Translations under genes and position numbers: made by a program | Shown: one piece after another, positions 1 through 64,000 of the stretch | How the letters are laid out: every line of letters starts with the position of its first letter | Numbering within the stretch: the first letter of the stretch is position 1 | From: Thermodesulfobacteriota bacterium | GTDB taxonomy: Bacteria; Desulfobacterota; BSN033; WVXP01; G020346125 | Length of the DNA: 64,000 nt | Direction of reading: 5' to 3' | Assembly (NCBI GenBank): GCA_041862515.1 | Contig: JBGVTJ010000317.1 | Span: 1,890-65,889 of the forward strand | The notes under the pieces: generated by a model | Seen by the model: only the letters and a program-made list of their open reading frames with translations | Databases searched by the model: none | Told to the model about the DNA's origin: nothing

Positions 1-1
1 G

Positions 2-133
2 TCGGCCAGAAATGTACCAGGGGTTAAAGTATTGAGGGTTGACGGGTTAAATGTCTACGACATCTTGAATCATGAAAATTTGATTCTGATCAAAGATGCC
101 GTTGAAAAAATCCAAGAGAGATTAGCATCATGA
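2..133 (+). CDS. rplD: 50S ribosomal protein L4, C-terminal fragment (gene starts upstream of window)
   Basis: Frame-2 translation ...[34 protein letters not shown] ends in TGA overlapping the rplW ATG (ATGA); position in S10 operon. Confidence 0.6.
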
Positions 134-420
134 AGGAAGTCCACGATATCGTCATCAGCCCACAGGTAACGGAGAAGAGCACGATCCAGCGGGAGGCTCA
201 AAATCAATACAGTTTTAGGGTGAACAAAAGGGCTAATAAAATTGAAATTAAAGAGGCCGTTGAACGCCTCTTCAAGGTAAAGGTGAAAGAAGTGAGGACT
301 GTCATGATGAGGGGGAAAGTGAAGAGGCTGGGAAGACGGTTTGGTAAAAGGCCCGATTGGAAAAAGGCCATCGTCACAGTGAAGGAGGGGGATCGGATTG
401 ACTTCTTTGAGGGAGCCTAG
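130..420 (+). CDS. rplW: 50S ribosomal protein L23
   Basis: 96-aa ORF, L23-like sequence, operon position between L4 and L2. Confidence 0.93.
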
Positions 421-450
421 CTCCGATTCCTTGTCGAGGAGCTTTAACCC

Positions 451-1272
451 ATGGGAATTGTGAAATATAGACCTACTTCCCCGGGGAGGAGATTTCAGAC
501 CATCTCTACTTTTGAGGAAATTACCCGGGGCAAACCCGAAAAGGGACTCCTGAGGCCCTTGAAGAGAGGTGGCGGCAGGAACAACTATGGAAGGATAACC
601 ATCCGTCATTTGGGTAGGGGGCATAAGAGGAGATATAGGGTTATCGACTTCAAAAGGGATAAGAGGGATATACCGGCGAAAGTGGCCTCCATTGAATACG
701 ATCCAAATCGATCTGCTCGAATTGCCCTCTTGCAGTATGCGGATGGGGAAAGGCGATACATCATCGCCCCTGTGAACTTGAAGGTGGGGGAGACCGTCAT
801 CGCCAGTGAGTCGGCCGACATCAAACCCGGTAATGCGCTTTCCTTGCGAAATATTCCCTCTGGGAGCGCTATCCACAACATCGAATTGAAACCGGGAAAG
901 GGGGGGCAGATTATTCGGAGTGCTGGCGCCAATGGTCAGCTCTTGGCGAAGGAGGGGAAATATGCTCGCATCCGCCTTCCTTCCGGGGAGATCCGTCTTG
1001 TATTGTTGGACTGTATTGCCACGATTGGACAGGTCAGCAATATCGATCACGAAAATATTTCTCTGGGCAAGGCGGGCAGGAAGAGGTGGTTGGGAAGGAG
1101 GCCCCGGGTCAGAGGTGTAGCCATGAATCCAGTCGATCATCCCATGGGCGGGGGAGAGGGCAAGAGTTCGGGGGGGAGACATCCTTGTACCCCGTGGGGT
1201 GTTCCGACCAAGGGCTTCAAGACGAGGAGAAATAAGGCCACGGGAAAGTATATCGTTAAGAAGAGGAAGTGA
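451..1272 (+). CDS. rplB: 50S ribosomal protein L2
   Basis: 273 aa; classic L2 motifs ([25 protein letters not shown]). Confidence 0.97.
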
Positions 1273-1299
1273 GGTTCCTCAGGTAGCGGAGGTGGATCA

Positions 1300-1578
1300 A
1301 TGGGACGGTCAGTCAAGAAGGGTCCCTTTGTCGATGAAAGTCTCCTGAAGAAGGTTAGAGAAGGACAGGGAGGGAAAATTATCAAAACATGGTCAAGGCG
1401 TTCTACCGTCTTACCCGAGATGGTAGGGCTCACCATTGGTGTTCATAACGGAAAGAAGTTTTTCCCCGTCTTCATCAGCGAAGAGATGGTGGGCCATAAG
1501 TTGGGAGATTTTTCCCCCACGCGGACCTTTCACAGTCATGCCGGGGATAAGAAGACGAGGATAGGGGGAAAGAAGTAA
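1300..1578 (+). CDS. rpsS: 30S ribosomal protein S19
   Basis: 92 aa, [12 protein letters not shown]... S19 signature. Confidence 0.96.
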
Positions 1579-1591
1579 GGAGAGGAGAGCG

Positions 1592-1927
1592 GTGGAGGTT
1601 AAAGCCCGGGCGAAATTCATTAGGATCGCACCCAGAAAAGCCCGTATGGTGACTGAGCTGGTAAAGGGGAAGGGAGTTGGAGATGCCTTAAACATCCTGG
1701 CCTTTACGAAGAGGAGCCCCGCAAAGATCGTTGCCAAACTTCTGAAATCCGCCGTTGCGAATGCAGACCAGATGAAAAATATCGATGTCGACACCCTTTT
1801 TATAAAACAGATTACCGTTGATCAGGGACCGATCATGAAGCGGTATCGACCGAGGGCCATGGGGAGGGCCACCATGATTCGGAGGAGGATGAGCCACATT
1901 ACGGTGGTCTTGGAGGAAAGTTATTAG
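1592..1927 (+). CDS. rplV: 50S ribosomal protein L22
   Basis: 111 aa, L22-like; operon order. Confidence 0.94.
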
Positions 1928-1950
1928 ACCAATTTCGGGAGGATGGAACA

Positions 1951-2613
1951 GTGGGCCAGAAAGTTCACCCTACGGGTTTGCGACTGGGAATTATTAAGAC
2001 CTGGGATTCACGGTGGTATGCCGGCAGGAGTTTTCCCCAGTTGTTGGAAGAGGATATTCGAATTCGCCATTTCCTGAAGGAGAGGCTCTACCATGCGGGG
2101 GTCTCTAAGATTGAAATCGAAAGGGCCGCCGATAAAGGGAAGAAGGCGAAAATCAATATTTTTACGGCTCGACCCGGAATTATCATCGGGAAAAAAGGGG
2201 TCGAAGTGGAGAATTTGAGAAGGGAGCTTCAAAGGAAAACCCAAAAGGAGATGATTATCAATATCAAGGAGATCAAAAAGGCCGAAATGGACGCTCAACT
2301 CGTGGCGGAAAACGTGGCCCTTCAACTCCAACGAAGGGTTTCATTTCGCCGAGCCATGAAGAGGGCGGTGACTTCGGCCCTTAAGGTGGGCGCAAAGGGA
2401 ATCAGAATAGCTTGTGCTGGAAGGCTTGGAGGTGCAGAGATGGCTCGAAGGGAATGGTACAGGGAGGGACGGGTTCCCCTTCACACCCTGCGGGCTGATA
2501 TCGATTACGGGTTTGCGGAATCGAAGACCACATACGGAGTCATCGGCGTCAAGGTTTGGATATTCAGAGGCGAGATCTTCGGTTCCGGGGAAGAAGAAGC
2601 AACGGTTGCCTAA
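1951..2613 (+). CDS. rpsC: 30S ribosomal protein S3
   Basis: 220 aa, [14 protein letters not shown]... S3 KH domain. Confidence 0.97.
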
Positions 2614-2638
2614 TTCCACCAGGGGAAGATAAACTGTC

Positions 2639-3061
2639 ATGTTAACTCCCAAAAAGGTTAAGCACAGGAAAATGCAAAAAGGGAGGATGAGGGGGAAGTC
2701 TCCTCGAGGGAATAACCTCAATTTCGGCGACTATGCACTCCAGGCGACTCAGTGCGGATGGGTGACGACACGCCAAATAGAAGCCGCCCGTATAGCCATA
2801 ACGCGATTCGTTAAAAGGACCGGGAAAGTATGGATTCGAGTCTTCCCCGATAAACCCACGACCAAAAAACCTGCAGAGACCAGGATGGGAAAGGGCAAGG
2901 GGGCTCCTGAGGACTGGGTAGTGGTGATCAGACCGGGGCGTATCCTTTACGAGATGGAGGGGGTTCCGGAGGAGAAAGCAAAGGAGGCCTTTCGGCTGGC
3001 CTCTCATAAACTCTCCGTAGCTACTCGATTTATCAGCCGAGGGAGAAGCCATGAAGGCTAG
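2639..3061 (+). CDS. rplP: 50S ribosomal protein L16
   Basis: 140 aa, [19 protein letters not shown]... L16. Confidence 0.96.
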
Positions 3062-3284
3062 CCAATTAAGGGAAAAGAGCGATAGTGAACTAATCGAACA
3101 GGAGAGGGATCTGAGGGAGGAACTATTCAATTTGAGGTTCCAGCATTCGACGGGCCAACTGGAGAACACCATGTCCATCATTCGAGTTAAGAAGGACATC
3201 GCCCGAGTGAAGGCCGTCCTCAGGGAGAGGGTTTTGGGAGGGGAGGGAAAAACCGAGGCCTCAGATGTCCCAACAGACAGTTGA
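3051..3284 (+). CDS. rpmC: 50S ribosomal protein L29
   Basis: 77 aa, overlaps rplP stop; L29-like coiled-coil sequence. Confidence 0.9.
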
Positions 3285-3304
3285 TCATATGTGGGGTTAA
3301 CTAG

Positions 3305-3562
3305 ATGAAGGAGAGGGGAATTCGCAAGACATTGATCGGTACCGTATGCAGCGATAAAATGGATAAGACCGTGGTGGTCAGGATAGAACGGTTGGTCAAA
3401 CATCCTCGTTACAAGAAATATTTAAGGAAAGGGGCGAAGTATAAAGCCCATGATGAGAAGAATGAGTGCCATATTGGCGATACTGTATCGATCATTGAAA
3501 CTCGTCCACTGAGCCGAGAGAAGAGGTGGAGGGTTAAGGAAATCATCAAGAGGGCCATGTGA
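3305..3562 (+). CDS. rpsQ: 30S ribosomal protein S17
   Basis: 85 aa, S17 OB-fold sequence. Confidence 0.94.
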
Positions 3563-3590
3563 TCCCTGCTCATCGAACGGCGAGGTACAG

Positions 3591-3959
3591 ATGATTCAGA
3601 TGCAGACTATTCTCGATGTTGCGGACAATTCGGGGGCTAAAAAAGTGGGCTGCATAAAAATTCTCGGGGGAACGAGGAGGCGGTATGCCACTCTCGGGGA
3701 TGTAATTGTGGTATCCGTCAAAGATGCCATCCCCAATTCGAAGATAAGAAAGGGAGAAGTGGTGAGGGCGGTGATCGTGCGTACCAAGAAAGAGGTGGGA
3801 CGGCCAGACGGGTCTTTCATCAAATTTGACGATAACTCCGCTGTTTTGATCAATCCCCAGGGAGATCCAATAGGCACTCGGATTTTTGGTCCTGTGGCTC
3901 GGGAGCTCAGGGCCAGGAAGTTTATGAAGATCGTATCATTGGCCCCCGAAGTTTTATGA
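3591..3959 (+). CDS. rplN: 50S ribosomal protein L14
   Basis: 122 aa, [18 protein letters not shown]... L14. Confidence 0.97.
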
Positions 3960-3981
3960 CGGGGAAAGGCGGAAAGGAAGG

Positions 3982-4308
3982 ATGAGGGGCAGATTATCGC
4001 TGAAAAAGAACGATCTGGTAATGGTTATAGCGGGAAAGGAAAGGGGCAAGAGCGGTCGTATTTTGAAGGTATTCCCGGGAAAGAATCGCGTCCTCATAGA
4101 AAAGGTCAATTTTATCAAGAGGCATACTCGTCCCAGCGGACAAACAAGACAAGGGGGAATCGTCGAAAGAGAGGCCCCCATTCACGTCTCCAATGTTATG
4201 GTCATCTGTGAAAAGTGTAACCTTCCAATTCGGGTTGGGAGGAAGATCTTGGATGATGGGAAAAAAGTCCGAACGTGTAAAAAGTGTGGAGAATTATTAG
4301 ATAAATAG
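3982..4308 (+). CDS. rplX: 50S ribosomal protein L24 (with C-terminal CxxC...CxxC zinc-ribbon extension)
   Basis: 108 aa; KOW-like N-terminus, C-terminal CEKC...CKKC. Confidence 0.9.
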
Positions 4309-4339
4309 GTATAATACGGACTTTTGATGGGAGGACTCG

Positions 4340-4879
4340 TTGGGGATTTTTAGGGAGAAGTATGAAAGGGAGGTTATCTCCCAGTTGATGAAGCGGTTCG
4401 GATATAAGAACGTCATGCAAGCACCTAGGGTGAAGAAGATCCTCATCAACATGGGACTGGGAGAGGCTATACAAAACATCAAGGTATTGGATTCCGCCGT
4501 TGAGGAAATCGGGCTCATAACAGGCCAAAGGCCGGTCATTACCAAGGCGAGGAAATCCATTGCTCAATTTAAGCTCAGGAAGGGGATGCCAATCGGTTGT
4601 ATGGTTACCCTGAGGAAAGATCGGATGTACGAATTCCTCAATCGGTTGATAAATATCGCACTCCCCCGGGTAAGGGATTTCAGAGGTGTCTCCGGGAAGT
4701 CCTTCGACGGGAGGGGTAACTACGCCCTCGGAATCCGGGAGCAAATCACCTTCCCGGAAATTGACTATGATAAGATCGATAAGGTAAAGGGGATGAACAT
4801 CATCATCGTCACCACAGCAAAAACCGACGAGGAGGGAAAGGAGTTGCTGAGATTGTTGGGGATGCCCTTTAGAAATTGA
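4340..4879 (+). CDS. rplE: 50S ribosomal protein L5
   Basis: 179 aa; L5 sequence; start may be slightly upstream at a non-ATG codon. Confidence 0.93.
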
Positions 4880-4904
4880 GAGGGATGAATTTACGGGGGG
4901 AACG

Positions 4905-5090
4905 TTGGCGAAGAAAGCGTTGATGGAGAAGGCCAAAAGGCCGAAAAAGTTTAAAGCTAGAGAGTATAATCGGTGCCCACTTTGTGGGCGGCCGCGGGCA
5001 TTTTATCGAAAATTTAATATGTGTCGAATATGCCTTAGGAAATACGCCTTGAAGGGGGAGATCCCAGGAGTGATTAAGTCAAGCTGGTAA
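4905..5090 (+). CDS. rpsN: 30S ribosomal protein S14 type Z (zinc-binding)
   Basis: 61 aa with CPLCGR...CRIC zinc motif. Confidence 0.95.
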
Positions 5091-5127
5091 TCCGGAGATC
5101 GATGGAAGGAGCTAGAGGAGGTTAACT

Positions 5128-5526
5128 ATGTCCACAACGGACCCCTTGGCCGATATGTTAACCAGGATTCGAAATGCCAGTTCGGCGAGACACGATAAGG
5201 TCGATATCCCTGCCTCCCGCCTTAAGGAGGCGATAGCTAAGATCCTCAAGGAGGAAGGATATATCAAGAACTATAAGGTAATCGTGGATGAGAGGAAGCA
5301 TGCCACCTTACGGATTTTCCTCAAATATGACGCTAACCGCGGGGGGATCATTAATTTGAAACGGGTTAGTAAACCGAGTAGAAGGGTGTACGTAGGGAGG
5401 GATGAGATTCCATCCGTGTTGAAAGGATTAGGGATTTCTATCCTTTCCACCCCCAAAGGCATCCTTACCGATAAGGAGGCCAGAAGGGTCAACGTAGGCG
5501 GGGAAGTCCTCTGCTATATCTGGTAA
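5128..5526 (+). CDS. rpsH: 30S ribosomal protein S8
   Basis: 132 aa, [17 protein letters not shown]... S8. Confidence 0.97.
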
Positions 5527-5541
5527 TGGAGGGGAAATACC

Positions 5542-6078
5542 GTGTCTCGAATCGGAAAGGTTCCCATTTCTATTCCAAATGAGGTGAAGGTCAAACTGAC
5601 CGATTCGATCCTGGAGGTCGTGGGGCCCTCGGGCCAATTGACCCATCGGATTCCATCGGAAATCCAGATCTCCATCGAACCTGAACAGATATTAGTGAAA
5701 AGGCCTAATGACCATCGTACGACCCGGTCATTACATGGGCTGACCAGGGTCTTGATCGCCAATATGATTACCGGAGTGACACAGGGTTTTGAGAAAAGGC
5801 TGGAAATCCAGGGGATTGGATTTCGGGCCGACCTGCAGGGAAAGGTCCTCCGGTTGACCCTCGGTTTTTCACATCCCATACTGTTTCCCCTCCCCGAGGG
5901 GGTTAAGGTTGAAGTTGAAAGGCAGACGAGCATCAAGGTAAAGGGCATCGATAAGCAACTGGTGGGCTCTGTGGCTGCCCAAATTAGATCCCTTAAGCCA
6001 CCTGAGCCATACAAGGGCAAGGGAATTCGTTATGCCGATGAGTACGTGAAACTGAAGGTTGGCAAGGCAAAGGCCTAA
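5542..6078 (+). CDS. rplF: 50S ribosomal protein L6
   Basis: 178 aa, [12 protein letters not shown]... L6. Confidence 0.97.
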
Positions 6079-6089
6079 GGGGGGATGGA

Positions 6090-6458
6090 GTGACTGACGC
6101 CAATCGAAAGGTTGAGGCGCGGGTGAGGAGGAGAGAGAGGGTGAGGAAGAGGGTGAAGGGAACTCCTGAACGCCCCCGGCTCAGCGTTTTTCGGAGCCTG
6201 AAGCATACCTATGCCCAGGTAATCGTGGATACCACCGGACAGACCGTGGTCAGCGCTTCAACCTTAAGCAAGGAAATTCGAGGAGAATTGACGCGAACTG
6301 GTAATACCGAGGCCGCTAGAAAGGTGGGCGAATTAATAGCCAGGAAATCCATCGAGAGGGGGATAAAGACGGTCGTATTCGATCGCGATGGGTATTTATA
6401 TCATGGCAGGGTAAAGGCCCTGGCGGAAGCGGCCCGGGAAAACGGCTTGATGTTTTAG
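6090..6458 (+). CDS. rplR: 50S ribosomal protein L18
   Basis: 122 aa L18. Confidence 0.95.
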
Positions 6459-6471
6459 GGGAGGAAAGACA

Positions 6472-6969
6472 TTGCCCAAGATTAATCTCGACGAACTGGA
6501 ATTGGTCGATAAGGTGGTCCACATAAATCGAGTCGCAAAGGTGGTTAAGGGGGGAAGGAGGTTCAGTTTCAGTGCATTGGTAGTGGTCGGCGATCGAGGA
6601 GGGATTGTCGGATGCGGTCTAGGGAAGGCCAACGAAGTTCCCGAAGCCATCAGAAAGGGAATCCAGCAAGCTAAGCGAGGGTTGATTCAAATACCCATCA
6701 TAAATCAAACCATTCCCTATCAGATTATCGGTCGATATGGCGCCGCAAGGGTCCTCTTAAAACCGGCATCCCAAGGGACCGGGTTGATTGCCGGAGCGGC
6801 GGTCAGGGCGATCATGGAGTGCGGAGGGGTCCAGAATATATTGACCAAGTGCTTGGGTTCGCACAATCCCTACAATGTGGTTAAGGCCACCTTGCAGGGA
6901 TTGATGCAACTACACACCCCCGAGGAGGTTGCCCAAAAAAGGGGAAAAAAGGTTGCGGAAATCCTTTAG
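6472..6969 (+). CDS. rpsE: 30S ribosomal protein S5
   Basis: 165 aa S5 ([18 protein letters not shown]). Confidence 0.97.
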
Positions 6970-6987
6970 AAATAGAAAAGGAATTCG

Positions 6988-7179
6988 ATGGTTAAATCTT
7001 CCAAAACCCTCAGCGTTAGGCTGATCAAGAGCGGAATTGGTAGACCCCCAAGGCAGAGGAGGATCCTCAAGGGACTCAACCTCAATAGGTTGAACAAAAT
7101 GGTTACCTTGAAGGATACACGGGAAATCCGGGGGATGATCGAGAAAGTTTCCCATTTGGTGGAGATCATTGGAAAATGA
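6988..7179 (+). CDS. rpmD: 50S ribosomal protein L30
   Basis: 63 aa L30. Confidence 0.93.
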   Translation: MVKSSKTLSVRLIKSGIGRPPRQRRILKGLNLNRLNKMVTLKDTREIRGMIEKVSHLVEIIGK

Positions 7180-7616
7180 AGCTGGGAACATTGAAGGCCC
7201 CTGAGGGTTCCAGAAGCAGGGAAAAGAGGGTTGGGCGAGGGATCGGTTCGGGTCATGGCAAGACCGCCTGTCGGGGGACGAAGGGACAGAGATCCAGATC
7301 GGGGAGGGGAATCCGTCCCGGTTTCGAGGGGGGGCAGATGCCCTTGCAACGCCGTATACCCAAAAGGGGGTTTACGAACATTTTTAAGAAGAAATTCGCA
7401 TTAGTGAATGTGAGGGATTTGAACCGATTCGAGGCCAACAGCGTCGTTGACGTGGAGACCCTGCGGAAGGCCGGATTGGTCAAAAAGGTCTATGATGGGG
7501 TGAAGATATTGGGAAAGGGGAGGGTTACCGTTCCCCTTACCCTGCGAGTCCATCGGGTGAGCAAAGGAGCTGCCGAGAACATAGTGGCAGCTGAAGGGAA
7601 GATAGAGGTCCTTTAG
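7176..7616 (+). CDS. rplO: 50S ribosomal protein L15
   Basis: 146 aa glycine/arginine-rich L15; ATGA overlap with rpmD. Confidence 0.95.
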   Translation: MKLGTLKAPEGSRSREKRVGRGIGSGHGKTACRGTKGQRSRSGRGIRPGFEGGQMPLQRRIPKRGFTNIFKKKFALVNVRDLNRFEANSVVDVETLRKAGLVKKVYDGVKILGKGRVTVPLTLRVHRVSKGAAENIVAAEGKIEVL

Positions 7617-7617
7617 G

Positions 7618-8943
7618 TTGATCGGCACTTTTTCAAATATTTTCAAAATTCCCGAGCTGAAGAGGCGCATTATTATCACCTTTCTGCTCTTAGCCGTTTA
7701 TCGGATAGGGGTCCATGTTCCCACACCTGGGATCAATAGCGATGCCCTAGCCGCCTTCTTCGCCCAAGCGCGGGGAACCCTGTTCGGCCTATTCGACATG
7801 TTTACTGGGGGGGCGTTGGAAAGGTTTTCGGTCTTTGCCCTGGGAATCATGCCCTATATCAGCGCTTCTATTATCATGGAACTCTTGTCCGTGGTTATTC
7901 CTTATATCGATCGGTTGAAAAAGGAGGGGGAGTCGGGAAGAAAGAAGATCATTCAATATACCCGTTATGGAACGGTGCTTTTGAGCCTCATCCAGAGTTT
8001 TGGTATCGCGATGGGTCTCAGGCAGATGGAATCTGGGGGCATGCCTGTTGTTATCGACACCAGTTGGACATTCATCCCTATGACGATGATCACCCTCACG
8101 GCGGGGACCGCTTTCATCATGTGGCTGGGAGAGCAGATTACGGAAAGGGGAATCGGCAACGGGATTTCTCTCATCATCTTTGCAGGGATTGTAGCGAGAT
8201 TGCCCGGTGCCTTCGGCAATACCATCCGGCTGATGAGGACGGGGGAGCTACAAGTCTTCATAATACTGGCCATCCTCATGTTTATGGTTGTGGCAGTGGG
8301 GTTTATCATTTTTATGGAGACGGGTCAGAGGCGATTGCCCGTTCAATATGCGAAACGGATCGTGGGACGGAGGATTTACGGGGGGCAAAGCACTCATCTT
8401 CCCTTAAAGATCAATACCTCAGGGGTTATTCCCCCCATTTTTGCCTCATCAATATTGATGTTTCCCCTGACCATAGGTCAGTTCATGCCCAAAGCGTGGA
8501 TGGAAACTTACCCCTGGCTCAATAAGGCCATCAATAGTTTAGGCGGGGGGAGCATCTTATACAACGTCCTCTATGTCACCTTTATCATCTTCTTCTGTTA
8601 TTTTTATACCGCTATCGTCTTCAATCCGGACGATGTTGCTGAAAACATGAAAAAGTTCGGGGGATATATCCCAGGAATTCGGCCCGGGAAAAAAACGGCG
8701 GAATATATAGATCGAATTCTTTCCCGGATCACCTTAGGTGGAGCCCTTTATGTTTCGGCGGTTTGTGTTCTTCCAAGTATCTTGATTCGGAGATTCAACG
8801 TTCCCTTCTATTTCGGTGGGACGGCCTTGCTCATCGTCGTGGGAGTTGCCCTTGATACGGTGCAACAGATCGAATCCCATCTGTTGACGCGACAATACGA
8901 GGGATTGATGAGGAAAGGAAGATTGAGGGTTAGGCGTCGTTGA
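7618..8943 (+). CDS. secY: preprotein translocase subunit SecY
   Basis: 441 aa, 10-TM SecY sequence; spc operon position. Confidence 0.97.
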   Translation: MIGTFSNIFKIPELKRRIIITFLLLAVYRIGVHVPTPGINSDALAAFFAQARGTLFGLFDMFTGGALERFSVFALGIMPYISASIIMELLSVVIPYIDRLKKEGESGRKKIIQYTRYGTVLLSLIQSFGIAMGLRQMESGGMPVVIDTSWTFIPMTMITLTAGTAFIMWLGEQITERGIGNGISLIIFAGIVARLPGAFGNTIRLMRTGELQVFIILAILMFMVVAVGFIIFMETGQRRLPVQYAKRIVGRRIYGGQSTHLPLKINTSGVIPPIFASSILMFPLTIGQFMPKAWMETYPWLNKAINSLGGGSILYNVLYVTFIIFFCYFYTAIVFNPDDVAENMKKFGGYIPGIRPGKKTAEYIDRILSRITLGGALYVSAVCVLPSILIRRFNVPFYFGGTALLIVVGVALDTVQQIESHLLTRQYEGLMRKGRLRVRRR

Positions 8944-8962
8944 TGGGGGGAGGGCAAGATCC

Positions 8963-9643
8963 GTGAATGTGATAATCATGGGCCCTCCTGGATCGGGCAA
9001 GGGAACGCAAGGGAAGCTTATTGCAGACAAGTACCATATTCAACCAATATCAACAGGAGATATCCTCAGGGAAACGGCAAGGAATGGGTCGGTTCTGGGC
9101 CTCAAGGCCAAGGCCTATATGGTTCGGGGAGAACTCGTTCCCGATGAAGTGGTTATCGGGATTATTGAAGAACGGGTCATGCAATGGAATTGCGGGAGGG
9201 GATTCCTTCTGGACGGTTTCCCGAGAACCGTCGCCCAGGCCAACGCGTTGGAAAGGATAATGGAGAAAAGGGGATTGGCCATTGATCATGTGATCAATAT
9301 CGAGATCGAAATGGAAGAACTGATAAGACGGTTGAGGGGAAGGAGGACGTGTAGCAGATGCGGCGCCATGTATCATCTTCTCTTCACCCCCCCCAAGAAG
9401 GACGGAATTTGCGATATATGTGGGGGTTCCGTCTATCAAAGGGATGACGACAAGGAGAAAGCCATTCGATCAAGACTTGAAGTTTACTCCCGTCAAACCG
9501 GACCGGTCATTCAATACTACGACTCTCAGGGGTTAGTAAGGTCCATAAACGGGGTCGGTCATATAGACGACATTTTTCATCGAATTGTGGAAGCCATTGA
9601 GGACAAGGAGACGTATGCCAAAAGAGGAAGCCATCCAAGCTGA
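8963..9643 (+). CDS. adk: adenylate kinase (zinc-binding lid CSRCG...CDICG)
   Basis: 226 aa, P-loop [13 protein letters not shown] with 4 Cys. Confidence 0.96.
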
Positions 9644-9833
9644 AGGCACGGTTTTAGAGACCCTCCCCAACGCCATGTTTAGGGTGGAATTGGAAAATGG
9701 GCATAAAGTCCTGGCTCATATTTCCGGGAAGATGCGGATGCATTTCATCAAGATCCTTCCGGGGGATAGGGTGACGGTGGAACTTTCCCCTTATGACTTG
9801 TCCAGGGGAAGGATCATATACAGGGCGAAATGA
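9615..9833 (+). CDS. infA: translation initiation factor IF-1
   Basis: Internal start [15 protein letters not shown]... (72 aa) matches IF-1; track ORF 9585..9833 is an upstream extension overlapping adk. Confidence 0.9.
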
Positions 9834-9849
9834 GGAGTTGTCTCGGGAG

Positions 9850-9963
9850 ATGAAGGTAAAAGCTTCGGTCAAAAAGATCTGTGATAAATGCAAAATTCTG
9901 AAACGTAAGGGCGTTGTGAGAGTTATCTGCGATAATCCAAAGCACAAGCAGAGGCAAGGCTAA
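9850..9963 (+). CDS. rpmJ: 50S ribosomal protein L36
   Basis: Hand translation: [37 protein letters not shown] (37 aa, C-C-C-H zinc ribbon); below the ORF-track length cutoff. Confidence 0.92.
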
Positions 9964-9977
9964 AGGGGGGAATTGAA

Positions 9978-10349
9978 TTGGCACGAATAGCGGGCGTAGA
10001 TCTCCCAAAGGATAAACGGGTCGAAATAGCATTGACCTATATCTACGGCATTGGCAGGTCTGTATCGCGCAAAATCCTCACCGAAACCCAGGTGAATTTG
10101 GATACAAAAGTGAGCCAACTCACCGAATCTGAAGTCGTGAAAATCAGGGAGGCCATTGACCGGCAATATAAAGTGGAGGGGGACCTCAGGCGAGAAGTGG
10201 CCATGAATATCAAGAGGTTGATGGATATCGGTTCTTACAGGGGTCTCCGTCACCGAAAGTCCCTTCCCGTTCGAGGACAGAGAACTCACACCAATGCCCG
10301 AACCCGGAAGGGACCCCGGAGGGCGGTAATGAGTAAGAGGAGAAGGTAG
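9978..10349 (+). CDS. rpsM: 30S ribosomal protein S13
   Basis: 123 aa, [26 protein letters not shown]. Confidence 0.97.
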
Positions 10350-10357
10350 GGGGATTT

Positions 10358-10753
10358 ATGGCCAAAGCTAAGGGTAAAGGAACGAAGAAAAAGAGGGTGA
10401 AGAAGAATGTTCCAAGCGGTATTGCCCATATTCAGGCGACCTTTAACAACACCATTGTGACCATAACCGATCCCGACGGGAACGTTATCTCATGGGCCAG
10501 CGCAGGGACCCAAGGCTTCAAGGGATCGAGGAAAAGTACCCCCTTCGCGGCCCAACTGGCCGCCGGAGATGCCGCGAAGAAGGCAATGGAACACGGTATG
10601 CGGAGTATTGACGTCTACGTAAAGGGGCCTGGAGGGGGGAGGGAGGCCGCATTGAGGTCGCTTCAAGCAGCTGGATTTAAGGTCAATCTCATTAAGGACG
10701 TCACCCCAATTCCCCATAATGGCTGTCGTCCTCCCAAGAGAAGAAGGGTTTAA
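10358..10753 (+). CDS. rpsK: 30S ribosomal protein S11
   Basis: 131 aa S11. Confidence 0.97.
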
Positions 10754-10764
10754 GGAGGTATATC

Positions 10765-11391
10765 TTGGCTCGATATACAGACTCGCAATGTAGGCTATGT
10801 CGGAGGGAAAACCTCAAGCTCTTTCTCAAGGGGGACCGGTGTTATTCCGATAAGTGTGCCATCGACAGGAGGCCCTATCCCCCTGGTCAGCACGGAAAAC
10901 GGAGGCGTGAATTTTCGGAATATGGAAATCAGCTCAGGGAAAAACAGAAGGTTAAGAGGATTTATGGAGTTTTGGAAGGGCAATTCCGCAATTATTTCAA
11001 GAAGGCGGAGCGAAAAAAGGGAATTACGGGCGAAAACTTGCTCATCTTTTTGGAAAGACGGCTGGACAGTGTCATTTATCGCCTCGGTTTTGCCAGTTCC
11101 AGGAATGAGGCCCGGCAACTGGTAAGACATTCCCACTTCTTGGTCAACGATAAGAAGGTGGATATACCCTCATACCTCATTAAACCCGGAGATGTGATTC
11201 GGTTAAGTGATAAGAACAAAAATATCTCCAGAATATCGGAGGCCCTCGAATCCGTTGCTCGACGGGGAGTTCCCCAGTGGCTCGAATTGGATAAGGCTAA
11301 CCTGAGGGGAACGGTGAAGGGCCTTCCCTCGAGAGAAGATCTGACGATGCCCATTCAGGAGCAGCTCATCGTCGAACTCTATTCGAAATAG
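10765..11391 (+). CDS. rpsD: 30S ribosomal protein S4
   Basis: 208 aa S4 with N-terminal CRLCRRE zinc motif. Confidence 0.97.
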
Positions 11392-11490
11392 AAAGTTTAT
11401 GGCGAAATCGGGGGGCCACTATTACCTTCCATCTTATGGAGTGGAAATCACCATTGGCTTTTCCCGTAGCCTCTATTCGAGGGGGAAATC

Positions 11491-12510
11491 ATGCAGAGGA
11501 ATTGGAAGGATCTCATAAAGCCTAAGAAGTTAGAGGTCGAAAGGGAAACCCTGACCCCATTTTATGGGAAATTTTACGCTGAACCTTTTGAGCGTGGATT
11601 TGGCATTACCATAGGCAACTCCCTTAGGCGAATCTTGCTGTCATCTCTTCAGGGAGCCGCCATAACCTCGGTAAATATTGACGGAGTCCTCCATGAATTC
11701 ACCAGTATCCCCGGTGTCACGGAGGATGTTACAGATATTATCCTTAACCTCAAGGAGGTTAAGATTAAACTACACGCCGATGGCCCTAAGACCATACGAA
11801 TTGAAAAGGAAGGAGAAGGGATGGTTAGGGCAGGCGATATTATCACCGATGACACGATCGAGATTATGAACCCAGATCATCCCATTGCTACCTTGTCCCC
11901 TGATGGAAAGTTGAAGATGGAGATGGTGGTTAAGCGGGGGAAGGGATATGTGCCCGCTGAGAGGAACAAGGAGGAGGACCAACCCATTGGCACCATCCCC
12001 ATCGATGCCATATTCTCACCCGTTACCAAGGTAAATTATACGGTTACCAATGCACGGGTAGGGCAGATCACCGATTACGATAAGTTGACCGTGGAGGTGT
12101 GGACCAACGGATGTGTTCGCCCGGAAGATGCCGTTGCCTATGCCGCCAAGATATTGAAGGACCAGCTCAGTATAATGATCAACTTCGAGGAGGAGGATGA
12201 GACAGACGAAGAGGAAATGGAACATGAACAGGAGCAGTTGAACGAAAACCTTTTCAAGAGCGTGGATGAATTGGAGCTTTCAGTCAGGTCTGCCAATTGC
12301 CTCAAACATGCCGACATTAGATTGATCGGAGAACTTGTCCAAAAGACGGAATCGGAGATTCTGGCGACAAAAAACTTCGGGAGGAAATCCCTGAACGAGA
12401 TCAAGGAGATATTGGCGGAAATGGGTCTCAGTTTGGGCATGAAGTTGGAAAATTTCCCTGCTCAACTCGAAGGGAAGGCCGAAGAGAATTCAACAACCCC
12501 GAATGAATAA
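11491..12510 (+). CDS. rpoA: DNA-directed RNA polymerase subunit alpha
   Basis: 339 aa; NTD and CTD ([11 protein letters not shown]) of RpoA. Confidence 0.97.
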
Positions 12511-12524
12511 GGAGAGATTCCATC

Positions 12525-13043
12525 ATGCGACATCAAAAAGCGGGGAGAAAGCTCGGTCGTGACTCAAGCCATAGGATATCCATGTTGAGAAATATGGTTA
12601 CCTCGTTTTTCGGCAAAGAGAGGATAGAGACCACGGATGCCAAGGCAAAGGAAGTTCAAAAACTCGCCGAAAAAATGATTACCCTTGGAAAACGAAGCAG
12701 CCTCCATGCAAGGAGGAATGCCCTGACCGTTATCAAAGACAGGAAAATTGTTAAAAAACTCTTTGAAGATATTGCCCCTCGCTTTCAAGACCGACAGGGG
12801 GGATATACACGAATCTTCAAAGCAGGGCATCGCCCTGGGGATGGGGCTCTTTTGAGTGTGATCGAGTTGACCACCAAAGCGCCTTCCGCCGATAAGGGAA
12901 AGGCGAAGACAAAGAAGAAAGCTTCCACATCCAAATCGGTTTCCAAAAAGAAAGGACCCACCAAAAAATCCTTGCCGAAGGGAGAAAAGGGAAAAAGATT
13001 ATCGAGGGGAAAAGGTCCTGGAGAAGGGGAAGAGACCAAGTAA
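12525..13043 (+). CDS. rplQ: 50S ribosomal protein L17 with ~50-aa lysine-rich C-terminal extension
   Basis: 172 aa; L17 core, then [32 protein letters not shown]... Confidence 0.93.
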
Positions 13044-13068
13044 TTCCGGTTTTGTCCAGGTAGAGGCA

Positions 13069-13935
13069 ATGCTGATCTCTCGCCCTTTTCATCGCCCGGA
13101 TATCAAAACAATGCTCGAATTAAGAAAGGTTAGTTTTACCTATAGCGATAAGGAAATAAGTGGATCTTTGCTCATAAATGGCGTTGACCTCATGGTTGAA
13201 AGGGGGGAATATATCGCCATCCTGGGGAGAAATGCGGCGGGTAAGACCACGTTGGCCAAATTGATCAAAGGCTTGCTCCGTCCCTCATCGGGGCAAATTT
13301 TAGTCGATGGACGACCAGTCAACCCAGGCGAGGGAGGGTCTAATATTGGCCTGATTTTTCCCAACCCCGATGACCAGCTCCTTTCCCCCCTAGTAGAGGA
13401 GGAGATAGCCTTTGGCTTGGAATGTATCGGGGTGGATAGGCAGATGATAAGAAAGAGGATAACGGAATATCTGGGTTTAGTTGGAATGAAGCAATTTCTC
13501 AGTTTTCCCTTACACTTCCTTTCCAAATGCCAGCAGCAAAGGGTAGCCATTGCGGCAGTCCTGGCCCTGGAACCGAATTACCTCCTCCTCGACGAGGCTA
13601 CCTCCTTCCTTGATCCCCATTGGAGAAGCCGATTCATGTCCGTTTTGTCTGAGCTGAACATCACAAGGAGGATGGCCGTCATCCACTTCACCACTTCCGT
13701 TGAGGAGGCCAGCTATGCTCATCTCATTCTCGTTTTGGAGAATGGTGAGTTAAGTGCTCAATATATCCCCGCTGAAATTTCCTCCCTTGGGAGTAGTTTA
13801 CTGGAAAAGGGCTACTGCCTTCCTCCTGTCGCCGAACTATCCCTCCTCCTTGAACAAATGGGCCACTCCATTCCCCCGGGAATCCCGACTATGGAGGAGA
13901 TGGAGGTGTTTCTCCTGAGGGCAATGAGGGATTAG
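13069..13935 (+). CDS. ABC transporter ATP-binding protein, ECF/EcfA-like, with degenerate signature motif
   Basis: Walker A GRNAAGKTT, Walker B LLLDEATSFLD, H-loop present, but LSGGQ replaced by LSKCQQQR; likely start at internal Met (13111, MLELRKVSFTY). Confidence 0.8.
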   Translation: MLISRPFHRPDIKTMLELRKVSFTYSDKEISGSLLINGVDLMVERGEYIAILGRNAAGKTTLAKLIKGLLRPSSGQILVDGRPVNPGEGGSNIGLIFPNPDDQLLSPLVEEEIAFGLECIGVDRQMIRKRITEYLGLVGMKQFLSFPLHFLSKCQQQRVAIAAVLALEPNYLLLDEATSFLDPHWRSRFMSVLSELNITRRMAVIHFTTSVEEASYAHLILVLENGELSAQYIPAEISSLGSSLLEKGYCLPPVAELSLLLEQMGHSIPPGIPTMEEMEVFLLRAMRD

Positions 13936-14174
13936 ACCTCTCCCGGCTATCGGCAATCTTGACGGCATTGTAAAAAGTTGAAATCAGACGGCAAAGAAAA
14001 AAGATCCAGATGTAAGGCGCGCAAATCCTGAGGAATGAGGCGTACATAGAAGTACGCTGCAGTGGCGAAGGATGAAGCGCAACGCAGCCCTTCGGCTTTG
14101 CTCAGGGCCGTGAGCATGTCGAACGGCAGATGGACTTTTTGCGAAGCCGTCAATCTTGAAAGAGGATAAAGCCA

Positions 14175-15056
14175 TTGGCCATCAAGATGAAGGGCAAGAA
14201 GGCCCTCCACGCTGTTATTTTCATCTTCCTTGGCGTTTTCCTTTTCATCCTCTTTCTCTATATCGGGTTCCCCTATGAAGCCCTCAAGAGAAGAATCATC
14301 GGGGAGCTGGAGGCTAAGACTCCCTTCCGTTATGAAATTGAGGAAATTCATCCTCATCCCTTATCGGGCTTAGCATTTAAGAACATAGGCGCCTATGCTC
14401 TGGTGGATTCAAAAAAGGTTAAAGTGTTAGGTGTGGAGCGGTTAAGGATTACCCTTTCCATCCTTCCCCTTGTGTGGAGAAAAGTCCACCTTCGATTTTG
14501 GGGAAGAATGTTAGATGGCACCGTGGACGGGGATTTTTCCAAAAAAGGAAGAGAGAACCAATTAACGCTTGTGGGAAGGAATGTGAATCTCCAACGCATC
14601 CAGTTTCTTCGGGAGGTTAAGGGGATGGAGATGGCGGGAATCCTGAAGGGGAAAACGCTGATGACTTTCAGGAAAGGGGATCTTTCTGGGCACTCCGGAT
14701 CAGCTGAATTTCAGATAAGCGAGGTGATGCTGAACAGATTGCCCTTGCCCGGCATAGCCCCTCTCCGAGTGGGCCACATTCAAGGTAGCATAGAACTAGA
14801 ACGTGGAAAAGTCATTATTAAGCAACTCGTCTCCTCAGGAGGGGATTTCAATGGTCAGGTACTCGGGAATATCTTCCTCAATTCCCATCTTCCCCAAAGT
14901 CGGTTCAACCTGAAGATTACGATTAAACCTTCCGGGAAATTCGATTCCAGGTATCGGATGCTTCTCTCCCTTTTCGGCCCGCAAAGCAAGACCGGGGGAG
15001 TTTACGCCTTCTCATTGGAGGGAACATTACTCCAGCCTCGTTTTGCGACGAGATGA
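14175..15056 (+). CDS. hypothetical N-terminally membrane-anchored protein (possibly GspN-like; assignment uncertain)
   Basis: 293 aa ORF with one N-terminal TM helix (LHAVIFIFLGVFLFILFLYIGF), RBS-like AGAGGATAAAG upstream. Confidence 0.6.
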   Translation: MAIKMKGKKALHAVIFIFLGVFLFILFLYIGFPYEALKRRIIGELEAKTPFRYEIEEIHPHPLSGLAFKNIGAYALVDSKKVKVLGVERLRITLSILPLVWRKVHLRFWGRMLDGTVDGDFSKKGRENQLTLVGRNVNLQRIQFLREVKGMEMAGILKGKTLMTFRKGDLSGHSGSAEFQISEVMLNRLPLPGIAPLRVGHIQGSIELERGKVIIKQLVSSGGDFNGQVLGNIFLNSHLPQSRFNLKITIKPSGKFDSRYRMLLSLFGPQSKTGGVYAFSLEGTLLQPRFATR

Positions 15057-15128
15057 GGATTGGTAGCTATGAGAAAAAGACCTCATCCTCTCATCGCGGA
15101 GGGAAGCCAACCGTGGGGTTGAATCGAA

Positions 15129-15788
15129 TTAAACCGATAGGAGATAGGCCAGGTTATCCAGGACGGTCGTGAAGAAGACGTTCTTCACGATATACCCTTC
15201 CGGAACCTCTATTTGGGCGGGGGCGAAGTTGAGGATTCCCCTGACACGGGCTTCCACAAGTTGATCCGCCACCCTCTGGGCTTGATCCGCGGGGGTCGAG
15301 ATTATCCCGATCTCGATGTTTCTCTCTGTTACTACTTCCCTCAAGGTGTCGGAATGAAGGATTTCCACGGGCTTGCCCAGCTTTTCCGATATCCTCCCAA
15401 TGACCTTAGGGGGATCGATATCGAAAGCGGCCACGATCTTATAGTTTTGCTTCAGAAAATCCTTATATGAGAAGAGCGCTGAACCCAGATTTCCCATCCC
15501 GATAATTGCCATTCTCCATTTTTTGTCCGATCCGAGGATTCGTTTAATATCGAATAACAAATCCCTGACGTAATAACCAACCCCCCTGATACCAAACTCA
15601 CCGAAGTAAGCCAAATCCTTTCTCACTTGGGCGGCGTTGACTGCGCACCGAGTGGCCAATTGGGCCGAGGAAACAACTTTTTCTCTCTTGGCCTGTAATT
15701 GCTCCAAACACCTTGAATATCTTGACAACCGCCTAATGGTCGCCTCTGGAACCTTCGAAAATTTCAACTCCCAACTAACCCCCTTCAC
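15129..15788 (-). CDS. rex: redox-sensing transcriptional repressor Rex
   Basis: 219 aa; N-terminal wHTH (PEATIRRLSRYSRCLEQL), Rossmann motif IIGMGNLGSALFSY, Rex-family C-terminus. Confidence 0.9.
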   Translation of the reverse strand: MKGVSWELKFSKVPEATIRRLSRYSRCLEQLQAKREKVVSSAQLATRCAVNAAQVRKDLAYFGEFGIRGVGYYVRDLLFDIKRILGSDKKWRMAIIGMGNLGSALFSYKDFLKQNYKIVAAFDIDPPKVIGRISEKLGKPVEILHSDTLREVVTERNIEIGIISTPADQAQRVADQLVEARVRGILNFAPAQIEVPEGYIVKNVFFTTVLDNLAYLLSV

Positions 15789-16137
15789 TGAAAAAGTGGA
15801 TGCATTTCTCGGTAATCTGAGATTCTTAACCCCCTAACTATACAGTACCTAAAACGGATATGCAAGCAGAAAGAAATTTTTTTCACAAAATCATTTGCTC
15901 CCTCAATTCTCACTCTTGGGCCATGTTTCCCCGGTGGAAACTCATACGTCCTGAATCGGTCCAGGCGATTCGTTCAGTATATCTTGACATTAACCCCATC
16001 CCCATGCTACATATGACATTGTTCAATGGTGGAAAGGGTTCAGGCATATACTCCATTTCCTTGGGTAGCTGAGAAGGATTTAGGCAACAACCCATCAATA
16101 CGGTGAGACCGTAAGATCTTCGAATGGGATTTCGACC

Positions 16138-16791
16138 GTGAATATCGGGGCTCGCTTGAGGGAAGTGAGGATCTTGAGGGGAATATCACTTCGCAATTTG
16201 GCGAGAAAGGTCGGAGTTTCAGCGAGCTTCATTTCTCAAGTCGAACAGAATAAGTGCCAACCTTCTTTGGAGACGCTACGGAAGATTTCAGAGGTGCTAG
16301 AGGTCAACACGAGCTATCTCCTTGAACCTCAAGACTATGAGCTAGCCCCATCCAAAGAAGTTGTGGAGATCCGGCTACCGAACCGGTTGCGGTACCTATC
16401 TACCTTAGCGGATTTTTTGAAGAGCGTTTGCCAAAAGAATGGGGTACCCACCGAAGACATCGAGGATATCCTCGTGGCGGTCGATGAAGCTTCCACCAAC
16501 GTTATAAAGTACGCCTATCAAGTTGGCCCCCTCAATTACTTTAAGGTGAGGGTTTCGTTAGACCGGGACCTGGTTCAGATAGACGTTCTCGATCGAGGAA
16601 AAAGGTTTAACCCCTTAGAAAACCCTCCTCGTAGCAAAAACAAGCCTTCAGGAGACGAGGAAGACTTAGGTATTGGAATCTACGTTATGAAGAAGGTGAT
16701 GGATGATATTCGCTACCGTTATTCGCCAAACGAAGGGAACCATCTGACTTTGATCAAAAGGATATTTCAATCAAAGGGGAGAGGTCAATGA
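16138..16791 (+). CDS. fusion protein: XRE-family HTH DNA-binding domain + RsbW/SpoIIAB-type anti-sigma serine kinase (HATPase_c) domain
   Basis: N-terminus LREVRILRGISLRNLARKVGVSASFISQVEQNKCQPSLETLRKISEVL = XRE HTH; C-terminus EASTNVIKYAY...LDRGKRFNP...GIGIYVMKKVMDDIRY = GHKL anti-sigma kinase. Confidence 0.8.
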   Translation: MNIGARLREVRILRGISLRNLARKVGVSASFISQVEQNKCQPSLETLRKISEVLEVNTSYLLEPQDYELAPSKEVVEIRLPNRLRYLSTLADFLKSVCQKNGVPTEDIEDILVAVDEASTNVIKYAYQVGPLNYFKVRVSLDRDLVQIDVLDRGKRFNPLENPPRSKNKPSGDEEDLGIGIYVMKKVMDDIRYRYSPNEGNHLTLIKRIFQSKGRGQ

Positions 16792-17156
16792 AGATCGAAG
16801 TTATCGATACCCAAAGGAATGACATTCATCTCGTTAAATTGGAGGGGCGATTGGATGCCAACTTCTCCTCCCAATTGGAGGATGAGATTGACAGGGTGTT
16901 GGAGCAGAAAACGAAGAGCATCATTCTGGATTTATCCGAGGTGACTTACCTGAGCAGCAGCGGCTTGAGGGTTTTGCTCGCCATCAATAAAGAAACGGAA
17001 AGGGATGGAGGCCTTGTTCTGATAAATCTTCCGGGGATCGTCAAGAGAGTTATCGAGGTCGCCGAATTGAAGGATTATCTGACCCAAGCGGATACGCTCG
17101 AGGAGGCGATGGCGCTACTGGAGGCCCAAAGGCAAGTTAAAGGAACGAGCTCATAG
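16788..17156 (+). CDS. STAS-domain anti-sigma-factor antagonist (SpoIIAA/RsbV-like)
   Basis: 122 aa; ...LDLSEVTYLSSSGLRVLL... conserved phospho-Ser region; ATGA-coupled to the upstream kinase gene. Confidence 0.88.
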   Translation: MKIEVIDTQRNDIHLVKLEGRLDANFSSQLEDEIDRVLEQKTKSIILDLSEVTYLSSSGLRVLLAINKETERDGGLVLINLPGIVKRVIEVAELKDYLTQADTLEEAMALLEAQRQVKGTSS

Positions 17157-17166
17157 GGTTTCCGAC

Positions 17167-19110
17167 ATGAATCTAAACCTCCGTCGCATGAAATTTCACT
17201 TTACCGTCTCCAGGAAATTGCTCATCTTCTTCGTTATCGTTGCTCTGGTCCCCTTGGGATTCGTCACGGCCGTCACTCTGAGACGTTTACAGGAGACGAT
17301 GAACCTATACAATCAGGCCAAAATCTCCACCAATCTGAAGACGGCCTGGGGGATCTACCAGGCAGAATTGGAAAAGATCGCCGACGGCATCCGGATCCTC
17401 TCCTCCCTGCCGGAGATTAAGCAAAAGATTCTTGACCGGGAGACCAGCGGATTAAGAAAGAAGGTCACCGTGTCCAAGCGAATCCTTAACGTCGACCTGA
17501 TCAATCTGATCGACGTTTTTGGAAATGTCCTCTGCAAGACTAATAACGATCGGGACGAGTATGCCCTCATGCATCTGGTAAGGGAGGCCCTTAAGGGAAA
17601 GGAGATTATCTCCACGGAGATCTTTACCCCCAAGGAGGTGGATATCGAGGATGATACAAGGCAGACCTATGCCCAACAGTTAACCGTTAGGTACCGGGTC
17701 ACTCCAAAAGCGAGGCCCCTCAATATCGAAAAAGGCCTGATGGGCATGGCCTTGGTGGCTTTGATCCCTGTGATGGATGAAGAAAAGGTGATTGGGGTAG
17801 TGATGGGGGCCCAATTTCTGGTGAGAAACTATAAAATCGTGGATAAGATCGTGGAGAGTGTGGGAGAGGGGACAGCCACCATCTTTCAAGACGATCTTCG
17901 GATCTCTACCAATGTCAGGGACTTGGAAGGCCACAGGGCAGTGGGTACTCGGGTATCCGAGGAGGTATACAATCAGGTGATCAAGGAGGGAAAACCCTGG
18001 AATTCCAGGGCATTTGTGGTGACGGACTGGTACATCTCCTCCTATGAACCTATCAAGAACTATTGGGGAGACCGAGTTGGCATCCTCTATGTTGGTACCA
18101 AGGAGGCCTTCTTTACTCCATTGAGCGAATCCATATTGAGGCGTACCTATCTCATCGTGATCGGGGTTCTCCTGTTTACCATTCTCCTTTCCTCGAAGAT
18201 TTCCAAAACCTTTACCCAGCCAATACTGAGCATTATCGCGAAGACCAAGGTCATTGCGCAGGGAAAATTGGATACCAGAATCGACGTCCAGAGCAAGGAT
18301 GAATTGGGGGAACTGGCAGAAGCTCTCAACACCATGACCCAGAAATTACTGGAGAACCGGGATGAGATTCTCACCAAACAGAGAATGGAGAGGGAGCTTG
18401 AGATAGCCTACGACATGCAGAAGAGGCTCCTGATCGAAAAATTTCCCGAGGTGAAGGGTTTAGAAATTGCTGGTGAGTGTATTCCCGCCACAGAAGTGGG
18501 AGGTGATTTCTATGACCTCCTCCGGGTCGGCGATGGCTACAGTACCATCGTCATCGGCGACGTGGCGGGGAAGGGGATGCCCGCGGCTATGTTCATGGGG
18601 ATTGTGAGGAGTATCATCAGAGCCGAGGGTTTTGAGAGCCTCAGTGCCTCCGAGGTCATGAAAAAGGCCAACCGATTGATCTGCTTGGATTCTCAATCCG
18701 GCATGTTCGTTACCATCTTTTATGCCATTTACAGCGAGACGGACAGAACACTGGAATATTGCAACGCTGGACATATCTATCCCATGTTGTACGATCCGGG
18801 GTCCCAAAAATTCACCTATCTCAATACGGAGGGGAGGCCTTTAGGAATAACCACCGAGAGCAATTATGAGGCAAAGAAGCTCATCCTGGAAAGGGACCAG
18901 ATTCTTACCTTGTATACTGACGGCGTGGTAGAGGCCGTTGATGAGAATAACGTCCCCTTCGGAGAAGACAGGTTGAGGGGTTTGATTCGGGAGCATTCTC
19001 AGGCGTCTGCCGTTGACATTGTTCAAAAGCTGAAGGGTGAAGTCGTTCTACACCGGGGGGCCGCCCCACAATTCGACGATATAACTCTCATTGTGGTGAA
19101 GGGCATATGA
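17167..19110 (+). CDS. membrane sensor PP2C-type serine phosphatase (RsbU/SpoIIE-like): TM - extracytoplasmic sensor domain - TM - HAMP - PP2C
   Basis: 647 aa; 2 TM helices flanking ~280-aa periplasmic domain, HAMP (ELGELAEALNTMTQKLLENRDEI), SpoIIE/PP2C motifs (GGDFYDL, GDVAGKGMPAAMFMG, DGVVEA). Confidence 0.85.
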   Translation: MNLNLRRMKFHFTVSRKLLIFFVIVALVPLGFVTAVTLRRLQETMNLYNQAKISTNLKTAWGIYQAELEKIADGIRILSSLPEIKQKILDRETSGLRKKVTVSKRILNVDLINLIDVFGNVLCKTNNDRDEYALMHLVREALKGKEIISTEIFTPKEVDIEDDTRQTYAQQLTVRYRVTPKARPLNIEKGLMGMALVALIPVMDEEKVIGVVMGAQFLVRNYKIVDKIVESVGEGTATIFQDDLRISTNVRDLEGHRAVGTRVSEEVYNQVIKEGKPWNSRAFVVTDWYISSYEPIKNYWGDRVGILYVGTKEAFFTPLSESILRRTYLIVIGVLLFTILLSSKISKTFTQPILSIIAKTKVIAQGKLDTRIDVQSKDELGELAEALNTMTQKLLENRDEILTKQRMERELEIAYDMQKRLLIEKFPEVKGLEIAGECIPATEVGGDFYDLLRVGDGYSTIVIGDVAGKGMPAAMFMGIVRSIIRAEGFESLSASEVMKKANRLICLDSQSGMFVTIFYAIYSETDRTLEYCNAGHIYPMLYDPGSQKFTYLNTEGRPLGITTESNYEAKKLILERDQILTLYTDGVVEAVDENNVPFGEDRLRGLIREHSQASAVDIVQKLKGEVVLHRGAAPQFDDITLIVVKGI

Positions 19111-19156
19111 TTCCTTCCGTGGAACAAGATCAGGGTTCGTAAATGCCTGCTTATTC

Positions 19157-21307
19157 TTACTTCTCTCTTTTCCCCTCTTTTTCCTTTTCTTCCTGTAAGG
19201 CTTTTTTGGCTCGGTCGAGCTTGAATCTCCTTGAGCTATAAGGGGTCATGCGGGAGGTGAGATTCCACGGGCCGTTGAAACTCTTGCTCTTTTCGGCCGA
19301 TTTCTCCTCCATCCTTGCGATCATCTCCTTCTCCCGTCTTTCCTCTTCCGTCTCATCTGAAATGAACTTCCTTCCTTCCATCTCCTCCAACTCCAGCGGG
19401 TGGTGAAGCTTCATCTCTTCTTCCGAGATCTTCCCGGTAATTTTCGCCCAGTTCATGGGATAGACTTCAGGATCGAACATGACGGAATAGAGGTGCCAGA
19501 CGAGGATGGTCATGCTTGCCAGGATAGCCTCATAGAAATGAATTATCCTGGCCACGTTTACACCCCAACTGGGTAAAAAGAGGCTGAAGATCTTAGGATA
19601 CCAAAGGATGAATCCCGTGAGCGTCATGACTAAGGTTCCCCACAGACCCCCAAAGTATTCGATCTTCTCTATATAGCTGTACCGCCCAAATTTCGGTCGT
19701 TTATTTGATATACCGAGATCATATCCGATCAATTTCAAGGCATCCAGGAGGTCTTGGAAGACGGGGATCAGGGCTATCATGTGGCTCCGCCCTCTTTTGG
19801 TGGATATCATGTACAGGACATGGTAGACGCCGAGGAATACTGTTACCACTCCCGCTATCCTGTGGAGCAGACCCCTCATGGGGCTGGCAGGAGGGTGAAA
19901 GAAAATCCCTACCCACCACGCATCGGGATATTTCAGTGCGAACCCCGTGACCACCAAAACGATAAAGCTTACTGCCAGGACCCCATGTTGAACCCTTTCG
20001 TTAACGGTGAGTCTCTCGTAATACTTGACCCCTTCCCGTTTCCTGACTGCCAGCCACTTCCGGATGAAATCAATCCCCCCGTGGAAGTACATGAAGACGA
20101 TCACGAGGATGATCAGGATAATATAAAATACCCTCACCCAGGAAGCTACCTTGTCCCCGATGGGGCCGGCTCCCGTTGACGGCATAAAATGGACGGGAAA
20201 CATGGCGAAGTTCTCCGAAGCACCCGGGTGACAACTTCCACATGTTTTTACAAGGTTGGACTTATGGATTGTCGACTTTGGATCGCTGGATGGCCGTATA
20301 TCGTGAACCCCATGGCAACTGGCGCAGTTGGCCGCAACCACGTCTCCTCCCTTTCTGGCCAAACCGTGGTAACTATCCAAGTAGGACTTGACCTTGATGG
20401 TGGATACCCCGTATTCCCGGGTGATCCACTCCGCTCCGTGGCATTGGGGACAGGTGGTCATGGCAATCTTCTGTTCCGCAATCGAGGAATCCGGGTCAAC
20501 CTTGGCCTTGATGCTGTGGATACCATGGCAATCGGTACAGACGGGGGATCGTCCCACCCCCTTTTTCGCCGCAAGTCCGTGGACACTTCCCTCATATTCT
20601 CGAAAAGCCTCAGGATGACACTTTCCGCAGGTGGAGCAGACATTTTGACGGGAGATGAGGGATTTTGGGTCTAAGGGACTCTTCAGATTGTGGGGGCTGT
20701 GACAGTCGCTACAGGCAGCAGCTCCCTCAATACCCCTCTTAACGGCACGTCCGTGAACGCTTTCCTTGTAAATCATCCCGGGCAATACCCGATCGGGAAT
20801 TCCCCGGTGTTCCTTCACGAAGGCCACATCGGCGTGGCATCGATCACAGGTCTCCTCCAAATTCAGGGGGTTAACCTTTGACATAATGTGGCCTTGGGGG
20901 TAGACGTAATGATAGCCGTGGCAGTCGGGACACCGAGCCGAATCCACCACACCGCGTTTGACGGCCTCTGCATGGAGGCTCCCCTGGTAAACCTTTTCCA
21001 CTTCCTCATGGCATTGGCCGCAGTTGACCGGTTTGAGCCTCGCGGTATGTTCCGCCTCCATATCCTCCAGATCGGTATGGCAACCTACACATGAGACCTC
21101 TGCATGAACGGAGTTCTCCCAGTTCGCCTTGTCCACATATAAGGAAACCTCCCTTCCTGCATCATCAACCTTAACGAGCCCCTTATCGCTATGGCATTCG
21201 AAACAGAGGCTATCCTCCTTTGCCCAGAGATCCCCAGGAGTGAGGAAACATCCAATGGTCAATAACACCAACGTCAGGACCCGAAATTGTGGTTTTGTCC
21301 TTCCCAT
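19157..21307 (-). CDS. CbcL-like inner-membrane quinol oxidoreductase: periplasmic 11-haem cytochrome c fused to HydC/FdnI-type dihaem cytochrome b, with charged cytoplasmic tail
   Basis: 716 aa; signal peptide, 11 CxxCH motifs, then 4-TM His-rich cytochrome b domain, then glutamate/lysine-rich tail ending ...NGPWNLTSRMTPYSSRRFKLDRAKKALQ. Confidence 0.85.
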   Translation of the reverse strand: MGRTKPQFRVLTLVLLTIGCFLTPGDLWAKEDSLCFECHSDKGLVKVDDAGREVSLYVDKANWENSVHAEVSCVGCHTDLEDMEAEHTARLKPVNCGQCHEEVEKVYQGSLHAEAVKRGVVDSARCPDCHGYHYVYPQGHIMSKVNPLNLEETCDRCHADVAFVKEHRGIPDRVLPGMIYKESVHGRAVKRGIEGAAACSDCHSPHNLKSPLDPKSLISRQNVCSTCGKCHPEAFREYEGSVHGLAAKKGVGRSPVCTDCHGIHSIKAKVDPDSSIAEQKIAMTTCPQCHGAEWITREYGVSTIKVKSYLDSYHGLARKGGDVVAANCASCHGVHDIRPSSDPKSTIHKSNLVKTCGSCHPGASENFAMFPVHFMPSTGAGPIGDKVASWVRVFYIILIILVIVFMYFHGGIDFIRKWLAVRKREGVKYYERLTVNERVQHGVLAVSFIVLVVTGFALKYPDAWWVGIFFHPPASPMRGLLHRIAGVVTVFLGVYHVLYMISTKRGRSHMIALIPVFQDLLDALKLIGYDLGISNKRPKFGRYSYIEKIEYFGGLWGTLVMTLTGFILWYPKIFSLFLPSWGVNVARIIHFYEAILASMTILVWHLYSVMFDPEVYPMNWAKITGKISEEEMKLHHPLELEEMEGRKFISDETEEERREKEMIARMEEKSAEKSKSFNGPWNLTSRMTPYSSRRFKLDRAKKALQEEKEKEGKREK

Positions 21308-21599
21308 TCACGATCCCTCCTTTGGGTTTTGTGATTTTTTTAACATAGTATTTTTCAATTGTCAACTAAATTATCAAGTTGTACTTAACGCACCGAAAAC
21401 GGGAATAATCCTTTTAGGGCCTATATTCCCGATTCTTTGGTTCAATCCAAAGCAAATAATTCCTAAGAAACAACATTGTTTATTGGTAGAGAGTAATCAG
21501 TCTCTCTTGTATTCCTCATTTTGGTTAACTATGAAAATGTGACCAAAACATATAAGAGGAAGGGAGTGCTGTGCTGAAGGCTGGTTTTGCAGATTGATC

Positions 21600-23123
21600 C
21601 TACGTGCGGGCTTTGACGTGAGATAGATATTCATGATCGTCCTGGACATTGCTGTTTTTTGGTGATCCTCCAGTTTTTCCCCGGAAGCAGTTAGGGTCTG
21701 GTCCAAAGAGGTCTCCGAAGTAGGTGTAGGCACGTGCCCTGCATCCTCCACAGATATCACGGATTGAACAACGCCCGCACCAGCCTCCGATATTCTCCCT
21801 GTTCCTCAGTTTTATCAAGACAGAGTTTTTAGTCCAGACTTCCGCGAGAGTTTTTTCCCGAATATTTCCGATCTTCAATGGAAGCATGTCGCAGGGCCTG
21901 ATAGAACCATCAGGATCAACCGAAAGGAGAGTGATGCCTGCAGAACACCCCTTGGAGAAAAAAGCGGCTCCCGCCTGGATGCGGCCATAGGGGAGGAGCT
22001 TCATTGCTCCCTTGACTAACTGGTTAAAGGAGAATTCCCTCAGTATTCTATCGGCAACGAGTGGGGCCTGGGGAGCCGTCGTCGATATCTCCAGGGGACT
22101 CTCCCCCAAGATCTTACAGCGGGTTTCAGCCATGGTGAGATGGAGCATCTTCCTTCTTTTTTCACCATCCAGATCCAGTTCAACTTCATTACCTCCGCGT
22201 CCGCTGGGAACAAAGTTGAAGATAATGATCCTCTTGCAGCCCAGTTCCTTGGCCATCTGAACGATTGCGGGGATCTCCCGGAAGTTCGCTTGGGTGGCTG
22301 TGATTGAGATTCCCGTGTCCAGACCTACGTCTACTGCATCTTGAATCCCTGCAATGGCCTTTTTCCAGCATCCCTTTCCGCGAAGGAAATCGTGGATTTC
22401 CGGGGAAACTGAATCGACACTGACTTTGACGTAGTCGAGACCAGCTTCCTTTAAGCAGCCAGCATTTTCGCGGGTAAGGAGGGTGCCATTGGTGATGAGA
22501 ACGGTGTAAAGTCCTTTTTGATGGGCCTCGTGAATCATTTCAGGCAAATCGGGAGCAGTCAGAGGCTCGCCGCCGGCAATCATAAGGGCGTTAGATCCCG
22601 CTTCCGCAACTTGCTGGATTAACTCAAGCTTCTCACCTCGGGTTAGTTCGTCTTTCATGGGGTTTTGATCGGCATCCACATGACAGTAAACACAACGAAG
22701 GTTACAGGATCGAGTAATTTCCCATACAAGGATAACCGGTGCCCCTGATGGCTGTGGAGTGGTTGCCCCGAACCGGCTGAATCCTCGAAGATAATTGAGA
22801 ATCAGATGGCGAGTGTGTTTTTCCGACAAGAGCGCCCTGAATACAGGACGGTCCACTCCGAGCCAGCCTCTCGGTATTTCCAAGAGAAATTGATACGCCA
22901 ACACTTCCAGGTAACAGAGCCAAGGAATAGAAATTTTGTTGTCTCCTTTTTCACCATAGTGAGCCATGGCCCTTTCCAGGTGATTGTCGCGACAGAGAGT
23001 GCATCGAGAGCTGGAGCTTCTCAAAAAGGACCGGAAAAGGGGGAAACCCGCCAACCGCTGTAAGCGTTCAATTGTCCCGAGGGTTGGGGTCGAGTAAAAG
23101 GACCGATTGGAGGATATTTTCAT
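21600..23123 (-). CDS. radical SAM / SPASM-domain enzyme with ~150-aa N-terminal extension (peptide or cofactor maturase, function unknown)
   Basis: 507 aa; CNLRCVYC (Cx3Cx2C) at ~res 155, C-terminal SPASM Cys cluster CGRCSIRDICGGCRARAY; N-terminal extension could be an RRE-like domain. Confidence 0.8.
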   Translation of the reverse strand: MKISSNRSFYSTPTLGTIERLQRLAGFPLFRSFLRSSSSRCTLCRDNHLERAMAHYGEKGDNKISIPWLCYLEVLAYQFLLEIPRGWLGVDRPVFRALLSEKHTRHLILNYLRGFSRFGATTPQPSGAPVILVWEITRSCNLRCVYCHVDADQNPMKDELTRGEKLELIQQVAEAGSNALMIAGGEPLTAPDLPEMIHEAHQKGLYTVLITNGTLLTRENAGCLKEAGLDYVKVSVDSVSPEIHDFLRGKGCWKKAIAGIQDAVDVGLDTGISITATQANFREIPAIVQMAKELGCKRIIIFNFVPSGRGGNEVELDLDGEKRRKMLHLTMAETRCKILGESPLEISTTAPQAPLVADRILREFSFNQLVKGAMKLLPYGRIQAGAAFFSKGCSAGITLLSVDPDGSIRPCDMLPLKIGNIREKTLAEVWTKNSVLIKLRNRENIGGWCGRCSIRDICGGCRARAYTYFGDLFGPDPNCFRGKTGGSPKNSNVQDDHEYLSHVKART

Positions 23124-23550
23124 CTGCGTTGCTCCCGGACGTTCATTTAAAAAGCCTGTTGTGCGGAAGGGAGAGTTTCATTCCTAGCATTGATCTAGTA
23201 AAGAAAGGATTCGTGCTCAAATTTTTCAGGTTGCTGATTAGACGCTCACCACCTGAAGGATAAAGAGCACAAAGCTCAGCTTTTGGGTTGTTCCACAAGC
23301 CCTAGGTAGATAGTAAGGATAAGCGATAAGAGGAGGTGTTGTCTAAAGGTTTGAAATTATAAATGAAATTGGGGGGTTGTGGAACTGCTATTACCTTCTT
23401 TCCTCATCCCCGTGTAAATTTCGATTAGAATCCTTGTGACCAATCAGAGATCCACCAACCCTCACAAAAGCATTTAAAAGGTCATAATATGCCTCATTAC
23501 AATTTGTAAATTGGCCTACCGAGGGATAGAGGGTAAAAGAATGTTAAACT

Positions 23551-23670
23551 TCAACTTGTCCTGGATTGGTGTTGACCATCAAAAATTGCCAAGAAGAGAC
23601 AAAATAGGGGGAGGATAAAAATCATCAAGCAAAGGCCGATTGCGACAATGATAAGGATAAACTTCACCAT
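23551..23670 (-). CDS. hypothetical 39-aa hydrophobic peptide (single TM) upstream of radical SAM gene
   Basis: Hand translation MVKFILIIVAIGLCLMIFILPLFCLFLAIFDGQHQSRTS*; RBS GGAGGAGG 7 nt upstream; not in ORF track (<60 aa). Confidence 0.35.
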   Translation of the reverse strand: MVKFILIIVAIGLCLMIFILPLFCLFLAIFDGQHQSRTS

Positions 23671-24083
23671 GGTCATACCTCCTCCTTGGTTTTTGAATAG
23701 AACTGCATGGCTCTTAATTCCGGCCAAGTCATTTTGTTAATAATAACTTAACACGACATGCCAGCCCTGTCAAGACGAAATGAGGAATATGAGAACGCAT
23801 GACCCTTTGCATATTACGGCGCATTAGCGATTTTCACTTGTTTTTCGTTCTTTGATTGATAGAGAACTGAGGAATTCTCTTGGACTTAGGTCCTGGCGGG
23901 ATCGAACTGGAGAAGGAACCCCAAAAATCGTTACCTGGAATCGATTGTAGGTATTCCAAGAGTAGGAGATTAGTGGGATCCGTACCCCGCTCCACATGAC
24001 ATGCATTTCTGCGAGAAAAAGGCTGACAACTGTCGTAAATCGGTATTAAGTGTTCCTTAACAAATGCGCAATTAATTGGAACT

Positions 24084-25010
24084 GTGCAGCAGGAAAAGGG
24101 GGAGCATGGAGAGTGGCAAAAACCGACTAAGCCGTTATGTGGAGGAAACGAGTTGAAAATAAGAGATATCATGACGGAAAATCCCATCACCGTGGACCGC
24201 GAGACTTCCATTTTAGAGGCTATGGGGATTATGAAGGAGAACAACATTCGACGGCTCCCCGTAGTCGATAAGGGTAGACTGGTTGGGATGGTTACTGAAA
24301 GGATGATCTTGGAGGCTTTTCCCTCTCCGGCCATGTCGTTGTCGATTCACCAAGTCCGTTATCTTATAGAGACGGTGATGGTGAAGGATATCATGGTCAA
24401 AAACCCCATTACCATTCCTCCGGGTGCGAATTTTAAAGATGTACTACTCTTGTGTCATGAGAAAAGGATCTGCAGTTTCCTGAGTTTCTAGGGAGCACCG
24501 CTACTCATGAGCGATATTTACCGGAGAAGGGTCACATCAGAACAGGCCGTTGCCCGGGTTCCCTGGAGCGAACATTAAAGAATTTTGGCTACCCATTCTT
24601 AGGGAAGCGAAACGACCGCAAATCCATTGTCTGAGCCCAGAGGGCGAGTTTTGGATTTGCAGTGAAGCGAACTGTAGAATGGTCCAAAATTCTTTTCAGT
24701 GAGCGAAAGGGAATTTGGGCAACAGACCCGAGCAACCGGAGGGACAACGGTGTTCACTTATGAGAAATATAATCGCATTTATAATCAATAGGTTATAAGA
24801 ATCCCATCCAAAAAACTCAGGAAACTTCAGAAAAGGACCGGGGCCCTTCCCGTTGTGGACAAAGGAAAATTGGTAGAGATTGCCACCGAATCCGAAATCT
24901 CTCACCGTTGGTGCGAAGGGGTGGGTCGCCGTCAAACAACCGCTTGCCCCATGGGTTTTGGAAATCAGCGGCGTGCGACGGCGAGGAGGCAAATAAGAGC
25001 ACGAAAATAA
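24084..25010 (+). pseudogene. CBS-domain pair protein gene interrupted in frame by a ~360-bp MITE-like insertion (5' part 24084..24491 ends in a stop inside the insertion; 3' part resumes at ~24830 in the same frame)
   Basis: 5' ORF has CBS1 (IRRLPVVDKGRLVGMVTE) and truncated CBS2 ...LLCHEKRI|; downstream in the same frame ...QKRTGALPVVDKGKLVEIATESEI... completes CBS2; duplicated EKR codons flank the insertion. Confidence 0.65.
24469..24831. mobile_element. MITE-like non-autonomous element (~360 bp) with 19-21-bp imperfect terminal inverted repeats and ~8-10-bp target-site duplication
   Basis: Left end (TC)TGCAGTTTCCTGAGTTTCT; reverse complement of right end (TC)TGAAGTTTCCTGAGTTTTT (17/19, 19/21); flanking direct repeats GAAAAGGATC / GAAAAGGACC; no internal ORF; internal GAAGCGAA-type repeats. 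Confidence 0.7.
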
Positions 25011-25047
25011 TTGCAATGAGGAAAAACTTCAGAGTGGACTTTCTCAT
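24817..25047 (-). CDS. possible small secreted protein (uncertain; overlaps 3' remnant of CBS gene on opposite strand)
   Basis: MRKSTLKFFLIAIIFVLLFASSPSHA|ADFQNPWGKRL... convincing signal peptide, but overlaps the + strand CBS remnant. Confidence 0.3.
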   Translation of the reverse strand: MRKSTLKFFLIAIIFVLLFASSPSHAADFQNPWGKRLFDGDPPLRTNGERFRIRWQSLPIFLCPQREGPRSFSEVS

Positions 25048-25161
25048 GTTCCAATATTGGCAGAGTTGAACAAGATTCATCAGAAATAAAAATCATGGAA
25101 TAATCCGACTCTTTCGACTACCGTTAGGAGTTTGTTCGGAGGGACATTTTGGAAATACTTC

Positions 25162-25401
25162 TTATCTCGCCACCCTTACATTGGCCGCCCGGAAACCTTT
25201 AGGCCCCTTCTTCAACTTGAACTCCACATTGATACCGCTTTCCAAGACCTCGAAATCCTCTCCGTGCAGAGCGGAGTGATGGAAGAAGACATCCTCCCCA
25301 TTTTCCGTCTTGATGAAACCGAAACCCCGGAACCGGATAAGGCTCTTTATCTTACCTTTCAAACCTTTCATCTCCTTCCTTAAAGCATCTATTAGCTTCA
25401 A
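25162..25401 (-). CDS. cold-shock domain protein (CspA family)
   Basis: 79 aa; RFRGFGFIKTENGEDVFFHHSAL... CSD RNP motifs; ATGA-coupled to upstream STAS gene. Confidence 0.8.
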   Translation of the reverse strand: MKLIDALRKEMKGLKGKIKSLIRFRGFGFIKTENGEDVFFHHSALHGEDFEVLESGINVEFKLKKGPKGFRAANVRVAR

Positions 25402-25745
25402 TTTTGCCCTTCTAAGAGTCGAACGGCTTCCTTTGGATCATTTGTATGGCAAAATAGATCAAGAGTCTTAGAGGTTCTGAGTACCCTCTTCGCTGTTTCC
25501 TGCAAATTGAGCAGTATCAGATCTCCCCCCTTACTCCTGAGTATATTCGTCAATGAAAGAAGGACCTTAATTCCAGCACTGCTCAAAAAAGTGACACCTG
25601 AGCATTCAAGGATGATCTTTGTAGTTCTTCTCAATATTGGTTCAAGGCAGTCCTCTAGTTGCGACGCATAATAGGAATCTAGTCTTCCCTTTACTTTGAT
25701 GAGGTGAATGTCGTGTTCTTTGAGATATGAAATATCAAGATCCAT
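25398..25745 (-). CDS. second STAS-domain anti-sigma-factor antagonist (paralogue of 16788..17156)
   Basis: 115 aa; HLIKVKGRLDSYYASQLEDCL...GVTFLSSAGIKVLL closely parallels HLVKLEGRLDANFSSQLEDEI...EVTYLSSSGLRVLL. Confidence 0.85.
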   Translation of the reverse strand: MDLDISYLKEHDIHLIKVKGRLDSYYASQLEDCLEPILRRTTKIILECSGVTFLSSAGIKVLLSLTNILRSKGGDLILLNLQETAKRVLRTSKTLDLFCHTNDPKEAVRLLEGQN

Positions 25746-25825
25746 AGCTATAGCTATCTACCTCTTTCTATCGGGCATTTCGAGCATTAAAAGCCTCTAT
25801 TTTAGGTGAGGGCTGGCTGAGCATA

Positions 25826-26101
25826 CTAAACCTGGCTGTCAAGACCATCAGCCCCCCTCTTTAAACGGTAAATCAGATCGCCAGAGTCATCATCGTTTTC
25901 TGCCCCCATAATTCTTTCTACTAACCCTTTGACGCTGAGATACTCCAGCCTCTCTGAAATTTCTTCTTTAGTTGTGCGCCCCTTCAATGCGTCGTCTTCA
26001 CCACATTCGTACCAGAGCTGCGAAAGGTTCAAATGTTCATAGAGGGAAAGGATCCGTAAGATATTTCGGTCAATTGTGTCTAATCTATTCTTTCTTTCCA
26101 T
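25826..26101 (-). CDS. hypothetical small protein, possible winged-helix regulator
   Basis: 91 aa ORF; DTIDRNILRILSLYEHLNLSQLWYE HTH-like segment; acidic C-terminus. Confidence 0.5.
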   Translation of the reverse strand: MERKNRLDTIDRNILRILSLYEHLNLSQLWYECGEDDALKGRTTKEEISERLEYLSVKGLVERIMGAENDDDSGDLIYRLKRGADGLDSQV

Positions 26102-26471
26102 TGGGATATTTCAATTGTTTTTGGAAATTCTCCACTCGTGCAAGTGTTAGTGACAACAAAGCCTTCACGTCAGGGAGAAAAATTGAGCATTGATAGACGG
26201 TTACTTTCCAACCGGGTCTGGCTATTCAGAGTTCACATTCTTCCAGGGTTCTTTCCTTTCAGATGTTAAGTATATGTTAACGACTATTAGGTGTAAATAG
26301 AAAAATAATTCGCTATGGACGTTAGGAACAGAGATCGTCCCTCGTGGCTGAGATAGGTGTAGTGCGGAAGTCTGGATATAAAGAGGTGAGGCTTTAGCCT
26401 AGTCAGTGGATGTTTTCAAAACCGAAAAGCCGGAACAATCCTTTCAGACACCTACAAGCCAGAGAGAAAAG

Positions 26472-26509
26472 GTTGCATCTTTGGTTCAACTTGCCCAAAG
26501 GTGTGCAAC
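26472..26509. terminator. hairpin (GTTGCA...TGCAAC stem) flanked by T-runs on both strands; probable terminator of the 26527..29190 gene
   Basis: GTTGCAtctttggttcaacttgcccaaaggtgTGCAACTTTTT on +; CTTTTCTCTCT follows on the - strand, 18 nt after that gene's stop. Confidence 0.45.
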
Positions 26510-26526
26510 TTTTTCAGAAAATTACT

Positions 26527-29190
26527 TCACGTGGGAGTCCTCAAGGATGCAAAAAGCAGAAGATAGACTGCACCATAGATACCCAAGAGGATTGCGTGGT
26601 AGGAGAAGATGTGGGAATTCCCCGGGGACCCGGTTGTCTCGCGCTCCATTGCTTGGATCTTGTACAGGATGTAGAGGGCCCATCCGATTCCGATGATGGT
26701 CAAAACAATCTGTACCGCCCATATGAGGTTTATGGTGATGATGGTAGATGAACTCTCTGTCCCGGCCGCAAATGGGATCTTAATCAACTGTAATGTCAGG
26801 CCGCTGCCCCCCGGCACATAGCGAAGATGATTGGCAAAATGACCACAGAGGGCCAGGGGGATAAAGGCGAAGCTGTAGCGGGTAACGTTCGTATCCGTTC
26901 CCGTTTTTTCTGCATCCCGATAGAAGACCAACCGGGGAAACTCCACGAGGAATAAGGAAAAGAAAACGATAATAACGAGGAGGATTGTGTAACCTTGGTC
27001 GGGAGTCAACCTTGGAAAGGGAAAAGCGGACTCAAGGAACAATCCAAATTGGGGCAAATCCGGCAAGATTTCCACAAACAGGAGGCTCGCCAGAAGGAGT
27101 GAAAAGAATGCTCCTCCTTTAACAGGTTTCGTTTGCGTCCATATCTCTTGTCCCGGCACACGCAAATTCAACTGGACCGACCTGTAAGGACAGTTTTGGA
27201 TGCAGTAGGTACAAACCCGGCAGCTCTGGTTATCTTCCAGGAAAAGGGGGTGGCGAAACATAGGGCATCCATAGGTCTTTCCCCCTTTGAAACATTCGTG
27301 GGTTTTGCACTCATTGATACAAACGTTGGTATTAGCTCGCACTTCCAGAATGGAGGCCATCGCATAGATTCCGCACATATTGCCAAGGGCACAGATGTAC
27401 CGACACCAGACTTTTCTTTCGAAGATGAGGCTGAAAATAATAGCTCCTAACGTAATGGATAGTAAGACGAACCCGGTAGGCAAGGGGAATTCACGGGCCC
27501 TCGTCACCTTCTCCAACCAGAGGATAAGCACGAAGAGAAAGGCGGGTAACCAGAGTTCCGTCCGCTTCAAGATTCCCGGGAGTTTCCGTTGAAGGCTGAA
27601 AAACCTCTGGATAAATCCTGAGACGGTCCCGATTGGACAGATAGCGCACCAGCTTCTGGCGGAGAAGAAGGAAAGGAGAAAGAGGCTCGGCCACCAAAGG
27701 GACAAGACCAGGATGTTGCCGATATTGTCCCCGCTTCCCCTCGGACCGAAGAAGAGCGAGTAAGATATGAAAACGAATACCACAACCGTGAAAGCACGGA
27801 CCAGATAGGGGTACATGCTGCTCTGGAAGTATCCTCGAACTAATGTGTTTCTGAGCAGGTTGTACTTTCCCCTTCCCTCAATGGAGGGAAGTCCCAGATA
27901 GATCTGATCGGGTACAATGGTATGCCCCTCGGTCAGGACGACGGCCCGTTCCACCACTTCTTCGAGTTCACCGACATTACCCGGGTATTGGTACGTGAGG
28001 AGGAGGTTCATCGCATCCGTTGAAACCCTTGGAATGGTCTTTCCCATTTGCCGAGCCGATTTTTGGGCGAAATGCTCAACCAATTCGGATATATCCCGTT
28101 TCCGTTTCCGCAAGGGGGGAACTTCGATATCAATACCCTCAAGTTGGTCCAGGAGTCCCTTGGAAAATGTTCCCCGTCTTGCCATTTCGGCGAGATCCAT
28201 CTCTGTAGTCGCGATCACCCGGACATCCGTCGAAAGCGTGTCCCCACCTCCAAGCCGTCGAAACTGTTTCCTCTCCATGAAGTCCGCCAACAGCCTCTGA
28301 GTGTCGTAAGGGAGCCTATCAACATTCTTCATGAGAAGAGTTCCCTTGTCGGCCAATTCCAGATAACCCAATCTCCGAGCGGTTGCCGTGGTAAAAGCCC
28401 CTCTTTCATATCCCACCAGCTCGGATCCCCAGGCCTCCCTCTTCAGCAATTCGCAATTGATGACGATGAATGGCTCCTCTTTTCTCTCCCCCTGATAGTG
28501 GATTGTGCGAGCCATCAATTCCTTGCCCGTTCCCCTCTCCCCCCGAATGAGGACGGGGTAGGAATTTGTGGAGGCCTTGCTCACGAGCTCCAAGACGGAA
28601 CGCATCTTCTTTGAACTGCCCACGGGACGGCTGTACCGAAACTCCTGTTCTTGACGGAGAAATCGGTTGAAGGCGACCTCCTTATCCCTGGCCTCTTCGA
28701 TCTGCTCATTAACCTTACGGATGCGCTGAGAGAGGATCGTAATGAAATGTCGATTAATGCCCGGATTGTCCTGTAATACCTCATCAAAATGCATTTTATA
28801 GAGGACCAGGACCTCCGTATCTTCAACCGCCTTGGTAGTAACTCCGCTCGGCTCGCCAGTTAATAATGACATCTCCCCAAAATAATCTCCAGTATGGTAG
28901 TCGGCGAGGATGATTTCCGCCCCCTCAACGTTGACCTCGATGGCCTGGACGTGCCCCTTCTTGATGATGTAGAGGCAGGCTACAGGAAGGTCCTTTTTGG
29001 TGATAAAAAGACCTTTAGGAATGTCTTCTACGAAAAGCCGTGAGGCTACCTTTTCCCTGGCCTCATGGGATATATCTTTAAATAAGCTAATCCCTTTAAG
29101 GAAATAGGCCAATTCCTTATTCTCGTTTTCCTGTAAGAATCTGTTAGGGGGTTGTTCAGTGGATTCCACCATATACTTATTCCCGAACAA
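26527..29190 (-). CDS. novel fusion: cNMP-binding domain + sigma-54-activator-type AAA+ domain (GAFTTA, Walker B DE->KN, no HTH) + NapH/MauN-type polyferredoxin membrane domain with two [4Fe-4S] motifs
   Basis: 887 aa; GDYFGEMSLLTGEPSGVTTKA (cNMP); GERGTGKE...GYERGAFTTATARRLGYLELADKGTLLMKNVD (EBP AAA+); ~10 TM helices with WCAICP and WCRYIC motifs, CINECKTHEC and CRVCTYCIQNCP ferredoxin motifs; no Fis-type HTH. Confidence 0.8.
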   Translation of the reverse strand: MFGNKYMVESTEQPPNRFLQENENKELAYFLKGISLFKDISHEAREKVASRLFVEDIPKGLFITKKDLPVACLYIIKKGHVQAIEVNVEGAEIILADYHTGDYFGEMSLLTGEPSGVTTKAVEDTEVLVLYKMHFDEVLQDNPGINRHFITILSQRIRKVNEQIEEARDKEVAFNRFLRQEQEFRYSRPVGSSKKMRSVLELVSKASTNSYPVLIRGERGTGKELMARTIHYQGERKEEPFIVINCELLKREAWGSELVGYERGAFTTATARRLGYLELADKGTLLMKNVDRLPYDTQRLLADFMERKQFRRLGGGDTLSTDVRVIATTEMDLAEMARRGTFSKGLLDQLEGIDIEVPPLRKRKRDISELVEHFAQKSARQMGKTIPRVSTDAMNLLLTYQYPGNVGELEEVVERAVVLTEGHTIVPDQIYLGLPSIEGRGKYNLLRNTLVRGYFQSSMYPYLVRAFTVVVFVFISYSLFFGPRGSGDNIGNILVLSLWWPSLFLLSFFSARSWCAICPIGTVSGFIQRFFSLQRKLPGILKRTELWLPAFLFVLILWLEKVTRAREFPLPTGFVLLSITLGAIIFSLIFERKVWCRYICALGNMCGIYAMASILEVRANTNVCINECKTHECFKGGKTYGCPMFRHPLFLEDNQSCRVCTYCIQNCPYRSVQLNLRVPGQEIWTQTKPVKGGAFFSLLLASLLFVEILPDLPQFGLFLESAFPFPRLTPDQGYTILLVIIVFFSLFLVEFPRLVFYRDAEKTGTDTNVTRYSFAFIPLALCGHFANHLRYVPGGSGLTLQLIKIPFAAGTESSSTIITINLIWAVQIVLTIIGIGWALYILYKIQAMERETTGSPGNSHIFSYHAILLGIYGAVYLLLFASLRTPT

Positions 29191-29264
29191 AGTTGATCGC
29201 CAAAGCTAATAACAAGAAAGTAGATTTTGTCAAGCTCATCACCGGCAGAGAGGTTGCATTTTCC

Positions 29265-29270
29265 ATTATA
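29265..29270 (-). promoter_or_regulatory. candidate -10 element (TATAAT, preceded by TTG) about 70 nt upstream of the 26527..29190 gene
   Basis: minus-strand sense ...ggatttattgTATAATgg... Confidence 0.25.
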
Positions 29271-29543
29271 CAATAAATCCATAGGTAGACAGAAGGGACT
29301 TCCGAAAATCAAGGGGATACGATTTGTTAAACGTCTAGTGTCCTTCCCAGATCCAAGAGAAAATCGAAGGGTTGCCCGATGGGTAGTAAGATGGAGGGGC
29401 TGAAGGTTTAACTTCTCCGAGGGGGAGATCATGGGTAAAAGAGGGTTCGTAACTGCTAGGATGATCTCGCGTCGGCCGCACCAGAGGATGCGAATATTAA
29501 GGATACTGAAGAGAGTGCTGTCTTTTAGAACTTTTACTTTTTC

Positions 29544-30270
29544 CTACTGAATACACAATTTCAACAGGGTAAATATCCCCAATATCAACGTGGAAACTCC
29601 GATATAGATCTTCATTTTGTGCGTCTGAATCCTGTTTACGCTCAATGCGCTCATCGGAATCGAGTAGATTCCTTCCAATACGAGGGGTCCTGCTAATGTC
29701 CAATTTATTCCACCATCCAATATTACATAGGTTGCCAATCGCACCATACAGGTCAAACCTCGAGCCAGAGAAGTTATGCCGACGGCATTATTTCCCTTGA
29801 TACCAGAAAGGAGTTGACCTCCTGTAACAACAGGCCCATATTCCCCACCGCTTATGCCTTTGTTGAATGCGGCAACAGAACCGAGAATGAAAATCTTTTT
29901 CCAGGAGAATGGATAATTCTTGTTGAGGGTTATCAAAATCACCCCCCTAGATAAGACCAATAGGCTAATGTATATCTTGAGGGCCCAAGATGGAAGCCTT
30001 ATGGCTACAGCCACTGCTAACAGTGAACCCACTATGCTACATATAGCAAGAGAAATTGCTACCTTTGCGTGATTTGATCCTCGGGAAAAATCCACGTTTT
30101 CAACGTTATGGCGAAAGAATCCCGCCATTACCCCTGTAACGAGTTCAGAAATGAGAATGCATGGGACGACCTGGAGGGGGTTCAAAGCCTAGGATGAGAG
30201 GAACAGGGGTGAGTGTGGTCCCATATCCCATGCCTAATGTTGAATCGATATATTCACACAAAAAAGCCAT
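29544..30270 (-). pseudogene. TauE/SafE (TSUP, DUF81) family sulfite/anion exporter, frameshifted near a C5 homopolymer (or sequencing error)
   Basis: N-terminal 31 aa MAFLCEYIDSTLGMGYGTTLTPVPLILGFEP in one frame from ATG at 30270; remainder (213-aa ORF 29544..30185, ...LQVVPCILISELVTGVMAGFF...) in another frame; shift lies within ~40 nt containing CCCCC (30176..30180 on +). Confidence 0.65.
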
Positions 30271-30440
30271 ACAAAGAATAAGATACCAATGAGGAACAAA
30301 AAAGGCCGAGCAGGGACCTGATGGGTAATCCCTTCAATGGTTATTGGAATGATGAGAAGGAATCCTATCGATGAAATGAGGGTACTGACCAAGCGGTCAT
30401 GGCACGTTTCATTGTTTCACCTCCAGTGACGCATTAGATT

Positions 30441-30471
30441 ACACTCTGATAACACTCCTATGAGAGTGTTA
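30441..30471. promoter_or_regulatory. candidate operator: three ACACTC half-sites including perfect palindrome TAACACTC-N6-GAGTGTTA
   Basis: ttACACTCtgaTAACACTCctatgaGAGTGTTAcac; ~180 nt upstream of TauE start, downstream of acs. Confidence 0.4.
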
Positions 30472-30877
30472 CACAATTTAGCTTTGTCAAGAAAAAATTT
30501 TAGCATTTGCTAGATTTTGGACGATATCGTTGTCGGCGAGTGTAATGTCTGTGAGAAATAGGATATCCATTCAGGGTGAACAACGAGGGTAAGGCAATCA
30601 GTTAGCAAGGGTCGCACACTGAGGTGCGGTGTGCGTTACACACGGAAGAAACTGAAAGGGGGAGGTACTCAGTGCCTGCGAAAACCCAGAGGGTCACCGT
30701 TGAAGCACTGAAACGGAGGGACTATCATCCTTTGAGATACCGCTGCAGCCGGATGGCAGGCAGGATTCTCATAGAGCGAGGCCAAGGGCTGCAGTGTTGG
30801 AATAAAACGGACCGGCTGTTCCCGGAGAACCGTGCCATTGATAGAAAGGGCGGGATAAAACCGACCGCCTGCACTTC

Positions 30878-32857
30878 TCATTGCCTTCCTGAGATAAGGA
30901 CCTCTACAACGGATGGATCGGCCAGGGTGGAAGTATCGCCCAAATTGTCGATATCCCCCTCGGCTATCTTTCGCAAGATTCTCCTCATGATCTTTCCGCT
31001 TCGAGTCTTGGGCAGGGCATCTGCAAAATGGATCTTATCCGGTGTGGCAATGGGACCAATTTCCTTACGGACATGGCCTACCAAGGTTTTCTTTAAATTT
31101 TCCGCTTTTTCAACACCGGATTTCAGCGTCACAAAGGCATAAATCCCTTGCCCCTTGATATCATGGGCAAACCCCACGACAGCCGCTTCGGCTACGAATG
31201 AATGGGAGACGAGGGCACTTTCGATCTCCGCCGTACCGAGGCGATGTCCCGACACGTTGATGACGTCGTCCACCCTTCCCATTAACCAGAAATAGCCATC
31301 CTCATCCCTTCGCGCTCCATCTCCCGTGAAGTACATCCCCGGAAATTGGGAAAAATAGGTTTCCCTGAATCTCTCTGGATCGCCATAGACGGTCCGCATA
31401 ATCCCCGGCCACGGTTTGCGAACGCAGAGATAGCCCCCTTCATTGATGCGAGATTCCGATCCATCCTCCCGGACCACAACGGTATCAATACCGGGAAAGG
31501 GAAACGTTGCGGACCCTGGCTTGATGGGAATTGCACCAGGAAGAGGACTGATGATGCTTCCCCCCGTTTCCGTCTGCCAATAGGTATCCATGATAGGACA
31601 CCTCCCCCCCCCGATCACGTTGTAATACCACATCCAGGCCTCCGGGTTGATGGGCTCGCCGACCGTTCCCAGAATTCGGAGGCTGCTCAAATCCCTTTTC
31701 CGCGGCCAATCATCCCCTTCCCGCGCAAGGGCCCGGATGGCGGTAGGCGCCGTGTAGAAAATGTTTACCTTGTATTTTTCCACGATCTCCCAAAAGCGAT
31801 CGGGATTGGGATATGTGGGAACGCCCTCGAACATCACGCTCGTAGCCCCTAATGCTAAGGGACCATAGACGATATAGCTATGCCCGGTGACCCACCCAAT
31901 ATCGGCTGTGCACCAATAGGTGTCTTCATCCTTAACGTCGAAGATCCATTTCGTGGTCTGCAATGCGTAGAGGAGATACCCACCGGTGGTATGGAGCACC
32001 CCTTTTGGTTTACCGGTACTCCCGCTGGTATAGAGGATGAACAGTGGATCTTCGGCATCCATGTCCTCGGGCTCGCAGTGTGGCTTGATATCTTCAGCAG
32101 CCATCTCTTCCTCCCACCAGCTATCCCTTTCCTTTTCCATATTGACATCGATACCTGATCGTTTGCATACGATACATGCTTCAACACTGGGACATTCCCG
32201 CAGGGCGATGTCCGCATTCTGCTTGAGGCCGATAACCTTCCCGCCGCGAAAGCTACCATCGGTGGTGACCAGGAGTTTGGCCCCGCAGTCCAATATTCGA
32301 TCCCTCAATGATTCGGCGCTGAAACCCCCGAAGACCACGCTATGGATCACCCCGATTCGAGCGCAAGCTAACATCGCGATGGGAAGTTCAGGGACCATGG
32401 GCATATACAGGGCAACTCTGTCACCCTTCTTAAGTCCCTTCTTCTTCAGAACATTGGCAAACTTACAGACCTCATGGTGGAGCTGCTGGTAGGTATAGAC
32501 CCTACTTTCCCCATTCCGTTCTCCTTCCCAAATGATCGCGGCTTTGTTCTTCCGCCAAGTCTGAAGATGTCGATCGAGGCAGTTGTAAGCGGCATTTAAC
32601 TTTCCCCCGCCAAACCACCGAATAACACCTTGCGAGAAATCCCCTCCCGCGACCTCGTTCCATTCCCTAAACCATTCCAATTGCCTCGCCTTCTCGGCCC
32701 AGAAGCCTTCAGGATCCTCGATGGACCTCTTATAGATCTCCCTGTATTCATCGAAAGTTTTCACATGAGCCTCTGCGGTGAGAGCCTTTGGAGGGTTAAA
32801 TACCCGGGTCTCGTCCATCACTGAATCAAATGCCTTCTTTTCCTGCGCCATAGCCAA
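30878..32857 (-). CDS. acs: acetyl-CoA synthetase (acetate--CoA ligase)
   Basis: 659 aa; AMP-binding motifs [11 protein letters not shown], canonical Acs N- and C-termini. Confidence 0.93.
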
Positions 32858-33337
32858 AACCTCCTCTTCTCTGCTGCTATAAAAAGATTAAAATATACCA
32901 CACATTTCTTCCCTTTCAAGCTAATCATTCTGGAATTTTTGAGTTTTCCCAGTGGCTTTGTCGTATCGCCTCGGTGCCTTCGAGTTGACTCTTTTGAGTT
33001 CGAAAGCAGGAGAAAGTGTTAACTATAACTTAACAAATTTGTGCCGCGTTCTTCAAGAGTAAGTGCAGGAAAGCAGGGGCTTTTTCCATGAAAATATGGT
33101 TTGTTCTGTCCTCCATTTTTGCTCCAGGGTTTCGGCAGGGGACTGTAGAGAAGGGATGATCCTGAGATTTTCCGACTAGTGGGATCGGAGAGGGCTTCTC
33201 CTTTCGGAAAGAGCTCGCAAGGGAGAGAGCTACCGGAATTATTGAGTACTGGGTGACATATGATCGAAGAGGGGAACTCTGGATTCCAAAGGCCCCTTCT
33301 GGTAACGAATTTGGATATACCATTAATATCTGACTGG

Positions 33338-33667
33338 CTATTTCTTTTTCAATATCTCCTTCGCCCTGAACAATTGGAAGAGCTTGGAACTATATGGTTT
33401 TACCTTGGGAGTAAGGGTCCAGGGGCCTTTGAATTCTCTTCTTCGCTCCTCTCTCAGCGTTTCTGCCTGAGCTATCAGGGCTTCCTCTTTGTCACCGATG
33501 GTGACTATTCGAAGCTTTTTTTCGATATACTCTAGAATGGATACCACTAAGAGAGCCACTGCCCCTATAGAAACAACGATGGCCAAGACTGCCACGCCAA
33601 AGACGAGCAGAATGGTAAACGCCCACCAGAGTAAGTTCATGTGCTTGCTCCCTTTTAGGGTTCCCAA
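33338..33667 (-). CDS. small membrane protein (2 TM) with conserved C-terminal GPWxLT...PYSS...F.L.RAK tail motif
   Basis: 109-aa ORF (probable start MNLLWWAF at 33640); tail REFKGPWTLTPKVKPYSSKLFQLFRAKEILKKK matches C-terminus of cytochrome 19157..21307. Confidence 0.6.
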   Translation of the reverse strand: MGTLKGSKHMNLLWWAFTILLVFGVAVLAIVVSIGAVALLVVSILEYIEKKLRIVTIGDKEEALIAQAETLREERRREFKGPWTLTPKVKPYSSKLFQLFRAKEILKKK

Positions 33668-33743
33668 CTGAACCTATACGTTTTGACCGAAAATAGGTCT
33701 TAATCTTCTTGTTTCCCCAGGAACTGTATGATGGGAAACCGAA

Positions 33744-34400
33744 CTATTTGAACCTCTTCTCGCCACAGCGTATAGCCGTATCCAAGGTATTCTCGTCATT
33801 TGCATAGGGGCACGTGTACTTCGGGTTATAAGCACAATAAGGATTGGAGGCCTTATTGAAATCGATAATAACACGTTTCTCCCCTACACATTCCACCTCT
33901 AAATATCGCCCATTTTCATAGGTTTCCAAACCGTTGGTCTTATCCTTGAAGGGAAGAAAGAAATTGGGCCTCCCCAAGTGTCGGTAGATTGTGAGGACGA
34001 ATTCTCGACCGTCAATGCTAAATCTGAATTTTCCCTCTTTGACATATTTCCGAAAATTACCCTTGCTGGTGGGAAGGTTGATGTATTCGGTGCGGCCTTT
34101 GGGGTTCCTTTCGATCTCTCCCGTGAACACATATCGGAAATCTATGGGATAGTAGTCCAGTTTTTTGAAATCGATGATATCCTGAGCTCTCAGTGGGGAC
34201 TTGGGGTTTTCCTTAAAAAATCGGTCTTTTTCGACCCTCTCCTCCTCGATCTCTTTCTGCCTGGATTGGAGCAGATTTGAATCAAACTCCTCGGTTAAAG
34301 CCAGAACCTGAAGAGGGAGAATGAGATTTGTCCCTACCAAAAGGTATTTTATCCACTTTTTCCCGGTTCCTCCGCTTTTTTTCGGCTTTTTCAATACCAT
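33744..34400 (-). CDS. secreted DUF1684-like protein, paralogue A (family assignment tentative)
   Basis: 218 aa, signal peptide; shares RDRFFKE..SPL, YYPID, IPFRDKTNG, TYEGGRYL, DFNxAxNPxCxYN with 40846..41481. Confidence 0.7.
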   Translation of the reverse strand: MVLKKPKKSGGTGKKWIKYLLVGTNLILPLQVLALTEEFDSNLLQSRQKEIEEERVEKDRFFKENPKSPLRAQDIIDFKKLDYYPIDFRYVFTGEIERNPKGRTEYINLPTSKGNFRKYVKEGKFRFSIDGREFVLTIYRHLGRPNFFLPFKDKTNGLETYENGRYLEVECVGEKRVIIDFNKASNPYCAYNPKYTCPYANDENTLDTAIRCGEKRFK

Positions 34401-34504
34401 TCTTTGGCTTTATCAAGGGAAATTGGGTGGCTTTGTTGAAAAGGTGAGGGCATTTGGTATCACACTCGTGCCCACCGTGAACCGGTACGACGAATCTCAA
34501 ATCC

Positions 34505-34756
34505 TCAAATTTCCTTCCCAATCCGCGTAATCTTGATCCATAGAGTCTTGATAAGATAAGCGATGGCCATGGATAGCAAGCCAAAAATCATGATCGTCAC
34601 TGCCGCGCCATAGAGGAATTTCCCCAAATTTACGTTCCCGGTAAATAGTAACCCCTTGAGGTATATCGCTGCCGTAATGAGGATAAAAATGCAGAACCCC
34701 AGGAAGAGGCTATAGTAAATCCACCAGAAAAATGACCTCATATTCCTTCCATTCAT
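34505..34756 (-). CDS. hypothetical small 2-TM membrane protein
   Basis: 83-aa ORF between cytochrome and DUF1684-like gene, two hydrophobic helices. Confidence 0.45.
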   Translation of the reverse strand: MNGRNMRSFFWWIYYSLFLGFCIFILITAAIYLKGLLFTGNVNLGKFLYGAAVTIMIFGLLSMAIAYLIKTLWIKITRIGKEI

Positions 34757-34796
34757 CGTGACATCAAGTCATCGATATTGAAGCCTCATATCCAGG

Positions 34797-36947
34797 TTAT
34801 TCCTTCTTGCCCAGCATAGGTTCTATCTGATCTAGATTCTTCTTGGCAGCCTCGATCAGTTCCGCTGCATACTCCAGGTTATGGACCCCTTTACCCTCTC
34901 CCACCAGACTAATATTGTATTCGGCATCTCCGAACAATTTGGTAAAGGCGAAGGTGTGCTGTCCCCTTTTCTCCAATCTTTGGATATGTTCCTTTATCCT
35001 TTTCAGCTTTGAAGAGGTTCTCTTGAGCAATTCATCCGCCGTTGACTTCCAATCTTCGGCCATCTTCCCGTAACTTTCATCATGGCACTTGATGCAGGTG
35101 GCCCTGATGGCCTTGAAGGATTCCTTCTGTCCTTCAGCGATACTGCGGTGGCAATCCACGCATTCCACCACATCGACTTTGATGCTGGGTAGGTCTTCGA
35201 CACCGATGCCAGTTTTCCCGGAAAAAAGCCTTTTTACGCTCAGGTGACAATCCCCACACGCTACCTTTCCCGCCCCATCGCCATGGTGGCACTCAGCGCA
35301 ATTCTTCAAGTACGTTTTGCCATGGTTCTCCCTGGGGGAGTGACAGTTGCGGCATTGCAAATCCATCCCCATGTGGACATCATGGGGGAATTGGATCTCA
35401 TTGAAGGGAACGGTACGTCGCTCTAACCCCACGTGGCAAAGGCTTGTACACGTATATTCCGTTTTATACTCCTTGAGCTGATACCCGTCCTCGATGAGGG
35501 TCAGGGCCTTTTCCATATTATTGTTGGCATGGTTCAAGAGCTTCAGAGCGTATTCGATGTTGTGAACCCCCTTGCCCATGAGGGAAAACGTATAGTTGTA
35601 CCTGGCCTCGTTGATAAGATTTTGGGCTTTCTTGAAGCGTTGACCCTCCAGCCCCGCTTTACCCGCTTCGTATAGCTTCTTTTGAGCATTAAATATTCGG
35701 CTGTTGACCTCATTCTCCGCCTTAACTAGGAGCTCCTTCCAATGGAAGAGCATCTCGTCGTAACCCTCCCCATGACATCCCACGCAGGACTCGGCTAAGG
35801 CCCTTTCCGAATATTTTGTCGTATATAAAGCCGCCTTGCTCTCCTCTCGGGTTTTGTGGCATCCCACACAATCCACTCTGATGGTGAACATCTTGCTCGG
35901 TGAATCGGTGACACCGATCCCTCCGATTCCCGTGTACATCTCCTTAGGTCCCCTATGCATCTGTTCTATATGACAGTGATTACAACTCTCCGTAAACTTC
36001 GCCATGGTGGGCATTTCCCCGACTTCGTGTCTTATTTCGGTGTGACATCGATAGCATTCGATTTTGTGATCGGTGACGTGCATTCGATGGGTAAATTCCG
36101 ATGTATATTTCGTCGCGAGAAGATTGGGCTCATTATGGCACTCCAGGCACTTATTCTCAGGGACGTGGCCATCGCCTTTATTGTGGCCTACGTGGCACTC
36201 AAGACAGCTCACTCCCCGCTCGATGTATCGCTTGTGGTTGAAGCTTATCCCCTTGACCGAGAGTTCGCCCTTTGGCTGGATATGGCATGCACCACATTCC
36301 GCGCAGGAGAGGCAATCCTCTTCACCCAGAGTTCCTGCCTTATAGAAGTGACAGATGAAGCAGTCCGTTTCCGTAACGGTTAAATGAGCGCCTTGAACGA
36401 TTTGGGCGTGGCACGTAGTACAGCGCAGTTTCTTCCCCCTTCTCAACTCCTCCAGATGTTTTCCGTGGTCAAAGGCCACGTTCTTGAAGACCATTTTTTC
36501 CTTTAAATCCTCACTGCGGTGACATCCCTTCTGAAGACAGCTGGCGTCACTGATCTCCGCATGAGGCATAGTCGGCCCTTTGCCGGTGATAAACATGACC
36601 AGGGAAACCTGTCCATCCTTCCATTTTCCCTTCAAATGGTTGAAAAAGCCGGGTTCATAATGACATCCGGCACAGGGAACGAAGTTGTGGGTGGACGTCT
36701 TCCAGGAATCTACGTACACCTTCATGTTATGGCAGAGATTGCAGAAGGTAGGAGTTTCGGTGAATTTGTACATAGTCCCAGCCAGAAATATCAGGATGAA
36801 AAGACAGATGCCGAGGAACAGGGTGACCCCCTTCTTGTGTTCCTTCGTCCCCCGGTAGGTCTCCTTCCAAAAGGAGATCCAGAAGTTAGAGACGTATTTA
36901 AACAGATCACCTAAGGTCCTAAATCCACGTCTGATTAAGCTTCCCAT
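34797..36947 (-). CDS. NapC/NirT-family membrane-anchored multihaem cytochrome c (~17-18 haem motifs)
   Basis: 716 aa; N-terminal TM then CNLCHNMKVY (NapC/NirT signature), ~16 CxxCH plus CX4CH (CLQKGCH) and CX3CH (CTSLCH) motifs. Confidence 0.85.
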   Translation of the reverse strand: MGSLIRRGFRTLGDLFKYVSNFWISFWKETYRGTKEHKKGVTLFLGICLFILIFLAGTMYKFTETPTFCNLCHNMKVYVDSWKTSTHNFVPCAGCHYEPGFFNHLKGKWKDGQVSLVMFITGKGPTMPHAEISDASCLQKGCHRSEDLKEKMVFKNVAFDHGKHLEELRRGKKLRCTTCHAQIVQGAHLTVTETDCFICHFYKAGTLGEEDCLSCAECGACHIQPKGELSVKGISFNHKRYIERGVSCLECHVGHNKGDGHVPENKCLECHNEPNLLATKYTSEFTHRMHVTDHKIECYRCHTEIRHEVGEMPTMAKFTESCNHCHIEQMHRGPKEMYTGIGGIGVTDSPSKMFTIRVDCVGCHKTREESKAALYTTKYSERALAESCVGCHGEGYDEMLFHWKELLVKAENEVNSRIFNAQKKLYEAGKAGLEGQRFKKAQNLINEARYNYTFSLMGKGVHNIEYALKLLNHANNNMEKALTLIEDGYQLKEYKTEYTCTSLCHVGLERRTVPFNEIQFPHDVHMGMDLQCRNCHSPRENHGKTYLKNCAECHHGDGAGKVACGDCHLSVKRLFSGKTGIGVEDLPSIKVDVVECVDCHRSIAEGQKESFKAIRATCIKCHDESYGKMAEDWKSTADELLKRTSSKLKRIKEHIQRLEKRGQHTFAFTKLFGDAEYNISLVGEGKGVHNLEYAAELIEAAKKNLDQIEPMLGKKE

Positions 36948-37124
36948 AGTCCCCTCTTATGTTAGTGAAGATGAATCAAATTCCTCCTATCCAGAATTTT
37001 CCTGGGTTTCAATCCCCCATGATTTATCTTGACCGGATCGTTAAGATAATGTAGTTAACTACATTTGTCAACGGATTTTTCCGAATTCTTTCGTCTATGT
37101 GGAGCGTTTGGTGAGGTGTAGGAG

Positions 37125-38732
37125 ATGGAACTGAAATTCGTCGTGTGGCCGTTGGTGGGCTCATTTTTCCTTTTGACTATTGGTTCCCACGCCGCAAAAG
37201 GGGCTCAGCAAAGGCGTGATTTGACCATTGTTTACACCAACGATGTCCTCGGCGAAATTGAGCCCTGTGGATGATTTAAAAACCCCCTTGGCGGTGTCGC
37301 CAAGAAGGCAACGATAATCAAGGGGATGAAGGAGGAGGGGAGAAACCTCCTAGTGGTTGACGCCGGGAATATGCTCTTTCGAAAGCCCCCAACTTCTCAA
37401 GAGCGGAGAAAAGAAGCCCTGTTGAAGGTTAACGTCCTCCTCAGAGCGTATGAAGAGATGGGCTATTCCGCCGTCAACATAGGGGAGAAGGATTTAACCT
37501 TGGGCCTTGGATTCTTGGGTGAGGTAGCGAGAAGAACGAAGTTCCCCTTCATTTCAGCAAACTTGATCGACAAAAAAAGTCGAAAGACCGTTTTCAGGCC
37601 CTTTATAACGGAGGAGATCGCGGGAATAAAGGTCGGCGTAATCGGGTTGATGGGCCGTTGGGTCAATGAGGTGCTTAAGGAAAAAGAGCCATATTTGGAG
37701 GTTCTGGATCCCCTTGACGCGGGTAAACCCTATGTGACGGAGTTACGGAAAACCTGTGACCTCGTCAGCGTGCTATCCCAACTAGGGGAGCGGGGCGATA
37801 GGGAATTAGCCTTGAAGGTCCCTGGCATCGATATTATCGTCGGGGGGAAGCGGGGTAAGAGGATTAGGTATTCGAAGATCAGAGAGACCCTCATGTACCG
37901 CCTGGAACCCCGTGGGGGGTATTTGGGGAAGCTGGATTTATCTCTGGCCCGAAAAGGCAAGCCGCTAAACCTAACCGATTATGAACAAAGGGAGCGCATT
38001 GTTAAGAAAATGGAGACCATCCAGAAGCGATGGATGGAAATAAAGAGCGAAATAGAAGGGGACAGCGGAAAATCTCCCTCCAAGAGGGAGGTGAGAGTGA
38101 AGGAACTGGCTATCCTGGAAAGAAGGGGAATGGAACTCCAACTGCGCCTAGTGGACTTCGACCAGAGGAATCTCTATAAGAATGAGGTCATCCCCATCAA
38201 GTTGGCCATCCCAGATGATCCGGTTATCGGCGAGATGATTGATGGATACGGGATAGAGGTGGCAAAGCTCTATGGAATTGAGCGAACCCTTGAGAGAGGC
38301 CCGGGAAAACCCCCATCCGATGCTCAAATTTTGGCCGGCATCTCGAAGAGCAGTTCTTACCAGGGGGCGATCTCGTGTAAAAAATGCCACAGACGAAATT
38401 TCGAAGCCTGGTCCACTACCGAACATGCCAAAGCGACCCAGACGATATCTGAGGCTTTCAAAAAGGGGCGGCCGTTGGAGGATTGTCTCATCTGCCATAC
38501 GACCGGTTATGGGGATATCAGGGAATATCGGTTTGTACAAGAGGTTCCCCTTTATCTTCGGGGGGTACAGTGCGAGGCTTGCCACGGGGTGGGAAAAGGG
38601 CACCCGGGGTTTGGAGCCAAATTCAGGAGGGTCACCTTAGGGGTCTGCCGCAACTGCCATACGAAGGATCAATCTCCTGCCTTTCACTACAAGAGCTATC
38701 TGCTCCGAATCGGCTGCACCATTCGGAAATGA
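37125..38732 (+). CDS. candidate selenoprotein: signal peptide + degenerate metallophosphatase/5'-nucleotidase-like domain with Cys-Gly-Sec (TGA at 37272..37274) + C-terminal tetrahaem cytochrome c
   Basis: ATG 37125 with AGGAG RBS; MELKFVVWPLVGSFFLLTIGSHAAKG...LTIVYTNDVLGEIEPCG-TGA-FKNPLGGVAKKATIIKG... continuous in the same frame into the 37326..38732 ORF; SECIS-like hairpin 12 nt after TGA; CKKCH, CLICH, CEACH, CRNCH at C-terminus. Confidence 0.6.
37287..37304 (+). ncRNA. SECIS-like stem-loop (CUUGGCG-GUGU-CGCCAAG) 12 nt downstream of in-frame UGA
   Basis: Perfect 7-bp stem, GU-containing tetraloop, spacing similar to E. coli fdhF SECIS (~11 nt). Confidence 0.5.
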
Positions 38733-38741
38733 TCCTACCGT

Positions 38742-40664
38742 TTATCTCAGAAATGCCCATATGATGAGCAGCAGGGCGATCAACCCTACAAATATCGCTC
38801 CGAAACCGGAGAGCTGCCCCCAGAGGTAGGTAAGAATGGCGGGGTGTTTGGCCTTAAAGGTTTCGAGTTTTCCCTCGGCGACTAGCCTATCATAGTGCCC
38901 CGGCCGATCATCGATGAATTCCACCTTGGGAAATCTCCCGGTGAAGATGCCCACGTCCAGAGGAAATTTCTCGGGTCTGAAATGGACGTTGAAAAAATGA
39001 GCGGTAAAAACATAACCGGCAGCCAGGAGGGCCTCGTCTGAATGGATGATATAGGCAATATTAAAGACCCATCCGGGGAGAAAGATCGAGAAGAAGTCGG
39101 GGAACCACAACATCAAGCCTGTAAGCCCTATGGCTAACATCCCCCAAAAAACCGCCAGGAAATCGAATTTCTCCCAGTAAGTCCACCGATCGAACCGAGG
39201 TTTGGGGCCCTTTCCGAAAAACCACTTGAACATTCCCTTCATATCCTTCACGTCCTGCCATCTCGGTGCCAGGGAGTCTGGACCGAAGAGTCTCTGTAAA
39301 GGATTCCCCTTCACATCCTTCCGGTAGAAAGTGAAATAAACGATATTCACCAAAACTGCGCCGAAGTAGGCGAAGGTAATGACCGCGCAGAATCGGTGAA
39401 TATCGCCAGCGATACGGGCTCCGCCAAACAACTTCACCAGCTCCTTGGCCCAGAGTGAGTGAGCGAATTTCAGGGGAAGGCCCGTCAAGACCAAGAGGAT
39501 AAAGGTTACCATCATGATGAAGTGGATGACGATGTCGAAGTTATCGAACCTCTGATAAATCTCCCCCGATTTTTCCACGTAAGGTGGCAGGTATTCCCCT
39601 GCTGCCCACATCTTCCTCTTCTCCCGATAGGCCCGTTGCCACCACATGATGGAGTGAAACCACCAGAAGGCAAAAACGGAAAGCAGTAAGGCTGTCATGA
39701 AGACGAAGGCAGAATAGAGGAAGGGATAGTTCTCCTTGTCGTAGTGATTGGCATGGGCATACCACTGCACGAAATTTGCATTGGCCTTGGTGTGACATTT
39801 GCCACAGGTTTCGACAAGCCTATTCTTGGAAATGGTCGAACTGGGATTGTCGGATTTCAAGGCGCTGTGGTAGCCATGGCAATCGGCACAACCCGCCACA
39901 AAGATAGGATACCCCAGGTATTCTACCTTGCCGTGATAGCTCTCCTCGTAGGTTTCGTTTGCGATGAGCACGACCTTATTGCGCCTCATCATCTCCTCAT
40001 CGGCATGGCATTTCTGGCAAACCGCCGTATGGAAGTTGCGCCGAAATTCGATGTTCTCAGGCTCCTCCCCCGACAGGATGGGGATTTTATGAAGCCCGTG
40101 ACAATCCGAGCAGTCCGCCGAGTCCCTGTTCCCAGCATAGACCGCTTCCCCGTGGATGCTTTCCGAATACCCATCATCATCGTGGCATATCGTGCACGTT
40201 TTGATTACCCTAGCTTTGTCATCCCCCCAGGGTGTGATTTCATGGATCTTCACATGGCAGTCCGGACACCTCACATCATTGATGAAGTGGGAGCTGGCGT
40301 AGTGTTCGGCCCCCTCGACTTTGTGGCACCGATGACAGGTGACCGACTCGGCTTGGATTCTTCCCCCCTTTGCCGTGTGTTCCTCGATATCAGTGATATC
40401 CCAGTGGCAGCTATTACAGGAATTGGCCCCGTGGACCGACTTGGCGAATTTGGTCTCATCGACAGTTTCATGGCACTCCAGGCATTTTGAGTTGTCGATA
40501 CATTCCAAACAGTACTCCCGCCCCCTGATTTTAAACTTCTTCTTGGCCAGCTCAAGTTCCTCATGGAATTTCAATTGCTGAGCGGAACTGGTCACGAGAA
40601 GGGAGAAAAGGGATAGGAAGAGGAGGAGAGATGAAAGAAAAGAAATCTTCAGTCTCGATCGCAT
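38742..40664 (-). CDS. CbcL-like inner-membrane quinol oxidoreductase: 9-haem cytochrome c + HydC/FdnI-type cytochrome b
   Basis: 640 aa; signal peptide; 9 CxxCH; C-terminal 4-5 TM His-containing cytochrome b domain. Confidence 0.85.
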   Translation of the reverse strand: MRSRLKISFLSSLLLFLSLFSLLVTSSAQQLKFHEELELAKKKFKIRGREYCLECIDNSKCLECHETVDETKFAKSVHGANSCNSCHWDITDIEEHTAKGGRIQAESVTCHRCHKVEGAEHYASSHFINDVRCPDCHVKIHEITPWGDDKARVIKTCTICHDDDGYSESIHGEAVYAGNRDSADCSDCHGLHKIPILSGEEPENIEFRRNFHTAVCQKCHADEEMMRRNKVVLIANETYEESYHGKVEYLGYPIFVAGCADCHGYHSALKSDNPSSTISKNRLVETCGKCHTKANANFVQWYAHANHYDKENYPFLYSAFVFMTALLLSVFAFWWFHSIMWWQRAYREKRKMWAAGEYLPPYVEKSGEIYQRFDNFDIVIHFIMMVTFILLVLTGLPLKFAHSLWAKELVKLFGGARIAGDIHRFCAVITFAYFGAVLVNIVYFTFYRKDVKGNPLQRLFGPDSLAPRWQDVKDMKGMFKWFFGKGPKPRFDRWTYWEKFDFLAVFWGMLAIGLTGLMLWFPDFFSIFLPGWVFNIAYIIHSDEALLAAGYVFTAHFFNVHFRPEKFPLDVGIFTGRFPKVEFIDDRPGHYDRLVAEGKLETFKAKHPAILTYLWGQLSGFGAIFVGLIALLLIIWAFLR

Positions 40665-40845
40665 CGGTGATATCCTGTATTTTGAAAAAAAAATTCACAA
40701 ATGAACCGGGAGACACTTAGCAAATATAATACCCTTTGTCAAGGGGAAATCTCAAGGCAAGCCCATTGTTCAAGCCATACAAAAGCATACGGATACTCTT
40801 GGTTGTTTCCCCAGTCCCAGTATCAAGAGATTAGATTCGCTCCGA

Positions 40846-41481
40846 CTATTCGAATTTCTTCTCCCCGGCCTTAATCTCCAAGTCGAAATTATTCTCCTCC
40901 GGAGGAATGATACAGATAAACTTCTCGTTATAAACACAGGAGGGGTTGTAGGCCATATTGAAGTCGAGGATCGTTCTATAACCCGGCATGATGATTTCTG
41001 CATCCAGGTAGCGTCCTCCCTCGTAGGTTCCATCTCCATTGGTCTTATCCCTGAAGGGGATGAAGAGGTGGTCGCTCCCGGGGGATTTATAGAGCTGAAT
41101 AGTGAATTCCTTGCCATTGATCTGAAATCGGAACCTTCCGTATCGAATGTATCTCTTCTTTATTCCCTTGTTGGTTAGGAAATTGGCGTAGTATTTCGGG
41201 TTCATGATGTGGTACTTATATCGTTCGATGTTTCCCTCGAGGCGATACTTCAGGTCAATGGGATAATAAGCCAACCCTTTAAAGTTACTACGGTGTGAAT
41301 CATCCAAAGGTGACCGAGAATGTTCCTTAAAAAATCGGTCCCTCCCCTCCCTAAAGTCCCTGATGCGCTGAATGTTCTGTTGGTCGGGTTTCTCCAGAGG
41401 ATGACCCAGTGCGCTCCAAAGGGATGTGATCATAAGAAGAAGGACCCCGGTGAAAAGCTTTGAGCCTAATCTCGCAACCAT
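40846..41481 (-). CDS. secreted DUF1684-like protein, paralogue B (family assignment tentative)
   Basis: 211 aa; signal peptide; conserved blocks shared with 33744..34400. Confidence 0.7.
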   Translation of the reverse strand: MVARLGSKLFTGVLLLMITSLWSALGHPLEKPDQQNIQRIRDFREGRDRFFKEHSRSPLDDSHRSNFKGLAYYPIDLKYRLEGNIERYKYHIMNPKYYANFLTNKGIKKRYIRYGRFRFQINGKEFTIQLYKSPGSDHLFIPFRDKTNGDGTYEGGRYLDAEIIMPGYRTILDFNMAYNPSCVYNEKFICIIPPEENNFDLEIKAGEKKFE

Positions 41482-41545
41482 ACTTCATCTCCTTCCTTAT
41501 TATATTTCCAGGAATCCGGATCTTGGTACCCTCGCAGCATAGACA

Positions 41546-43498
41546 TTATTGAGCCTTGAGGGCTATCTCCATCTTTTTTGAGAATTCTGCCGGGCTAATC
41601 ACCTCATAGAAACGGAGGTTTTCAATCTCCTTGCCTCGTTGATCAAGAAAGATGACCGTTGGAACACCCTTGATATGGTACCTGTCCATCAAAGATTGAC
41701 TCTTGGGTTGAGTCGAGTGGGTAAGATCAACCCGTAACGTTAAGAATTGTTTTGCTTTGGCAATAACTGGTGGGGATGCAAAAGTCCGTTGTTCCATTAT
41801 TCGACAGGGAACACACCAGTCCGCCGTGAAATCGATGATGACGGGCTTTGCCTGCTTCTTTGCCACTTGGATCAGCTCCTCATGGTAATCGAGCCATTGG
41901 ATGCCTTGCCGATGAAAGAAGAGGTGACCAGGTGCCAAAACGAGATACGAAGAAAGGCAGAGGCCGAAGATGCCCATACCCCTTTTAATACCTCGGAAGC
42001 CTCTTAAGCCCTTACCTGATCGTTCAACCCATCCCAAATATATCGAGCCCATGGCTGCAATGGAAACCTGCAGGAGCCAATAGAGTTCGCTGGAGATGAG
42101 ATACCGCAAGAAATAGACGGCCATTCCCAGCATAACGAATCCAAAAATCTTCTTCACCCAGACCATCCATTCACCGGAGCGCGGAAGCCTATTGAGACTT
42201 CCCGAGAGAATACCCAGGAAGACGAACGGGGTTCCCATGCCCACGGCCAAGACAAAGAAGGTCCAAAACCCGAGGACTGGATTCCCCCTCTGCCCAACGT
42301 AGGACAATAACCCAATGATAAAGGGTCCGATACAAGGGGCAGCAAGAATCCCCACGGTTAGGCCCATGAAGAGGGCCCCGAAGATCCCCTGCGATGATTG
42401 CCCGCCAATCCGGGTGAGAAAGGCTGGAATCCTGATTTCGTAGACACCAAACATAGAGAGGGATAAGCCCACGAGGACGCAAGCGATCAAGAGGAGGACG
42501 AGGGGATTTTGTAGCGCTGACCCGAATAGGCCTCCCGTCAAGGCTGCGACCGTTCCAAGTATGGAGTAGGTGATTGCCATGCCCAGAACGTAAGAGAGGG
42601 AGAGGACAAACACCCACCGTGAACTCCCTGCCCCTTGGGCAACGAAGAACCCGACGGTAATGGGGATGAGGGGATAAATACAAGGCGTCAGGTTGAGCCC
42701 CAATCCCGCCAGGAAGATGATAAAGAGGGAAAGGATACCTCCTCTTTGAAAGGGAATCGGGGAGCGAATATCTTGGGCTTTGGAAAAAATCGTCTCTCCT
42801 GGGGACTGGAAGATTTTGGCGTGGATGGGGCGGATCTCCGTTGCATCCTTGGTGATGGGGATCGAAGTCGAAAAGGCTGCTTCCATTGGAAGAAGACAAC
42901 TCCGATCATCGCAAGCCTGGTATTTTATTTTGCCCGAAATCCGGCTTTCCCCTGGGGCTGCTTCGGCGGAGACAGCGAGGTCTATAAAGACAAACACTTT
43001 GCCCTCATATATTTCCAGCTTTCCCTGGATAAATTCGAAGGTTTTGCGTTTGGGTTTCGGATAGTGCATCTCTTCCACTGTGAAGTGGGGATCCGCCTCC
43101 AGAACGACCTCTGTTGGAATGAGCGATGTTTCAAGGGGTTTATGGGCGTTAATGTGCCAGCCTTTTTCAATATCCAGTTGGAGGGCAACCCGTATTTCTC
43201 CACCCGAGAGGGCGCTGTTTTTCGACAAAAAAACCTTGGTTGAAAAGACCTTTGGCTGAGCATGGGAAGCGGTGGCCATGAAAAGGGCTAACAGGATTTG
43301 AATAATGGTGGCCCAATAGGACCCGGTTATACCCTTCATACGGGTTATGATCCCCATGAGAGGAAAAGCAACGGGAACTCCCTTCGCAATAGTGTAAGAG
43401 AAAGACTTTTGCGAGAAATGGATGATAAATCCAAAGATCCCAAATAGAAAACTTGTACTGAAATATAACAAAATAACAAAAACGATGAGCTTCGTCAA
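41546..43498 (-). CDS. dsbD: thiol:disulfide interchange protein DsbD (alpha domain - CcdA-like TM core - thioredoxin domain)
   Basis: 650 aa; TM-core Cys LTPCIYP and APCIGPF, C-terminal WCVPC thioredoxin motif; true start probably internal (signal peptide MKGITGSYWATIIQILLALFMATASHA). Confidence 0.88.
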   Translation of the reverse strand: MTKLIVFVILLYFSTSFLFGIFGFIIHFSQKSFSYTIAKGVPVAFPLMGIITRMKGITGSYWATIIQILLALFMATASHAQPKVFSTKVFLSKNSALSGGEIRVALQLDIEKGWHINAHKPLETSLIPTEVVLEADPHFTVEEMHYPKPKRKTFEFIQGKLEIYEGKVFVFIDLAVSAEAAPGESRISGKIKYQACDDRSCLLPMEAAFSTSIPITKDATEIRPIHAKIFQSPGETIFSKAQDIRSPIPFQRGGILSLFIIFLAGLGLNLTPCIYPLIPITVGFFVAQGAGSSRWVFVLSLSYVLGMAITYSILGTVAALTGGLFGSALQNPLVLLLIACVLVGLSLSMFGVYEIRIPAFLTRIGGQSSQGIFGALFMGLTVGILAAPCIGPFIIGLLSYVGQRGNPVLGFWTFFVLAVGMGTPFVFLGILSGSLNRLPRSGEWMVWVKKIFGFVMLGMAVYFLRYLISSELYWLLQVSIAAMGSIYLGWVERSGKGLRGFRGIKRGMGIFGLCLSSYLVLAPGHLFFHRQGIQWLDYHEELIQVAKKQAKPVIIDFTADWCVPCRIMEQRTFASPPVIAKAKQFLTLRVDLTHSTQPKSQSLMDRYHIKGVPTVIFLDQRGKEIENLRFYEVISPAEFSKKMEIALKAQ

Positions 43499-43601
43499 TT
43501 TTAGGAGCAGGTTGTATTAAAAGAGACGGGAGATCATACCATGGTTGACGCCTAAATTCTCACGAAGGAACCGTACACTCGGCACGAGAAAAACATTTCC
43601 G

Positions 43602-43629
43602 TTGACAAAAGGACAGAGGTTTTATAAAA
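43602..43629 (+). promoter_or_regulatory. candidate sigma-70-type promoter for mltD-like gene (TTGACA-N15/16-TATAAA)
   Basis: ccgTTGACAaaaggacagaggtttTATAAAagg ~70 nt upstream of ATG 43702. Confidence 0.35.
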
Positions 43630-43701
43630 GGTTTCACGAATATGGCCTGGAAATTGCTTCAATTCTTTGGTAAAAGGATGCAATGAGAAAGGAAACGTGG
43701 A

Positions 43702-45396
43702 ATGAAGAATTTCCTTATAGTAGGATTGGTGCTCCTTTTGATGGGCTGCTCAAATATCGTTCAACTTCACAAGGGAACCAAGGATGATAAACTAACAAGG
43801 GAATCTCCATCATACCCAGGGGAGACTGCCTCAAATCTGGGGGAAATTTTCGGTATGCCCACAGATGAGATAGTAGAGCTCCTTCAGGTAAGCGATTTTC
43901 TCCCTTCGAATCAGACTCTTGAAGGAGGAGAAGGAGAGTGGCAGGAACTCATTGTTGGCATTCCCGGTCCCCCCTTGGATGACCAAGTTCGTGCCTTCAG
44001 TGAACCGGATTTGCTTCCCATGGAACAAGGGCTCTTCGGGGGAGAAATGGAGGTTCAGCTTTCCCCCGACTTCCCTGGGGAAGATGAAGACAAACCCGTC
44101 CTAGAGGCGGAAACACACTTTCAAGATCAAGTTCCATCCCAGGAAGATGAGGCTGTCCGGGAACCCGTCTTCGATATCCCGATCATCATCAACGGGAAAG
44201 TGGAGCAGTTCATCAAATATTACCAGACCAAGGGACGGAAGGTCTTCAGTCGTTGGCTCGCACGATCAAGGAGGTATATCCCCTTGATGAAAAGACTCTT
44301 GAGGGAGAAGGGGCTGCCCGAGGATCTGGTCTATCTGGCCTTAATCGAAAGCGGGTATAATCCCCGTGCCTATTCGAGGCGAAAGGCTATGGGCCTCTGG
44401 CAGTTCAGGTATCAGACGGGAAAGCGGTACGGGCTGAAGGTTGACTGGTGGATCGATGAGCGGAGGGATCCGGTGAAATCAACAATCGCTGCCGCCAGAT
44501 ATCTGAAGCATCTCTACGATCGGTTTGAATGCTGGTATCTGGCGGCAGCCGGCTACAACGCCGGGGAGGGAAAGATCCTGAGGGCCATCAAGCGATACAA
44601 GACGGAGGATTTTTGGGAATTAACCAGGTATCCGTATTTGAAAAGGGAGACGAAAAACTTCATCCCCAAAATGATCGCTGCCGCTCTGGTCGCCAAGAAT
44701 CCGGAGGACTATGGTTTTTCAGACATTGCATACGAAGAGCCGATTCGTTTTGAAACGGTGAAGGTGCCCGATGCCACGGATTTACGGGTAATTGCCGCGG
44801 CATCAGAATCAACCTATGAGGAATTGAAACGCCTCAACCCAGAGCTGAGGAGGTGGTGTACTCCGCCCAATTATCCGGATTACGAGCTGAAACTTCCGGA
44901 TGGGAAAAAGGAAATCTTCTTGGAGAACTTCTCCAAAATCCCTCCTTCAAAGAGAATAACGTTCCGGAGGCACGTGGTTCGCTCCGGTGAAACCCTCTCT
45001 CACATCGCCCTTCGATACCGAACCGATATTGGGGCTATCATGAGGATGAACCGTATTAGAAACCTGCACCGCATTAGGGCCGGGCGATCTCTCATCATCC
45101 CTATCAGGGGAAGCGACAAATTCGAGAGGGGGATGATGGCGGAGAGGTTGTATCAGGGGAGGGATCTCTTTGACTACGAGGGGCAGGCTTTTATTTATAC
45201 CGTAAGGGAGGGTGATACCCTCTGGGATATTTCGCGTTCTGCCGGGATCGCTGTTGAAAGCCTCTGTCGCTGGAACGGAATTCAAAACGCCAGCAGGATT
45301 TACCCCGGAGATAAGCTAAAGATACCTGCTGACGACACATCCACCCCCTCGGGAACCGAGGGGAAAATCCCGTCTGCGAGAAATCCCGAGGGATAA
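43702..45396 (+). CDS. mltD: membrane-bound lytic murein transglycosylase D-like lipoprotein (SLT domain + 2 LysM)
   Basis: 564 aa; lipobox LLLMGCS; SLT motif ESGYNPRAYSRRKAMGLWQF; two C-terminal LysM repeats. Confidence 0.85.
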   Translation: MKNFLIVGLVLLLMGCSNIVQLHKGTKDDKLTRESPSYPGETASNLGEIFGMPTDEIVELLQVSDFLPSNQTLEGGEGEWQELIVGIPGPPLDDQVRAFSEPDLLPMEQGLFGGEMEVQLSPDFPGEDEDKPVLEAETHFQDQVPSQEDEAVREPVFDIPIIINGKVEQFIKYYQTKGRKVFSRWLARSRRYIPLMKRLLREKGLPEDLVYLALIESGYNPRAYSRRKAMGLWQFRYQTGKRYGLKVDWWIDERRDPVKSTIAAARYLKHLYDRFECWYLAAAGYNAGEGKILRAIKRYKTEDFWELTRYPYLKRETKNFIPKMIAAALVAKNPEDYGFSDIAYEEPIRFETVKVPDATDLRVIAAASESTYEELKRLNPELRRWCTPPNYPDYELKLPDGKKEIFLENFSKIPPSKRITFRRHVVRSGETLSHIALRYRTDIGAIMRMNRIRNLHRIRAGRSLIIPIRGSDKFERGMMAERLYQGRDLFDYEGQAFIYTVREGDTLWDISRSAGIAVESLCRWNGIQNASRIYPGDKLKIPADDTSTPSGTEGKIPSARNPEG

Positions 45397-45768
45397 TCTA
45401 TGTCGGAGTGAATGAGAGCGGCTTTCCATATTAATTCCTAATAGGTTGTTGCGCAAATCCCCCTGCGCTCACGAGAGGATTTTTTGACCATTCTCAAGCT
45501 CGCTTAGGCCAATTGAGCCCTCACGCGCCATTTCATGTCCTGGTTTACCCTTCGGTGGCAAACGGGGAAGAGTGTTCCCCTTTCCCCTCGGTAGGAATGA
45601 TTCCCAGGAATTCTTTCATATTCTTTCTGATGGTATAATGTCTCATCGGCAGCCTTTACGGTGGAGGTGAATCGGACCGCCACAGGGGTCCAGGTCATCG
45701 GCCGGGGTACCTGCACCCTTTCCTAAGAACCCGAATGAACCACGTGTCGGTCAAACCAACGGCATCGG

Positions 45769-47496
45769 ATGGAAAGAATTACGATGGGCGATCTGGAGGA
45801 GGGGATTAAAGCCGCCCGGGGAGACAAAAGGGTTAATCTCGTCTTGAAAAATGCAAACCTGATCAATGTCTTATCCGGAGAAATCTATCCCGCGGACGTG
45901 GCCATACATGGAGATACCATCGTGGGCATTGGTCACTATGAGGCGGAAAGGGAAATGGATTTGGGTGGGAAATTCCTCTGTCCCGGGTTCATAGACGCCC
46001 ATGTTCACATCGAAAGTAGTATGGTGATCCCTCCCGAATACGCCAAGGCAGTGGTTCCCCGGGGTACGACTTCCGTCATCAGCGACCCCCATGAGATTGC
46101 AAACGTGATGGGGATCGAGGGCATAACCCTCATGGCCGAGATGTCAGAGGGAATTCCCCTCAATACCTATATTATGCTCCCCTCCTGCGTCCCCGCGACG
46201 GAGATGGAAACCTCCGGGGCACGGCTCGATGCCCGGGATTTGGAAGGATTGGTGGATAAGGGGTGGGTGCTGGGCTTGGGGGAAGTAATGAACTTTCCCG
46301 GTGTGATCCAGTGCATGCCCGATATGCTGGAAAAAATTGAGATGGCCTCGGGAAAACCCATCGATGGCCATGGGCCTGGCCTCACGGGAAAAGACCTGGC
46401 TGCTTACATTACCGCCGGCATTCGGTCGGACCACGAATGCACGAACCTGGAGGAGGCCAGGGAAAAGCTTCGCAATGGGATGGCAATTCTGATCAGGGAA
46501 GGATCGATGGCCAAAAACCTGGAAGACCTCCTTCCCCTGGTGACCTCGGAAAATGCCCGGAGATGCCTCTTCGCATCGGACGATCGGCACCCCGACGACC
46601 TCATGGAGGAGGGGCATTTCGATTTCATCCTTCGCAAATCCATTGGGCTTGGATTGAAGCCCATTACGGCGATTCAGATGGCCACCATCAATGTGGCCGA
46701 GATTTATGGGCTAAGGAATGTGGGGGCAGTTGCCCCCGGATTTAGAGCGGACCTCGTCGTCCTCGATGATTTGGAATCATTCATCATTGACGGTGTCTTT
46801 AAGGATGGGAGACTGGTAGCCCAGGGAGGGAAGATGTTGCCCGGGATCATATCCCCCAAAGAGATCGAGATGAGAAATACCGTGAAGGTGAGGTCCATTA
46901 GCCCAGGGGCGATAGCGATAAGGGCGCAAGGACCCCTGGCCAAAATCATCGAGATCATCCCCGGTCAGCTCATTACGAAGGCAGTCGTTGAACCGGTAAC
47001 CATAAGGAATGGGAAAGCAGAAGCGGATCCGGAACGGGACATCCTCAAGGTGGCCGTTTTCGAAAGGCATACTGCTTCGGGGAACATCGGGCTGGGTTTC
47101 GTGAGGGGCTTTGGACTTACGGGTGGGGCCATGGGTTCTTCTGTAGTTCATGACGCCCACAATATCGCTGTCGTCGGAGATAACGATATTGATATGGCAA
47201 TGGCTGCGGGAGAAATAGCGAAGATGGGAGGTGGCCTCGTCATTGTTCAAGGTGGGAAAATTTTGGGGTCTTTGGCGCTTCCCATAGCCGGGCTCATGTC
47301 CGATAAGGGCATCGAGCATGTGGGGAAACGACTGAAGTTTATGAGAAAAATTGCCCGAGACATGGGATGTAGACTGGGAGATCCCTTTATGGCCCTCGCC
47401 TTCTTATCCCTTCCCGTAATTCCGGAACTCAGGGTCACCGACCGAGGATTGGTTGACGTCAGTCAATTTCGGATCGTCCCCCTTTTCGGGGAGTAA
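45769..47496 (+). CDS. ade: adenine deaminase
   Basis: 575 aa amidohydrolase, GFIDAHVHIESS motif, length typical of Ade. Confidence 0.85.
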   Translation: MERITMGDLEEGIKAARGDKRVNLVLKNANLINVLSGEIYPADVAIHGDTIVGIGHYEAEREMDLGGKFLCPGFIDAHVHIESSMVIPPEYAKAVVPRGTTSVISDPHEIANVMGIEGITLMAEMSEGIPLNTYIMLPSCVPATEMETSGARLDARDLEGLVDKGWVLGLGEVMNFPGVIQCMPDMLEKIEMASGKPIDGHGPGLTGKDLAAYITAGIRSDHECTNLEEAREKLRNGMAILIREGSMAKNLEDLLPLVTSENARRCLFASDDRHPDDLMEEGHFDFILRKSIGLGLKPITAIQMATINVAEIYGLRNVGAVAPGFRADLVVLDDLESFIIDGVFKDGRLVAQGGKMLPGIISPKEIEMRNTVKVRSISPGAIAIRAQGPLAKIIEIIPGQLITKAVVEPVTIRNGKAEADPERDILKVAVFERHTASGNIGLGFVRGFGLTGGAMGSSVVHDAHNIAVVGDNDIDMAMAAGEIAKMGGGLVIVQGGKILGSLALPIAGLMSDKGIEHVGKRLKFMRKIARDMGCRLGDPFMALAFLSLPVIPELRVTDRGLVDVSQFRIVPLFGE

Positions 47497-47643
47497 CATC
47501 CCCGGACAAAAGAAAAAACGATATGAGCGGATAAGTCGATTAGGAAATGGTTCCCCGAGGGGGTTAATACTCTCCGTGAATGTATCCGAGTGACATGCGC
47601 AATACCCCGGGAAACGAGATGCCAGGAGCCCGCCGTTAAGACG

Positions 47644-48333
47644 TCAGCGATCAGTGGCGTCCTTCGCCTTTTTGAAGGCCTCTTCGGCCTTGGATCCTTC
47701 GCCGATGCCATCGTAAGCAGTACCCAAATGCCGGTATACCTGGCCGAGAAGGTCCGACTGTGTTTCATCAAAAAAGGGGATGGCCGTCTCCAACACTCCG
47801 ATAGCTTCCCTGTACCTGTGCTGCTTTAGGTAGATGGCCCCCAGGGTATCAAGGTAATATCCCCTGTGTTCCGGGGTCAATTCCATTGCCCTCGATATCA
47901 GGCTTTCCGCCTTTTTGAGCTTCTTCCCCTGGGAAAGGTAGACCCAACAGAGGTTATTGTAAAGGTCGCCATTTCGTGGTGACACTTCGATGGCCTTTTG
48001 GTAGTACCTCTCCGCTTGACCGTAAAGGCCCATTACGTAGGAGAGTTCCCCCAGGCGGGTCATTGCTGGAAGGAAATGTGAATCCTTGTTCAAGGCCATT
48101 TCATATTCCCTCAGAGCCAATTCCGGCTCCCCCCTGTTCTCATAGATGGACCCCAGGGTGAAATGTTCCTGCGCCGACAATGGATCCTCTCCCCGGTCCT
48201 TAAAGCCAACATGACCGCATCCCGCAACCATCATGAAAAAAGGGATGACTATGAGGAGGTTGGCAGATTTAATGAATCCCCAGCTTCCCTGTTGGGAAGG
48301 ATGAGGAGGGTCCAGTAGTCCATCCGTGCCCAT
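47644..48333 (-). CDS. TPR-repeat lipoprotein (PA2778-cluster partner)
   Basis: 229 aa ORF; lipobox MVAGC; multiple TPR repeats; 5' end overlaps upstream peptidase ORF so real start may be internal. Confidence 0.75.
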   Translation of the reverse strand: MGTDGLLDPPHPSQQGSWGFIKSANLLIVIPFFMMVAGCGHVGFKDRGEDPLSAQEHFTLGSIYENRGEPELALREYEMALNKDSHFLPAMTRLGELSYVMGLYGQAERYYQKAIEVSPRNGDLYNNLCWVYLSQGKKLKKAESLISRAMELTPEHRGYYLDTLGAIYLKQHRYREAIGVLETAIPFFDETQSDLLGQVYRHLGTAYDGIGEGSKAEEAFKKAKDATDR

Positions 48334-48881
48334 GATCTCAAGAATCTTTCATAGGAGACGATCTTATTGATTCGCTTCCCCGAGTGGAGAATAAGGATTC
48401 CTTCGGCATCGTCGTAACCGATGGCCACCGAAAAATGCCGTATCTGAAGGAGAGGGTACCCCAAATCCTGGAAGACGATGAGCGGACGATCCTTCGAAAT
48501 ATGGCCCTTTAAGTCGGATATGCTTCCCCTGTAGGCCCTGGCATCAAACCCCATCCTTCGGGCAAAAAGGATCATGTCGATGCTGAGGGTTCCCTTTAAC
48601 GGTTTCTTGTAAATCGCCTCCACAATCGTCCCTTGAGTTACTCGGCATCCGTAGTAATTGAGGACGCTGGCTAAGGCTGCGGGACCGCATTGATACTTGG
48701 ATTGGGCGAAAAAGGGGACACCGGAGATGTAATGTCTAGTTGCAGGGTCTTCGGGACCCGCCTTCCCGACTGGAACGAGGCCTTGCCGAGCGCAACGAAG
48801 GAAAATGAGGCCCAGCAGGATCGTGAGAAAAAGGGCCCTTCTCATCGTTCCGTGGCGACCGAGGGCCTCAGAAATTACCAT
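48249..48881 (-). CDS. C39-like (papain-fold) cysteine peptidase, PA2778-family-like
   Basis: 210 aa; catalytic-Cys region SKYQCGPAALASVLNYYG; signal peptide from MRRALFLTILL (probable start 48845). Confidence 0.75.
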   Translation of the reverse strand: MVISEALGRHGTMRRALFLTILLGLIFLRCARQGLVPVGKAGPEDPATRHYISGVPFFAQSKYQCGPAALASVLNYYGCRVTQGTIVEAIYKKPLKGTLSIDMILFARRMGFDARAYRGSISDLKGHISKDRPLIVFQDLGYPLLQIRHFSVAIGYDDAEGILILHSGKRINKIVSYERFLRSWARMDYWTLLILPNREAGDSLNLPTSS

Positions 48882-49345
48882 TTCAGAACGTCTATGACTC
48901 CCGCTATTTCCAGGACAAGGAATCCGATAAGCGCCAAGAGAACGATTATGATGACAGTCACAGCGCCGTTTCCTCCTGGCTCCAAGGCATGGATTTGGCT
49001 GGCGATCTGGTGGATTTGTTCATCATCGAGCTGGTGAAGCCGAGCCTCGATTTCCTCATTAGTCAATCCGAGTTTCGAAAGTTTGTGTTGGACGAGTTTT
49101 GACTCCAGGAGTTTTTGGATTGTCTGGAGGTCGGTGTCTCTATGGCTGGTTCCATTCCCCTCGTACGAGGATGGAATGAACATGGCTGGTGCACTACTGG
49201 CAAAGGATAAAATTGAAAAGGCCACAGTGAGATACGACACAAATACCCTATTAAAAAAGAATCTCTTGACGAAGATCATGAGCTCCCCTCCTTTTTCATG
49301 GGTTGATAATCCATATCGCGTATCAAAATTTTCCCGCATTGTCAA
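48875..49345 (-). CDS. small signal-peptide protein with C-terminal TM anchor (PA2779-family-like)
   Basis: ORF 156 aa, probable start MIFVKRFFFNRVF... (49279); C-terminal GGNGAVTVIIIVLLALIGFLVLEIAG TM. Confidence 0.6.
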   Translation of the reverse strand: MTMRENFDTRYGLSTHEKGGELMIFVKRFFFNRVFVSYLTVAFSILSFASSAPAMFIPSSYEGNGTSHRDTDLQTIQKLLESKLVQHKLSKLGLTNEEIEARLHQLDDEQIHQIASQIHALEPGGNGAVTVIIIVLLALIGFLVLEIAGVIDVLKW

Positions 49346-49616
49346 GTCTAAAATGTGTGGGAGTTTCCTGGGTTTTTCTCCTGCGATTCTGTGACATAGT
49401 GATCTAAAAAAGGAAGTAAAATTTCAAAAGTGAAAAGGCCGTTGTCTTCTGCTCTAAAAATATTGCCGAGTTTGGAGGAAGGGTCGGCTAAAAGTTCGTA
49501 CCAGAGCGAAAAAGAGAATGTCCATGGAAGAAAATACCATCATGGGAGCCAAAATCAACACTCAGCTCTCTAAAATCTCGGGAATCATTTCTGAATTCTG
49601 CCACAAGCGCGAGCGA

Positions 49617-49835
49617 TCATTTCCGGAAAAATGCGAACAGAAGTGTCAAGATAATGCTGATAATGACACAAGTAATAAGGGGAAAATAGAAGGCGAAGTT
49701 ATCCTCCTTAATGTAAATGCCTCCGGGAACTCGACCGATCCATGGGATCCTATCCTTTACCATAAGGACCAGTCCCATAAGGACGAGAACCCCCCCAGCG
49801 ATCAACAACACCTTGCCCATTCCACTGAGATTCAT
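49617..49835 (-). CDS. DUF2905 family small membrane protein
   Basis: 72 aa; PGGIYIKEDNFAFYFPLITCVIISIILTLL typical of DUF2905. Confidence 0.8.
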   Translation of the reverse strand: MNLSGMGKVLLIAGGVLVLMGLVLMVKDRIPWIGRVPGGIYIKEDNFAFYFPLITCVIISIILTLLFAFFRK

Positions 49836-49880
49836 CCCTCCTGTCCCTACAGACTAAGATGGCGATTGATTTTTAGCGCC

Positions 49881-50417
49881 CTATGTCTTCTTTCCCCAAT
49901 ACCTCTCCTTTTCGCTGTAGATACAACCACAGTACTGCTGGCGATACAGGCCCGTGGCTTTGGATTCCCGGACCCCTTCCTGCCACCATTTCCGAAAGTC
50001 CTCATAATAGAAGGGTACTGAGAACTGTTTTGCGAGGCTCTCGCCAATCTCCTTGATGACGGCGTGATTCTGATATTTACTATACAACAACGTGGTGGTA
50101 AAGGCTTCGAATCCGCACGATTTCGCCATCTGAACGGTGGCTTCCAAACGAGAGTAGTAACAATATCGGCACCGTTCATGCTCGCGATAGACCACACCCC
50201 GAAGAAACGCCTCTAAGTCGTATTCATCGCGGTAAATCATCTTCAATCCTGCCTGCGTTTCATATCCTCTCAGTGTCTCCAGCCTCCGCTGGTACTCTTG
50301 ATAGGGGTGGATGTTGGGGTTGTAGAAAAAACCCGTCGTCTCCCAGCCCGCTTCACGCAACATCTTCAGCGGATAAATGAGGCAGTTGGCACAACAAATA
50401 TGGATTAATCCCTTCAA
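49881..50417 (-). CDS. queH: epoxyqueuosine reductase QueH (DUF208)
   Basis: [13 protein letters not shown] + downstream Cys; proposed TTG start at 50417 directly after ppdK stop with GGAAGGGGA RBS (track ORF 49881..50558 overlaps ppdK). Confidence 0.8.
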
Positions 50418-53161
50418 TTCCCCTTCCGTTCCTTCAAGGCCCCATGCGCGGCGGCCAGTCGGGCGATGGGGACCCGAAAGGGAGAACAACTCACGTAATC
50501 GAGCCCTAACTGATGGCAGAACTCTACTGAACTCGGCTCCCCACCATGCTCTCCGCAAATCCCTATCTTGAGATCTGATCTAGTCGTCCGTCCTTTTCTC
50601 ACAGCGATATCCATCAGCTGTCCGACACCACTCCGGTCGAGTTTTTCAAAGGGGTCAAAGTCCCAGATATCCGCATCAAGGTATGAATGCAGAAATTTGC
50701 CCGCGTCATCCCGGCTTATCCCGTAGGTAGTTTGGGTTATATCATTGGTCCCGAAGGAAAAGAAATCGGCCTCCCGCGCCACTTGGTCGGCGGTGAGGGC
50801 GCCCCGGGGTACCTCGATCATGGTCCCCACTTTGTACTCCACTTCCTTCCCATACCGGGAGAATACCTCACGGGCCACCGTTTCGACTACCCGTCTCTGG
50901 TTCGCCAACTCTCGTACGTCTCCTACCAAGGGGATCATGACTTCAGGGTGAACCGTTATCCCTTCCTCAGCTACCTCGCAGGCCGCCTCGAAGATAGCCA
51001 TCGCCTGCATGGCCGTTATCTCAGGAAAAACGATCCCAAGGCGGCATCCACGATGCCCCAGCATGGGGTTGCTCTCATGGAGAGCATCGATCTTGGTCCT
51101 TAGGTGCTCCTCAAGGATCCCCATTTTCTTGGCCAATTCCTTGACCTCTCTAGGGGTGTTGGGGAGGAACTCATGGAGGGGGGGATCCAGGGTCCGGATG
51201 GTGACCGGTCTTTCCTTCATCACCTGGAAGATTCCCTTGAAATCCTCCTTCTGCATGGGCAGCAGTTTTGCAAGGGCCGCTTCTCTCCCGTCCCTATCCT
51301 CGGCCAGGATCATCTCCCTGACTGCATCGATCCGATCTCGTTCGAAGAACATGTGCTCTGTGCGACAGAGCCCAATCCCCTCGGCCCCGAAGGCGAGGGC
51401 GATCTGAGCCTGATCGGGTTTGTCAGCATTCGCCTGCACCCCCAATTTCCTGACCTCGTCGGCCCAAGACATCAACTCCGCATAGTATCCGTAAATCTGG
51501 GATTTTTCGCGCCGAGCGCTCGGTTCAATGAGTACCTGTTGAATTTCGGAGGGCCTGGTGGGAATCCTGCCCAGGATTACCTCCCCAGTGGTCCCATCGA
51601 TTGAGAGGTAGTCGCCTTCCTTGATAGTGAGGCCATTGATCTTCATCTGCTTTCTCTTGTAGTCGATGTCGAGTTGACCGCATCCTACCACACAGACTTT
51701 GCCCATCTGGCGTGCTACCAGAGCGGCATGGGAGGTCATTCCCCCCCGGGCAGTTAAGATCCCCTGAGCTGCGTTCATCCCTCGGATATCCTCAGGAGAC
51801 GTCTCAATCCTCACCAATAGAACCTCCTCCCCGCGGGCCGCCCACTCCTCCGCATCGGGGGCATTGAAAACCACCTTCCCCGTCGCCGCACCCGGACCGG
51901 CATTCAGACCATGGGCAACGAGATTTCCCTCGTCAATAGCACGCTTTTTCTGGTCCGGATCAAAGACTGGCCGCAAGATCTGGTTTAGTTGGTCAGGCTC
52001 CACCCGCAAGAGGGCCTCCTCCTTTGTGATAAGTCCCTCATGTACCATATCCACGGCCATCCTCACCGCAGCCAATCCAGTGCGTTTTCCCCCTCGGGTC
52101 TGGAGCATCCATAGCTTTCCCTGCTGGATCGTGAACTCGATATCCTGCATATCCCGGTAGTGCCGATCGAGGTTTTTCCGGATCTCCTCCAGTTGGTGAT
52201 AGATGTCAGACATCTCCTCTTCTAGGCAGGGGATATCCTTGTTGCCTTTCTGTCGTCGGTTGATGGGTTGAGGAGTGCGGATCCCGGCAACCACATCCTC
52301 TCCCTGAGCGTTCAACAAGTATTCCCCATAAAAGACTTCTTCTCCGGTGGCCGGATCCCTGCTAAAGGCTACTCCTGTACCGGATGTCTCCCCCATGTTG
52401 CCAAAGACCATGACCTGGACATTCACGGCTGTTCCTAGGTCGTCGGGGATGGCGTTCAACTCCCGATAGGCGATGGCCCGGGGGGTTTCCCAAGAGCGGA
52501 TGACCGCTCCGATGGCCTCCCATAGCTGCTCCTTAGGGTCTGCCGGAAAAGCAACTTTTCGTCTTTTCCCTATTTCTTCCTTGAATGCATGAACGAGCTC
52601 CTTCAGATCCTGAACGCTCAGTTCATGATCGTAGCTGACACCTCTGGAATCTTTTTTGGCCCCCAGGATCACCTCAAAGGGATCGATCTCATCCTTCTCT
52701 TGAGGTTTGAGCCCTAATACGACATCGCCATACATGGCCACAAACCGACGATAGCAATCATAGGCAAACCGCTCATCCCCCGTGCGCTTCGCCAACCCCT
52801 GCACCGTCTCGTCGTTCAGGCCAAGATTCAGGATGGTGTCCATCATGCCGGGCATGCTTACCGCGGCACCGGAGCGTACCGAGACCAACAGAGGGTTTTC
52901 AGGGTCTCCAAACCTGGCCTGCATAACCTCTTCCACGTCGGAAAGGGTGATCTCCACCTCCTGCGCGAGTTCAGGTGGATACGTCTTATCGTGCTCGTAG
53001 TAATAACGACAGACCTCCGTGGAAATGGTAAACCCGGGGGGGACAGGTATACCCAAGTTGACCATCTCCGCCAAATTGGCACCTTTACCCCCCAACAGTC
53101 CTTTCATCTGGGCGTTTCCGTCAGCCCTTCCCTCACCGAAGAAATACACGTATTTGGACAT
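50414..53161 (-). CDS. ppdK: pyruvate, phosphate dikinase
   Basis: Starts [33 protein letters not shown] (internal Met of 922-aa ORF); His-domain and PEP-utilizing domain motifs. Confidence 0.95.
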
Positions 53162-53189
53162 CTCAACTTCCCTCACTCGCACTTGGCGT

Positions 53190-55277
53190 TTATTTGTTGC
53201 CCGAATCCGTAACCCTTACACGGGAAAAATCAGCCACCTGTGAGAAGAGCGCATAGATCTCCCCAAGGAGGGCCAATCGGTTGTCACGTACCTCTTCTTT
53301 TTCCGCCATGACCAAAACATAGTTAAAAAACTCATTCACAGGCACATGAAGCCTGGCCAACGCTCCCATAACCTCCTCATAATTTCCATTCTTTATTAAT
53401 GAATCAAAATTCTCCTTCATTTCAAGATACTGTTGGTGAAGTTTCTTCTCTTGAGGCGTCTCAAAGAAGGCTGGATCTGTCTTCGGGCTGTAATCCACTC
53501 CTTTCAATATGTTGGCCACTCTCTTAAAGACAACGGCCAGGGGCTCAAACTCGGGCTGCTCCTTGAATTTAGCCAAGACCTCCACCCGTGAGCGGGCATC
53601 CTGAAGATCATCCCCTTGGACAGCCAGCACGGACTCGACCAAATCACTGGGATACCCTTGGGATACTAACAGGTTGACAACACGCCCTCGAAAAAAGGCT
53701 AGGACATCGGCCTCGATCTCCTCGGGGGAGCGTTCTATTTTCCCCACCAGAAGTTGTATGGCCATCCGGGTCAGCTCCCGCAGCGAGATGGGATACCCCT
53801 TGCCCAAGATGATATGAATGATTCCCAGGGCCTGCCGCCTCAGGGCAAAAGGATCTCCTGCACCCGTAGGCATCAACCCGATGCCGAAACACCCCACAAT
53901 GGTATCCAACTTGTCGGCGATACTGATAAAATCCCCAATAGGGCTGGATGGCAAGCGGTCGCCAGCAAAAGCGGGAAGATAGTGCTCAAAGATAGCAATG
54001 GTCACGTCCTCGTCTTCCCCTGAAATCAGGGCGTACTCCCTTCCCACCACGCCTTGAAGGCTAGGAAACTCTCCCACCATACCCGTAACCAGGTCCGCCT
54101 TGCAGAGCATCGCGGCCCTTTCAACCTTACCCTCCAAATCCGGTCGCAATTTCCGGGCGAGGGAGAGGGCCAATTCCTTAAATCGAAGGATTTTCTCGTA
54201 AGAAGTCCCCAACTGAGCTTGAAATATCACCTCCTTCAGGGCTTCCACCTTCCGATTTAGGGGCTCCTTTGTATCCTCCTCGAAGAAGAATTTGGCGTCG
54301 GAAAGCCTGGCCTTGAGGACCCGTTCATTGCCCCTTTTTACCGTTTCCATATCCGGTGCTCGGGTATTGCATACGCACACGAAATAGGGCATGAGGTTTC
54401 CCCTCTCGTCTACTACTGGGAAATACCTCTGGTGGTCCTCCATAGCATGTATCACGACCTCCCTGGGGAGGTTCAAGAACTCCTCCTCGAATCCTCCCAC
54501 AACAGCCGTGGGATACTCCACCAGATGGGTGACCTCTCCCAGAAGATCCTGATTACTCAATACCTTTCCCGAGACCTCCATTGCTGCCTTGGTGATTCCC
54601 TCCTCGATCATCCTTTTCCTTTCTTGAGGATCCACAATGACAAAGGCCCCTTTGATTTGCCTCTCATAGGTCTGGAAGTTCTCTACCTCAAAGGCATGGG
54701 GGCTCATAAACCGGTGACCATAAGACCGATGCCCACTTTCGATGCCTCCGAATTGAAAGGGAATGACCTCTCCGTTGAATATGGCCAAAATCCAGTGAAT
54801 GGGCCGGGCGAACCGGGTATTGACAGTGCTCCAGCGCATCGATTTGGGAAAGGAGAGGGAACCGATTACCCTCGGTAATATTTCCACGAGAAGGGTAACT
54901 GTCGCCTTTCCCTCCTCCTTTTTTACGGCACAGAGGTATTCTCCCTTTTCCCTTTTAATGATCTTTAGATCCTCTACTCTGACGCCTTGTCCTTTGGCGA
55001 ACCCCAGAGCCGCCTTCGTTGGCTTCCCCTTGTCGTCAAAGGCCATTTGTATGGGGGGGCCTAGTTTTTCCCTTTCCACATCCTCCTGTTTTTCGGCGAT
55101 ATCTCCCACATAAAGGACCAGCCTTCGAGGAGTCCCCAGTGTTTTCACCTCTCCATGGGCAATTCTGATGGCATCTAGTTCCCTTCGAATCAAGAGGGCC
55201 ATCTCTTCTAGGGCACTTGAAATGAAACCCGCCGGAATCTCCTCGGTGCCGATTTCCAAGAGCAACTCCTTCCCCAT
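53190..55277 (-). CDS. glyS: glycine--tRNA ligase beta subunit
   Basis: 695 aa GlyS; immediately downstream of glyQ. Confidence 0.93.
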
Positions 55278-55331
55278 TCCGCCTCCTATCGAGTGACCTC
55301 TTATTCCTTAACCCCTCGAGCTATGCAATGG

Positions 55332-56210
55332 TCATCCCTCTTGAGATTTCAACAGGGGAAATCCCATCTTTTCCCTCTGGCTCAGATATTTCCCGGCACA
55401 TGCCCTGGCGAGGTCTCTTACCCTATGAATAAATCCCGTTCTTTCTGTGACGCTGATTGCGCCCCTCGCATCGAGAATGTTGAAGGTATGAGAACATTTT
55501 AAACAGTAATCGTAAGCGGGAAAGATAAGACCTTCGTCGATGAGCTGATTACATTCCCCCTCGTACATGTCGAAGAGTCGAAGGAGCATCTGAATATCCG
55601 CCCTCTCAAAATTGTAGGTAGAATATTCCCACTCCCTTCTGTGATAAATATCTCCATATGTGATGTCCTCCGTCCATTTCAGATCGTAGACATCATCGAT
55701 TTCCTGAAGATACATGGCGATGCGTTCCATTCCGTAGGTCAATTCAACGGGGATGGGATCGAGCTTGAACCCGCCTGCCTCCTGGAAGTAGGTAAATTGG
55801 GTAATCTCCATACCGTCAAGCCAAACTTCCCACCCAAGGCCCCAAGCACCAAGGGTGGGAGATTCCCAATCATCCTCCACGAAACGAATATCGTGGGCTA
55901 AGGGATCAATGCCGAAGCTCCTCAGGCTATGGAGGTAAATCTCCTGAACGTCGATTGGGGAGGGCTTCAAAATGACTTGATATTGCGTGTGCTGTTCGAG
56001 GCGATTGGGATTCTCCCCATAACGCCCATCGGTGGGGCGACGTGAGGGTTCTACATAGCCAACTTTCCATGGTTCAGGGCCCAATACCCTGAGGAAAGTG
56101 GCGGGATTCATGGTTCCGGCTCCCACCTCGGTATTATACGGCTGTTGTATGAGGCAGCCCCGACGAGCCCAGAATGTCTCGAGGGCCAAAATCATCTCCT
56201 GAAATGTCAT
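55332..56210 (-). CDS. glyQ: glycine--tRNA ligase alpha subunit
   Basis: Start [19 protein letters not shown] (internal Met of ORF 55332..56240); GlyQ motifs. Confidence 0.95.
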
Positions 56211-56259
56211 CAATAGGCCTCCAATTGGTTGAATTTCCATTAGAAAAACTGAAATTCAT

Positions 56260-56293
56260 TACCATGTTACCATATCCCTGTCAAGATGCCACA
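56260..56293 (-). promoter_or_regulatory. candidate glyQS promoter (TTGACA-N17-TAATGA, TGg extended -10)
   Basis: minus-strand sense cTTGACAgggatatggtaacatggTAATGAat; RBS GGAGG before glyQ ATG. Confidence 0.3.
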
Positions 56294-56380
56294 GCAAAAT
56301 GGACCATATGGAATAACTCTCGGAATTTCATTTATTTCTCTGCTGTAAAGAGCACGTTCCGGTAAATCAATATGGAAAAA

Positions 56381-56409
56381 GGCCACGGACTGCTTTTGTC
56401 CGTGGCCTT
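56381..56409 (-). terminator. intrinsic terminator downstream of PilZ gene (11-bp perfect stem + T-run on minus strand)
   Basis: aGGCCACGGACtgcttttGTCCGTGGCCt; on minus strand followed by TTTTT. Confidence 0.7.
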
Positions 56410-56543
56410 AAGATTGCTTTTACTCTTAATTAATTTGTTATTGTAGTCCTAAGGATGCCGGGGCAGGAACTCTTTGCTATTGGATGTTCTCAATGGTGAT
56501 ACCTGGGCTGAGAAATTGCTTCTGTGAATCTCTTTATGAAATT

Positions 56544-57104
56544 TCACCTCCTCGTCATAGCAGGTGTTGAGAATCTGCCTCGTGGCTTGCTATACTTCGC
56601 CTCATAGGTCTTCATCTGTTTGGATATCCTACTGGATGCCTTATCCAAATGATTTGATGCCATCTGAATGGATGCTATCACCCTCAAGGTAGGGCCCTTC
56701 TTTTGGGTGCTCTCTCGATGGTTTTTTTCGATAAAACTCGCCCACTTTCCCTCTTCTTCATGACCCATACCCGTTATGAGAACCCCCATCTTGAGCTGGT
56801 ATGGAATTTCCAGCAGGGACCATTTCACCTCGCACACGGCCAGGATCTCATCCCCTCCCAAATCGATCCCGATCTTCAAATCGTACTTCTTCTTATCCCC
56901 CATAAGCTTAGTGGCGATGGGGATCATCTGGGGGATTCCTGAGTTCATTCTTATTCCCAGCCCTCGCAGGGAAACATCCATGGTTTCCCCGGAAAAGAGG
57001 GTGTTGAGCTTTCTCCGCCTTTTGATATCGATGAGACCCAAATGGACGGGAAGGTTCACGTCCAGTCTGGGATATGCTCTTTTTCCGACCCAATCGTCCT
57101 GCAT
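56544..57104 (-). CDS. PilZ-domain protein (c-di-GMP receptor)
   Basis: RxxxR (KRAYPRL) and DxSxxG (MDVSLRG) motifs; probable start MQDDWVGK (ORF extends to 57155). Confidence 0.75.
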   Translation of the reverse strand: MQDDWVGKRAYPRLDVNLPVHLGLIDIKRRRKLNTLFSGETMDVSLRGLGIRMNSGIPQMIPIATKLMGDKKKYDLKIGIDLGGDEILAVCEVKWSLLEIPYQLKMGVLITGMGHEEEGKWASFIEKNHRESTQKKGPTLRVIASIQMASNHLDKASSRISKQMKTYEAKYSKPRGRFSTPAMTRR

Positions 57105-57238
57105 GTTTGCAATCCTTATGTGCTTCCATGAGTATTGGATCAAAAAGCATGCCAAAAAGAAAGAATAGACGACTCTAGCCGATTGAAGTTACCCGATTCA
57201 TCATTTTTCCCAGGGAATAGATAATCTTAGATAAAAAA

Positions 57239-57262
57239 CTCCCCCTTCTGAAAAGGGGAATC
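57239..57262 (-). terminator. intrinsic terminator downstream of recO (CCCCTT...AAGGGG stem then T6 on minus strand)
   Basis: minus-strand sense CCCCTTttcagAAGGGGgagTTTTTTATCT. Confidence 0.55.
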
Positions 57263-57417
57263 TACGGAGATTGGTAGAGCCCACAGTTTCAAATGGAATT
57301 TTTTGCACATGCTCTGAAAAAATTTCACATGCACCGATGAAATTACATTATGAGAACGATTGCACCAGGGACAGGCAAAATCCCTGAGCTGCCGAAGGTA
57401 ATCGCAATGGAGATGAA

Positions 57418-58173
57418 CTACATACCGAGGTCTTTAAGGAATTTCTTGGACTTCAGTTCTTTATTGATATGGTGCTGGATGAACTTGGAAAGAATGGTTT
57501 CGCTTTCCCAAAGGGCCAGCTTTGAGAACTTCAGCCTATGAATTTTAGATAGCTCCATTTCCATTGCGGCTTGCAATATTTTAGCCGTTCCCGGGGAAAT
57601 GGCTGGGAGATCATAATAACCCCTGGAGCATCTTTGGCAAAGCAAGCCCCCCTGCTGAACACTGAAATGGGCCGGTTCGCCATACTCGACTATTCCATTA
57701 CAGCGGAGGCATCTGTCCAGCCCCGGTCGATAGCCCAAGAGAGAGAGCAAGCGGATTTCGAAGATTCTCAGGATTTGAGCCTCAGCTTCATCATCACTCA
57801 GGAGGGAGAGGAATGCCTTAAGCATGTGGAACAGATCCGGGTTGGCTTCCCTCTCGGCAGTCATCTCATCCACGAGTTCAACGAGGTAGCATCCAAAGGC
57901 AATCTTTCGGAGGTCTTCACGTATCGCGGGAAAGGTGTTGACAATATCGCATCCTTCTATCCTTGCCAGGCCCGATTCCTTCTTATCAAAGAAGATCAAC
58001 CTGCTGAGGGTAAAGGGCTCTAGTGCATTGGAAAAACGCCGTTTGCTCTTCTTAGCCCCTTTGGCAATCCCCTTGACCTTTCCGAAATCAGAGGTATAGA
58101 AAGCGACGATTCGGTCGGATTCCCCATAATCTAGGGTTTTAATGACGATTGCCCATGTCTTGCATTGGCCCAT
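57418..58173 (-). CDS. recO: DNA repair protein RecO
   Basis: 251 aa; N-terminal OB fold (WAIVIKTLDYGESDRIVAFYT), C-terminal Cys4 zinc motif (CLRC...CQRC). Confidence 0.9.
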   Translation of the reverse strand: MGQCKTWAIVIKTLDYGESDRIVAFYTSDFGKVKGIAKGAKKSKRRFSNALEPFTLSRLIFFDKKESGLARIEGCDIVNTFPAIREDLRKIAFGCYLVELVDEMTAEREANPDLFHMLKAFLSLLSDDEAEAQILRIFEIRLLSLLGYRPGLDRCLRCNGIVEYGEPAHFSVQQGGLLCQRCSRGYYDLPAISPGTAKILQAAMEMELSKIHRLKFSKLALWESETILSKFIQHHINKELKSKKFLKDLGM

Positions 58174-58183
58174 AGGGAAGGAT

Positions 58184-59545
58184 TCAGTGAATGAGATATC
58201 TCATGAAAAGCGTAGCGACCCCGAAATAGACGAGGATGCCCGTGATATCGTTGGCAGTGGTAACGAAGGGGCCCGATGCGATGGCCGGGTCCACCTTTAT
58301 TTTCTTGAAGAAGGCCGGGGTCAACGTCCCCATGGTTGAGGCGATGGTCATGGCGACAACCATTGCGATACCTACTACCAACCCAATGGTTGGATTCCCA
58401 TGCCAGAAATAGCCGACCAAACCGACGGCAATACCACAGGCAGTGCCCATGATGACCCCCACCCGAACCTCTCGAAACAGGAAACGTCTCAAGCTATCGA
58501 AGCCTACCCTCCCCGTGGCGAACCCTCGGATCATGATGGAGGAAGATTGAACCCCTACATTTCCTCCCATTGCCGTAATGACGGGGATAAAGGTAACCAG
58601 GGCCAAAACGTCCCTTATGGTCACCTTGAAAATCCAAAGCAGATATCCAGTAATCAGCCCTCCGAACAGATTGGTCAAAAGCCAGGGGAGCCTAAGTCGG
58701 GATACTTTAAACACATTATCCCGATAGACGAATTCATCCTCGTGGGTTCCCGCCATCTTCATGATATCCTCTGTCGCTTCCTCCCGAATGACATCGATGA
58801 TATCATCGACGGTAATGATTCCAACGAGCTTATTCTCCTCGTCGACGACGGGAACCGCGAGGATATCATACCTCTCGACTACCCTGGCTACCTCTTCCTG
58901 ATCCATGTCGGTTCTCACGCTGATGACGTCATGAACCATAATCTCCCTGAGTTTTTTGGTGGGGGGGACCGTTATCAGCTGTCGAAGGGAGATAACCCCC
59001 ACGAGATGACTCCGGTCATCCACAACATAAACGTAGAAGACCATTTCCGCTTCTGATGCCTTTTGAAGAGCCTCGATGGCCTCTTTGGCCGATGTCTCGT
59101 CGGTGAGGGCGAAAAAATCGGGGGTCATAATCCGACCGGCAGTGTCCTCCTCATAGCTGAGAAGGTCCTCGACTTGGTCTGAGTGCTTTTTTGCCATTAG
59201 GCTTAAGATCTCTTCGGCTAACTCTTCCGGCAATTCGCTGATGAAATCAGCCCTGTCATCTGAGGACATTGCCTGCAGGATCTCCGTAATGCGATGCTTT
59301 TCCATTCCCTCTAACAACTGAGCGCTACTTGTCTTGTCGATTTCGCTCAATACTTGGGCCGCCTTTTCCGAATCCCCGATCAGATCGAAGATTACCCTCT
59401 GTTCTCTCTCGTTGAGATACTCGAAGAGGTGAGCAATATCAACGGGATGAGTCTTATCGAAGATCCGTTTCAAGTTTGCCGTAGCTTGCCTTCGGATAAG
59501 CCGCCTCGTTGTTTCCGACAGGAGCTGTAATTTTGGTCCAGCCAT
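58184..59545 (-). CDS. mgtE: magnesium transporter MgtE
   Basis: 453 aa; N domain, tandem CBS, C-terminal 5-TM MgtE domain. Confidence 0.92.
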   Translation of the reverse strand: MAGPKLQLLSETTRRLIRRQATANLKRIFDKTHPVDIAHLFEYLNEREQRVIFDLIGDSEKAAQVLSEIDKTSSAQLLEGMEKHRITEILQAMSSDDRADFISELPEELAEEILSLMAKKHSDQVEDLLSYEEDTAGRIMTPDFFALTDETSAKEAIEALQKASEAEMVFYVYVVDDRSHLVGVISLRQLITVPPTKKLREIMVHDVISVRTDMDQEEVARVVERYDILAVPVVDEENKLVGIITVDDIIDVIREEATEDIMKMAGTHEDEFVYRDNVFKVSRLRLPWLLTNLFGGLITGYLLWIFKVTIRDVLALVTFIPVITAMGGNVGVQSSSIMIRGFATGRVGFDSLRRFLFREVRVGVIMGTACGIAVGLVGYFWHGNPTIGLVVGIAMVVAMTIASTMGTLTPAFFKKIKVDPAIASGPFVTTANDITGILVYFGVATLFMRYLIH

Positions 59546-59560
59546 TTCCTCCCCAATGAC

Positions 59561-60241
59561 CTACCGGATGGATTCCACTGGAGACCGAAGCACTTGCGTC
59601 CCAGGGGGTATGGTGAAGGTAAACAGGGAATCCGAAAGGTTACGGTCTATCTTGATCCCCGAGAAACGGATTCGATTTATATTCTCGAAAGCGTCGTAGA
59701 TATCGGTCTGAACGATGAGGAATCGTTTGGGGTCTACTCTTAAGACAAGCCTTTGGATGTCGGCTTGGGGTTCAATGGGAACCAGATCCAAGAGATACCA
59801 AGAGTCCTCCCTTTGGCTCTCACCCTTGGGGCTTTGGATACGGAAGTCCCGCCTGAGGTCGCCCTTCCCGGAAAGAAAAGCTGTGGGAATTTTTGCTCGT
59901 ATCGTCTTCGAAATTCCTCCCACGATCACCTGGTTGTCGTCGGGCTGATAGTGCCAAATCATGGACCCGTCGCTGACTATTTCTTGGCGACGGGGTTTGC
60001 GATATTCCCATCTCATCATTCCCGATTTCTTGAAGTAGACCCTTCCCTCGGCCTTCTTGACCCGATTGAGGGATTTGTTGGTATACTCCTGAGCAAATCG
60101 GGCTTGAAAATCCGTGATTTGATCGTAATTCCGCTGAACCTTGGTGATCAGCTCTTCTACGGAAAGACCGTAGCATTCCAATACCAAACCGAAAAAGACC
60201 ATGAGAGTAAATGTGCCAACCTTTTTTATAGCCTTTGCCAT
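59561..60241 (-). CDS. lolA: outer-membrane lipoprotein carrier protein LolA
   Basis: 226 aa, signal peptide, LolA-like sequence. Confidence 0.85.
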   Translation of the reverse strand: MAKAIKKVGTFTLMVFFGLVLECYGLSVEELITKVQRNYDQITDFQARFAQEYTNKSLNRVKKAEGRVYFKKSGMMRWEYRKPRRQEIVSDGSMIWHYQPDDNQVIVGGISKTIRAKIPTAFLSGKGDLRRDFRIQSPKGESQREDSWYLLDLVPIEPQADIQRLVLRVDPKRFLIVQTDIYDAFENINRIRFSGIKIDRNLSDSLFTFTIPPGTQVLRSPVESIR

Positions 60242-60254
60242 GGATTTTTCACCT

Positions 60255-62468
60255 TTATCTCTTATGGATTAGGACTTCCCTCGGCTTTACCCCATCCGAT
60301 GGTCCTACGATCTCTTCTTCCTCCATCTTCTCGACAATCCGGGCAGCGCGATTATAACCGATCCGGAACCTTCTCTGGATGAGGGAGATGGATGCCTGGC
60401 CTGTCTCCGCGACAAAGGCCACGGCTTCATCATATTTGTCATCATATTCCTCCTCTTCTTTATCGGCTCTCTTGGCCCTTTTCTCCTCCAAGATTGATTC
60501 GTCGTAGATGGGCTTACCCTGATTTCTCAAGAAGTCCACCATCCTCTTGATCTCACCTGGGGAGACCAAGGCCCCATGAACCCGCTGCAACTTCGAACTG
60601 CCGGGGGGCAAGAAAAGCATATCCCCCATCCCTAGGAGGTGTTCTGCGCCAATAGTATCCAAGATGGTTCGGGAATCGACCTTTGATGAAACCTGGAAGG
60701 AGATTCGGGCGGGAAAGTTGGCCTTGATGATTCCCGTCAAAACATCGACCGAAGGCCTCTGGGTGGCCAGAATGAGATGGATTCCCACTGCCCGGGCCAT
60801 CTGGGCCAATCGTGTGATGGATTCCTCTACCTCCCTCGATGAAATGATCATCAGGTCGGCCAGTTCGTCGATAACCACAAGAATATAAGGGAGTTTCTCC
60901 TCTCCCACTGCTTCCGGCGTATCCCCCTGGGCATCAGACGTTTCCTCCCTCATCTCCCTTTCGATCTTTCGATTGTACTGTTCAATATTCCTTGTACTCA
61001 TGTTGGCAAGAAGGGAGTATCTCCGTTCCATCTCTTCGACCAGCCACATGAGACCCATTGCGGCCTTTTTAGGGTTTGTAACCACAGGGAGCAGGAGGTG
61101 GGGGATATCCTCGTAAGCCGACAGTTCCAGCATCTTGGGATCGATCAACAGAAACTTTACGTCATCCGGGGTAGCTCTGAGGAGAACGCTACAAATCATG
61201 GAATTGATAGATACACTCTTACCCGAACCCGTTGATCCGGCAACCAGGAGGTGAGGCATCTTGGCCAAATCAATGACGAACGGGTCCCCCGAAATATCCT
61301 TTCCCAATGCCAGGGTTAGTTTGGATTCAGATGTTTTAAAGGCTTCCGAATCGACTATCTCCTTTAGGTGAACTGTCTCCCTGAGGGCATTGGGAATCTC
61401 TATTCCCACCACTGACTTCCCCGGTATGGGGGCCACGATGCGAATACTCACTGCGCTCAAGGCCAAGGCCAGATCATCCGCAAGGTTGACGATCTTGCTC
61501 ACCTTCACCCCGGGGGCTGGTTCGAACTCATAAACCGTTATGACCGGGCCTGGCCTCACTTGCATCACCTTTCCTTCTACACCATAATCCATCAATTTCT
61601 TTTCGAGGATTCGGGAGTTCATCACCAGGCTCTGTTTATCGATGCTCACGCCCTTCAACTCCCCTGAATCCAAGAGGGACAGGGGTGGAAGGTGAAACCT
61701 TTCCGTGGGTTTTACGAAGCTGAACTCCTCCTGTTCAAATCTCGCCTTCCTCTCGGCTCTCGTGGGAGGCTCTACTACAACGGGTCCCGAGGGATCACGA
61801 ACTCCTCTTCTTTGTCTCCGCTCCGCGGAAACCTCCCTCATCCTGCGAACCCGTTCCCTGCGAATCATCATCAAGAGATTCCACCTTCGAACTCCTGCTT
61901 TGAGGACCCCAACCAAGCCGTCGATCAAGGAGACGAAGGAAAGTCCGGTACTGAGGGATATGGCCATAATAAAGACCACGAGGACGATTATAGCGGCGCC
62001 TGGGAAGTTGAAGTACCTTACCAAAAGGCGAGAGGAAAGATCTCCCAAAACACCTCCCGCAAGGACCTCATGGCCAAAAATCCGAATCTTATGAAATTCC
62101 AAGCCCAATCCCGTAGCACTGGAGAGGATGACGAGCAGAAAACCCACTCCCTTTCCATAACTCATTCCCGTTGACATGGGCAACACGAGGAAGCAGGCAA
62201 GTATTCCTATGGCAAGGGGTATCAAATAAGAGACTAAGCCCAGGCCTTGGAGGAGAAAATCACTCAGATAGGATCCCACGATGCCGCCGAGATTATGAAT
62301 CACCTTAACCCTTGTTGCATGAGTGACGTTAAAGGATGGATCGGAAGGGTTATAGGATATAAGGCTGAGTACCGTAAAGATGGCTATTGCAAACAGCATA
62401 ATCCCCAGAATCTCCCTTTTTAGGGTTCTCCCGGAGGTCCAAGAGAGTCTTCCCATGCTATCCCCCAT
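60255..62468 (-). CDS. ftsK: DNA translocase FtsK
   Basis: 737 aa; N-terminal 4 TM, linker, AAA+ motor (GSTGSGKS) and C-terminal gamma winged-helix domain. Confidence 0.93.
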   Translation of the reverse strand: MGDSMGRLSWTSGRTLKREILGIMLFAIAIFTVLSLISYNPSDPSFNVTHATRVKVIHNLGGIVGSYLSDFLLQGLGLVSYLIPLAIGILACFLVLPMSTGMSYGKGVGFLLVILSSATGLGLEFHKIRIFGHEVLAGGVLGDLSSRLLVRYFNFPGAAIIVLVVFIMAISLSTGLSFVSLIDGLVGVLKAGVRRWNLLMMIRRERVRRMREVSAERRQRRGVRDPSGPVVVEPPTRAERKARFEQEEFSFVKPTERFHLPPLSLLDSGELKGVSIDKQSLVMNSRILEKKLMDYGVEGKVMQVRPGPVITVYEFEPAPGVKVSKIVNLADDLALALSAVSIRIVAPIPGKSVVGIEIPNALRETVHLKEIVDSEAFKTSESKLTLALGKDISGDPFVIDLAKMPHLLVAGSTGSGKSVSINSMICSVLLRATPDDVKFLLIDPKMLELSAYEDIPHLLLPVVTNPKKAAMGLMWLVEEMERRYSLLANMSTRNIEQYNRKIEREMREETSDAQGDTPEAVGEEKLPYILVVIDELADLMIISSREVEESITRLAQMARAVGIHLILATQRPSVDVLTGIIKANFPARISFQVSSKVDSRTILDTIGAEHLLGMGDMLFLPPGSSKLQRVHGALVSPGEIKRMVDFLRNQGKPIYDESILEEKRAKRADKEEEEYDDKYDEAVAFVAETGQASISLIQRRFRIGYNRAARIVEKMEEEEIVGPSDGVKPREVLIHKR

Positions 62469-63168
62469 CCGCTGCTAAATTCTTCTCTAAGGTCTCCTTG
62501 ACCTTTTCCATCAGGACATCCCTCTCCCTCAATGAAAGGGATGTCGTTTGGATAGCGCTGTCAATGCTGACTCGAATCCCGCCCGGCTGCACCCTCATGG
62601 AGTCCCTTGGCATAACGTCCCAGCTCCCATTGATAGTAATGGGGATGATGGGAACTCCTGATTTAATGGCCAAAGTAAACCCACCCCTCTTAAAGGGTTG
62701 GAGAGATCCATTACGGCTTCGGGTTCCTTCCGGGAAAACGACCACGGAGACCCCTCCTCTGATTTTGTTCGCTGCCCGCTCGATGCTCTCCAAGGCCTTT
62801 CTCTTCCCGGATCGGTCGATGCTGATGTAATTGGCAGCCCTCATCGCCCATCCGAAGATAGGGATCGCAAAAAGCTCCTTTTTCGCAATCCATCTGAACT
62901 GGACGGGCAGACAGCTCAGGAGTGCGAAAATATCATAACTGCCCTGATGGTTGGACATATAGATATGGGGCGATTTCTTGTCGAGATGTTCCAATCCCTT
63001 CACCTTGACCCTAACCCCACTGACCAGTAATTGTATCCTCGCCCACCATCTGGCATAGTGGTGGACGATGTTGCCATTGCGATCAAAGGGAAAAGTAATA
63101 AAGGCCAATGTGCCCAGGCCTACGGTGGTAACGACGATGCTGGTCCAGACCAAAACCGACCGGATCAT
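62458..63168 (-). CDS. plsC: 1-acyl-sn-glycerol-3-phosphate acyltransferase
   Basis: 236 aa; HxxxxD (NHQGSYD) and FPEGTRS motifs. Confidence 0.9.
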   Translation of the reverse strand: MIRSVLVWTSIVVTTVGLGTLAFITFPFDRNGNIVHHYARWWARIQLLVSGVRVKVKGLEHLDKKSPHIYMSNHQGSYDIFALLSCLPVQFRWIAKKELFAIPIFGWAMRAANYISIDRSGKRKALESIERAANKIRGGVSVVVFPEGTRSRNGSLQPFKRGGFTLAIKSGVPIIPITINGSWDVMPRDSMRVQPGGIRVSIDSAIQTTSLSLRERDVLMEKVKETLEKNLAADGG

Positions 63169-63936
63169 TTAGGCCTCTATTCTTTCAATAATTTCCGCGA
63201 CCTCCCCCTTTATTCGATCATCGATATCATACACCGAAACCCCCTGCCTGTCCGCTTGAAGGATCTTGGGATTGAAGCTGAGGTATCCAATGATCTCAAA
63301 ATCGGAGAGGTGCTCCTCGATGATCTTCCGATCCTCTTCCGTCGTGACTTTGTTCCCCACTATCGGGACCCTCTTCATCCCCAAATCAGTAGCCAATTTT
63401 CTGATCTGTTTCGTGGTGCCGATGGAGCGAAGCCCAGGCTCAACAACTACAACGAGGGCATCCACGTATTCAGTGCTTCCCCGGCCTAAATGCTCCAATC
63501 CCGCTTCCATATCCACGATGACAACTTCATCTCTCCCGACGAAAAGATGTCGCATCAAGCTCTTTAAGAGCACGTTTTCCGGGCAGAAGCATCCCCCGCC
63601 ACCTTGGGGGATACATCCCAACAGAAGCAGTTTGACCCCTCGAAAGGATACACCGAATTCATCGGGGATATCATCCACCCTTGGATTGAGTTTGAACATC
63701 GCCCCAATAGTTCCCTTCTTCGTCCCCGTCCTCTCCTCGACCAGTGCGGTCATAGCGGCAAGGGGAGACAGCTTTTTTACCATCTCCTCGGGAAATCCTA
63801 GGGCAGAAGCCAAATTTGCATCCGGATCGGCATCGATGGCCAAGACCTTTTTACCCCTCTGGGCAAAAATACGGGCCATTACCCCTGCAAGGGTCGTCTT
63901 TCCAACGCCTCCCTTGCCCGAAATAGCGATTTTCAA
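63169..63936 (-). CDS. CooC/MinD-superfamily P-loop ATPase (Ni-insertion accessory-like)
   Basis: 255 aa; deviant Walker A ISGKGGVGKTT; CooC-like sequence. Confidence 0.8.
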   Translation of the reverse strand: MKIAISGKGGVGKTTLAGVMARIFAQRGKKVLAIDADPDANLASALGFPEEMVKKLSPLAAMTALVEERTGTKKGTIGAMFKLNPRVDDIPDEFGVSFRGVKLLLLGCIPQGGGGCFCPENVLLKSLMRHLFVGRDEVVIVDMEAGLEHLGRGSTEYVDALVVVVEPGLRSIGTTKQIRKLATDLGMKRVPIVGNKVTTEEDRKIIEEHLSDFEIIGYLSFNPKILQADRQGVSVYDIDDRIKGEVAEIIERIEA

Positions 63937-64000
63937 GAAAAGGTCCCCTTTACGAAAATGGCCACAATGAAGAATAATTACAAATATTGTACATTTCCCA

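What the first reader, a model, noticed from the sequence alone, without database searches (positions are those of the whole stretch)
24459..24840. MITE-like insertion (imperfect TIRs + target-site duplication) splitting a CBS-pair gene in frame
The CBS ORF ends ...LLCHEKRI then CSFLSF* inside an insert. 369 nt later the same reading frame resumes QKRTGALPVVDKGKLVEIATESEI..., completing the second CBS motif. The insert is bounded by TCTGCAGTTTCCTGAGTTTCT and, reverse-complemented, TCTGAAGTTTCCTGAGTTTTT (19/21), and flanked by direct repeats GAAAAGGATC / GAAAAGGACC, which duplicate the E-K-R codons. There is no coding capacity inside, and GAAGCGAA-like motifs repeat four times. This is a hallmark non-autonomous transposable element. 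Such elements are useful strain markers and occasionally carry regulatory RNAs.
Basis: seen in the sequence. Interest (0 to 1): 0.65.

Follow-up and report, generated by a model that had tools for sequence, protein, structure and literature searches.

The report
Composite MITE splitting a CBS gene
A 361-bp non-autonomous transposon, mobilised by a common but mostly unannotated IS4-like insertion sequence, recently landed in and broke a CBS-domain gene; it is an ordinary kind of element, except that its core is a conserved long hairpin that also occurs on its own elsewhere.

Summary
Window 24470-24830 is a 361-bp insert with 20-bp terminal inverted repeats (CTGCAGTTTCCTGAGTTTCT / CTGAAGTTTCCTGAGTTTTT). 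It is flanked by a duplicated AAAAGGAT/AAAAGGAC and has stops in all six frames.

- **Empty site:** a syntenic contig 98.8-99.6% identical (L001) and a more distant relative (L002) carry the intact CBS gene. Another metagenome (L126) has the same filled allele.
- **Parent element:** the consensus repeat CTGGAGTTTCCTGAGTTTT occurs at more than 117 loci in Thermodesulfobacteriota, Nitrospirota and Syntrophales MAGs. It bounds 1.45-1.46-kb insertion sequences with one 384-436-aa IS4/IS701-like DDE transposase and 8-10-bp AT-rich duplications. No such transposase lies in the window.
- **Other copies:** close relatives sit at unrelated loci (L008, L127, L080, L047).
- **Composite structure:** the core (24529-24732) is a ~185-nt hairpin. 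The four AGCGAA motifs are its unpaired internal loops. It also occurs without the repeats (L129, L131-135, L138; decayed copy at window 45439-45648). Its helices covary strongly (37 of 56 pairs). It matches no Rfam family.

Whether the hairpin is a nested second mobile element or a functional RNA or ssDNA module is unresolved. Overall this is a new member of a known kind, of moderate interest.

The parts
24153..24469 (+). 5' part of the CBS-pair gene (first CBS motif and the start of the second). The ORF runs on into the insert and stops at 24489-24491.
   Evidence: ORF list and translation. Pfam CBS match on the reconstructed protein. It is identical to NCBI MFB0508285.1, a 112-aa protein from a Thermodesulfobacteriota MAG.
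24462..24469 (.). Left copy of the target-site duplication, AAAAGGAT (extendable to GAAAAGGATC if the ends are read as TG...CA).
   Evidence: The empty sites in L001 and L002 hold a single AGAAAAGGATCGGGG. Both window flanks align to L001 2999-3010.
24470..24489 (+). Left terminal inverted repeat, CTGCAGTTTCCTGAGTTTCT.
   Evidence: Inverted-repeat search. It matches the family consensus CTGGAGTTTCCTGAGTTTT seen at more than 117 loci.
24470..24528 (+). Left end segment of the MITE subfamily.
   Evidence: 76-83% identical to the left ends in L127, L047, L136, L008 and L080.
24529..24732 (+). Passenger hairpin, called module A here. It is a ~185-nt imperfect palindrome with four unpaired AGCGAA loops (24567, 24606, 24666, 24702), the apical motif TGTCTGA-GCCC-AGA-GGGC-GAGTTT, and a 5' GGGTCAC extension.
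   Evidence: Nested inverted repeats and fold. Covariance-model hit at 24545-24732, 208 bits. Covariation: 37 of 56 pairs with changes on both sides, 90% of cells paired. Copies without terminal repeats in L129, L131-135 and L138.
24733..24830 (+). Right end segment. It corresponds to the transposase-upstream end of the parent IS, sharing ..AACCTATTGA.. next to the repeat.
   Evidence: 80-83% identical to the right ends in L127, L047, L008 and L080. Compared by eye with the IS ends printed.
24811..24830 (-). Right terminal inverted repeat (reverse complement CTGAAGTTTCCTGAGTTTTT).
24831..24838 (.). Right copy of the target-site duplication, AAAAGGAC (one T-to-C change, which would turn Ile into Thr after excision).
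24831..25010 (+). Orphaned 3' part of the CBS gene (rest of the second CBS motif and the tail), in the same frame as the 5' part.
   Evidence: Reconstruction and alignment with the uninterrupted P0001 (97% identity) and P0002.
45439..45648 (-). Second, decayed copy of the hairpin module. It lies between two genes and has no terminal repeats.
   Evidence: BLAST core match, nhmmer E = 4.7e-15, covariance model 157 bits. Only 29 of 56 pairs are still Watson-Crick.
49362..49446 (-). Probable solo remnant of a MITE right end (…AAAAACCCAGGAAACTCCC).
   Evidence: 72% identity over 87 nt to the element's right end. No matching left end was found.

Best explanation
Window 24470-24830 is a 361-bp non-autonomous DNA transposon (MITE) of an IS4-like insertion-sequence family. 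A DDE transposase supplied in trans by a ~1.46-kb autonomous relative recognises the 20-bp terminal inverted repeats, cuts the element out and pastes it into an AT-rich target with staggered cuts. Repair of those cuts produced the 8-10-bp duplication AAAAGGAT(C).

The insertion landed in codon ~106 of a 156-codon CBS-pair gene. It introduces a stop six codons in and separates the second CBS motif from the first, so the gene is most likely inactivated in this strain. The insertion is recent, because it is polymorphic among strains about 99% identical.

Shown: the repeats, the duplication, the empty site, other copies, a parental IS with the same repeats, and the absence of coding capacity. Inferred: cut-and-paste mobilisation in trans, and loss of CBS function.

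The element is composite. Between IS-derived ends it carries a ~185-nt covarying hairpin (module A). The hairpin is absent from the parental IS copies examined and also occurs alone elsewhere. It is best read as a passenger or nested repeat.
For: - **Repeats and duplication:**
- **Empty site, close relative:** L001 is syntenic (radical SAM-CBS-CSD-STAS), 98.8% identical over 3010 nt on the left and 99.6% over 797 nt on the right. It has one copy of the target and an intact 156-aa CBS protein.
- **Empty site, distant relative:** L002 (87% identical CBS protein) is also empty, so empty is the ancestral state.
- **Not an assembly artefact:** the same filled allele was assembled independently in JGI sample 3300009034 (L126, 99.6% identical).
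- **Other copies at unrelated loci:** L008 (78% identity), L127/L128 (82%), L080 and L047.
- **Parent IS:** the 19-mer repeat hit more than 117 loci. Pairs 1453-1464 bp apart enclose one 384-436-aa ORF. That ORF is weakly IS701/IS4-like in NCBIfam (E about 1e-11), weakly matches Pfam DDE_Tnp_1, and its best PDB matches are Tn5 transposase.
- **Family duplications:** twelve family members show 8-10-bp AT-rich duplications, and L024 has 9 bp. This fits the ~10-bp duplications and 5'-CT ends of IS4-family subgroups (PMC2266710).
- **Deletion derivative:** L019 is a plain internal-deletion derivative of the IS, which shows how such MITEs arise.
- **Non-autonomous here:** stops in all six frames and no transposase homologue in the window.
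Against: - No autonomous IS of this family lies in the 64-kb window, and the rest of the genome could not be searched. A source of transposase in this organism is therefore inferred, not shown.
- This copy's repeats differ from the consensus at position 4 on both ends (CTGCAG and CTGAAG against CTGGAG) and at position 19 on the left end. The duplication also has one mismatch. The copy may no longer be mobile.
- The transposase scores far below the curated cut-offs for IS4 and IS701, so the family assignment of the parent is approximate.
- The internal sequence is not derived from the parental IS copies examined, so it is not a simple deletion derivative.
Confidence: 0.9

Rival explanations
1. 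The core hairpin (24529-24732) is the functional unit: a structured RNA, or a single-stranded DNA hairpin, read from the + strand. It is kept by selection and is spread both by IS4-like MITEs and on its own. On this view the MITE ends are only a vehicle.
For: - Covariation on 11 copies: 90.1% of cells paired, 37 of 56 pairs changed on both sides, score 0.472 against 0.198 in shuffles (0 of 500 reach it) and at most 0.148 when partners are slid.
- A MAFFT alignment made without the model also shows 13 pairs changed on both sides.
- Very divergent copies (L024, L087, L031; 59-70 bits) replace whole helices yet keep the unpaired AGCGAA loops and the apical TGTYTGA...GAGTTT motif.
- The loops have the same sequence on both arms rather than complementary sequences, which argues for a strand-specific constraint.
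- The + strand folds 8-16 kcal/mol better than the - strand in 7 of 7 copies.
- G·U pairs outnumber A·C pairs 35 to 9 once the decayed copy is excluded.
- Copies without terminal repeats exist.
Against: - No Rfam family matches.
- No promoter-like or terminator-like site lies inside the element.
- Copies have no consistent orientation relative to neighbouring genes: sense within CBS, antisense at 45.5 kb, in the 5' UTR of rubrerythrin in L131, convergent in L129.
- Palindromic mobile elements also keep their arms complementary, so covariation alone does not prove an RNA.
- The alignment was fitted to the structure, and the copies share ancestry.
- There is no expression data.
Confidence: 0.25
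2. The core hairpin is itself a second, unrelated non-autonomous mobile element: a nested MITE or REP-like palindrome with ends GGnnGTTGCCC...GGGCAACnnCC. It inserted into an older MITE, and the composite was then amplified.
For: - At least 34 distinct copies were detected through a spurious ORF in metagenomes. About two thirds of them are outside the MITE context.
- Stand-alone copies 86-88% identical lie at unrelated intergenic sites.
- L047 has the same MITE ends but lacks most of the module, L080 has another module (B) plus A, and L136 carries A in inverted orientation.
- The module has 16-20-bp inverted termini.
Against: - No target-site duplication or empty site could be defined for the module.
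- No candidate transposase lies next to any stand-alone copy (gene lists).
- Distantly related MITEs of the same repeat family (WVXP01 MAG) also carry A-like cores. This points to an old, stable association rather than a single nested insertion.
Confidence: 0.35
3. The segment is an intervening sequence that leaves the CBS gene functional: either a self-splicing intron, or a translated in-frame palindromic insert like the Rickettsia palindromic elements.
For: The insert plus the duplication is 369 nt, a multiple of three, and the downstream frame is intact.
Against: - Stops in every frame, the first six codons into the insert.
- No group I or group II intron hit, nor any other Rfam hit, even at E <= 10.
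- The terminal repeats, the duplication and an IS with the same repeats point to DNA transposition.
- Family members have lengths of 195-534 bp with no multiple-of-three pattern.
Confidence: 0.02
4. The insert is an assembly chimera in the MAG contig.
For: None specific. Repeats often cause misassembly, and many repeat hits lie at contig ends.
Against: An independent JGI assembly (L126) has the identical junctions and element across 3.8 kb. The flanks show a clean duplication of the target.
Confidence: 0.01

Closest known systems
Bacterial MITEs derived from IS4-superfamily insertion sequences
   Same: - Small size (361 bp), no ORF, and 20-bp terminal inverted repeats identical to those of an autonomous IS.
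- 8-10-bp target duplication, multiple dispersed copies, and a strong fold-back structure.
- Insertion inside a gene, with presence/absence polymorphism between strains.
   Different: - The interior is not a deletion remnant of the IS. It is a separately occurring ~185-nt hairpin module.
- The parental IS is mostly annotated only as 'hypothetical protein'.
IS4 family proper (IS10, IS50, IS4Sa and ISPepr1 subgroups; PMC2266710)
   Same: - Size of 1.45-1.46 kb and a single transposase ORF without a frameshift.
- 5'-CT ends and duplications of about 8-10 bp in AT-rich targets.
- A YREK-like motif (Y-x2-R ... K) near the C-terminus.
   Different: - NCBIfam scores of about 44 bits lie far below the cut-offs (150-250), and IS701 models score as well as IS4 models.
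- Pfam DDE_Tnp_1 reaches only E = 0.03.
- The motif reads YLTRWKCDESFRYIK. The canonical spacing Y-2-R-3-x-6-K puts D, not E, at the catalytic position, with E next to it.
- IS701 itself makes 4-bp duplications, which does not fit.
MITE carrying foreign internal sequence (for example the minisatellite-containing MITE of Porphyromonas gingivalis, PMC4596501) and nested MITEs
   Same: IS-type ends enclose internal sequence that does not come from the transposase gene, and variants differ in modular content (A, B, B+A).
   Different: Here the passenger is a covarying long hairpin that also exists as stand-alone copies, not a tandem repeat.
Palindromic intergenic repeats that fold as RNA or ssDNA hairpins (ERIC/IRU, Correia/NEMIS, RUP, REP/REPIN; from my own knowledge)
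   Same: For module A: an imperfect palindrome of 100-200 nt, many dispersed copies, either orientation, mostly intergenic, and able to lie in UTRs.
   Different: - No sequence similarity to these was tested or seen.
- REPINs have complementary REP arms with a GTAG motif and a RAYT partner. Module A has identical purine-rich loops on both arms, and no RAYT was seen nearby.
Rickettsia palindromic elements (in-frame insertions in genes; from my own knowledge)
   Same: A palindromic repeat inserted in a coding region, with a length that is a multiple of three.
   Different: Rickettsia palindromic elements stay open and are translated. This insert has stops in all frames, so it truncates the protein.

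Membership tests
Bacterial MITE (non-autonomous DDE transposon) | Terminal inverted repeats at both ends | tested here: met
   21/24 complementary. From the CTG start, 18/20 between the two ends, and each end matches the family consensus at 18-19 of 20 positions.
Bacterial MITE (non-autonomous DDE transposon) | Target-site duplication, with a single copy of the target at the empty site | tested here: met
   AAAAGGAT / AAAAGGAC flank the element. L001 and L002 have one AGAAAAGGATCGGGG.
Bacterial MITE (non-autonomous DDE transposon) | Small size and no transposase gene | tested here: met
   361 bp with stops in all six frames.
Bacterial MITE (non-autonomous DDE transposon) | Several copies at unrelated loci | tested here: met
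   L008, L127/128, L080, L047 and L136 have different flanks. All of these are in other genomes or metagenomes. Within this window there is only a possible end remnant at 49362-49446.
Bacterial MITE (non-autonomous DDE transposon) | An autonomous IS with the same terminal repeats | tested here: met
   L013, L015, L060, L078, L101 and L121 are 1453-1464 bp, have the same 19-20-nt ends and encode one 384-436-aa DDE-like ORF.
Bacterial MITE (non-autonomous DDE transposon) | The autonomous partner is present in the same genome | not testable with these tools
   No homologue in the 64-kb window (tblastn).
IS4 family (for the parental IS) | DDE transposase that passes the curated family models | tested here: not met
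   NCBIfam IS4 and IS701 models give 40-45 bits against cut-offs of 150-250. Pfam DDE_Tnp_1 gives 14 bits against 23. Tn5 transposase is the best PDB hit, but at E about 0.4.
IS4 family (for the parental IS) | Y-(2)-R-(3)-E-(6)-K signature | tested here: inconclusive
   YLTRWKCDESFRYIK in L013 and YLARWKCDESYRYIK in L078. Y-2-R and K are present. The canonical spacing falls on D, with E adjacent. The definition is from PMC2266710.
IS4 family (for the parental IS) | Target duplication of about 10 bp (8-13), not the 4-6 bp of IS701, ISH3 and IS1634 | tested here: met
   8-10 bp in 12 copies and 9 bp in L024. The criterion is from PMC2266710.
Self-splicing intron (group I or II) | Match to the intron covariance models | tested here: not met
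   No Rfam hit at the gathering thresholds for the window, and none at E <= 10 for 24300-25000.
Translated in-frame palindromic element (like the Rickettsia palindromic elements) | An open reading frame maintained through the insert | tested here: not met
   A stop comes six codons into the insert, and there are stops in all frames.
Any described structured RNA family (for the hairpin module) | Rfam covariance-model match | tested here: not met
   No relevant hit for the window copy or for the module copies in L129, L131, L138 and L024.
REP/REPIN (for the hairpin module) | Inverted pair of short REP units with a conserved GTAG, and an associated RAYT transposase | not tested
   No RAYT search was run. 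By inspection, the arms carry identical (not complementary) AGCGAA loops, and GTAG is not conserved.

The most novel reading that the evidence does not exclude
The ~185-nt core hairpin is an undescribed class of structured RNA, or a single-stranded-DNA hairpin. It has pseudo-symmetric purine-rich AGCGAA internal loops and a conserved TGTYTGA-stem-GAGTTT cap. It is kept by selection across Thermodesulfobacteriota and related MAGs, and is spread both as stand-alone copies and as cargo of IS4-like MITEs. It might act as a protein-binding rod that affects transposition or neighbouring transcripts.
Probability: 0.25. Interest if true: 0.6.

Novelty: new member of a known kind. Interest (0 to 1): 0.38.

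Why it matters
- **Strain marker:** the insertion marks a recent gene-inactivating transposition in an uncultured Thermodesulfobacteriota lineage, since both filled and empty alleles exist in public metagenomes.
- **Annotation gap:** it exposes a very abundant insertion-sequence family (2389 protein clusters at E <= 1e-20). Sources mostly call it 'hypothetical', and it breaks many MAG assemblies. Its ends, CTGGAGTTTCCTGAGTTTT, and its 8-10-bp duplications are defined here and could be added to annotation resources.
- **Candidate structured element:** the passenger hairpin, with strong covariation and conserved loops, deserves an expression test. If it proves functional, it would be an example of a structured RNA or ssDNA module spread by MITEs.

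Tried and rejected
- **Known RNA families and tRNAs:** Rfam at gathering thresholds on the whole window, at E <= 10 on 24300-25000, and at E <= 1 on four loci with module copies gave nothing relevant. The tRNA/tmRNA scan found none. The intron and known-RNA readings were rejected.
- **Promoters and terminators:** the scan found no site inside the element.
- **Exact-protein look-ups:** the radical SAM neighbour and P0121 were not on record. Spurious ORFs from the window's own element were not in the collection.
- **Transposase classification:** tblastn against plasmids gave one weak Deinococcus hit annotated 'transposase', which did not help. PDB gave only non-significant Tn5 matches.
- **Second full copy in the window:** the 49.4-kb match is only an end fragment with no partner repeat. 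The 45.5-kb match is the hairpin module without repeats.
- **Viral contigs:** a scan for the apical motif gave one contig with a smaller hairpin that the covariance model does not recognise.
- **CBS tail as a repeat:** I tested whether the unusual C-terminal tail region of the CBS gene (24860-25030) is another repeat. Only orthologous loci matched.
- **CBS paralogue:** none in the window that could compensate for the loss.
- **In-frame length as a family property:** rejected, because lengths of 195-534 bp show no multiple-of-three pattern.
Full report
**1. Observation**

The CBS ORF starts at TTG 24153, reads ...LLCHEKRI, then CSFLSF, and stops at 24489-24491. The same frame resumes at 24831 with KRTGALPVVDKGKLVEIATESEI..., exactly 369 nt after the matching codon at 24462.

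Removing 369 nt gives a protein with two Pfam CBS hits (E = 1.2e-31). The ends form an inverted repeat, 24469-24492 with 24808-24831, 21/24 complementary. GAAAAGGATC and GAAAAGGACC flank the insert.

The insert has stops in all six frames. AGCGAA occurs four times in it, against 0.09 expected. As RNA the segment folds at -137.7 kcal/mol, z = -8.0 against dinucleotide shuffles.

**2. It is an insertion, and a recent one**

A protein search with the reconstructed CBS protein found P0001, which is 156 aa, 97% identical and uninterrupted. Its contig L001 is syntenic (radical SAM/SPASM - CBS - cold-shock protein - STAS). It is 98.8% identical to the window over 3010 nt on the left of the site and 99.6% over 797 nt on the right.

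Both window flanks align to the same L001 bases, 2999-3010. The empty site reads CAACAGAAAAGGATCGGGGCCC, with a single copy of the duplicated motif. A more distant relative, L002 (CBS protein 87% identical), is also empty, so empty is the ancestral state.

The filled allele is not an assembly artefact. JGI contig L126 carries the identical element and junctions and is 99.6% identical over 3810 nt. NCBI protein MFB0508285.1, from a Thermodesulfobacteriota MAG contig of 66,176 nt, is exactly the truncated product.

**3. The terminal-repeat family and its parent**

A metagenome scan for both repeat cores at the right spacing returned five loci.
- L008 is a close relative of the whole element at an unrelated intergenic site.
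- L004/L006 and L005/L007 share only the ends, CTGGAGTTTCCTGAGTTTTT.

The hits lie in Thermodesulfobacteriota ('Deltaproteobacteria'), Syntrophales, Nitrospirota and others, and many sit at contig ends.

Inverted pairs 1453-1464 bp apart (L013, L015, L060, L078, L101, L121) enclose a single ORF of 384-436 aa. That ORF matches as follows:
- NCBIfam IS701 and IS4 transposase models at E about 1e-11, far below the curated cut-offs.
- Pfam DDE_Tnp_1 at E = 0.03.
- Tn5 transposase as the best, non-significant, PDB hit.

It has 2389 homologue clusters at E <= 1e-20 in metagenomes. Most are on contigs of about 1.5 kb and are named 'hypothetical protein'.

With ends defined as CTGGAG...CTCCAG, twelve copies show 8-10-bp, mostly AT-rich, duplications, and L024 has 9 bp. 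Under that definition the window element is 24470-24830 (361 bp) with AAAAGGAT/AAAAGGAC. A 10-bp reading with TG...CA ends is equally compatible.

According to the IS4 family review (PMC2266710):
- IS4-family members make duplications of about 10 bp.
- Several subgroups have 5'-CT ends.
- IS701, ISH3 and IS1634 make duplications of 4-6 bp.

The parent therefore behaves like the IS4 family proper. Its YREK region reads YLTRWKCDESFRYIK, with D at the canonical E position.

L019 (503 bp) is a plain internal-deletion derivative of an L078-like IS. No homologue of the transposase is present in the window.

**4. The element is composite**

Aligning the window copy with L008, L080 and L047 shows three parts:
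- A shared left end of about 60 nt.
- A shared right end of about 100 nt. Next to the repeat, this end resembles the transposase-upstream end of the IS (..AACCTATTGA..).
- A variable interior. The window copy, L008 and L127 carry a core called module A here. L047 carries a different core, B. L080 carries B plus A.

A profile made from a spurious minus-strand ORF of module A found 34 distinct 'proteins' in metagenomes. Their N-termini show about 11 in the MITE context and about 21 outside it.

Contigs fetched for these hits confirm stand-alone modules 86-88% identical and without any terminal repeat:
- L129/L130, between an FMN oxidoreductase gene and a CoA-ligase gene.
- L131-L135, 27 nt upstream of a rubrerythrin start codon.
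- L138.

L136 has the left MITE end, module B and an inverted module A, with no right end. The window itself holds a second, decayed module at 45439-45648 on the minus strand.

**5. The hairpin module**

Module A (24529-24732) is a rod-like hairpin of four helices. The helices are separated by internal loops whose two sides carry the same sequence rather than complementary ones:
- GGAGCGAAC opposite GTGAGCGAAAG.
- GGAAGCGAAAC opposite GTGAAGCGAAC.

It is capped by TGTCTGA-GCCC-AGA-GGGC-GAGTTT.

A covariance model built from seven copies found only the two window copies. It also found distant versions inside MITEs of a different MAG (L024, L087 twice, L031; 59-70 bits). It found nothing in the parental IS copies.

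On the 11-sequence alignment:
- 90.1% of cells pair.
- 37 of 56 pairs show changes on both sides.
- The covariation score is 0.472. Shuffles average 0.198 (0 of 500 reach the observed value) and slid partners reach at most 0.148.

In the distant copies whole helices are replaced while the loops and the cap are kept. The + strand folds 8-16 kcal/mol better than its complement in 7 of 7 copies. G·U pairs outnumber A·C pairs 35 to 9 once the decayed copy is excluded.

Three caveats apply. The alignment was fitted to the structure, the copies share ancestry, and palindromic mobile DNA also keeps its arms complementary. No Rfam family matches. No promoter-like or terminator-like site was found in the element. 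Orientation relative to neighbouring genes is not consistent.

**6. Interpretation**

The best-supported explanation (confidence 0.9) is a non-autonomous IS4-like MITE. It transposed by transposase supplied in trans into an AT-rich site in the CBS gene and truncated the protein after residue ~106. The insertion is polymorphic among strains about 99% identical.

The in-frame length is a coincidence. Family members range from 195 to 534 bp with no multiple-of-three pattern, and the insert has stops. The CBS gene is followed by a convergent cold-shock gene, so polar effects are unlikely (inference). No CBS paralogue is in the window.

The nature of the core remains open. It could be a nested second mobile palindrome (0.35) or a functional strand-specific RNA or ssDNA module (0.25); otherwise it is an inert passenger. 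The intron, translated-insert and artefact readings are rejected.

**7. Comparison and verdict**

The element meets every testable defining feature of a bacterial MITE. The parent resembles the IS4 family in size, ends and duplication length, but fails the curated model cut-offs, so it is best called IS4-like. MITEs with foreign cargo are known (for example PMC4596501).

This is a new member of a known kind. Two modest points of interest are an abundant, poorly annotated IS family with defined ends, and a conserved, covarying hairpin cargo that also occurs alone. Interest is 0.38.

Noticed in passing
window 45439-45648 (- strand): A second, decayed copy of the ~185-nt hairpin module lies between two + strand genes (43702-45396 and 45769-47496), with no terminal repeats. 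It scores 157 bits with the covariance model, but only 29 of 56 pairs are still Watson-Crick.
   Followed up: yes
window 49362-49446 (- strand): An 87-nt stretch 72% identical to the MITE right end, ending ...AAAAACCCAGGAAACTCCC. It lies next to the start of the ORF 48875-49345 (-). No partner left end was found, so it is probably a solo end remnant.
   Followed up: partly
window 24872-24960; protein P0003: The tail of this CBS protein (..IATESEISHRWCEGVGRRQTTA..) departs from the usual ..GITTESDLVRF.. ending of its homologues. The same tail recurs at the very C-terminus of the 246-aa CBS+ACT-like protein P0003 (..GIATESEISHHWWEGVGRRQTAA). BLAST found no repeat among the fetched loci, and the origin of the shared tail is unexplained.
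   Followed up: partly
L013 1080-2543, L078 4706-6158 and similar loci: The parental IS family is very abundant in metagenomes (2389 clusters at E <= 1e-20, mostly on ~1.5-kb contigs) but is usually annotated 'hypothetical protein'. Its YREK-like motif has D at the canonical catalytic E position (YLTRWKCDESFRYIK). Each IS also has a second, internal repeat-like motif (AAGATTCCTGAGTT) about 100 nt inside the transposase-upstream end.
   Followed up: partly
L047 2675-2966, L080 2719-3252, L136 491-730: A second modular core (B: ...GGTGAGCAG...GGGGAAGGCCAGC..TTAG.GGCTGGAAGG...) occupies the same MITE ends, either alone or next to the hairpin module. In L136 the hairpin module is inverted and the right MITE end is missing, which suggests rearrangement at the palindrome.
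   Followed up: partly
L139 90-190 (IMG/VR contig IMGVR_UViG_3300007222_000210): A shorter hairpin of about 85 nt carries the same apical motif (CTGTTTGAGCCCGTAGGGCGAGTTT) in a contig classed as viral. The covariance model for the full module does not recognise it.
   Followed up: partly
L131 3002-3211 (and L132-L135): A stand-alone hairpin module ends 27 nt upstream of the rubrerythrin start codon in the same orientation, so it would lie in that gene's 5' UTR if co-transcribed.
   Followed up: no

Follow-up and report, generated by a model that had tools for sequence, protein, structure and literature searches.

Does a protein built around the AAA+ domain of a sigma-54 enhancer-binding protein (EBP), but ending in a membrane Fe-S module in place of a DNA-binding domain, still act on genes, or on something else? 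Textbook accounts present EBP-type AAA+ domains as sigma-54 motors. The gene that raises this question lies in a 64-kb stretch of DNA (hereafter the window), where positions 26527-29190 of the minus strand form a single uninterrupted ORF of 887 codons counted from TTG 29190, with its stop codon at 26527-26529. All feature coordinates below are on the minus strand. The true start is probably ATG 29172, yielding a product of 881 aa, since homologues measure 876-882 aa. Profile and fold searches confirmed the four-part architecture proposed in the initial annotation: a cNMP-type domain, an EBP-type AAA+ domain, no helix-turn-helix (HTH) and an Fe-S membrane module. Pfam recovered both Sigma54_activat and Fer4_5 in a search of the full protein, and each motif quoted earlier (GERGTGKE, GAFTTA, LLMKNV, WCAICP, WCRYIC, CINECKTHEC...CP and CRVCTYCIQNCP) was verified.

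Two adjacent genes joined by a sequencing frameshift or an assembly error would also give an ORF of this kind. The identical full-length architecture is found in dozens of independent assemblies (NCBI, JGI, ENA, Logan), which excludes such an artefact for practical purposes, and we rejected this explanation as having next to no chance of being right. The same evidence bears on the earlier description of the fusion as unprecedented, which proved wrong. Public data hold ~68 full-length homologues, 31-89% identical. At species level the fusion was found in ~40 genomes, spread over at least seven phyla; all carriers encountered are MAGs or SAGs, and they include anammox Planctomycetota, Desulfobulbales, Desulfomonile and Nitrospirota. 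The wider family comprises hundreds of 50%-identity representatives with at least four types of sensor input. Existing names are generic ones such as 'cyclic nucleotide-binding domain-containing protein', 'sigma 54-interacting transcriptional regulator' and 'transcriptional regulator with AAA-type ATPase domain/polyferredoxin'. In the literature, we found nothing on the fusion architecture, only background on CcoG, on NapH/NosR/RdhC and on atypical EBPs. The family is thus already deposited in databases.

The AAA+ domain has an EBP-type alpha/beta core with a Sigma54_activat-type fold (28126-28620; Pfam Sigma54_activat, residues 191-355, E 1.5e-45), followed by a lid subdomain (27901-28110; AAA_lid_14, PF25601, residues 361-430, E 5.8e-21). 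Across core and lid it is ~35-40% identical to canonical EBPs such as NtrC1, PspF, NifA and FlrC. It also shares their sensor-linker-AAA+ layout, with a long linker helix as in NtrC1. The Walker A P-loop, GERGTGKE (28519-28542), is intact, and 80 of the 81 family members retain its Lys. The residues for catalysis and for sigma-54 contact have met a different fate. The L1 loop reads GAFTTA (28384-28401) where GAFTGA would contact sigma-54; none of the 81 members has an exact GAFTGA, and distant ones lack the loop entirely. Walker B, normally hhhhDE, has become LLMKNV (28321-28338). Neither acidic residue survives in any of the 81 members, the Asp position being occupied by Lys (73), Arg (6) or Asn (2) and the Glu position mostly by Asn (64) or Asp (10); the Asp-Glu pair is likewise found in none of 84 wider representatives. 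Both arginine fingers are replaced (FSKGLLDQL here versus FRxDLYYRL), finger 1 being kept in 0/81 members. Sensor I Asn is replaced here (ATTE) and kept in 2/81, and sensor II Arg, which is Gly here (GNVGELE), is kept in 9/81. The degeneration reported initially for the sigma-54 loop and Walker B was therefore borne out, with losses that are family-wide and extend to more sites than first seen. Selective retention of the P-loop alongside loss of the catalytic residues argues that the domain binds nucleotide without hydrolyzing it.

The reported lack of a DNA-binding domain also held: Pfam detected no HTH_8 (PF02954), or HTH of any kind, in the protein. HTH_8 is absent from homologues P0001-P0068 as well, whereas the canonical EBP matches of the same search (P0069 onward) carry it. 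Could the protein nonetheless be a membrane-anchored, genuine sigma-54 activator that works without binding DNA, like the HTH-less EBPs? Its strong Sigma54_activat matches, and the NCBI name 'sigma 54-interacting transcriptional regulator' given to some members, would fit such a role. Yet across the family GAFTGA has disappeared along with the Walker B Asp-Glu, both arginine fingers and the sensor I Asn, and all scores against the NCBIfam EBP equivalog models fall far under their cut-offs. In addition, a search of the 64-kb window for sigma-54 promoters returned one -24/-12 match with one mismatch, which is at chance level. Motif analysis already contradicts this reading, to which we give almost no credence; judged by its sequence, the protein is not a sigma-54 activator. 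The earlier view that it is not a conventional transcription activator is accordingly upheld by the family-wide loss of GAFTGA, Walker B and the HTH.

Where does this AAA+ domain belong, then? Its sequence marks it as a descendant of the sigma-54 EBPs that has lost the hydrolysis residues and the contact loop. The pseudo-AAA+ clade split cleanly from canonical EBPs in 100/100 bootstraps, although as a test of single origin this is weak evidence because the canonical EBPs used as outgroup covered little diversity (mean identity 0.74). To our knowledge, all 'atypical' EBPs described so far remain DNA-binding transcription factors. These proteins (VpsR, TyrR, NtrX, HupR, PhhR, HsfA) resemble the fusion in having an EBP-derived AAA+ domain that lacks GAFTGA and is controlled by N-terminal sensor domains. 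They differ in retaining a C-terminal DNA-binding HTH and acting on transcription; in the fusion, an Fe-S membrane module of 8-9 transmembrane (TM) helices occupies the place that the HTH has in these sigma-70-dependent factors. The fusion has also degenerated further, with the arginine fingers, sensor I and sensor II gone too. VpsR, NtrX and FleQ were among the top structural matches. VpsR offers a parallel to the ATPase site seen here: it has Asn-Asp in place of the Walker B Asp-Glu, lacks GAFTGA and shows no detectable ATPase activity (PMC6158489).

N-terminal to the AAA+ domain lies a cNMP/CRP-type beta-barrel (28765-29022; Pfam cNMP_binding, residues 57-142, E 2.6e-17). A long helix (28642-28764; residues 137-177 of the 881-aa form, modelled as one helix by AlphaFold) links the two domains and aligns with the receiver-AAA+ linker of NtrC1. 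The eight-stranded barrel and the scaffold of the phosphate-binding cassette (Gly-Glu) are present, and the barrel pocket is strongly conserved. In these respects the domain resembles those of CRP/FNR and PKA/PKG, with which it shares the cassette scaffold FGE(M/L)(S/A)LL...P. It departs from them at the cassette itself, GEMSLLTGEPSGVT, where P-S-G-V aligns with P-R-A-A and Ser takes the position of the Arg responsible for binding cyclic phosphate. Its output, moreover, is not an HTH, kinase or channel. The Arg is kept in just one of 79 members, which makes binding of a cyclic nucleotide doubtful. Of the 'second-messenger sensor' described initially, then, the cNMP-type fold stands, but the reading of its ligand is doubtful. 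At three anammox loci a cyclase gene lies immediately upstream of the fusion gene, a circumstantial pointer to cNMP sensing.

The cNMP-type domain is one of several inputs. The same pseudo-AAA+/membrane core also carries FHA+GAF, HisKA+receiver, GAF or cNMP+GAF modules, and Walker B Asp-Glu is found in none of these alternative architectures. Such a layout, with a changing N-terminus on an unchanging C-terminus, is how one-component systems and EBPs usually connect input to output.

The constant C-terminal part is a membrane polyferredoxin module (26530-27867) matched by Pfam Fer4_5 at residues 495-538 and over a second stretch (E 3.5e-7). A domain of about 10 helices had been predicted; the membrane module is real, but the AlphaFold model gives it 8-9 TM helices, of which TM7 is weakly hydrophobic. 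Topology is N-in, on a positive-inside count of 15 versus 6. Two Cys motifs sit at the membrane interface. The first, WCAICP (27634-27651), lies at the cytoplasmic end of TM2 and is CX2CP rather than CX3CP, with Cys509 and Cys512 invariant in 40 sequences. The second, WCRYIC (27391-27408), lies at the cytoplasmic end of TM4, with Cys590 and Cys594 invariant; the residue after its CX3C is Ala here but Pro in distant members. A cytoplasmic ferredoxin-like insert (27133-27348), which has a weak Fer4_10 match and aligns with the ArrB Fe-S subunit, contributes two four-Cys motifs, CX3CX4CX8CP (with a conserved His) and CX2CX2CX3CP. All eight of these Cys are invariant, and their pattern suggests two putative [4Fe-4S]-type clusters. 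Over the whole module, 16 of 16 Cys are invariant down to ~29% identity. In the AlphaFold model, this topology brings the Fe-S insert and both interface motifs next to the AAA+ domain, at the cytoplasmic face. The module also stands alone in many genomes, as proteins of ~450 aa encoded mid-contig on long contigs, and a search with it alone retrieved 353 representatives at E<=1e-30. No consistent functional neighbour was found in the gene context of the stand-alone modules.

NapH/MauN is the nearest named family, but calling the module 'NapH-type' overstated the relationship. Its score against TIGR02163 is 28.7 bits versus a cut-off of 213, and PRK09477 and the NosR equivalog gave 23.8 bits (cut-off 234) and 19.3 bits (cut-off 1000), respectively. 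This low TIGR02163 score, together with 4-5 extra TM helices at the C-terminus, identifies the module from its sequence features as a superfamily relative only, not a NapH family member. What it has in common with NapH/MauN and the NapH/NosR/RdhC module is a core of four TM helices, a pair of Cys motifs at the cytoplasmic side of the membrane interface (the first followed by Pro, the second by Pro in distant members of the family), and two cytoplasmic-side [4Fe-4S]-type motifs. It differs from NapH/MauN, besides the additional helices, in its motif 1 (CX2CP, not CX3CP), its motif 2 (CX3C-Ala), its non-canonical Fe-S motif CX3CX4CX8CP, and the ~435 cytoplasmic residues (sensor plus AAA+) fused at its N-terminus. 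NapG/NapA context is also missing: no nap or mau genes were found by Pfam among the window ORFs, nor as recurrent neighbours in 42 loci. From NosR/NirI/RdhC it is set apart by lacking the periplasmic FMN-binding domain that precedes their membrane module (no FMN_bind match in Pfam). The NapH/NosR module has been proposed to exchange electrons with quinol (PMC5928378). Structure searches returned no solved relative of the module studied here and profile similarity to NapH is weak, so a quinone-linked role would be drawn by analogy.

The earlier likeness to CcoG fared less well. CcoG, a cupric reductase, is likewise a membrane protein of the Fer4_5 type, and its two [4Fe-4S]-type motifs face the cytoplasm (PMC8267372), so a metal reductase or cofactor-maturation function, with the sensor and AAA+ domain tuning the activity of the membrane module, would account for the features that the fusion shares with CcoG/FixG/RdxA. 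The window, which is rich in multihaem cytochromes and also carries DsbD, would offer a fitting context. But Pfam and NCBIfam gave no match to the CcoG/FixG family or to FixG_C, even at permissive E-values of up to 1-10, and no cco genes (ccoNOQP/ccoHIS) lie nearby in the window. With NapH/MauN the nearest named family, we consider a CcoG-like function unlikely.

Gene neighbourhoods were compared by ORF clustering over 42 loci plus the window. No conserved operon partner emerged, no neighbour being common to more than six loci, and the recurrent neighbours hisD, rsmG, icd and prs represent lineage synteny. The informative neighbours belong to signalling or redox: a CHASE2 cyclase, a Ser/Thr kinase and a Rieske/cytochrome b cluster. 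A downstream 91-aa ORF, which has no Pfam match, and a STAS gene were considered as a DNA-binding partner acting in trans, and set aside as they are conserved in the close relatives L001 and L081 only. Rfam and tRNA scans of the window found none.

The upstream cyclases bring to mind Pycsar antiphage systems, in which an effector with a cNMP-binding domain and TM helices would be triggered by an adjacent cyclase. The N-terminal domain matches PycTIR and related effectors in their cNMP domains, at E 7e-9 to 2e-8, and the cyclase upstream at locus L026 matches PycC (E 1.6e-30); this is the cyclase that lies directly upstream at the three anammox loci. These matches, however, amount to generic homology between cNMP domains and between class III cyclases, and the cyclases bear CHASE2 sensor domains typical of signalling enzymes. 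The 64-kb window contains no cyclase. Neighbourhoods show housekeeping synteny rather than defence islands, and its conservation suggests vertical inheritance within lineages. Finally, 16 invariant Fe-S/Cys ligands and variants with REC, GAF or FHA inputs are ill-suited to an abortive-infection pore. A defence role of this kind is highly improbable, and we rejected it.

On balance, the target that the fusion protein switches is most likely a redox function at the membrane, not a set of genes. We favour, at slightly under even confidence, a reading in which the family consists of uncharacterized one-component, signal-gated membrane redox proteins in which a sensor acts through the pseudo-AAA+ domain on the Fe-S module. 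The variable N-terminal sensor would bind a ligand or, in sister architectures, be phosphorylated. This event would change the assembly or conformation of an AAA+ module that binds ATP without hydrolyzing it, and that change would turn electron transfer by the membrane Fe-S module on or off. Such transfer would link a partner in the cytoplasm to the quinone pool or to some other acceptor on the membrane side. A sensor-governed transition from dimer to hexamer is known from true EBPs, and we infer that an oligomeric switch may operate here also, with the signal running from the N-terminus to the membrane.

The signal could instead flow the other way: the membrane Fe-S module would sense redox state, either in the quinone pool or through a reductant in the cytoplasm, with the dead AAA+ domain as output. 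As a membrane-tethered anti-activator, the latter might sequester or poison the hexamers of canonical EBPs, or another partner; at ~35-40% identity with active EBPs, mixed AAA+ oligomers are conceivable. The initial descriptions of NosR and RdhC, which have the same membrane core, cast them as regulators (PMC5928378), and canonical EBP genes lie near the fusion gene at some loci. On the other hand, such a protein would hold two sensors and, because GAFTGA is lost, no recognizable output surface. Swapping of the N-terminal sensor fits an N-terminal input, and the membrane module occurs without the AAA+ domain in many genomes. No EBP gene or rpoN is present among the annotated ORFs of the window, and a conserved partner is missing. 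We regard reversed flow as a minority possibility, well short of probable.

A more specific version of the N-to-C reading is offered tentatively, with a fair share of doubt: that a clade of EBP AAA+ domains was exapted from transcription to become an assembly switch that binds nucleotide yet is hydrolysis-dead, directly coupling interchangeable sensors in the cytoplasm (cNMP-like, GAF, FHA, phospho-receiver) to a membrane Fe-S oxidoreductase. If true, it would define a new one-component class through which anaerobes, anammox bacteria and sulfate reducers among them, control respiratory or quinone-linked electron flow at the post-translational level.

A conserved EBP-derived pseudo-ATPase joined to a membrane Fe-S module would broaden what the EBP lineage is known to do, and its recognition would correct the systematic mis-annotation of members as 'sigma 54-interacting transcriptional regulator'. 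The family would also provide a naturally regulated variant of the poorly understood NapH/NosR/RdhC-type module, and could help define what that module does. In anammox Planctomycetota, Desulfobulbales, Desulfomonile and Nitrospirota, all environmentally important anaerobes, it would point to direct post-translational control of electron transport by signals.

The family gene is a single unbroken ORF (26527..29190, minus strand) of 887 codons counted from a TTG. An in-frame ATG at 29172, six codons further on, would give 881 aa and is the more likely start, because the closest homologues are 876–882 aa long. With intergenic gaps of ~350 bp upstream and ~425 bp downstream, the gene looks monocistronic. 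A Pfam scan of the full protein recovered cNMP_binding (residues 57–142, E 2.6e-17), an AAA+ domain of the sigma-54 enhancer-binding protein (EBP) type (Sigma54_activat, 191–355, E 1.5e-45), AAA_lid_14 (361–430) and two stretches of Fer4_5 (starting at residue 495, E 3.5e-7), with no HTH_8. All NCBIfam EBP equivalogs align to the AAA+ core alone, with scores far below their cut-offs. This anatomy is real and statistically secure, and that the fusion is an assembly artefact is wildly improbable. Every motif quoted in the initial annotation was located; its description left the strand unstated and was borne out except for the number of helices and the class of the first Cys motif.

We scored residue retention in an alignment of 81 family members with NtrC1. 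The Walker A Lys is kept in 80, whereas the Walker B Asp (replaced by Lys in 73, Arg in 6 and Asn in 2) and Glu (replacements including Asn in 64, Asp in 10 and Gly in 5) are kept in none. The sensor I Asn persists in 2/81, the sensor II Arg in 9/81 and the first arginine finger in 0/81; the second finger is likewise substituted. Exact GAFTGA is absent from all 81, and the loop erodes among members from GAF-ATA to GAI-PSA to complete loss. In a wider set including alternative N-termini, Walker B Asp-Glu occurs in 0/84 AAA+ domains. The losses singled out earlier (DE to KN, GAFTTA) extend through the whole family. Since the P-loop is kept while catalytic and sigma-54-contact residues are all lost, the pattern reads as the signature of a module that binds nucleotide without hydrolysing it, and the domain is a predicted pseudo-ATPase across the whole family. 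The C-terminal HTH, reported missing from the window protein, is indeed absent there and in every other member; canonical EBPs from the same search do have one.

The nearest precedent is VpsR, an atypical EBP without GAFTGA, with Asn-Asp at Walker B and with undetectable ATPase activity (PMC6158489). Yet VpsR, TyrR, NtrX, HupR, PhhR and HsfA all keep a DNA-binding domain (PMC6158489), whereas the present family has no HTH. In a neighbour-joining tree, the 116 AAA+ domains linked to a membrane module all separated from the 52 domains of canonical EBPs in 100/100 bootstraps; because this outgroup was narrow, the tree is at most consistent with a single origin. Identity as a sigma-54 activator was tested and rejected, its defining features (GAFTGA and Walker B among others) being absent from the window protein, in agreement with the initial view that it looks like something other than a transcription activator. 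Among its annotated ORFs the 64-kb window has no rpoN and no second EBP, and a –24/–12 promoter scan of it gave a signal no higher than chance. We regard a true activator as exceedingly unlikely.

Two AlphaFold models were made, one of the full length and one of the C-terminal part alone (pTM 0.83). In place of the ~10 helices first proposed, they predict helices at residues 456–475, 484–504, 541–556, 563–583, 685–705, 724–750, 757–785 (weakly hydrophobic), 816–847 and 853–876 (881-aa numbering). Given these helices and a necessarily cytoplasmic AAA+ domain, WCAICP (after TM2), WCRYIC (after TM4) and a ferredoxin-like insert (609–680) are predicted to face the cytoplasm, in line with the positive-inside rule (15 K/R inside versus 6 outside). 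An alignment of 40 sequences, extending down to ~29% identity, shows 16 invariant Cys, including two per interface motif and four in each of CX3CX4CX8CP and CX2CX2CX3C.

The label 'NapH-type' goes too far for this module. It has the core of four TM helices and two Cys motifs common to NapH, NosR and RdhC, a core proposed to interact with quinol (PMC5928378), but it adds 4–5 helices, its first motif is CX2CP, and it forms a distinct family. NapH/MauN is the best named family, with 28.7 bits where the cut-off is 213, followed by NapH PRK09477 (23.8 versus 234) and NosR (19.3 versus 1000). Membership of the NapH family was rejected on score, gene context and extra helices. Neither sequence nor fold searches found a solved structure resembling the module. 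CcoG gave no match in the profile search, and a CcoG-like regulated reductase seems improbable.

When the membrane module by itself served as query, an exhaustive search yielded 353 representatives at E<=1e-30 and 884 at E<=1e-10 (50% clustering). Among the best 150, 71 combine cNMP, AAA+ and membrane parts, 40 have AAA+ and membrane parts behind an N-terminus that is different, truncated or undetected, 38 are the module by itself (~430–480 aa) and one is cNMP plus membrane with no AAA+ detected. Several lone modules are complete genes midway along long contigs. Classic EBP inputs make up the alternative N-termini: FHA+GAF, HisKA+receiver, GAF and cNMP+GAF(+GAF). Three proteins of ~980–1060 aa (P0169, P0216, P0233) carry HisKA and receiver before the core with no HATPase_c detected, apparently an unusual phosphorelay-type input.

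Because sensors vary on a constant core and the membrane module occurs autonomously, these data argue for the N-terminus as input and the Fe-S module as regulated output. The best-supported mechanism, which we hold tentatively, is that of a membrane redox device gated by a signal: the sensor would alter the assembly or conformation of the ATP-binding, hydrolysis-dead AAA+ module, which in turn would control the cytoplasm-facing Fe-S/quinone-side electron-transfer module. Its main rival, rather unlikely in our judgement, reverses signal flow, with the membrane part as redox sensor and the AAA+ domain as output. Less likely than either are the CcoG-like reductase, a Pycsar-like effector, the true activator and the artefact.

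The sensor has a cNMP fold; from its residues, cNMP binding is doubtful. In three anammox (Scalindua/Brocadiaceae) loci, a CHASE2 + class III adenylate/guanylate cyclase gene (750–804 aa) lies directly upstream on the same strand (L002, 49–2301; L003, 2294–4708; L026, 5590–8004), which counts against that doubt. Yet the members there have Cys-Cys at the position of the cNMP-binding Arg, which counts the other way. The Pycsar-like effector itself we consider highly improbable.

No neighbour gene is conserved, the most frequent occurring in at most 6/42 loci. As expected of close relatives, L081 (85% identity) and L001 (59%) share the window's order: multihaem cytochromes, Acs, TauE, the family gene, a ~90-aa ORF, STAS, CBS, a radical SAM protein and a SpoIIE phosphatase. 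Other loci have a Ser/Thr kinase or housekeeping genes alongside. A Scalinduaceae MAG (L084) has two paralogues of 861 and 898 aa (5970–8555 and 10223–12919), ~1.7 kb apart and adjoining genes that encode a Rieske protein, an Fe-S-domain-containing FAD/NAD(P) oxidoreductase and a cytochrome b; two copies likewise occur in SAG AM-311-B10 (L014, L029). The window is ordinary chromosome, with SecY, RpoA, GlyS, FtsK, PPDK and DsbD. Its first ~13 kb (1–13000), including plus-strand SecY and RpoA, show strongly positive GC skew (~0.2) and AT skew on the plus strand; the skew falls and reverses sign further along.

The multihaem cytochrome cluster (19157–21307, minus; 38742–40664, minus; 34797–36947, minus; 37326–38732, plus) holds two paralogues (716 and 640 aa) joining an N-terminal multihaem c (c7/c3/NrfB-like) to a C-terminal cytochrome b (Ni_hydr_CYTB), a 716-aa NapC/NirT + MtrC/MtrF-like protein and a c554-like protein, suggesting extracellular or quinol-linked electron-transfer capacity. 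L001 and L035 likewise have a c/b fusion homologue close to the family gene. Partner-switching genes flank the family gene, namely a Cache/HAMP-SpoIIE (PP2C) phosphatase (17167–19110, plus) and a STAS anti-sigma-antagonist-like protein (25398–25745, minus); L081 (19996–22649) additionally has a second STAS protein and an HATPase_c_2/HTH protein. Directly downstream, a 91-aa ORF (25826–26101, minus) has no Pfam match, and counterparts exist in L081 (89 aa, same position) and L001 (111 aa, nearby). A promoter-like site at 26297–26269 suggests that it is transcribed on its own. A radical SAM/SPASM protein (507 aa; 21600–23123, minus) occurs <=~5 kb from the family gene in 6/42 loci (window, L004, L007, L008, L022, L042), probably reflecting lineage synteny.

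The fusion had been called unprecedented, a claim that fails. Among ~5.8 billion proteins searched, ~68 full-length homologues have identical Pfam architecture, falling into identity tiers of 76–89%, 56–59% and 31–36%, and, with each GTDB species represented by one genome, the complete fusion turned up in ~40 species-level genomes. The carriers, each a MAG or a SAG, bear the labels Desulfobulbales, Desulfocapsaceae, Desulfomonile, Desulfobacterales, Scalindua/Brocadiaceae, Nitrospirota/Thermodesulfovibrio, Armatimonadetes, Acidobacteriota/Thermoanaerobaculia, Bacillota and Chondromyces; the window protein's nearest named relative (89% identity) is from an uncultured 'Proteobacteria bacterium' MAG. 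Members already in GenBank and JGI carry generic names such as 'cyclic nucleotide-binding domain-containing protein', 'sigma 54-interacting transcriptional regulator' or 'transcriptional regulator with AAA-type ATPase domain/polyferredoxin', and our literature search found no paper on the sensor + pseudo-AAA+ + polyferredoxin architecture. The family, uncharacterised and systematically given the wrong names, is a new variant built by combining known parts. Should the gating mechanism be confirmed, it would represent a new class of one-component system.

Follow-up and report, generated by a model that had tools for sequence, protein, structure and literature searches.

A conserved C-terminal GPW…PY tail on otherwise unrelated respiratory membrane proteins of uncultured Thermodesulfobacteriota, possibly a tethered docking module

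The high-abundance chemoreceptors Tar and Tsr end in a C-terminal pentapeptide tether, NWETF, that recruits CheR and CheB, and the C-terminal peptide of FtsZ and the C-terminal tip of SSB each join a linker to a conserved docking peptide, a hub at which several partners meet. Among respiratory membrane proteins, CbcL of Geobacter sulfurreducens, a quinol oxidoreductase of the inner membrane, combines a dihaem cytochrome b of the HydC/FdnI type and a periplasmic multihaem c domain in one fusion protein, and the NrfD/PsrC family includes HmcC, DsrP, NrfD and PsrC; we know of no described NrfD/PsrC member with a C-terminal tail of the kind reported here. To our knowledge, the regulation or connection of inner-membrane quinol dehydrogenases on their cytoplasmic side is largely unknown in cytochrome-rich anaerobes.

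Here we describe a tail that ends two membrane proteins encoded in a 64,000-nucleotide stretch of a Thermodesulfobacteriota contig (the window). The tail resembles the NWETF tether, by analogy only, in having its short conserved motif, behind a spacer, at the very end of the protein on the cytoplasmic side, and on only some paralogues. It differs from that tether in showing no sequence similarity to it, in the length of the motif (∼30 residues), in a helical E/R/K spacer in place of a disordered linker, and in its respiratory carriers. Similarly, and again as an analogy only, the tail shares with FtsZ and SSB the succession of body, variable or charged linker and conserved end peptide, and its most conserved residues have low AlphaFold2 confidence, as expected of a motif that folds on binding; however, FtsZ and SSB are soluble, universal proteins with experimentally defined partners, whereas the tail module is membrane-tethered and found in one lineage. 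Apart from the tail, the carriers are unremarkable CbcL-like and NrfD-family proteins; the tail is a new sequence family of the C-terminal tethered-motif kind. The genes and segments concerned, all on the minus strand, are the following.

33338–33640, minus strand: small-tail gene, stop codon included, encoding 100 aa with a single N-terminal TM helix and a predicted cytoplasmic tail (ORF, ribosome-binding site, homologues, dN/dS, AlphaFold2)
33533–33637, minus strand: hydrophobic segment of the small protein, residues 2–36, the membrane anchor (hydropathy scan, AlphaFold2)
33341–33502, minus strand: tail module of the small protein, residues 47–100, made up of IVTIG, an E/R/K-rich helix, the GPWTLTPKVKPYSS loop and a short amphipathic helix (alignments A1, A2 and A3)
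33744–34400, minus strand: DUF1684 protein, 218 aa, with an N-terminal signal or anchor, directly upstream of the small-tail gene (Pfam E 7e-40)
34505–34756, minus strand: 83-aa ORF with 2 TM helices, between the NrfH-like cytochrome and the DUF1684 gene
34797–36947, minus strand: NapC/NirT/NrfH-type membrane-anchored multihaem cytochrome, 716 aa, 16 CxxCH, one N-terminal TM helix; first gene of the small-tail cluster
19157–21307, minus strand: CbcL-like cytochrome, 716 aa, with a signal peptide, 11 CxxCH, a TM helix, a 4-TM FdnI/HydC-type cytochrome b domain and the tail (Pfam, AlphaFold2)
19160–19348, minus strand: tail module of the CbcL-like cytochrome, residues 654–716, with an E/R/K helix (654–676), the GPWNLTSRMTPYSS loop and a helix (693–715) (BLASTP, AlphaFold2)

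An initial annotation of this DNA held that the small protein and the cytochrome share a motif in identical spacing, and two comparisons confirm this. A regular-expression search of the six-frame translation with GPW.LT-x4-PYSS-x2-F.L.RAK found exactly two matches in the window, both on the minus strand and with the same spacing, at 33359–33427 (the end of the ORF 33338–33667) and at 19205–19273 (the end of the ORF 19157–21307); the window contains no further copy. Aligned by BLASTP, the two proteins share one significant segment, gapless, with 20 of 44 residues identical (45%) and 30 positive (E 4e-12), which begins ∼18 residues before GPW, within the charged helix. The tail of a third carrier, an NrfD-type protein, is 56% identical to that of the small protein over 32 aa (E 1e-10) and 65% identical to that of the cytochrome over 34 aa (E 4e-12), the rest of the proteins being dissimilar in both cases. 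These pairwise E-values, with the exhaustive profile search given below, rule out a chance match, and the similarity of the two window tails lies far beyond chance.

Recent duplication of a gene fragment is likewise ruled out. The DNA of the two window tails agrees at 48% of positions across 46 aligned codons, falling to 24% when only third codon positions are counted, and the same codon is used at only 5 of the 20 residues that are identical between them; as third positions are randomised, the tails are not the product of a recent duplication. In addition, 29 tails fall into groups according to their carrier in a neighbour-joining tree, so that each fusion is old and has evolved along with its host protein. 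We conclude from these alignments that the tails are homologous across carriers, each being conserved within its own carrier family. The motif thus neither occurs at random frequency (E 4e-12; 12 clusters) nor stems from a recent copy of one fragment (third positions 24%), two of the outcomes that the initial annotation had named as fatal to its proposal.

The start of the small protein is most likely the ATG at 33640, which is preceded by a ribosome-binding site, GGGAG, at 33648–33652, 7 nt 5′ of the ATG. We found 33 homologues with 58–99% identity, of which 31 are 100 or 105 aa long and the remaining two 89 and 70 aa; a length of 100 aa is thus more likely than the 109 aa given initially. 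The protein had also been described as having two TM helices, but it probably has one, as AlphaFold2 predicts one long helix over residues 3–46 and no hairpin. The invariant positions among the homologues cluster in the tail (G72, P73, W74, L76, V80, P82, Y83, S85, K86, A93 and K94; A1). When eight orthologues were compared pairwise, with the membrane and tail halves treated separately, dN/dS was ∼0.1–0.6 in 55 of the 56 comparisons, the exceptional value of 0.99 coming from one comparison of the TM region. Because of the ribosome-binding site, the conserved length and these ratios, the small ORF is judged to be a real gene under purifying selection, and the same three observations rule out a decaying remnant. 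Pairwise BLASTP detected no similarity between its TM segment and the TM helices of the other carriers.

Membership of the small protein or its tail in a known family is also ruled out, as the protein matched no Pfam families and no NCBIfam model, a PDB profile search with A3 at E ≤ 10 gave no match, and neither did a Foldseek search of its model against the PDB. At the Rfam gathering threshold, there was no RNA element anywhere in the window.

The larger window carrier (19157–21307) shares the architecture of CbcL (signal peptide, multihaem c, Ni_hydr_CYTB), a comparison made by architecture, with 11 CxxCH and an extra tail. The 11 CxxCH motifs lie at residues 35–360, behind a signal-peptide-like N-terminus, and residues 437–615 match Pfam Ni_hydr_CYTB (E 7.9e-15); several multihaem Pfam families match as well, and the NCBIfam formate-dehydrogenase gamma model matches at E 8.6e-18, a score under the family cut-off. 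An FdnI-type 4-TM domain and an N-terminal periplasmic multihaem domain are therefore present in one polypeptide, the combination that we used to call the protein CbcL-like. The tail is found in 19 matches from this cytochrome family at 65–88% identity, other close matches being truncated or frameshifted, and is absent in all of the cytochrome matches listed at ≤55% identity. These more distant homologues, among the matches listed, end after a family-wide …EEEM..EHPLELE… segment with unrelated charged ends. Because it is missing from them, the GPW…PY tail appears to be a clade-specific add-on that the rest of the CbcL-like family lacks. Within the window, a second CbcL-like paralogue (38742–40664) lacks the tail and has an additional TM helix at its end instead.

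Frameshifts occur in this family: P0045 is frameshifted, and in the metagenome contig L019, otherwise 100% identical over the compared stretch, the tail is lost through a frameshift caused by a deletion of 77 nt. These cases reflect either assembly errors or strains that can dispense with the tail. The cytochrome gene has a convergent neighbour and no co-oriented gene downstream; it adjoins a convergent SpoIIE/HAMP phosphatase gene and STAS genes in the window and in three metagenome loci (L017, L018 and L019), despite rearrangements. In the window, the SpoIIE phosphatase is encoded at 17167–19110 and a STAS protein at 25398–25745.

To see how widely the tail occurs, a profile of the small-protein and cytochrome tails (A2) was run with HMMER against all 1.84e9 cluster representatives at E ≤ 1e-3. 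Only 12 clusters were recovered from these 1.84 billion representatives, some of them fragments of the small-protein and cytochrome families, and their identifiable hosts are exclusively the three carrier types or other 1-TM miniproteins. The latter, P0156 and P0160, bear the tail on unrelated anchors. In complete proteins, the match is C-terminal and behind a membrane domain, the exception being P0160, in which a dehydrogenase domain follows in frame. A word-indexed search with the tail profile returned 21 short proteins only and missed the long carriers. All 12 clusters come from uncultured sediment bacteria.

The third carrier is a polytopic protein of the NrfD/PsrC family, represented by P0161 (457 aa) and P0164, and a counterpart of P0161 is encoded in two metagenome loci, L015 and L016. 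P0161 matches Pfam NrfD at E 5.3e-27 and has ∼10 hydrophobic segments, and in L016 a Fer4_11 protein is encoded directly downstream; in its NrfD domain, its polytopic form and this neighbour it is NrfD/PsrC-type. The gene for the third carrier is followed by those for a 4Fe-4S protein and a c7-type cytochrome, and its scores against the HmcC, DsrP and NrfD equivalog models are far under the cut-offs. This 10-TM protein, unrelated to the other two carriers, strengthens the earlier claim that the tail joins otherwise unrelated respiratory membrane proteins. The contigs of P0161, P0164, P0156 and P0160 are too short for gene context, the informative loci from the metagenome scan being L015 and L016.

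When 185,579 GTDB species genomes were scanned with the small-protein alignment, the small gene was found in only three, all MAGs, labelled Syntrophobacterales, Pseudomonadota and Thermodesulfobacteriota. The tail family is new and, on this distribution, confined to a narrow, uncultured, sulfate-reducer-like lineage of Thermodesulfobacteriota.

The tail is predicted to be cytoplasmic in both polytopic carriers. In the CbcL-like cytochrome, five TM helices follow the periplasmic haem domain, and the K/R-rich loops at 417–437 and after 503 lie on the same side, which places the C-terminus in the cytoplasm. The NrfD-type C-terminus is likewise assigned to the cytoplasm, because the protein has ∼10 TM segments and a K/R-rich N-terminus and its loop charges alternate as the positive-inside rule requires. 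For the two window proteins, the initial proposal that both tails follow membrane domains on the cytoplasmic side is supported by topology and the positive-inside rule. In addition, in L011 the tail runs in frame into an NAD-dependent 2-hydroxyacid dehydrogenase, a cytoplasmic type of enzyme; this fusion, on a single short contig beside a transposase, is weak support for a cytoplasmic tail.

The tail has a common layout, with an E/R/K-rich helix of ∼20–25 residues, a loop G-P-W-x-L-x5-P-Y-x-S and a short amphipathic helix F-x-L-x2-A-K-x2-L. In 29 of the 29 tails aligned from the three carriers (A3), the G, P and W and the P of PY are invariant, and the L, Y, A and K are conserved in at least 90%. 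AlphaFold2 models the small protein (mean pLDDT 78.9, pTM 0.33) with the TM helix at 3–46, a helix at 50–69, a loop at 70–85 and a helix at 86–99; block-mean pLDDT is 87–96 over residues 1–40 and lowest, at 56, over 71–80. The cytochrome model (mean pLDDT 79.7) similarly has a helix at 654–676, a loop at 677–692 and a helix at 693–715, with pLDDT below 50 at loop residues 681–690. The invariant GPW…P residues thus fall in the lowest-confidence loop of both window carriers, between confidently predicted helices. The helix before GPW, 20–23 residues long and 50–58% E/R/K, has a block-mean pLDDT of 76 in the small protein and 64–81 in the cytochrome; compared with ER/K single alpha-helix spacers, it is short and contains hydrophobic L, I and A residues. 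The terminal helix is amphipathic but hydrophilic, with a mean hydrophobicity of −0.3 to −0.5; its net charge varies between carriers, from +5 down to −1.

The small-tail gene is the last gene of a minus-strand cluster, behind those for the NrfH-type cytochrome, the 83-aa ORF and the DUF1684 protein, and acs (30878–32857) lies downstream across a 480-bp gap. It stands at the edge of a variable region, and the gene sets between dsbD and acs differ among relatives. The locus L015/L016 is from a close relative, with 86% identity to the window for acs, 74–81% for DsbD and 78% for an AAA+ protein. In L016 the order is DsbD, NrfD-tail protein, 4Fe-4S protein, triheme c7 and acs, and in the window the cytochrome/DUF1684/small-tail cluster lies between the same dsbD and acs flanks. 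The respiratory module in the dsbD-to-acs slot has been exchanged, with a tail-bearing membrane protein present in both versions. Not every quinol module has a tail, since the 38742–40664 paralogue is tailless and L017 encodes an NrfH-like cytochrome without a small-tail gene; like the L019 deletion, these two cases speak for caution with any functional reading.

The AAA+ protein (26527–29190 in the window) combines cNMP-binding and sigma54-type regions with a NapH-like iron-sulfur membrane domain and is encoded ∼3–5 kb from all three carrier types (window, L015, L017 and L018). This proximity is suggestive only, as the genomes are related and it could be mere inherited gene order. More generally, the neighbourhood associations of the tail carriers are limited to the AAA+ protein, acs and the partner-switching genes, and they too could be inherited synteny among related genomes. 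Sigma54 promoters that would tie the AAA+ protein to the tail-bearing operons are ruled out: with at most 2 mismatches, the pattern TGGCAC-N5-TTGCW matched the window 23 times compared to 20.4 expected, and none of the matches in this window scan lies upstream of those operons.

We infer, with a probability of roughly 40%, that the tail is a tethered element by which quinol-dehydrogenase modules dock with one partner that they share in the cytoplasm. The tail module, ∼50 residues long, has been attached independently to three unrelated membrane scaffolds, namely an FdnI-type cytochrome b, an NrfD-type subunit (in relatives) and a miniprotein in an NrfH-type cytochrome cluster, each of which belongs to a quinone-linked electron-transfer module. 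The presence of one module on three unrelated carriers, and its survival of module replacement at the same slot, argue for a shared cytoplasmic interaction; docking of the tail on its own carrier is unlikely, given that cytochrome b and NrfD have unrelated folds. In addition, the position of the invariant residues in a low-confidence loop between helices is what is usually seen in peptides that fold on binding. The E/R/K helix would act as a spacer that keeps the terminal motif off the membrane, and the motif would be a tethered docking peptide that recruits one shared partner (a regulator, or a factor with an accessory or maturation role) to the quinol-dehydrogenase module present in the cell, of whichever kind. 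The miniprotein would supply the tail in trans for the NrfH-type cytochrome. Judging from its one N-terminal anchor, this cytochrome is probably N-in and C-out and could have no cytoplasmic C-terminal tail, hence the separate miniprotein. Alternatively, the tail may be a small fold in its own right, built of a helix, an aromatic loop and a second helix.

A more specific form of the docking proposal is that the tail is a lineage-specific address label that plugs interchangeable quinol-dehydrogenase modules into one shared cytoplasmic device, the candidates being the AAA+ protein at 26527–29190 or the partner-switching proteins. We regard this as doubtful; if it were true, the cell could sense or control electron flow through an acquired module, and the tail would be a docking code for respiratory modules of a kind not described before.

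Helix-to-helix contacts between tails might instead bring different quinol-dehydrogenase modules, or the miniprotein and its cytochrome, together in a supercomplex. The window genome has two tail-bearing proteins, carriers that share the module would occupy the same membrane, and the two tail helices bear short conserved hydrophobic stripes (L55/I56/A59/L62 and L90/A93/L97). However, these stripes span only about two helical turns, with no extended heptad pattern in A1, the invariant residues lie in the loop and not in the helices, and the pTM of 0.33 for the small protein gives no confident helix packing; we consider self-association unlikely. Hydrophobic and aromatic residues also enter the case for membrane binding, in which the aromatic and basic end would fold back on the inner leaflet and position or stabilise the carrier with no protein partner. 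Indeed, GPW…PY…F.L.RAK mixes W, Y, F and L with K and R, the best 11-residue hydrophobic moment of the terminal helix, 0.47–0.56, marks it as amphipathic, and three of four representative tails carry a net charge of +5 on the helix after the loop. That charge is not conserved, though, being −1 in the cytochrome group at 65% identity, the terminal helix has a low mean hydrophobicity (−0.3 to −0.5), and a long charged spacer that projects the motif outward is hard to square with surface contact, so that this explanation seems rather unlikely.

It is improbable that the tail is instead a regulatory handle, recognised for modification or turnover by the partner-switching proteins (SpoIIE-type phosphatase, STAS, RsbW-like kinase) or by an AAA+ protease. 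The position of the tail-bearing cytochrome gene beside SpoIIE/HAMP phosphatase and STAS genes, in the window and in L017, L018 and L019, would fit such a role, as would the Ser/Thr within the motif (PY[ST]S); the small-tail and NrfD-tail genes, however, are not adjacent to partner-switching genes, and the serines vary, with Pro at the second position in 3 of 29 tails and N, T, E, G or V at the first in others. The C-terminal ends are also variable in length and highly charged, unlike typical ClpXP-type tags. Finally, the tail could have no function, with a chance similarity or with the small ORF as a decaying fragment of a tail-bearing gene. Its place at the edge of a variable region, the differing dsbD–acs gene sets and the frameshifted tail variants could be read in this way, but the idea is effectively refuted by the pairwise E-values (4e-12 and 1e-10) and the mere 12 clusters in 1.84e9, by the preserved length and ribosome-binding site and a dN/dS clearly under 1 in 55 of the 56 comparisons across homologues down to 58% identity, and by a TM segment unrelated to the last helices of the other carriers.

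In its ∼100 aa, N-terminal TM helix and conserved C-terminal motif, the miniprotein superficially resembles MifM. However, in contrast to MifM, SecM and VemP, it has no Sec or YidC gene downstream, and the same motif also ends proteins of 716 and 457 aa. A translation-arrest peptide of the MifM/SecM type is ruled out by the motif on these large proteins, by acs lying 480 bp downstream and by the convergent neighbour of the cytochrome gene. Similarly, a sorting signal (LPXTG, PEP-CTERM or GlyGly-CTERM) is ruled out, since the motif follows the anchor, has no hydrophobic segment behind it and is on the cytoplasmic side. The initial suggestion of a docking, sorting or regulatory peptide linking unrelated membrane proteins therefore stands as regards the unrelated carriers, whereas a classical sorting signal is unlikely, given that the motif comes after the anchor.

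The tail provides a small, concrete handle for finding a partner, namely a peptide of ∼30–50 residues with an invariant G-P-W…P; its narrow distribution (12 clusters in 1.84 billion proteins) restricts the immediate reach.

The order of the small-tail cluster is kept in relatives (L001–L007, L013 and L014). The NrfH-type cytochrome that opens it matches Pfam Cytochrom_NNT at residues 41–184 and an NCBIfam NrfH-like model at E 4e-18, which is under the cut-off. The DUF1684 gene is directly upstream of the small gene in L002–L008, L013 and L014, and in L001, where the gene call is broken at this point, it was not detected. In L008, which holds the most distant homologue (58% identity), the DUF1684/small-gene pair is kept with a different cytochrome upstream. 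The 83-aa ORF is found with 64–82% identity in L001–L007 and L013, and a 96-aa counterpart lies behind the same cytochrome in L017.

Between dsbD (41546-43498) and acs (30878-32857), at positions 32858-41545 of the window, lies a slot in which the respiratory modules vary. In the window this slot holds a DUF1684 gene, a 640-aa CbcL-like cytochrome, a c554-like cytochrome, an NrfH-like cytochrome, an 83-aa ORF, a second DUF1684 gene and the small-tail gene. The corresponding stretch in a close relative (L016, 9700-12880) carries in their place the gene for the tail-bearing NrfD-type subunit, a 4Fe-4S protein and a triheme c7 cytochrome. The features of the window's slot that we consider further are as follows.

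32858-33337: 480-bp gap between the small-tail gene and acs
33744-34400 (-): DUF1684 paralogue
34505-34756 (-): conserved 83-aa ORF with 2 TM segments, following the NrfH-like multihaem cytochrome
38742-40664 (-): second CbcL-like cytochrome, 640 aa, 9 CxxCH motifs
40846-41481 (-): DUF1684 paralogue

The two DUF1684 paralogues are ∼40-44% identical to each other, both have a signal or anchor sequence and both lie within cytochrome operons; the small-tail gene lies immediately downstream of one, and the gene for the 640-aa cytochrome immediately downstream of the other. Structures have been solved for this family (2LNU, 2LOK), but its function is not known. The 640-aa cytochrome has no tail, and its last segment is a further hydrophobic helix (residues 614-640), with which its C-terminus would be periplasmic. 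The 83-aa ORF matches no family in Pfam or NCBIfam; it is conserved at 64-82% identity in relatives, and its counterpart after the same NrfH-like cytochrome in L017, a locus with the tail-bearing cytochrome, has 96 aa.

We found no conserved ORF and no Rfam match in the 480-bp gap. At this position, three related loci (L004, L005 and L013) have three additional genes: one codes for a 401-aa multihaem cytochrome, another is a 108-aa ORF, and the third, of 117 aa, is paralogous to the 83-aa ORF. This suggests that a deletion between the small-tail gene and acs occurred in the window's lineage.

Three genes near the tail-bearing cytochrome (19157-21307) recur with it in relatives.

17167-19110 (+): HAMP/SpoIIE phosphatase, convergent with the cytochrome
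21600-23123 (-): radical-SAM/SPASM protein
25398-25745 (-): STAS protein

All three are still linked to the cytochrome in L017, as are the phosphatase and STAS genes in L018, in each case with a changed gene order.

The metagenome contig L019 is the same as the window over the compared stretch, apart from a 77-nt deletion at about 1730 (window about 19287-19363), in the purine-rich region encoding the charged helix. This deletion frameshifts the tail of the cytochrome (protein P0044), and a similar frameshift is found in P0045; the L019 deletion reflects either a genuine difference between strains or an error of assembly. On the short contig L011, one ORF joins the tail to an enzyme.

L011 475-1839: single-TM tail protein in frame with a D-2-hydroxyacid dehydrogenase, 454 aa in total

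This ORF, which adjoins a Mutator-family transposase fragment, may be a genuine fusion or may reflect loss of a stop codon.

A further gene accompanies the tail carriers.

26527-29190 (-): 887-aa AAA+ protein with cNMP-binding, sigma54-interaction AAA+ and NapH-like domains

The sigma54-interaction domain has the GAFTTA loop, and the C-terminal part is a membrane polyferredoxin domain resembling NapH (Fer4_5), with several CxxC motifs. We detected no DNA-binding domain in the protein and no enrichment of sigma54 -24/-12 promoters within the window. An orthologue lies within ∼3-5 kb of each of the three tail-carrier types (in the window, in L015 from the close relative, and in L017/L018).

Follow-up and report, generated by a model that had tools for sequence, protein, structure and literature searches.

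Two predicted exported DUF1684 paralogues in a lineage-restricted multihaem cytochrome cluster of uncultured Thermodesulfobacteriota

Structures of DUF1684 proteins (PF07920) have been available since 2012, and the function of the family is unassigned to date. Its helix-plus-beta-rich fold is known only from four structural-genomics entries, three for Q9HRE7 (VNG_0733H; PDB 4DLH, 4FJ4, and 2LOK) and one for rrnAC0354 (2LNU). Entry 4FJ4 is a mercury complex of Q9HRE7, and a C-x7-C pair provides the only cysteines within the aligned 168 residues of this protein; taken together, this implies that the thiols are accessible and reduced. A literature search for DUF1684, PF07920, IPR012467, HVO_1043, and Q9HRE7 returned the hypochlorite response of Haloferax as the only experimental clue. 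In Haloferax volcanii, HVO_1043 is induced 10- to 40-fold by hypochlorite via the thiol-sensing regulator OxsR (PMC9426492). The authors of that study noted the C-x7-C near the C-terminus as a feature of DUF1684, and in their modelling the two thiols were near enough for a thiol relay (PMC9426492). The family occurs in more than 598 species-level genomes, including those of Bacteroidota, Chloroflexota, Thermodesulfobacteriota, haloarchaea, and others. NCBIfam holds no model for it.

Further systems invite comparison through their cysteines or their cytochromes. SoxY and DsrC are the classic carriers with cysteines on a flexible arm; SoxYZ operates with SoxXA and SoxB, and DsrC with DsrMKJOP. 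Cytochrome c maturation draws its periplasmic reductant from DsbD, as is well established, and the periplasmic dithiol clients of DsbD include CcmG, DsbC, and DsbG. ImcH of Geobacter, which we take to belong to the NapC/NirT superfamily, has seven haems and three helices. The published architecture of CbcL, also from Geobacter, consists of nine CX2CH motifs in the N-terminal half followed by a HydC/FdnI-like b-type membrane domain (PMC6295460). The available part of that source makes no mention of a DUF1684 protein or a UshA-like selenoprotein as an accessory of CbcL or ImcH.

The locus compared here lies on a 64,000-nucleotide stretch of Thermodesulfobacteriota DNA, which was analyzed as a whole and is referred to as the window. 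A first-pass annotation had described two secreted paralogues of about 215 aa, each next to a multihaem cytochrome gene, and had assigned them provisionally to DUF1684 by their motif pattern. Both open reading frames (ORFs) were found exactly where described, on the minus strand: paralogue A (33744..34400; 218 aa; NCBI MFB0508293.1), with C189 and C197, and paralogue B (40846..41481; 211 aa; NCBI MFB0508298.1), with C182 and C190. No third DUF1684 copy was detected in the window by tblastn. This family assignment was borne out by a Pfam search, in which both proteins matched PF07920 strongly (137 bits, E 7e-40 for A and 136.5 bits, E 9.5e-40 for B; gathering cutoff 25) and over the whole profile (positions 2-139 of 139). 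In NCBI, both are already annotated as "DUF1684 domain-containing protein." A and B share 42% identity over 202 aa (BLASTP E 2e-50). At this identity, and with the two placed in separate, well-populated subclades, a recent local duplication was rejected, and A and B are best read as old paralogues belonging to two different subtypes. In our trees, A falls within the A subclade. Its exact sequence was recovered on six independent metagenome contigs, each time downstream of a NapC-type gene and a small ORF.

The conserved motif blocks quoted in the first-pass annotation are real, and several are invariant in 53 homologues (in B numbering, F143, D145, R157, F174, N175, P180, C182, Y184, C190, N197, and G206). 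The cysteine pair, likewise noticed early, forms a C-x7-C motif that is 100% conserved in every subclade and in all full-length homologues from genome loci. No other cysteine, and no histidine or methionine, is conserved across the DUF1684 subclades. CxxCH is absent from both A and B, and A has a single histidine; lacking both CxxCH and a conserved His or Met, the two proteins are unlikely to bind haem. Each begins with a basic N-terminus followed by a hydrophobic stretch, which the cytoplasmic homologues do not have. Kyte-Doolittle 15-residue maxima reached 1.85 and 1.87 in these N-termini, compared to 0.53 and 0.68 elsewhere in A and B. An A-L-G cleavage-like site follows the hydrophobic segment of B, and that of A could instead be an uncleaved anchor. 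Both are genuine DUF1684 proteins, then, with predicted export.

The AlphaFold2 model of B (mean pLDDT, 89.8) matched the DUF1684 entries 4DLH, 4FJ4, 2LNU, and 2LOK with TM-scores of up to 0.91. Against 4DLH_A, Foldseek yielded an E value of 1.1e-16, a target-normalised TM-score of 0.91, and an rmsd of 1.9 Å, and no PDB fold outside DUF1684 was returned for the model below E 0.4. For A, phmmer matched 2LNU at 4.9e-26. The window proteins and the haloarchaeal members of known structure, Q9HRE7 and rrnAC0354, therefore have a common fold at 31-34% identity (Foldseek E 1e-16), and the solved or characterized haloarchaeal proteins share the invariant C-x7-C and the motif blocks. However, the latter are cytoplasmic and have no signal peptides, whereas the window encodes two divergent, predicted exported paralogues within a respiratory cytochrome cluster. 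HVO_1043, too, is a stand-alone gene induced by oxidative stress, unlike the clustered pair in the window. A thioredoxin fold with CxxC of the DsbA/DsbC/CcmG type was considered and rejected, as no thioredoxin-type Pfam hit was obtained, Foldseek returned DUF1684 structures only, and the motif is C-x7-C.

Like the clients of DsbD, B is a predicted exported protein with a conserved cysteine pair, and its gene lies immediately downstream of a full-length dsbD. It differs from them in its fold, which is not thioredoxin-like, in the spacing of its cysteines (C-x7-C versus CxxC), and in that adjacency to DsbD is confined to one lineage. A and B resemble SoxYZ and DsrC in being small proteins with conserved cysteines near the C-terminus, and their genes stand beside those for c-type cytochromes and a SoxB/UshA-superfamily protein. 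This likeness is a speculative analogy of context only: there is no relationship in sequence or fold, and the cluster contains no sox or dsr genes. Moreover, the cysteines of SoxY and DsrC are carried on a flexible arm, whereas the DUF1684 pair lies in an ordered region, with a pLDDT above 95 in the model of B.

The neighbouring genes were largely as first described, namely, a NapC-type cytochrome gene, a 9-haem CbcL-like gene, and dsbD, except that A is not an immediate neighbour of the NapC-type gene. Between the two lies a conserved ORF for an 83-aa membrane protein with two helices (34505..34756, minus strand; a gene call), whose position is kept in L001-L006, L087-L090, and L135. It was seen only in the window's lineage and had no Pfam or NCBIfam match. 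Neither did a single-helix ORF of 100-109 aa downstream of A (33338..33667, minus strand), which is a 100-aa gene call at the same position in L001-L006. The NapC/NirT-type membrane-anchored multihaem cytochrome (34797..36947, minus strand; 716 aa) carries 16 CxxCH and 2 longer-spaced motifs. It matched PF03264 in its N-terminal part (33.1 bits over residues 41-184; cutoff 24.1) and contains c3/c7-type domains. An identification as NrfH was rejected, the equivalog TIGR03153 scoring only 65.7 against a cutoff of 134. Its NapC/NirT-type N-terminus likens it to ImcH at the level of architecture, and it differs from the seven-haem, three-helix ImcH in having 16-18 haem motifs and one N-terminal anchor.

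The gene that follows on the plus strand (37125..38732) had been overlooked. As a truncated ORF, it matched NCBIfam NF041198 (UshA_like_PCGU) with 340 bits (cutoff 275) over profile positions 61-519. Extension upstream in the same frame revealed an ATG at 37125, a signal peptide, and the motif YTNDVLGEIEPCG-TGA-FKNPLGG, in which the in-frame TGA (37272-37274) would be read as selenocysteine, giving EPCGU. The TGA and the motif are kept in 14 homologous loci, and a hairpin lies 3' of the TGA. The C-terminus corresponds to Pfam Cytochrome_C554, a tetrahaem domain, and the protein shows weak similarity to SoxB. The product is an exported UshA-like PCGU selenoprotein with predicted Sec, fused to a tetrahaem cytochrome c554 domain. 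The CbcL-like cytochrome (38742..40664, minus strand; 640 aa), with more than 5300 homologues, has nine CxxCH motifs in its N-terminal half, multihaem domains, and an FdnI/HydC-type cytochrome b membrane domain (PF01292, cytochrome b561/FdnI-type, over residues 372-551). It fits the architecture described for CbcL, from nine CX2CH motifs to the dihaem b domain, the comparison again being one of architecture. Upstream of B, a three-domain thiol:disulfide interchange protein, DsbD, is encoded (41546..43498, minus strand; Pfam DsbD_N, DsbD_TM at 182 bits, and a thioredoxin-like domain). The start of B is 64 bp past the dsbD stop and is preceded at 8 nt by a ribosome-binding site, GGAAGGAG; that of A is weak or unclear. 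Judged from the predicted products, the core of the cluster is a CbcL-like quinol:cytochrome oxidoreductase, a UshA/SoxB-like Cys-Gly-Sec selenoprotein-tetrahaem fusion, and a NapC/NirT-type 16-haem cytochrome.

Synteny was evaluated from both sides. Starting from DUF1684, about 67 loci from many phyla outside the lineage were examined, and in none did a gene for a protein with at least three CxxCH motifs lie within 5 kb; a link to multihaem cytochromes across the family was thereby rejected. Nor was such a link found to DsbD, CcdA, or thioredoxin: these loci had no DsbD homologue within 5 kb. Among 119 DUF1684 neighbours in other phyla, no thioredoxin-type family recurred; isolated thiol-related neighbours were a DsbA-like gene in L094 and Thioredoxin_3 in L093. 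The same 119 neighbours represented 136 Pfam families, none recurring more than four times, and no neighbour was conserved across phyla. BLAST clustering and a Pfam scan turned up no repeats beyond generic ABC ATPases and, in Flavobacteriaceae only, MFS and CrcB genes. DUF1684 genes closely related to A and B were found in differing contexts, beside NifU/TusA, Mo and Ni/Co transport, an ArsP cluster, or housekeeping genes. The cytochrome cluster is, therefore, the only conserved neighbourhood found for the DUF1684 family, and it is lineage-restricted.

In the reverse test, 80 loci encoding CbcL-like homologues were checked for DUF1684 in the same cluster. It was present in 4/5 loci at ≥75% CbcL-like identity, in 12/34 at 57-69%, and in 0/41 at ≤56% (Fisher P of 2e-5, uncorrected for relatedness). 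DUF1684-bearing clusters exhibited at least five gene orders in ten distinct lineages, plus L097. Close orthologous contigs keep the whole cluster, and L091 lacks three of its genes at once, namely, the NapC-type gene, the 83-aa ORF, and DUF1684-A. Where DUF1684 occurs in the 57-69% tier, it does so as one or two genes. In a second clade, with CbcL-like proteins at only 61-66% identity, one or two such genes likewise lie within a CbcL-like/UshA-c554/NapC-type cluster, in variable positions and orientations. DUF1684 subclade C consists entirely of cluster-associated genes, and in L116 and L124 a B-type and a C-type gene form a pair that mirrors B and A of the window. A subgroup of uncultured Thermodesulfobacteriota keeps one or both DUF1684 subtypes inside a respiratory cluster. 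DsbD stands beside DUF1684-B only in the window's lineage (L087-L092, L101, and L102) and in no second-clade locus. Fer4-NrfD-molybdopterin genes adjoin many of the cytochrome clusters.

Several observations limit how tightly the genes can be tied together. Where the flanks of an orthologous cluster are long enough to judge, DUF1684 is missing in roughly 50% of cases or more (L105-L107, L110, L111, L121, L129, and L139); the module can thus do without it. In the second clade, DUF1684 is usually convergent with cbcL or separated by 190-260 bp from its neighbours, which speaks against assuming co-transcription there. Unrelated flanking genes, for an ABC-F ATPase and a Zn-ribbon protein, are likewise syntenic in this clade, so that part of the synteny signal reflects shared ancestry. 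DUF1684 and CbcL distances correlated with an r of 0.76, as simple vertical co-inheritance predicts. The first-pass annotation had proposed a check for co-occurrence with CbcL/ImcH-type cytochromes across genomes, and would have been refuted by the lack of a family match and of conserved synteny. Alongside the strong family match, cytochrome synteny was found in other genomes, but within a restricted lineage, so that its interpretation is supported in part. Its description of a dedicated partner is overstated, given the clusters without DUF1684, the 0/41 at ≤56% CbcL-like identity, and that most DUF1684 genes are found without cytochromes.

With confidence a little short of even, we favour the reading that A and B may be periplasmic thiol-based redox or carrier proteins serving the cytochrome module. 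Following Sec export, the C-x7-C would form a periplasmic redox-active dithiol that alternates between dithiol and disulfide or carries a thiophilic ligand (sulfane sulfur, for example, or a soft metal(loid)). The module would control the redox state of this pair, via DsbD in the window's lineage and/or via the low-potential haems and the selenoprotein. DUF1684 would thereby contribute accessory thiol chemistry rather than act as an electron-carrying cofactor protein. The redox activity of the thiols, like the choice of partners and the path that electrons take, is our inference. DsbD and the conserved CGU selenoprotein give the cluster a thiol/selenol theme. The roles first proposed were redox shuttling, haem handling, and metal binding. 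Haem handling is the least likely of these, with no conserved His or Met, and a thiol-redox or thiophilic-ligand role fits better because of the invariant C-x7-C, the mercury complex, and the Haloferax data. A bolder version, which we consider unlikely, is that the B-type and A/C-type proteins are a dedicated periplasmic dithiol pair, an unrecognised thiol/selenol branch of the quinol-linked cytochrome module. A disulfide, persulfide, or metal(loid)-thiolate on C-x7-C would take up electrons supplied by the CbcL-like and NapC-type cytochromes or by DsbD, and A and B would work with the exported UshA/SoxB-like selenoprotein-tetrahaem fusion. Such a branch would be a periplasmic, cytochrome-coupled counterpart of SoxYZ/SoxB or DsrC/DsrMKJOP.

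It is possible, if somewhat doubtful, that the synteny was inherited without specific coupling. As in Haloferax, DUF1684 would then have a general part in thiol chemistry or oxidative stress. Its gene would have come by chance to lie beside those for the cytochromes in the ancestor of a single order-level clade and would not yet have been shuffled away. The roughly 67 loci of other taxa with neither a cytochrome nor any conserved neighbour fit this explanation, as do the orthologous clusters without DUF1684, the equally syntenic flanking genes of the second clade, the vertical pattern of the distances, the mostly convergent or separated gene arrangement, and the unrelated contexts of sister DUF1684 subclades. 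However, the association outlasts at least five gene orders and is found in two clades with otherwise different flanks (SLT/LysM and DsbD versus ABC-F and the Zn-ribbon protein), both of which retain two different paralogue types in the cluster. The joint loss in L091 of DUF1684-A with the NapC-type gene and the small ORF also argues for coupling, and 12/34 in the orthologous tier is far above the <1% that, by our estimate, is expected for 1-3 copies per genome. Thiophilic metal(loid) binding is less probable still. Here, C-x7-C would chelate Hg, As(III), Cu(I), Ni, or Co, and the exported forms would be periplasmic binding or chaperone proteins that present or sequester a metal(loid) handled by the cytochrome/molybdoenzyme module. 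The mercury complex of the haloarchaeal homologue, with the pair as its only aligned cysteines, is consistent with this, although mercury is a routine heavy-atom derivative that binds any free cysteine. In L007-L010 and L095, genes of the sister subclade of B are flanked by ModA/ModE or MoeA/MobB genes on one side and by a convergent CbiMNQO Ni/Co transporter on the other, and in L093 DUF1684 keeps company with ArsP permeases, Thioredoxin_3, DGC-domain proteins, and an SBF/ACR3-type transporter; the Fer4-NrfD-molybdopterin genes beside many cytochrome clusters point the same way. In the metal-transport contexts, however, DUF1684 is convergent and the loci represent one related lineage, the window's cluster contains no metal-resistance regulator or transporter, and the other invariant polar residues (D, R, N, and Y) suggest a pocket or active site rather than a simple bis-thiolate site. 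Least probable, in our view, is a cytochrome-maturation helper, in which the exported proteins would be DsbD-dependent reductants or chaperones for the CxxCH thiols of the 9- and 16-haem apocytochromes or would handle haem. The established role of DsbD in maturation, the position of B, a gene with a ribosome-binding site of its own, immediately between dsbD and the 9-haem gene, and the very haem-rich cytochrome beside each paralogue would suit such a helper. Yet DsbD is adjacent in the window's lineage only, the haem-rich CbcL homologues at ≤56% identity never occur with DUF1684, and many orthologous clusters assemble the same cytochromes without it. Moreover, DUF1684 does not adopt a thioredoxin-like fold and has no conserved His or Met as a potential haem ligand, and its cytoplasmic form is widespread in organisms without such cytochromes.

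A and B are ordinary DUF1684 members in a lineage-restricted context. The cytochrome cluster gives the family its first conserved genomic context, though not a proven function. In it, two paralogue types stand next to multihaem cytochromes that oxidise quinol, a fusion of a selenoprotein with a cytochrome, and, in one lineage, DsbD. Were the cytochrome link real, the inner-membrane electron gates of uncultured Thermodesulfobacteriota from sediment would gain a thiol/selenol branch, and a dedicated dithiol pair, if true, would be the first function for DUF1684. If the link is not real, the window simply contains two routinely annotated DUF1684 genes.

The true start of DsbD may be downstream of the TTG at 43498, because its orthologues are 592-641 aa long. 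Scanning the window for promoters and terminators yielded counts near the shuffled expectation, and one "terminator" called on the minus strand probably corresponds to the SECIS-like hairpin in the selenoprotein gene on the plus strand.

The first-pass annotation assigned two paralogous secreted proteins to DUF1684, and this assignment was correct. The open reading frames, placed exactly by that annotation, lie at 33744..34400(-) (copy A, 218 aa) and 40846..41481(-) (copy B, 211 aa). They share 42% identity across 202 aligned residues (E = 2e-50), and both match the full Pfam profile PF07920 (137 and 136.5 bits; cutoff, 25). No third DUF1684 copy was found by tblastn in the 64-kb window. A and B passed all three DUF1684 membership tests that were applied, on profile score, fold (modelled for copy B), and the cysteine pair, and they failed those for a thioredoxin-fold oxidoreductase and for a haem protein. 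They add to a family that is known and has solved structures and no assigned function, and NCBI already names both "DUF1684 domain-containing protein" (MFB0508293.1 and MFB0508298.1). The quoted motif blocks were genuine in an alignment of 53 diverse homologues, across which F143, D145, R157, F174, N175, P180, C182, Y184, C190, N197, and G206 (copy B numbering) are invariant. The two invariant cysteines are spaced as C-x7-C and represent the sole Cys, His, or Met positions kept in every subclade. At the N termini of A and B, a basic segment is followed by a hydrophobic stretch which cytoplasmic homologues do not have; this agrees with Sec export, although for copy A an anchor is an alternative.

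The only PDB matches of A and B obtained by phmmer were structural-genomics entries for an "uncharacterized protein" (2LNU and 2LOK/4DLH/4FJ4). Entry 4FJ4 is a Halobacterium DUF1684 protein complexed with mercury. Since C-x7-C supplies the only cysteines in the aligned 168 residues of this homologue, the crystal very likely contains the pair in reduced, accessible form. Within the literature searched, a single relevant work on the family was found, on HVO_1043 of Haloferax volcanii (PMC9426492). In ChIP-seq, this DUF1684 gene is among the top targets of the thiol-based regulator OxsR, and hypochlorite induces it 10- to 40-fold; its product was classed with thiol-relay proteins because the modelled thiols are close to each other (PMC9426492).

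The neighboring genes are of the types described in the first-pass annotation. The NapC-type cytochrome (34797..36947(-), 716 aa) combines a NapC/NirT-type N terminus with 16 CxxCH motifs. The CbcL-like cytochrome (38742..40664(-), 640 aa) carries nine CxxCH motifs and an FdnI/HydC-type cytochrome b domain, the arrangement published for CbcL (PMC6295460). DsbD (41546..43498(-)) is a complete three-domain protein. However, copy A is not directly beside the NapC-type gene, as an 83-aa two-helix ORF (34505..34756(-)) lies between them. The gap that separates copy B from the CbcL-like gene holds a promoter-like site, which counts against a strict partnership with the cytochromes, although the scan barely exceeded shuffled expectation. 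The window contains a second c+b fusion cytochrome (19157..21307(-), 716 aa, 11 CxxCH motifs and an FdnI-type b domain), approximately 28 to 29% identical to the CbcL-like orthologues of loci L097 and L091; it has no DUF1684 gene beside it and adjoins a radical SAM/SPASM protein (21600..23123(-)).

Between the two large cytochromes lies a gene that encodes more than a tetrahaem c554. A predicted exported UshA-like selenoprotein with a C-terminal tetrahaem domain (UshA-c554, 37125..38732(+)) was recognized from a profile match and from in-frame reading upstream. ORF callers truncate the gene at 37326, and the called ORF (37326..38732) matches NCBIfam NF041198, "UshA-like (seleno)protein, PCGU," with 340 bits (cutoff, 275) without the first 60 profile positions. 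Extending this frame upstream reaches an ATG at 37125 and adds a signal peptide and the sequence YTNDVLGEIEPCG-TGA-FKNPLGG, whose TGA occupies 37272-37274; the TGA-containing motif is present in 14/14 complete homologues from related clusters. A hairpin about 13 nt 3' of the TGA (-15.1 kcal/mol; z = -1.44, not significant alone) is placed consistently with a bacterial SECIS element. The top-scoring "intrinsic terminator" of the scan (37282..37309, 12-bp stem, minus strand) falls on this SECIS-like site and is unlikely to be a terminator. Selenoproteins of the UshA-like CxU type form a recognized family of unknown function (PMC2398784, PMC13188914). The cluster brings together DsbD, a Cys-Gly-Sec protein bearing four haems, two C-x7-C proteins, and two quinol-oxidizing multihaem cytochromes, and periplasmic thiol/selenol chemistry recurs in it as a theme.

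Contigs with copy B orthologues of 71 to 79% identity keep the entire arrangement: SLT/LysM, DsbD, DUF1684-B, CbcL-like, UshA-c554 (opposite strand), NapC-type, 83-aa ORF, and DUF1684-A. Copy A is found, identical in sequence, on six independent short contigs, where the small ORF and the NapC-type gene precede it in every case. Locus L091 (JGI Ga0374083_0962596, 7001..14624) retains DsbD, DUF1684-B, a full-length CbcL-like gene (tblastn), and UshA-c554; copy A is missing together with the 83-aa ORF and the NapC-type gene, and Fer4-NrfD-molybdopterin oxidoreductase genes are found instead. Similar Fer4-NrfD(-Mo) genes adjoin many clusters of a second clade with more distant CbcL-like orthologues (L099, L110, L116, and L124). 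In neighbor-joining trees, A and B fall into separate subclades of an exported, Thermodesulfobacteriota-centered branch; they are therefore old paralogues, and a local duplication was rejected.

Relatives of 46 to 63% identity mostly occur in other contexts: beside a DsbA-like gene (L094), between MoeA/MobB and CbiM/CooT (L095), next to NifU (L096 and L011), after housekeeping genes (L098 and L100), or within an ArsP/Thioredoxin_3/DGC/ACR3-type cluster (L093; ERZ6864471 contig, 1..14654). The codirectional run of L093 comprises ArsP-type permeases, Thioredoxin_3, two PF04060 FeS proteins, XdhC, DUF169, three DGC-domain proteins, and an SBF/ACR3-type transporter, possibly an island for metalloid or thiol handling. 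In copy B's sister subclade (Thermodesulfobacteriota MAGs, L007-L010 and L095), a single DUF1684 gene lies in a trace-metal neighborhood without cytochromes, flanked on one side by a ModA-like binding protein with a small HTH regulator, or by MoeA/MobB, and on the other by a convergent CbiM/CbiQ/CbiO Ni/Co ECF transporter, with CooT in L095.

A genome scan found DUF1684 in at least 598 species genomes, and neighborhoods were taken from 80 loci among the matches listed, spanning Thermodesulfobacteriota, Chloroflexota, Bacteroidota, Halobacteria, Methanophagales, Bathyarchaeota, Actinomycetota, Acidobacteriota, and others. About half of the listed proteins (Bacteroidota and Thermodesulfobacteriota) have signal-type N termini and the remainder look cytoplasmic; C-x7-C is present in all full-length ones. 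Neither a protein with at least three CxxCH motifs nor a DsbD homologue was encoded within 5 kb of any of the approximately 67 listed DUF1684 genes outside the window's lineage. Neighbor clustering across the listed loci revealed nothing conserved except lineage-specific cases (MFS and CrcB in Flavobacteriaceae; Mo-related genes and CbiMNQO in copy B's sister group), and a Pfam scan of 119 DUF1684 neighbors returned 136 different families, none more than four times. Overall, DUF1684 is a stand-alone gene, not a cytochrome partner.

Among the relatives of 46 to 63% identity, the one exception was L097, in which a DUF1684 gene 50% identical to A is convergent with an abutting cytochrome that shares 64% identity with the CbcL-like protein of the window. 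In this independent MAG (2648..6093), a codirectional 208-aa Oxidored_molyb protein (PF00174, sulfite-oxidase/MsrP-type) lies directly upstream of DUF1684. Because of this exception, we also searched from the cytochrome side. The CbcL-like family has more than 5,300 relatives; when metagenomes were scanned with an alignment of 22 sequences, 80 loci with 42 to 93% identity to the window protein were obtained, in which DUF1684 was counted by six-frame HMM searches. It was present in four of five clusters at 75% CbcL-like identity or above (the fifth lacks the upstream flank), in 12 of 34 at 57 to 69% (L097 left out of the count), and in none of 41 at 56% or below. The lower two tiers differ significantly (Fisher's exact test, P = 2e-5, ignoring kinship among loci). 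Many middle-tier loci extend too little to be informative; of the 12 whose downstream flank reaches 3 kb or more, DUF1684 is present in four and missing from eight. DsbD was found in none of the 80 loci outside the window's lineage. The co-occurrence with cytochromes across genomes that the annotation had proposed as a check is seen in part of the loci at 57% identity and above, and in none at 56% or below.

Several arrangements were observed: cbcL followed by convergent DUF1684 (L097, L108, L109, and L118-L120); cbcL, DUF1684, NapC-type (L127 and L134); cbcL, UshA-c554, DUF1684, NapC-type (L123 and L172); cbcL, UshA-c554, DUF1684 (L117); and cbcL, UshA-c554, and a convergent DUF1684 pair (L116 and L124, with the same pair on short contig L099). 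The DUF1684 genes of these arrangements form their own subclade, C, including P0155-P0160. In L116 and L124, the extra copy falls into the B supergroup, so a B-type and an A/C-type paralogue occur in the cluster of both clades.

That these proteins are dedicated partners of the cytochromes stands only in part: synteny with the cytochrome cluster is lineage-restricted and tolerates rearrangement, but it is absent family-wide. DUF1684 is also missing from many orthologous clusters and is mostly convergent with its neighbors or 190 to 260 bp apart, both of which count against a strict partnership. We tentatively prefer a reading, still somewhat short of an even chance, in which C-x7-C would be the functional center, acting as a redox-active dithiol or carrying a thiophilic ligand, its state coupled to the module via DsbD or via low-potential haems and the selenoprotein. 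The main rival, which we consider rather unlikely, is inherited synteny without specific coupling, DUF1684 being a general thiol-stress protein. Inside the second clade, synteny partly reflects shared ancestry, since an unrelated ABC-F ATPase and Zn-ribbon protein upstream of cbcL are equally kept in place. Across ten distinct lineages (<95% DUF1684 identity), DUF1684 identity (58 to 100%) and CbcL identity (74 to 100%) are correlated (r = 0.76), which is what vertical co-inheritance predicts. The stronger argument for association is the comparison between the two clades, in which flanking genes and DUF1684 positions differ and the common set consists of three cytochrome genes and DUF1684 paralogues.

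Metal(loid) binding, to which the mercury complex of the homologue and the location of sister subclades among Mo, Ni/Co, and As genes point, seems improbable. Cytochrome maturation or haem handling, the latter suggested by the annotation, is disfavored still further on four grounds: DUF1684 adjoins DsbD in a single lineage, CbcL homologues rich in haem have no DUF1684 gene elsewhere, and the proteins show neither a thioredoxin-like fold nor any conserved His or Met. Judging from the searchable literature, the conserved link of exported DUF1684 paralogues to a CbcL-like/UshA-selenocytochrome/NapC-type cluster appears to be new. It is limited to a subgroup of Thermodesulfobacteriota and provides a useful functional lead rather than the discovery of a function.

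The tail-to-tail pairs of L116 (9785..11063), L124 (10103..11408), and L099 (1925..2801) consist of different paralogues, one of the B supergroup and one C-type. The convergent genes are only 14 to 50 bp apart, and the arrangement suggests that two DUF1684 subtypes are retained jointly and could act as a pair.
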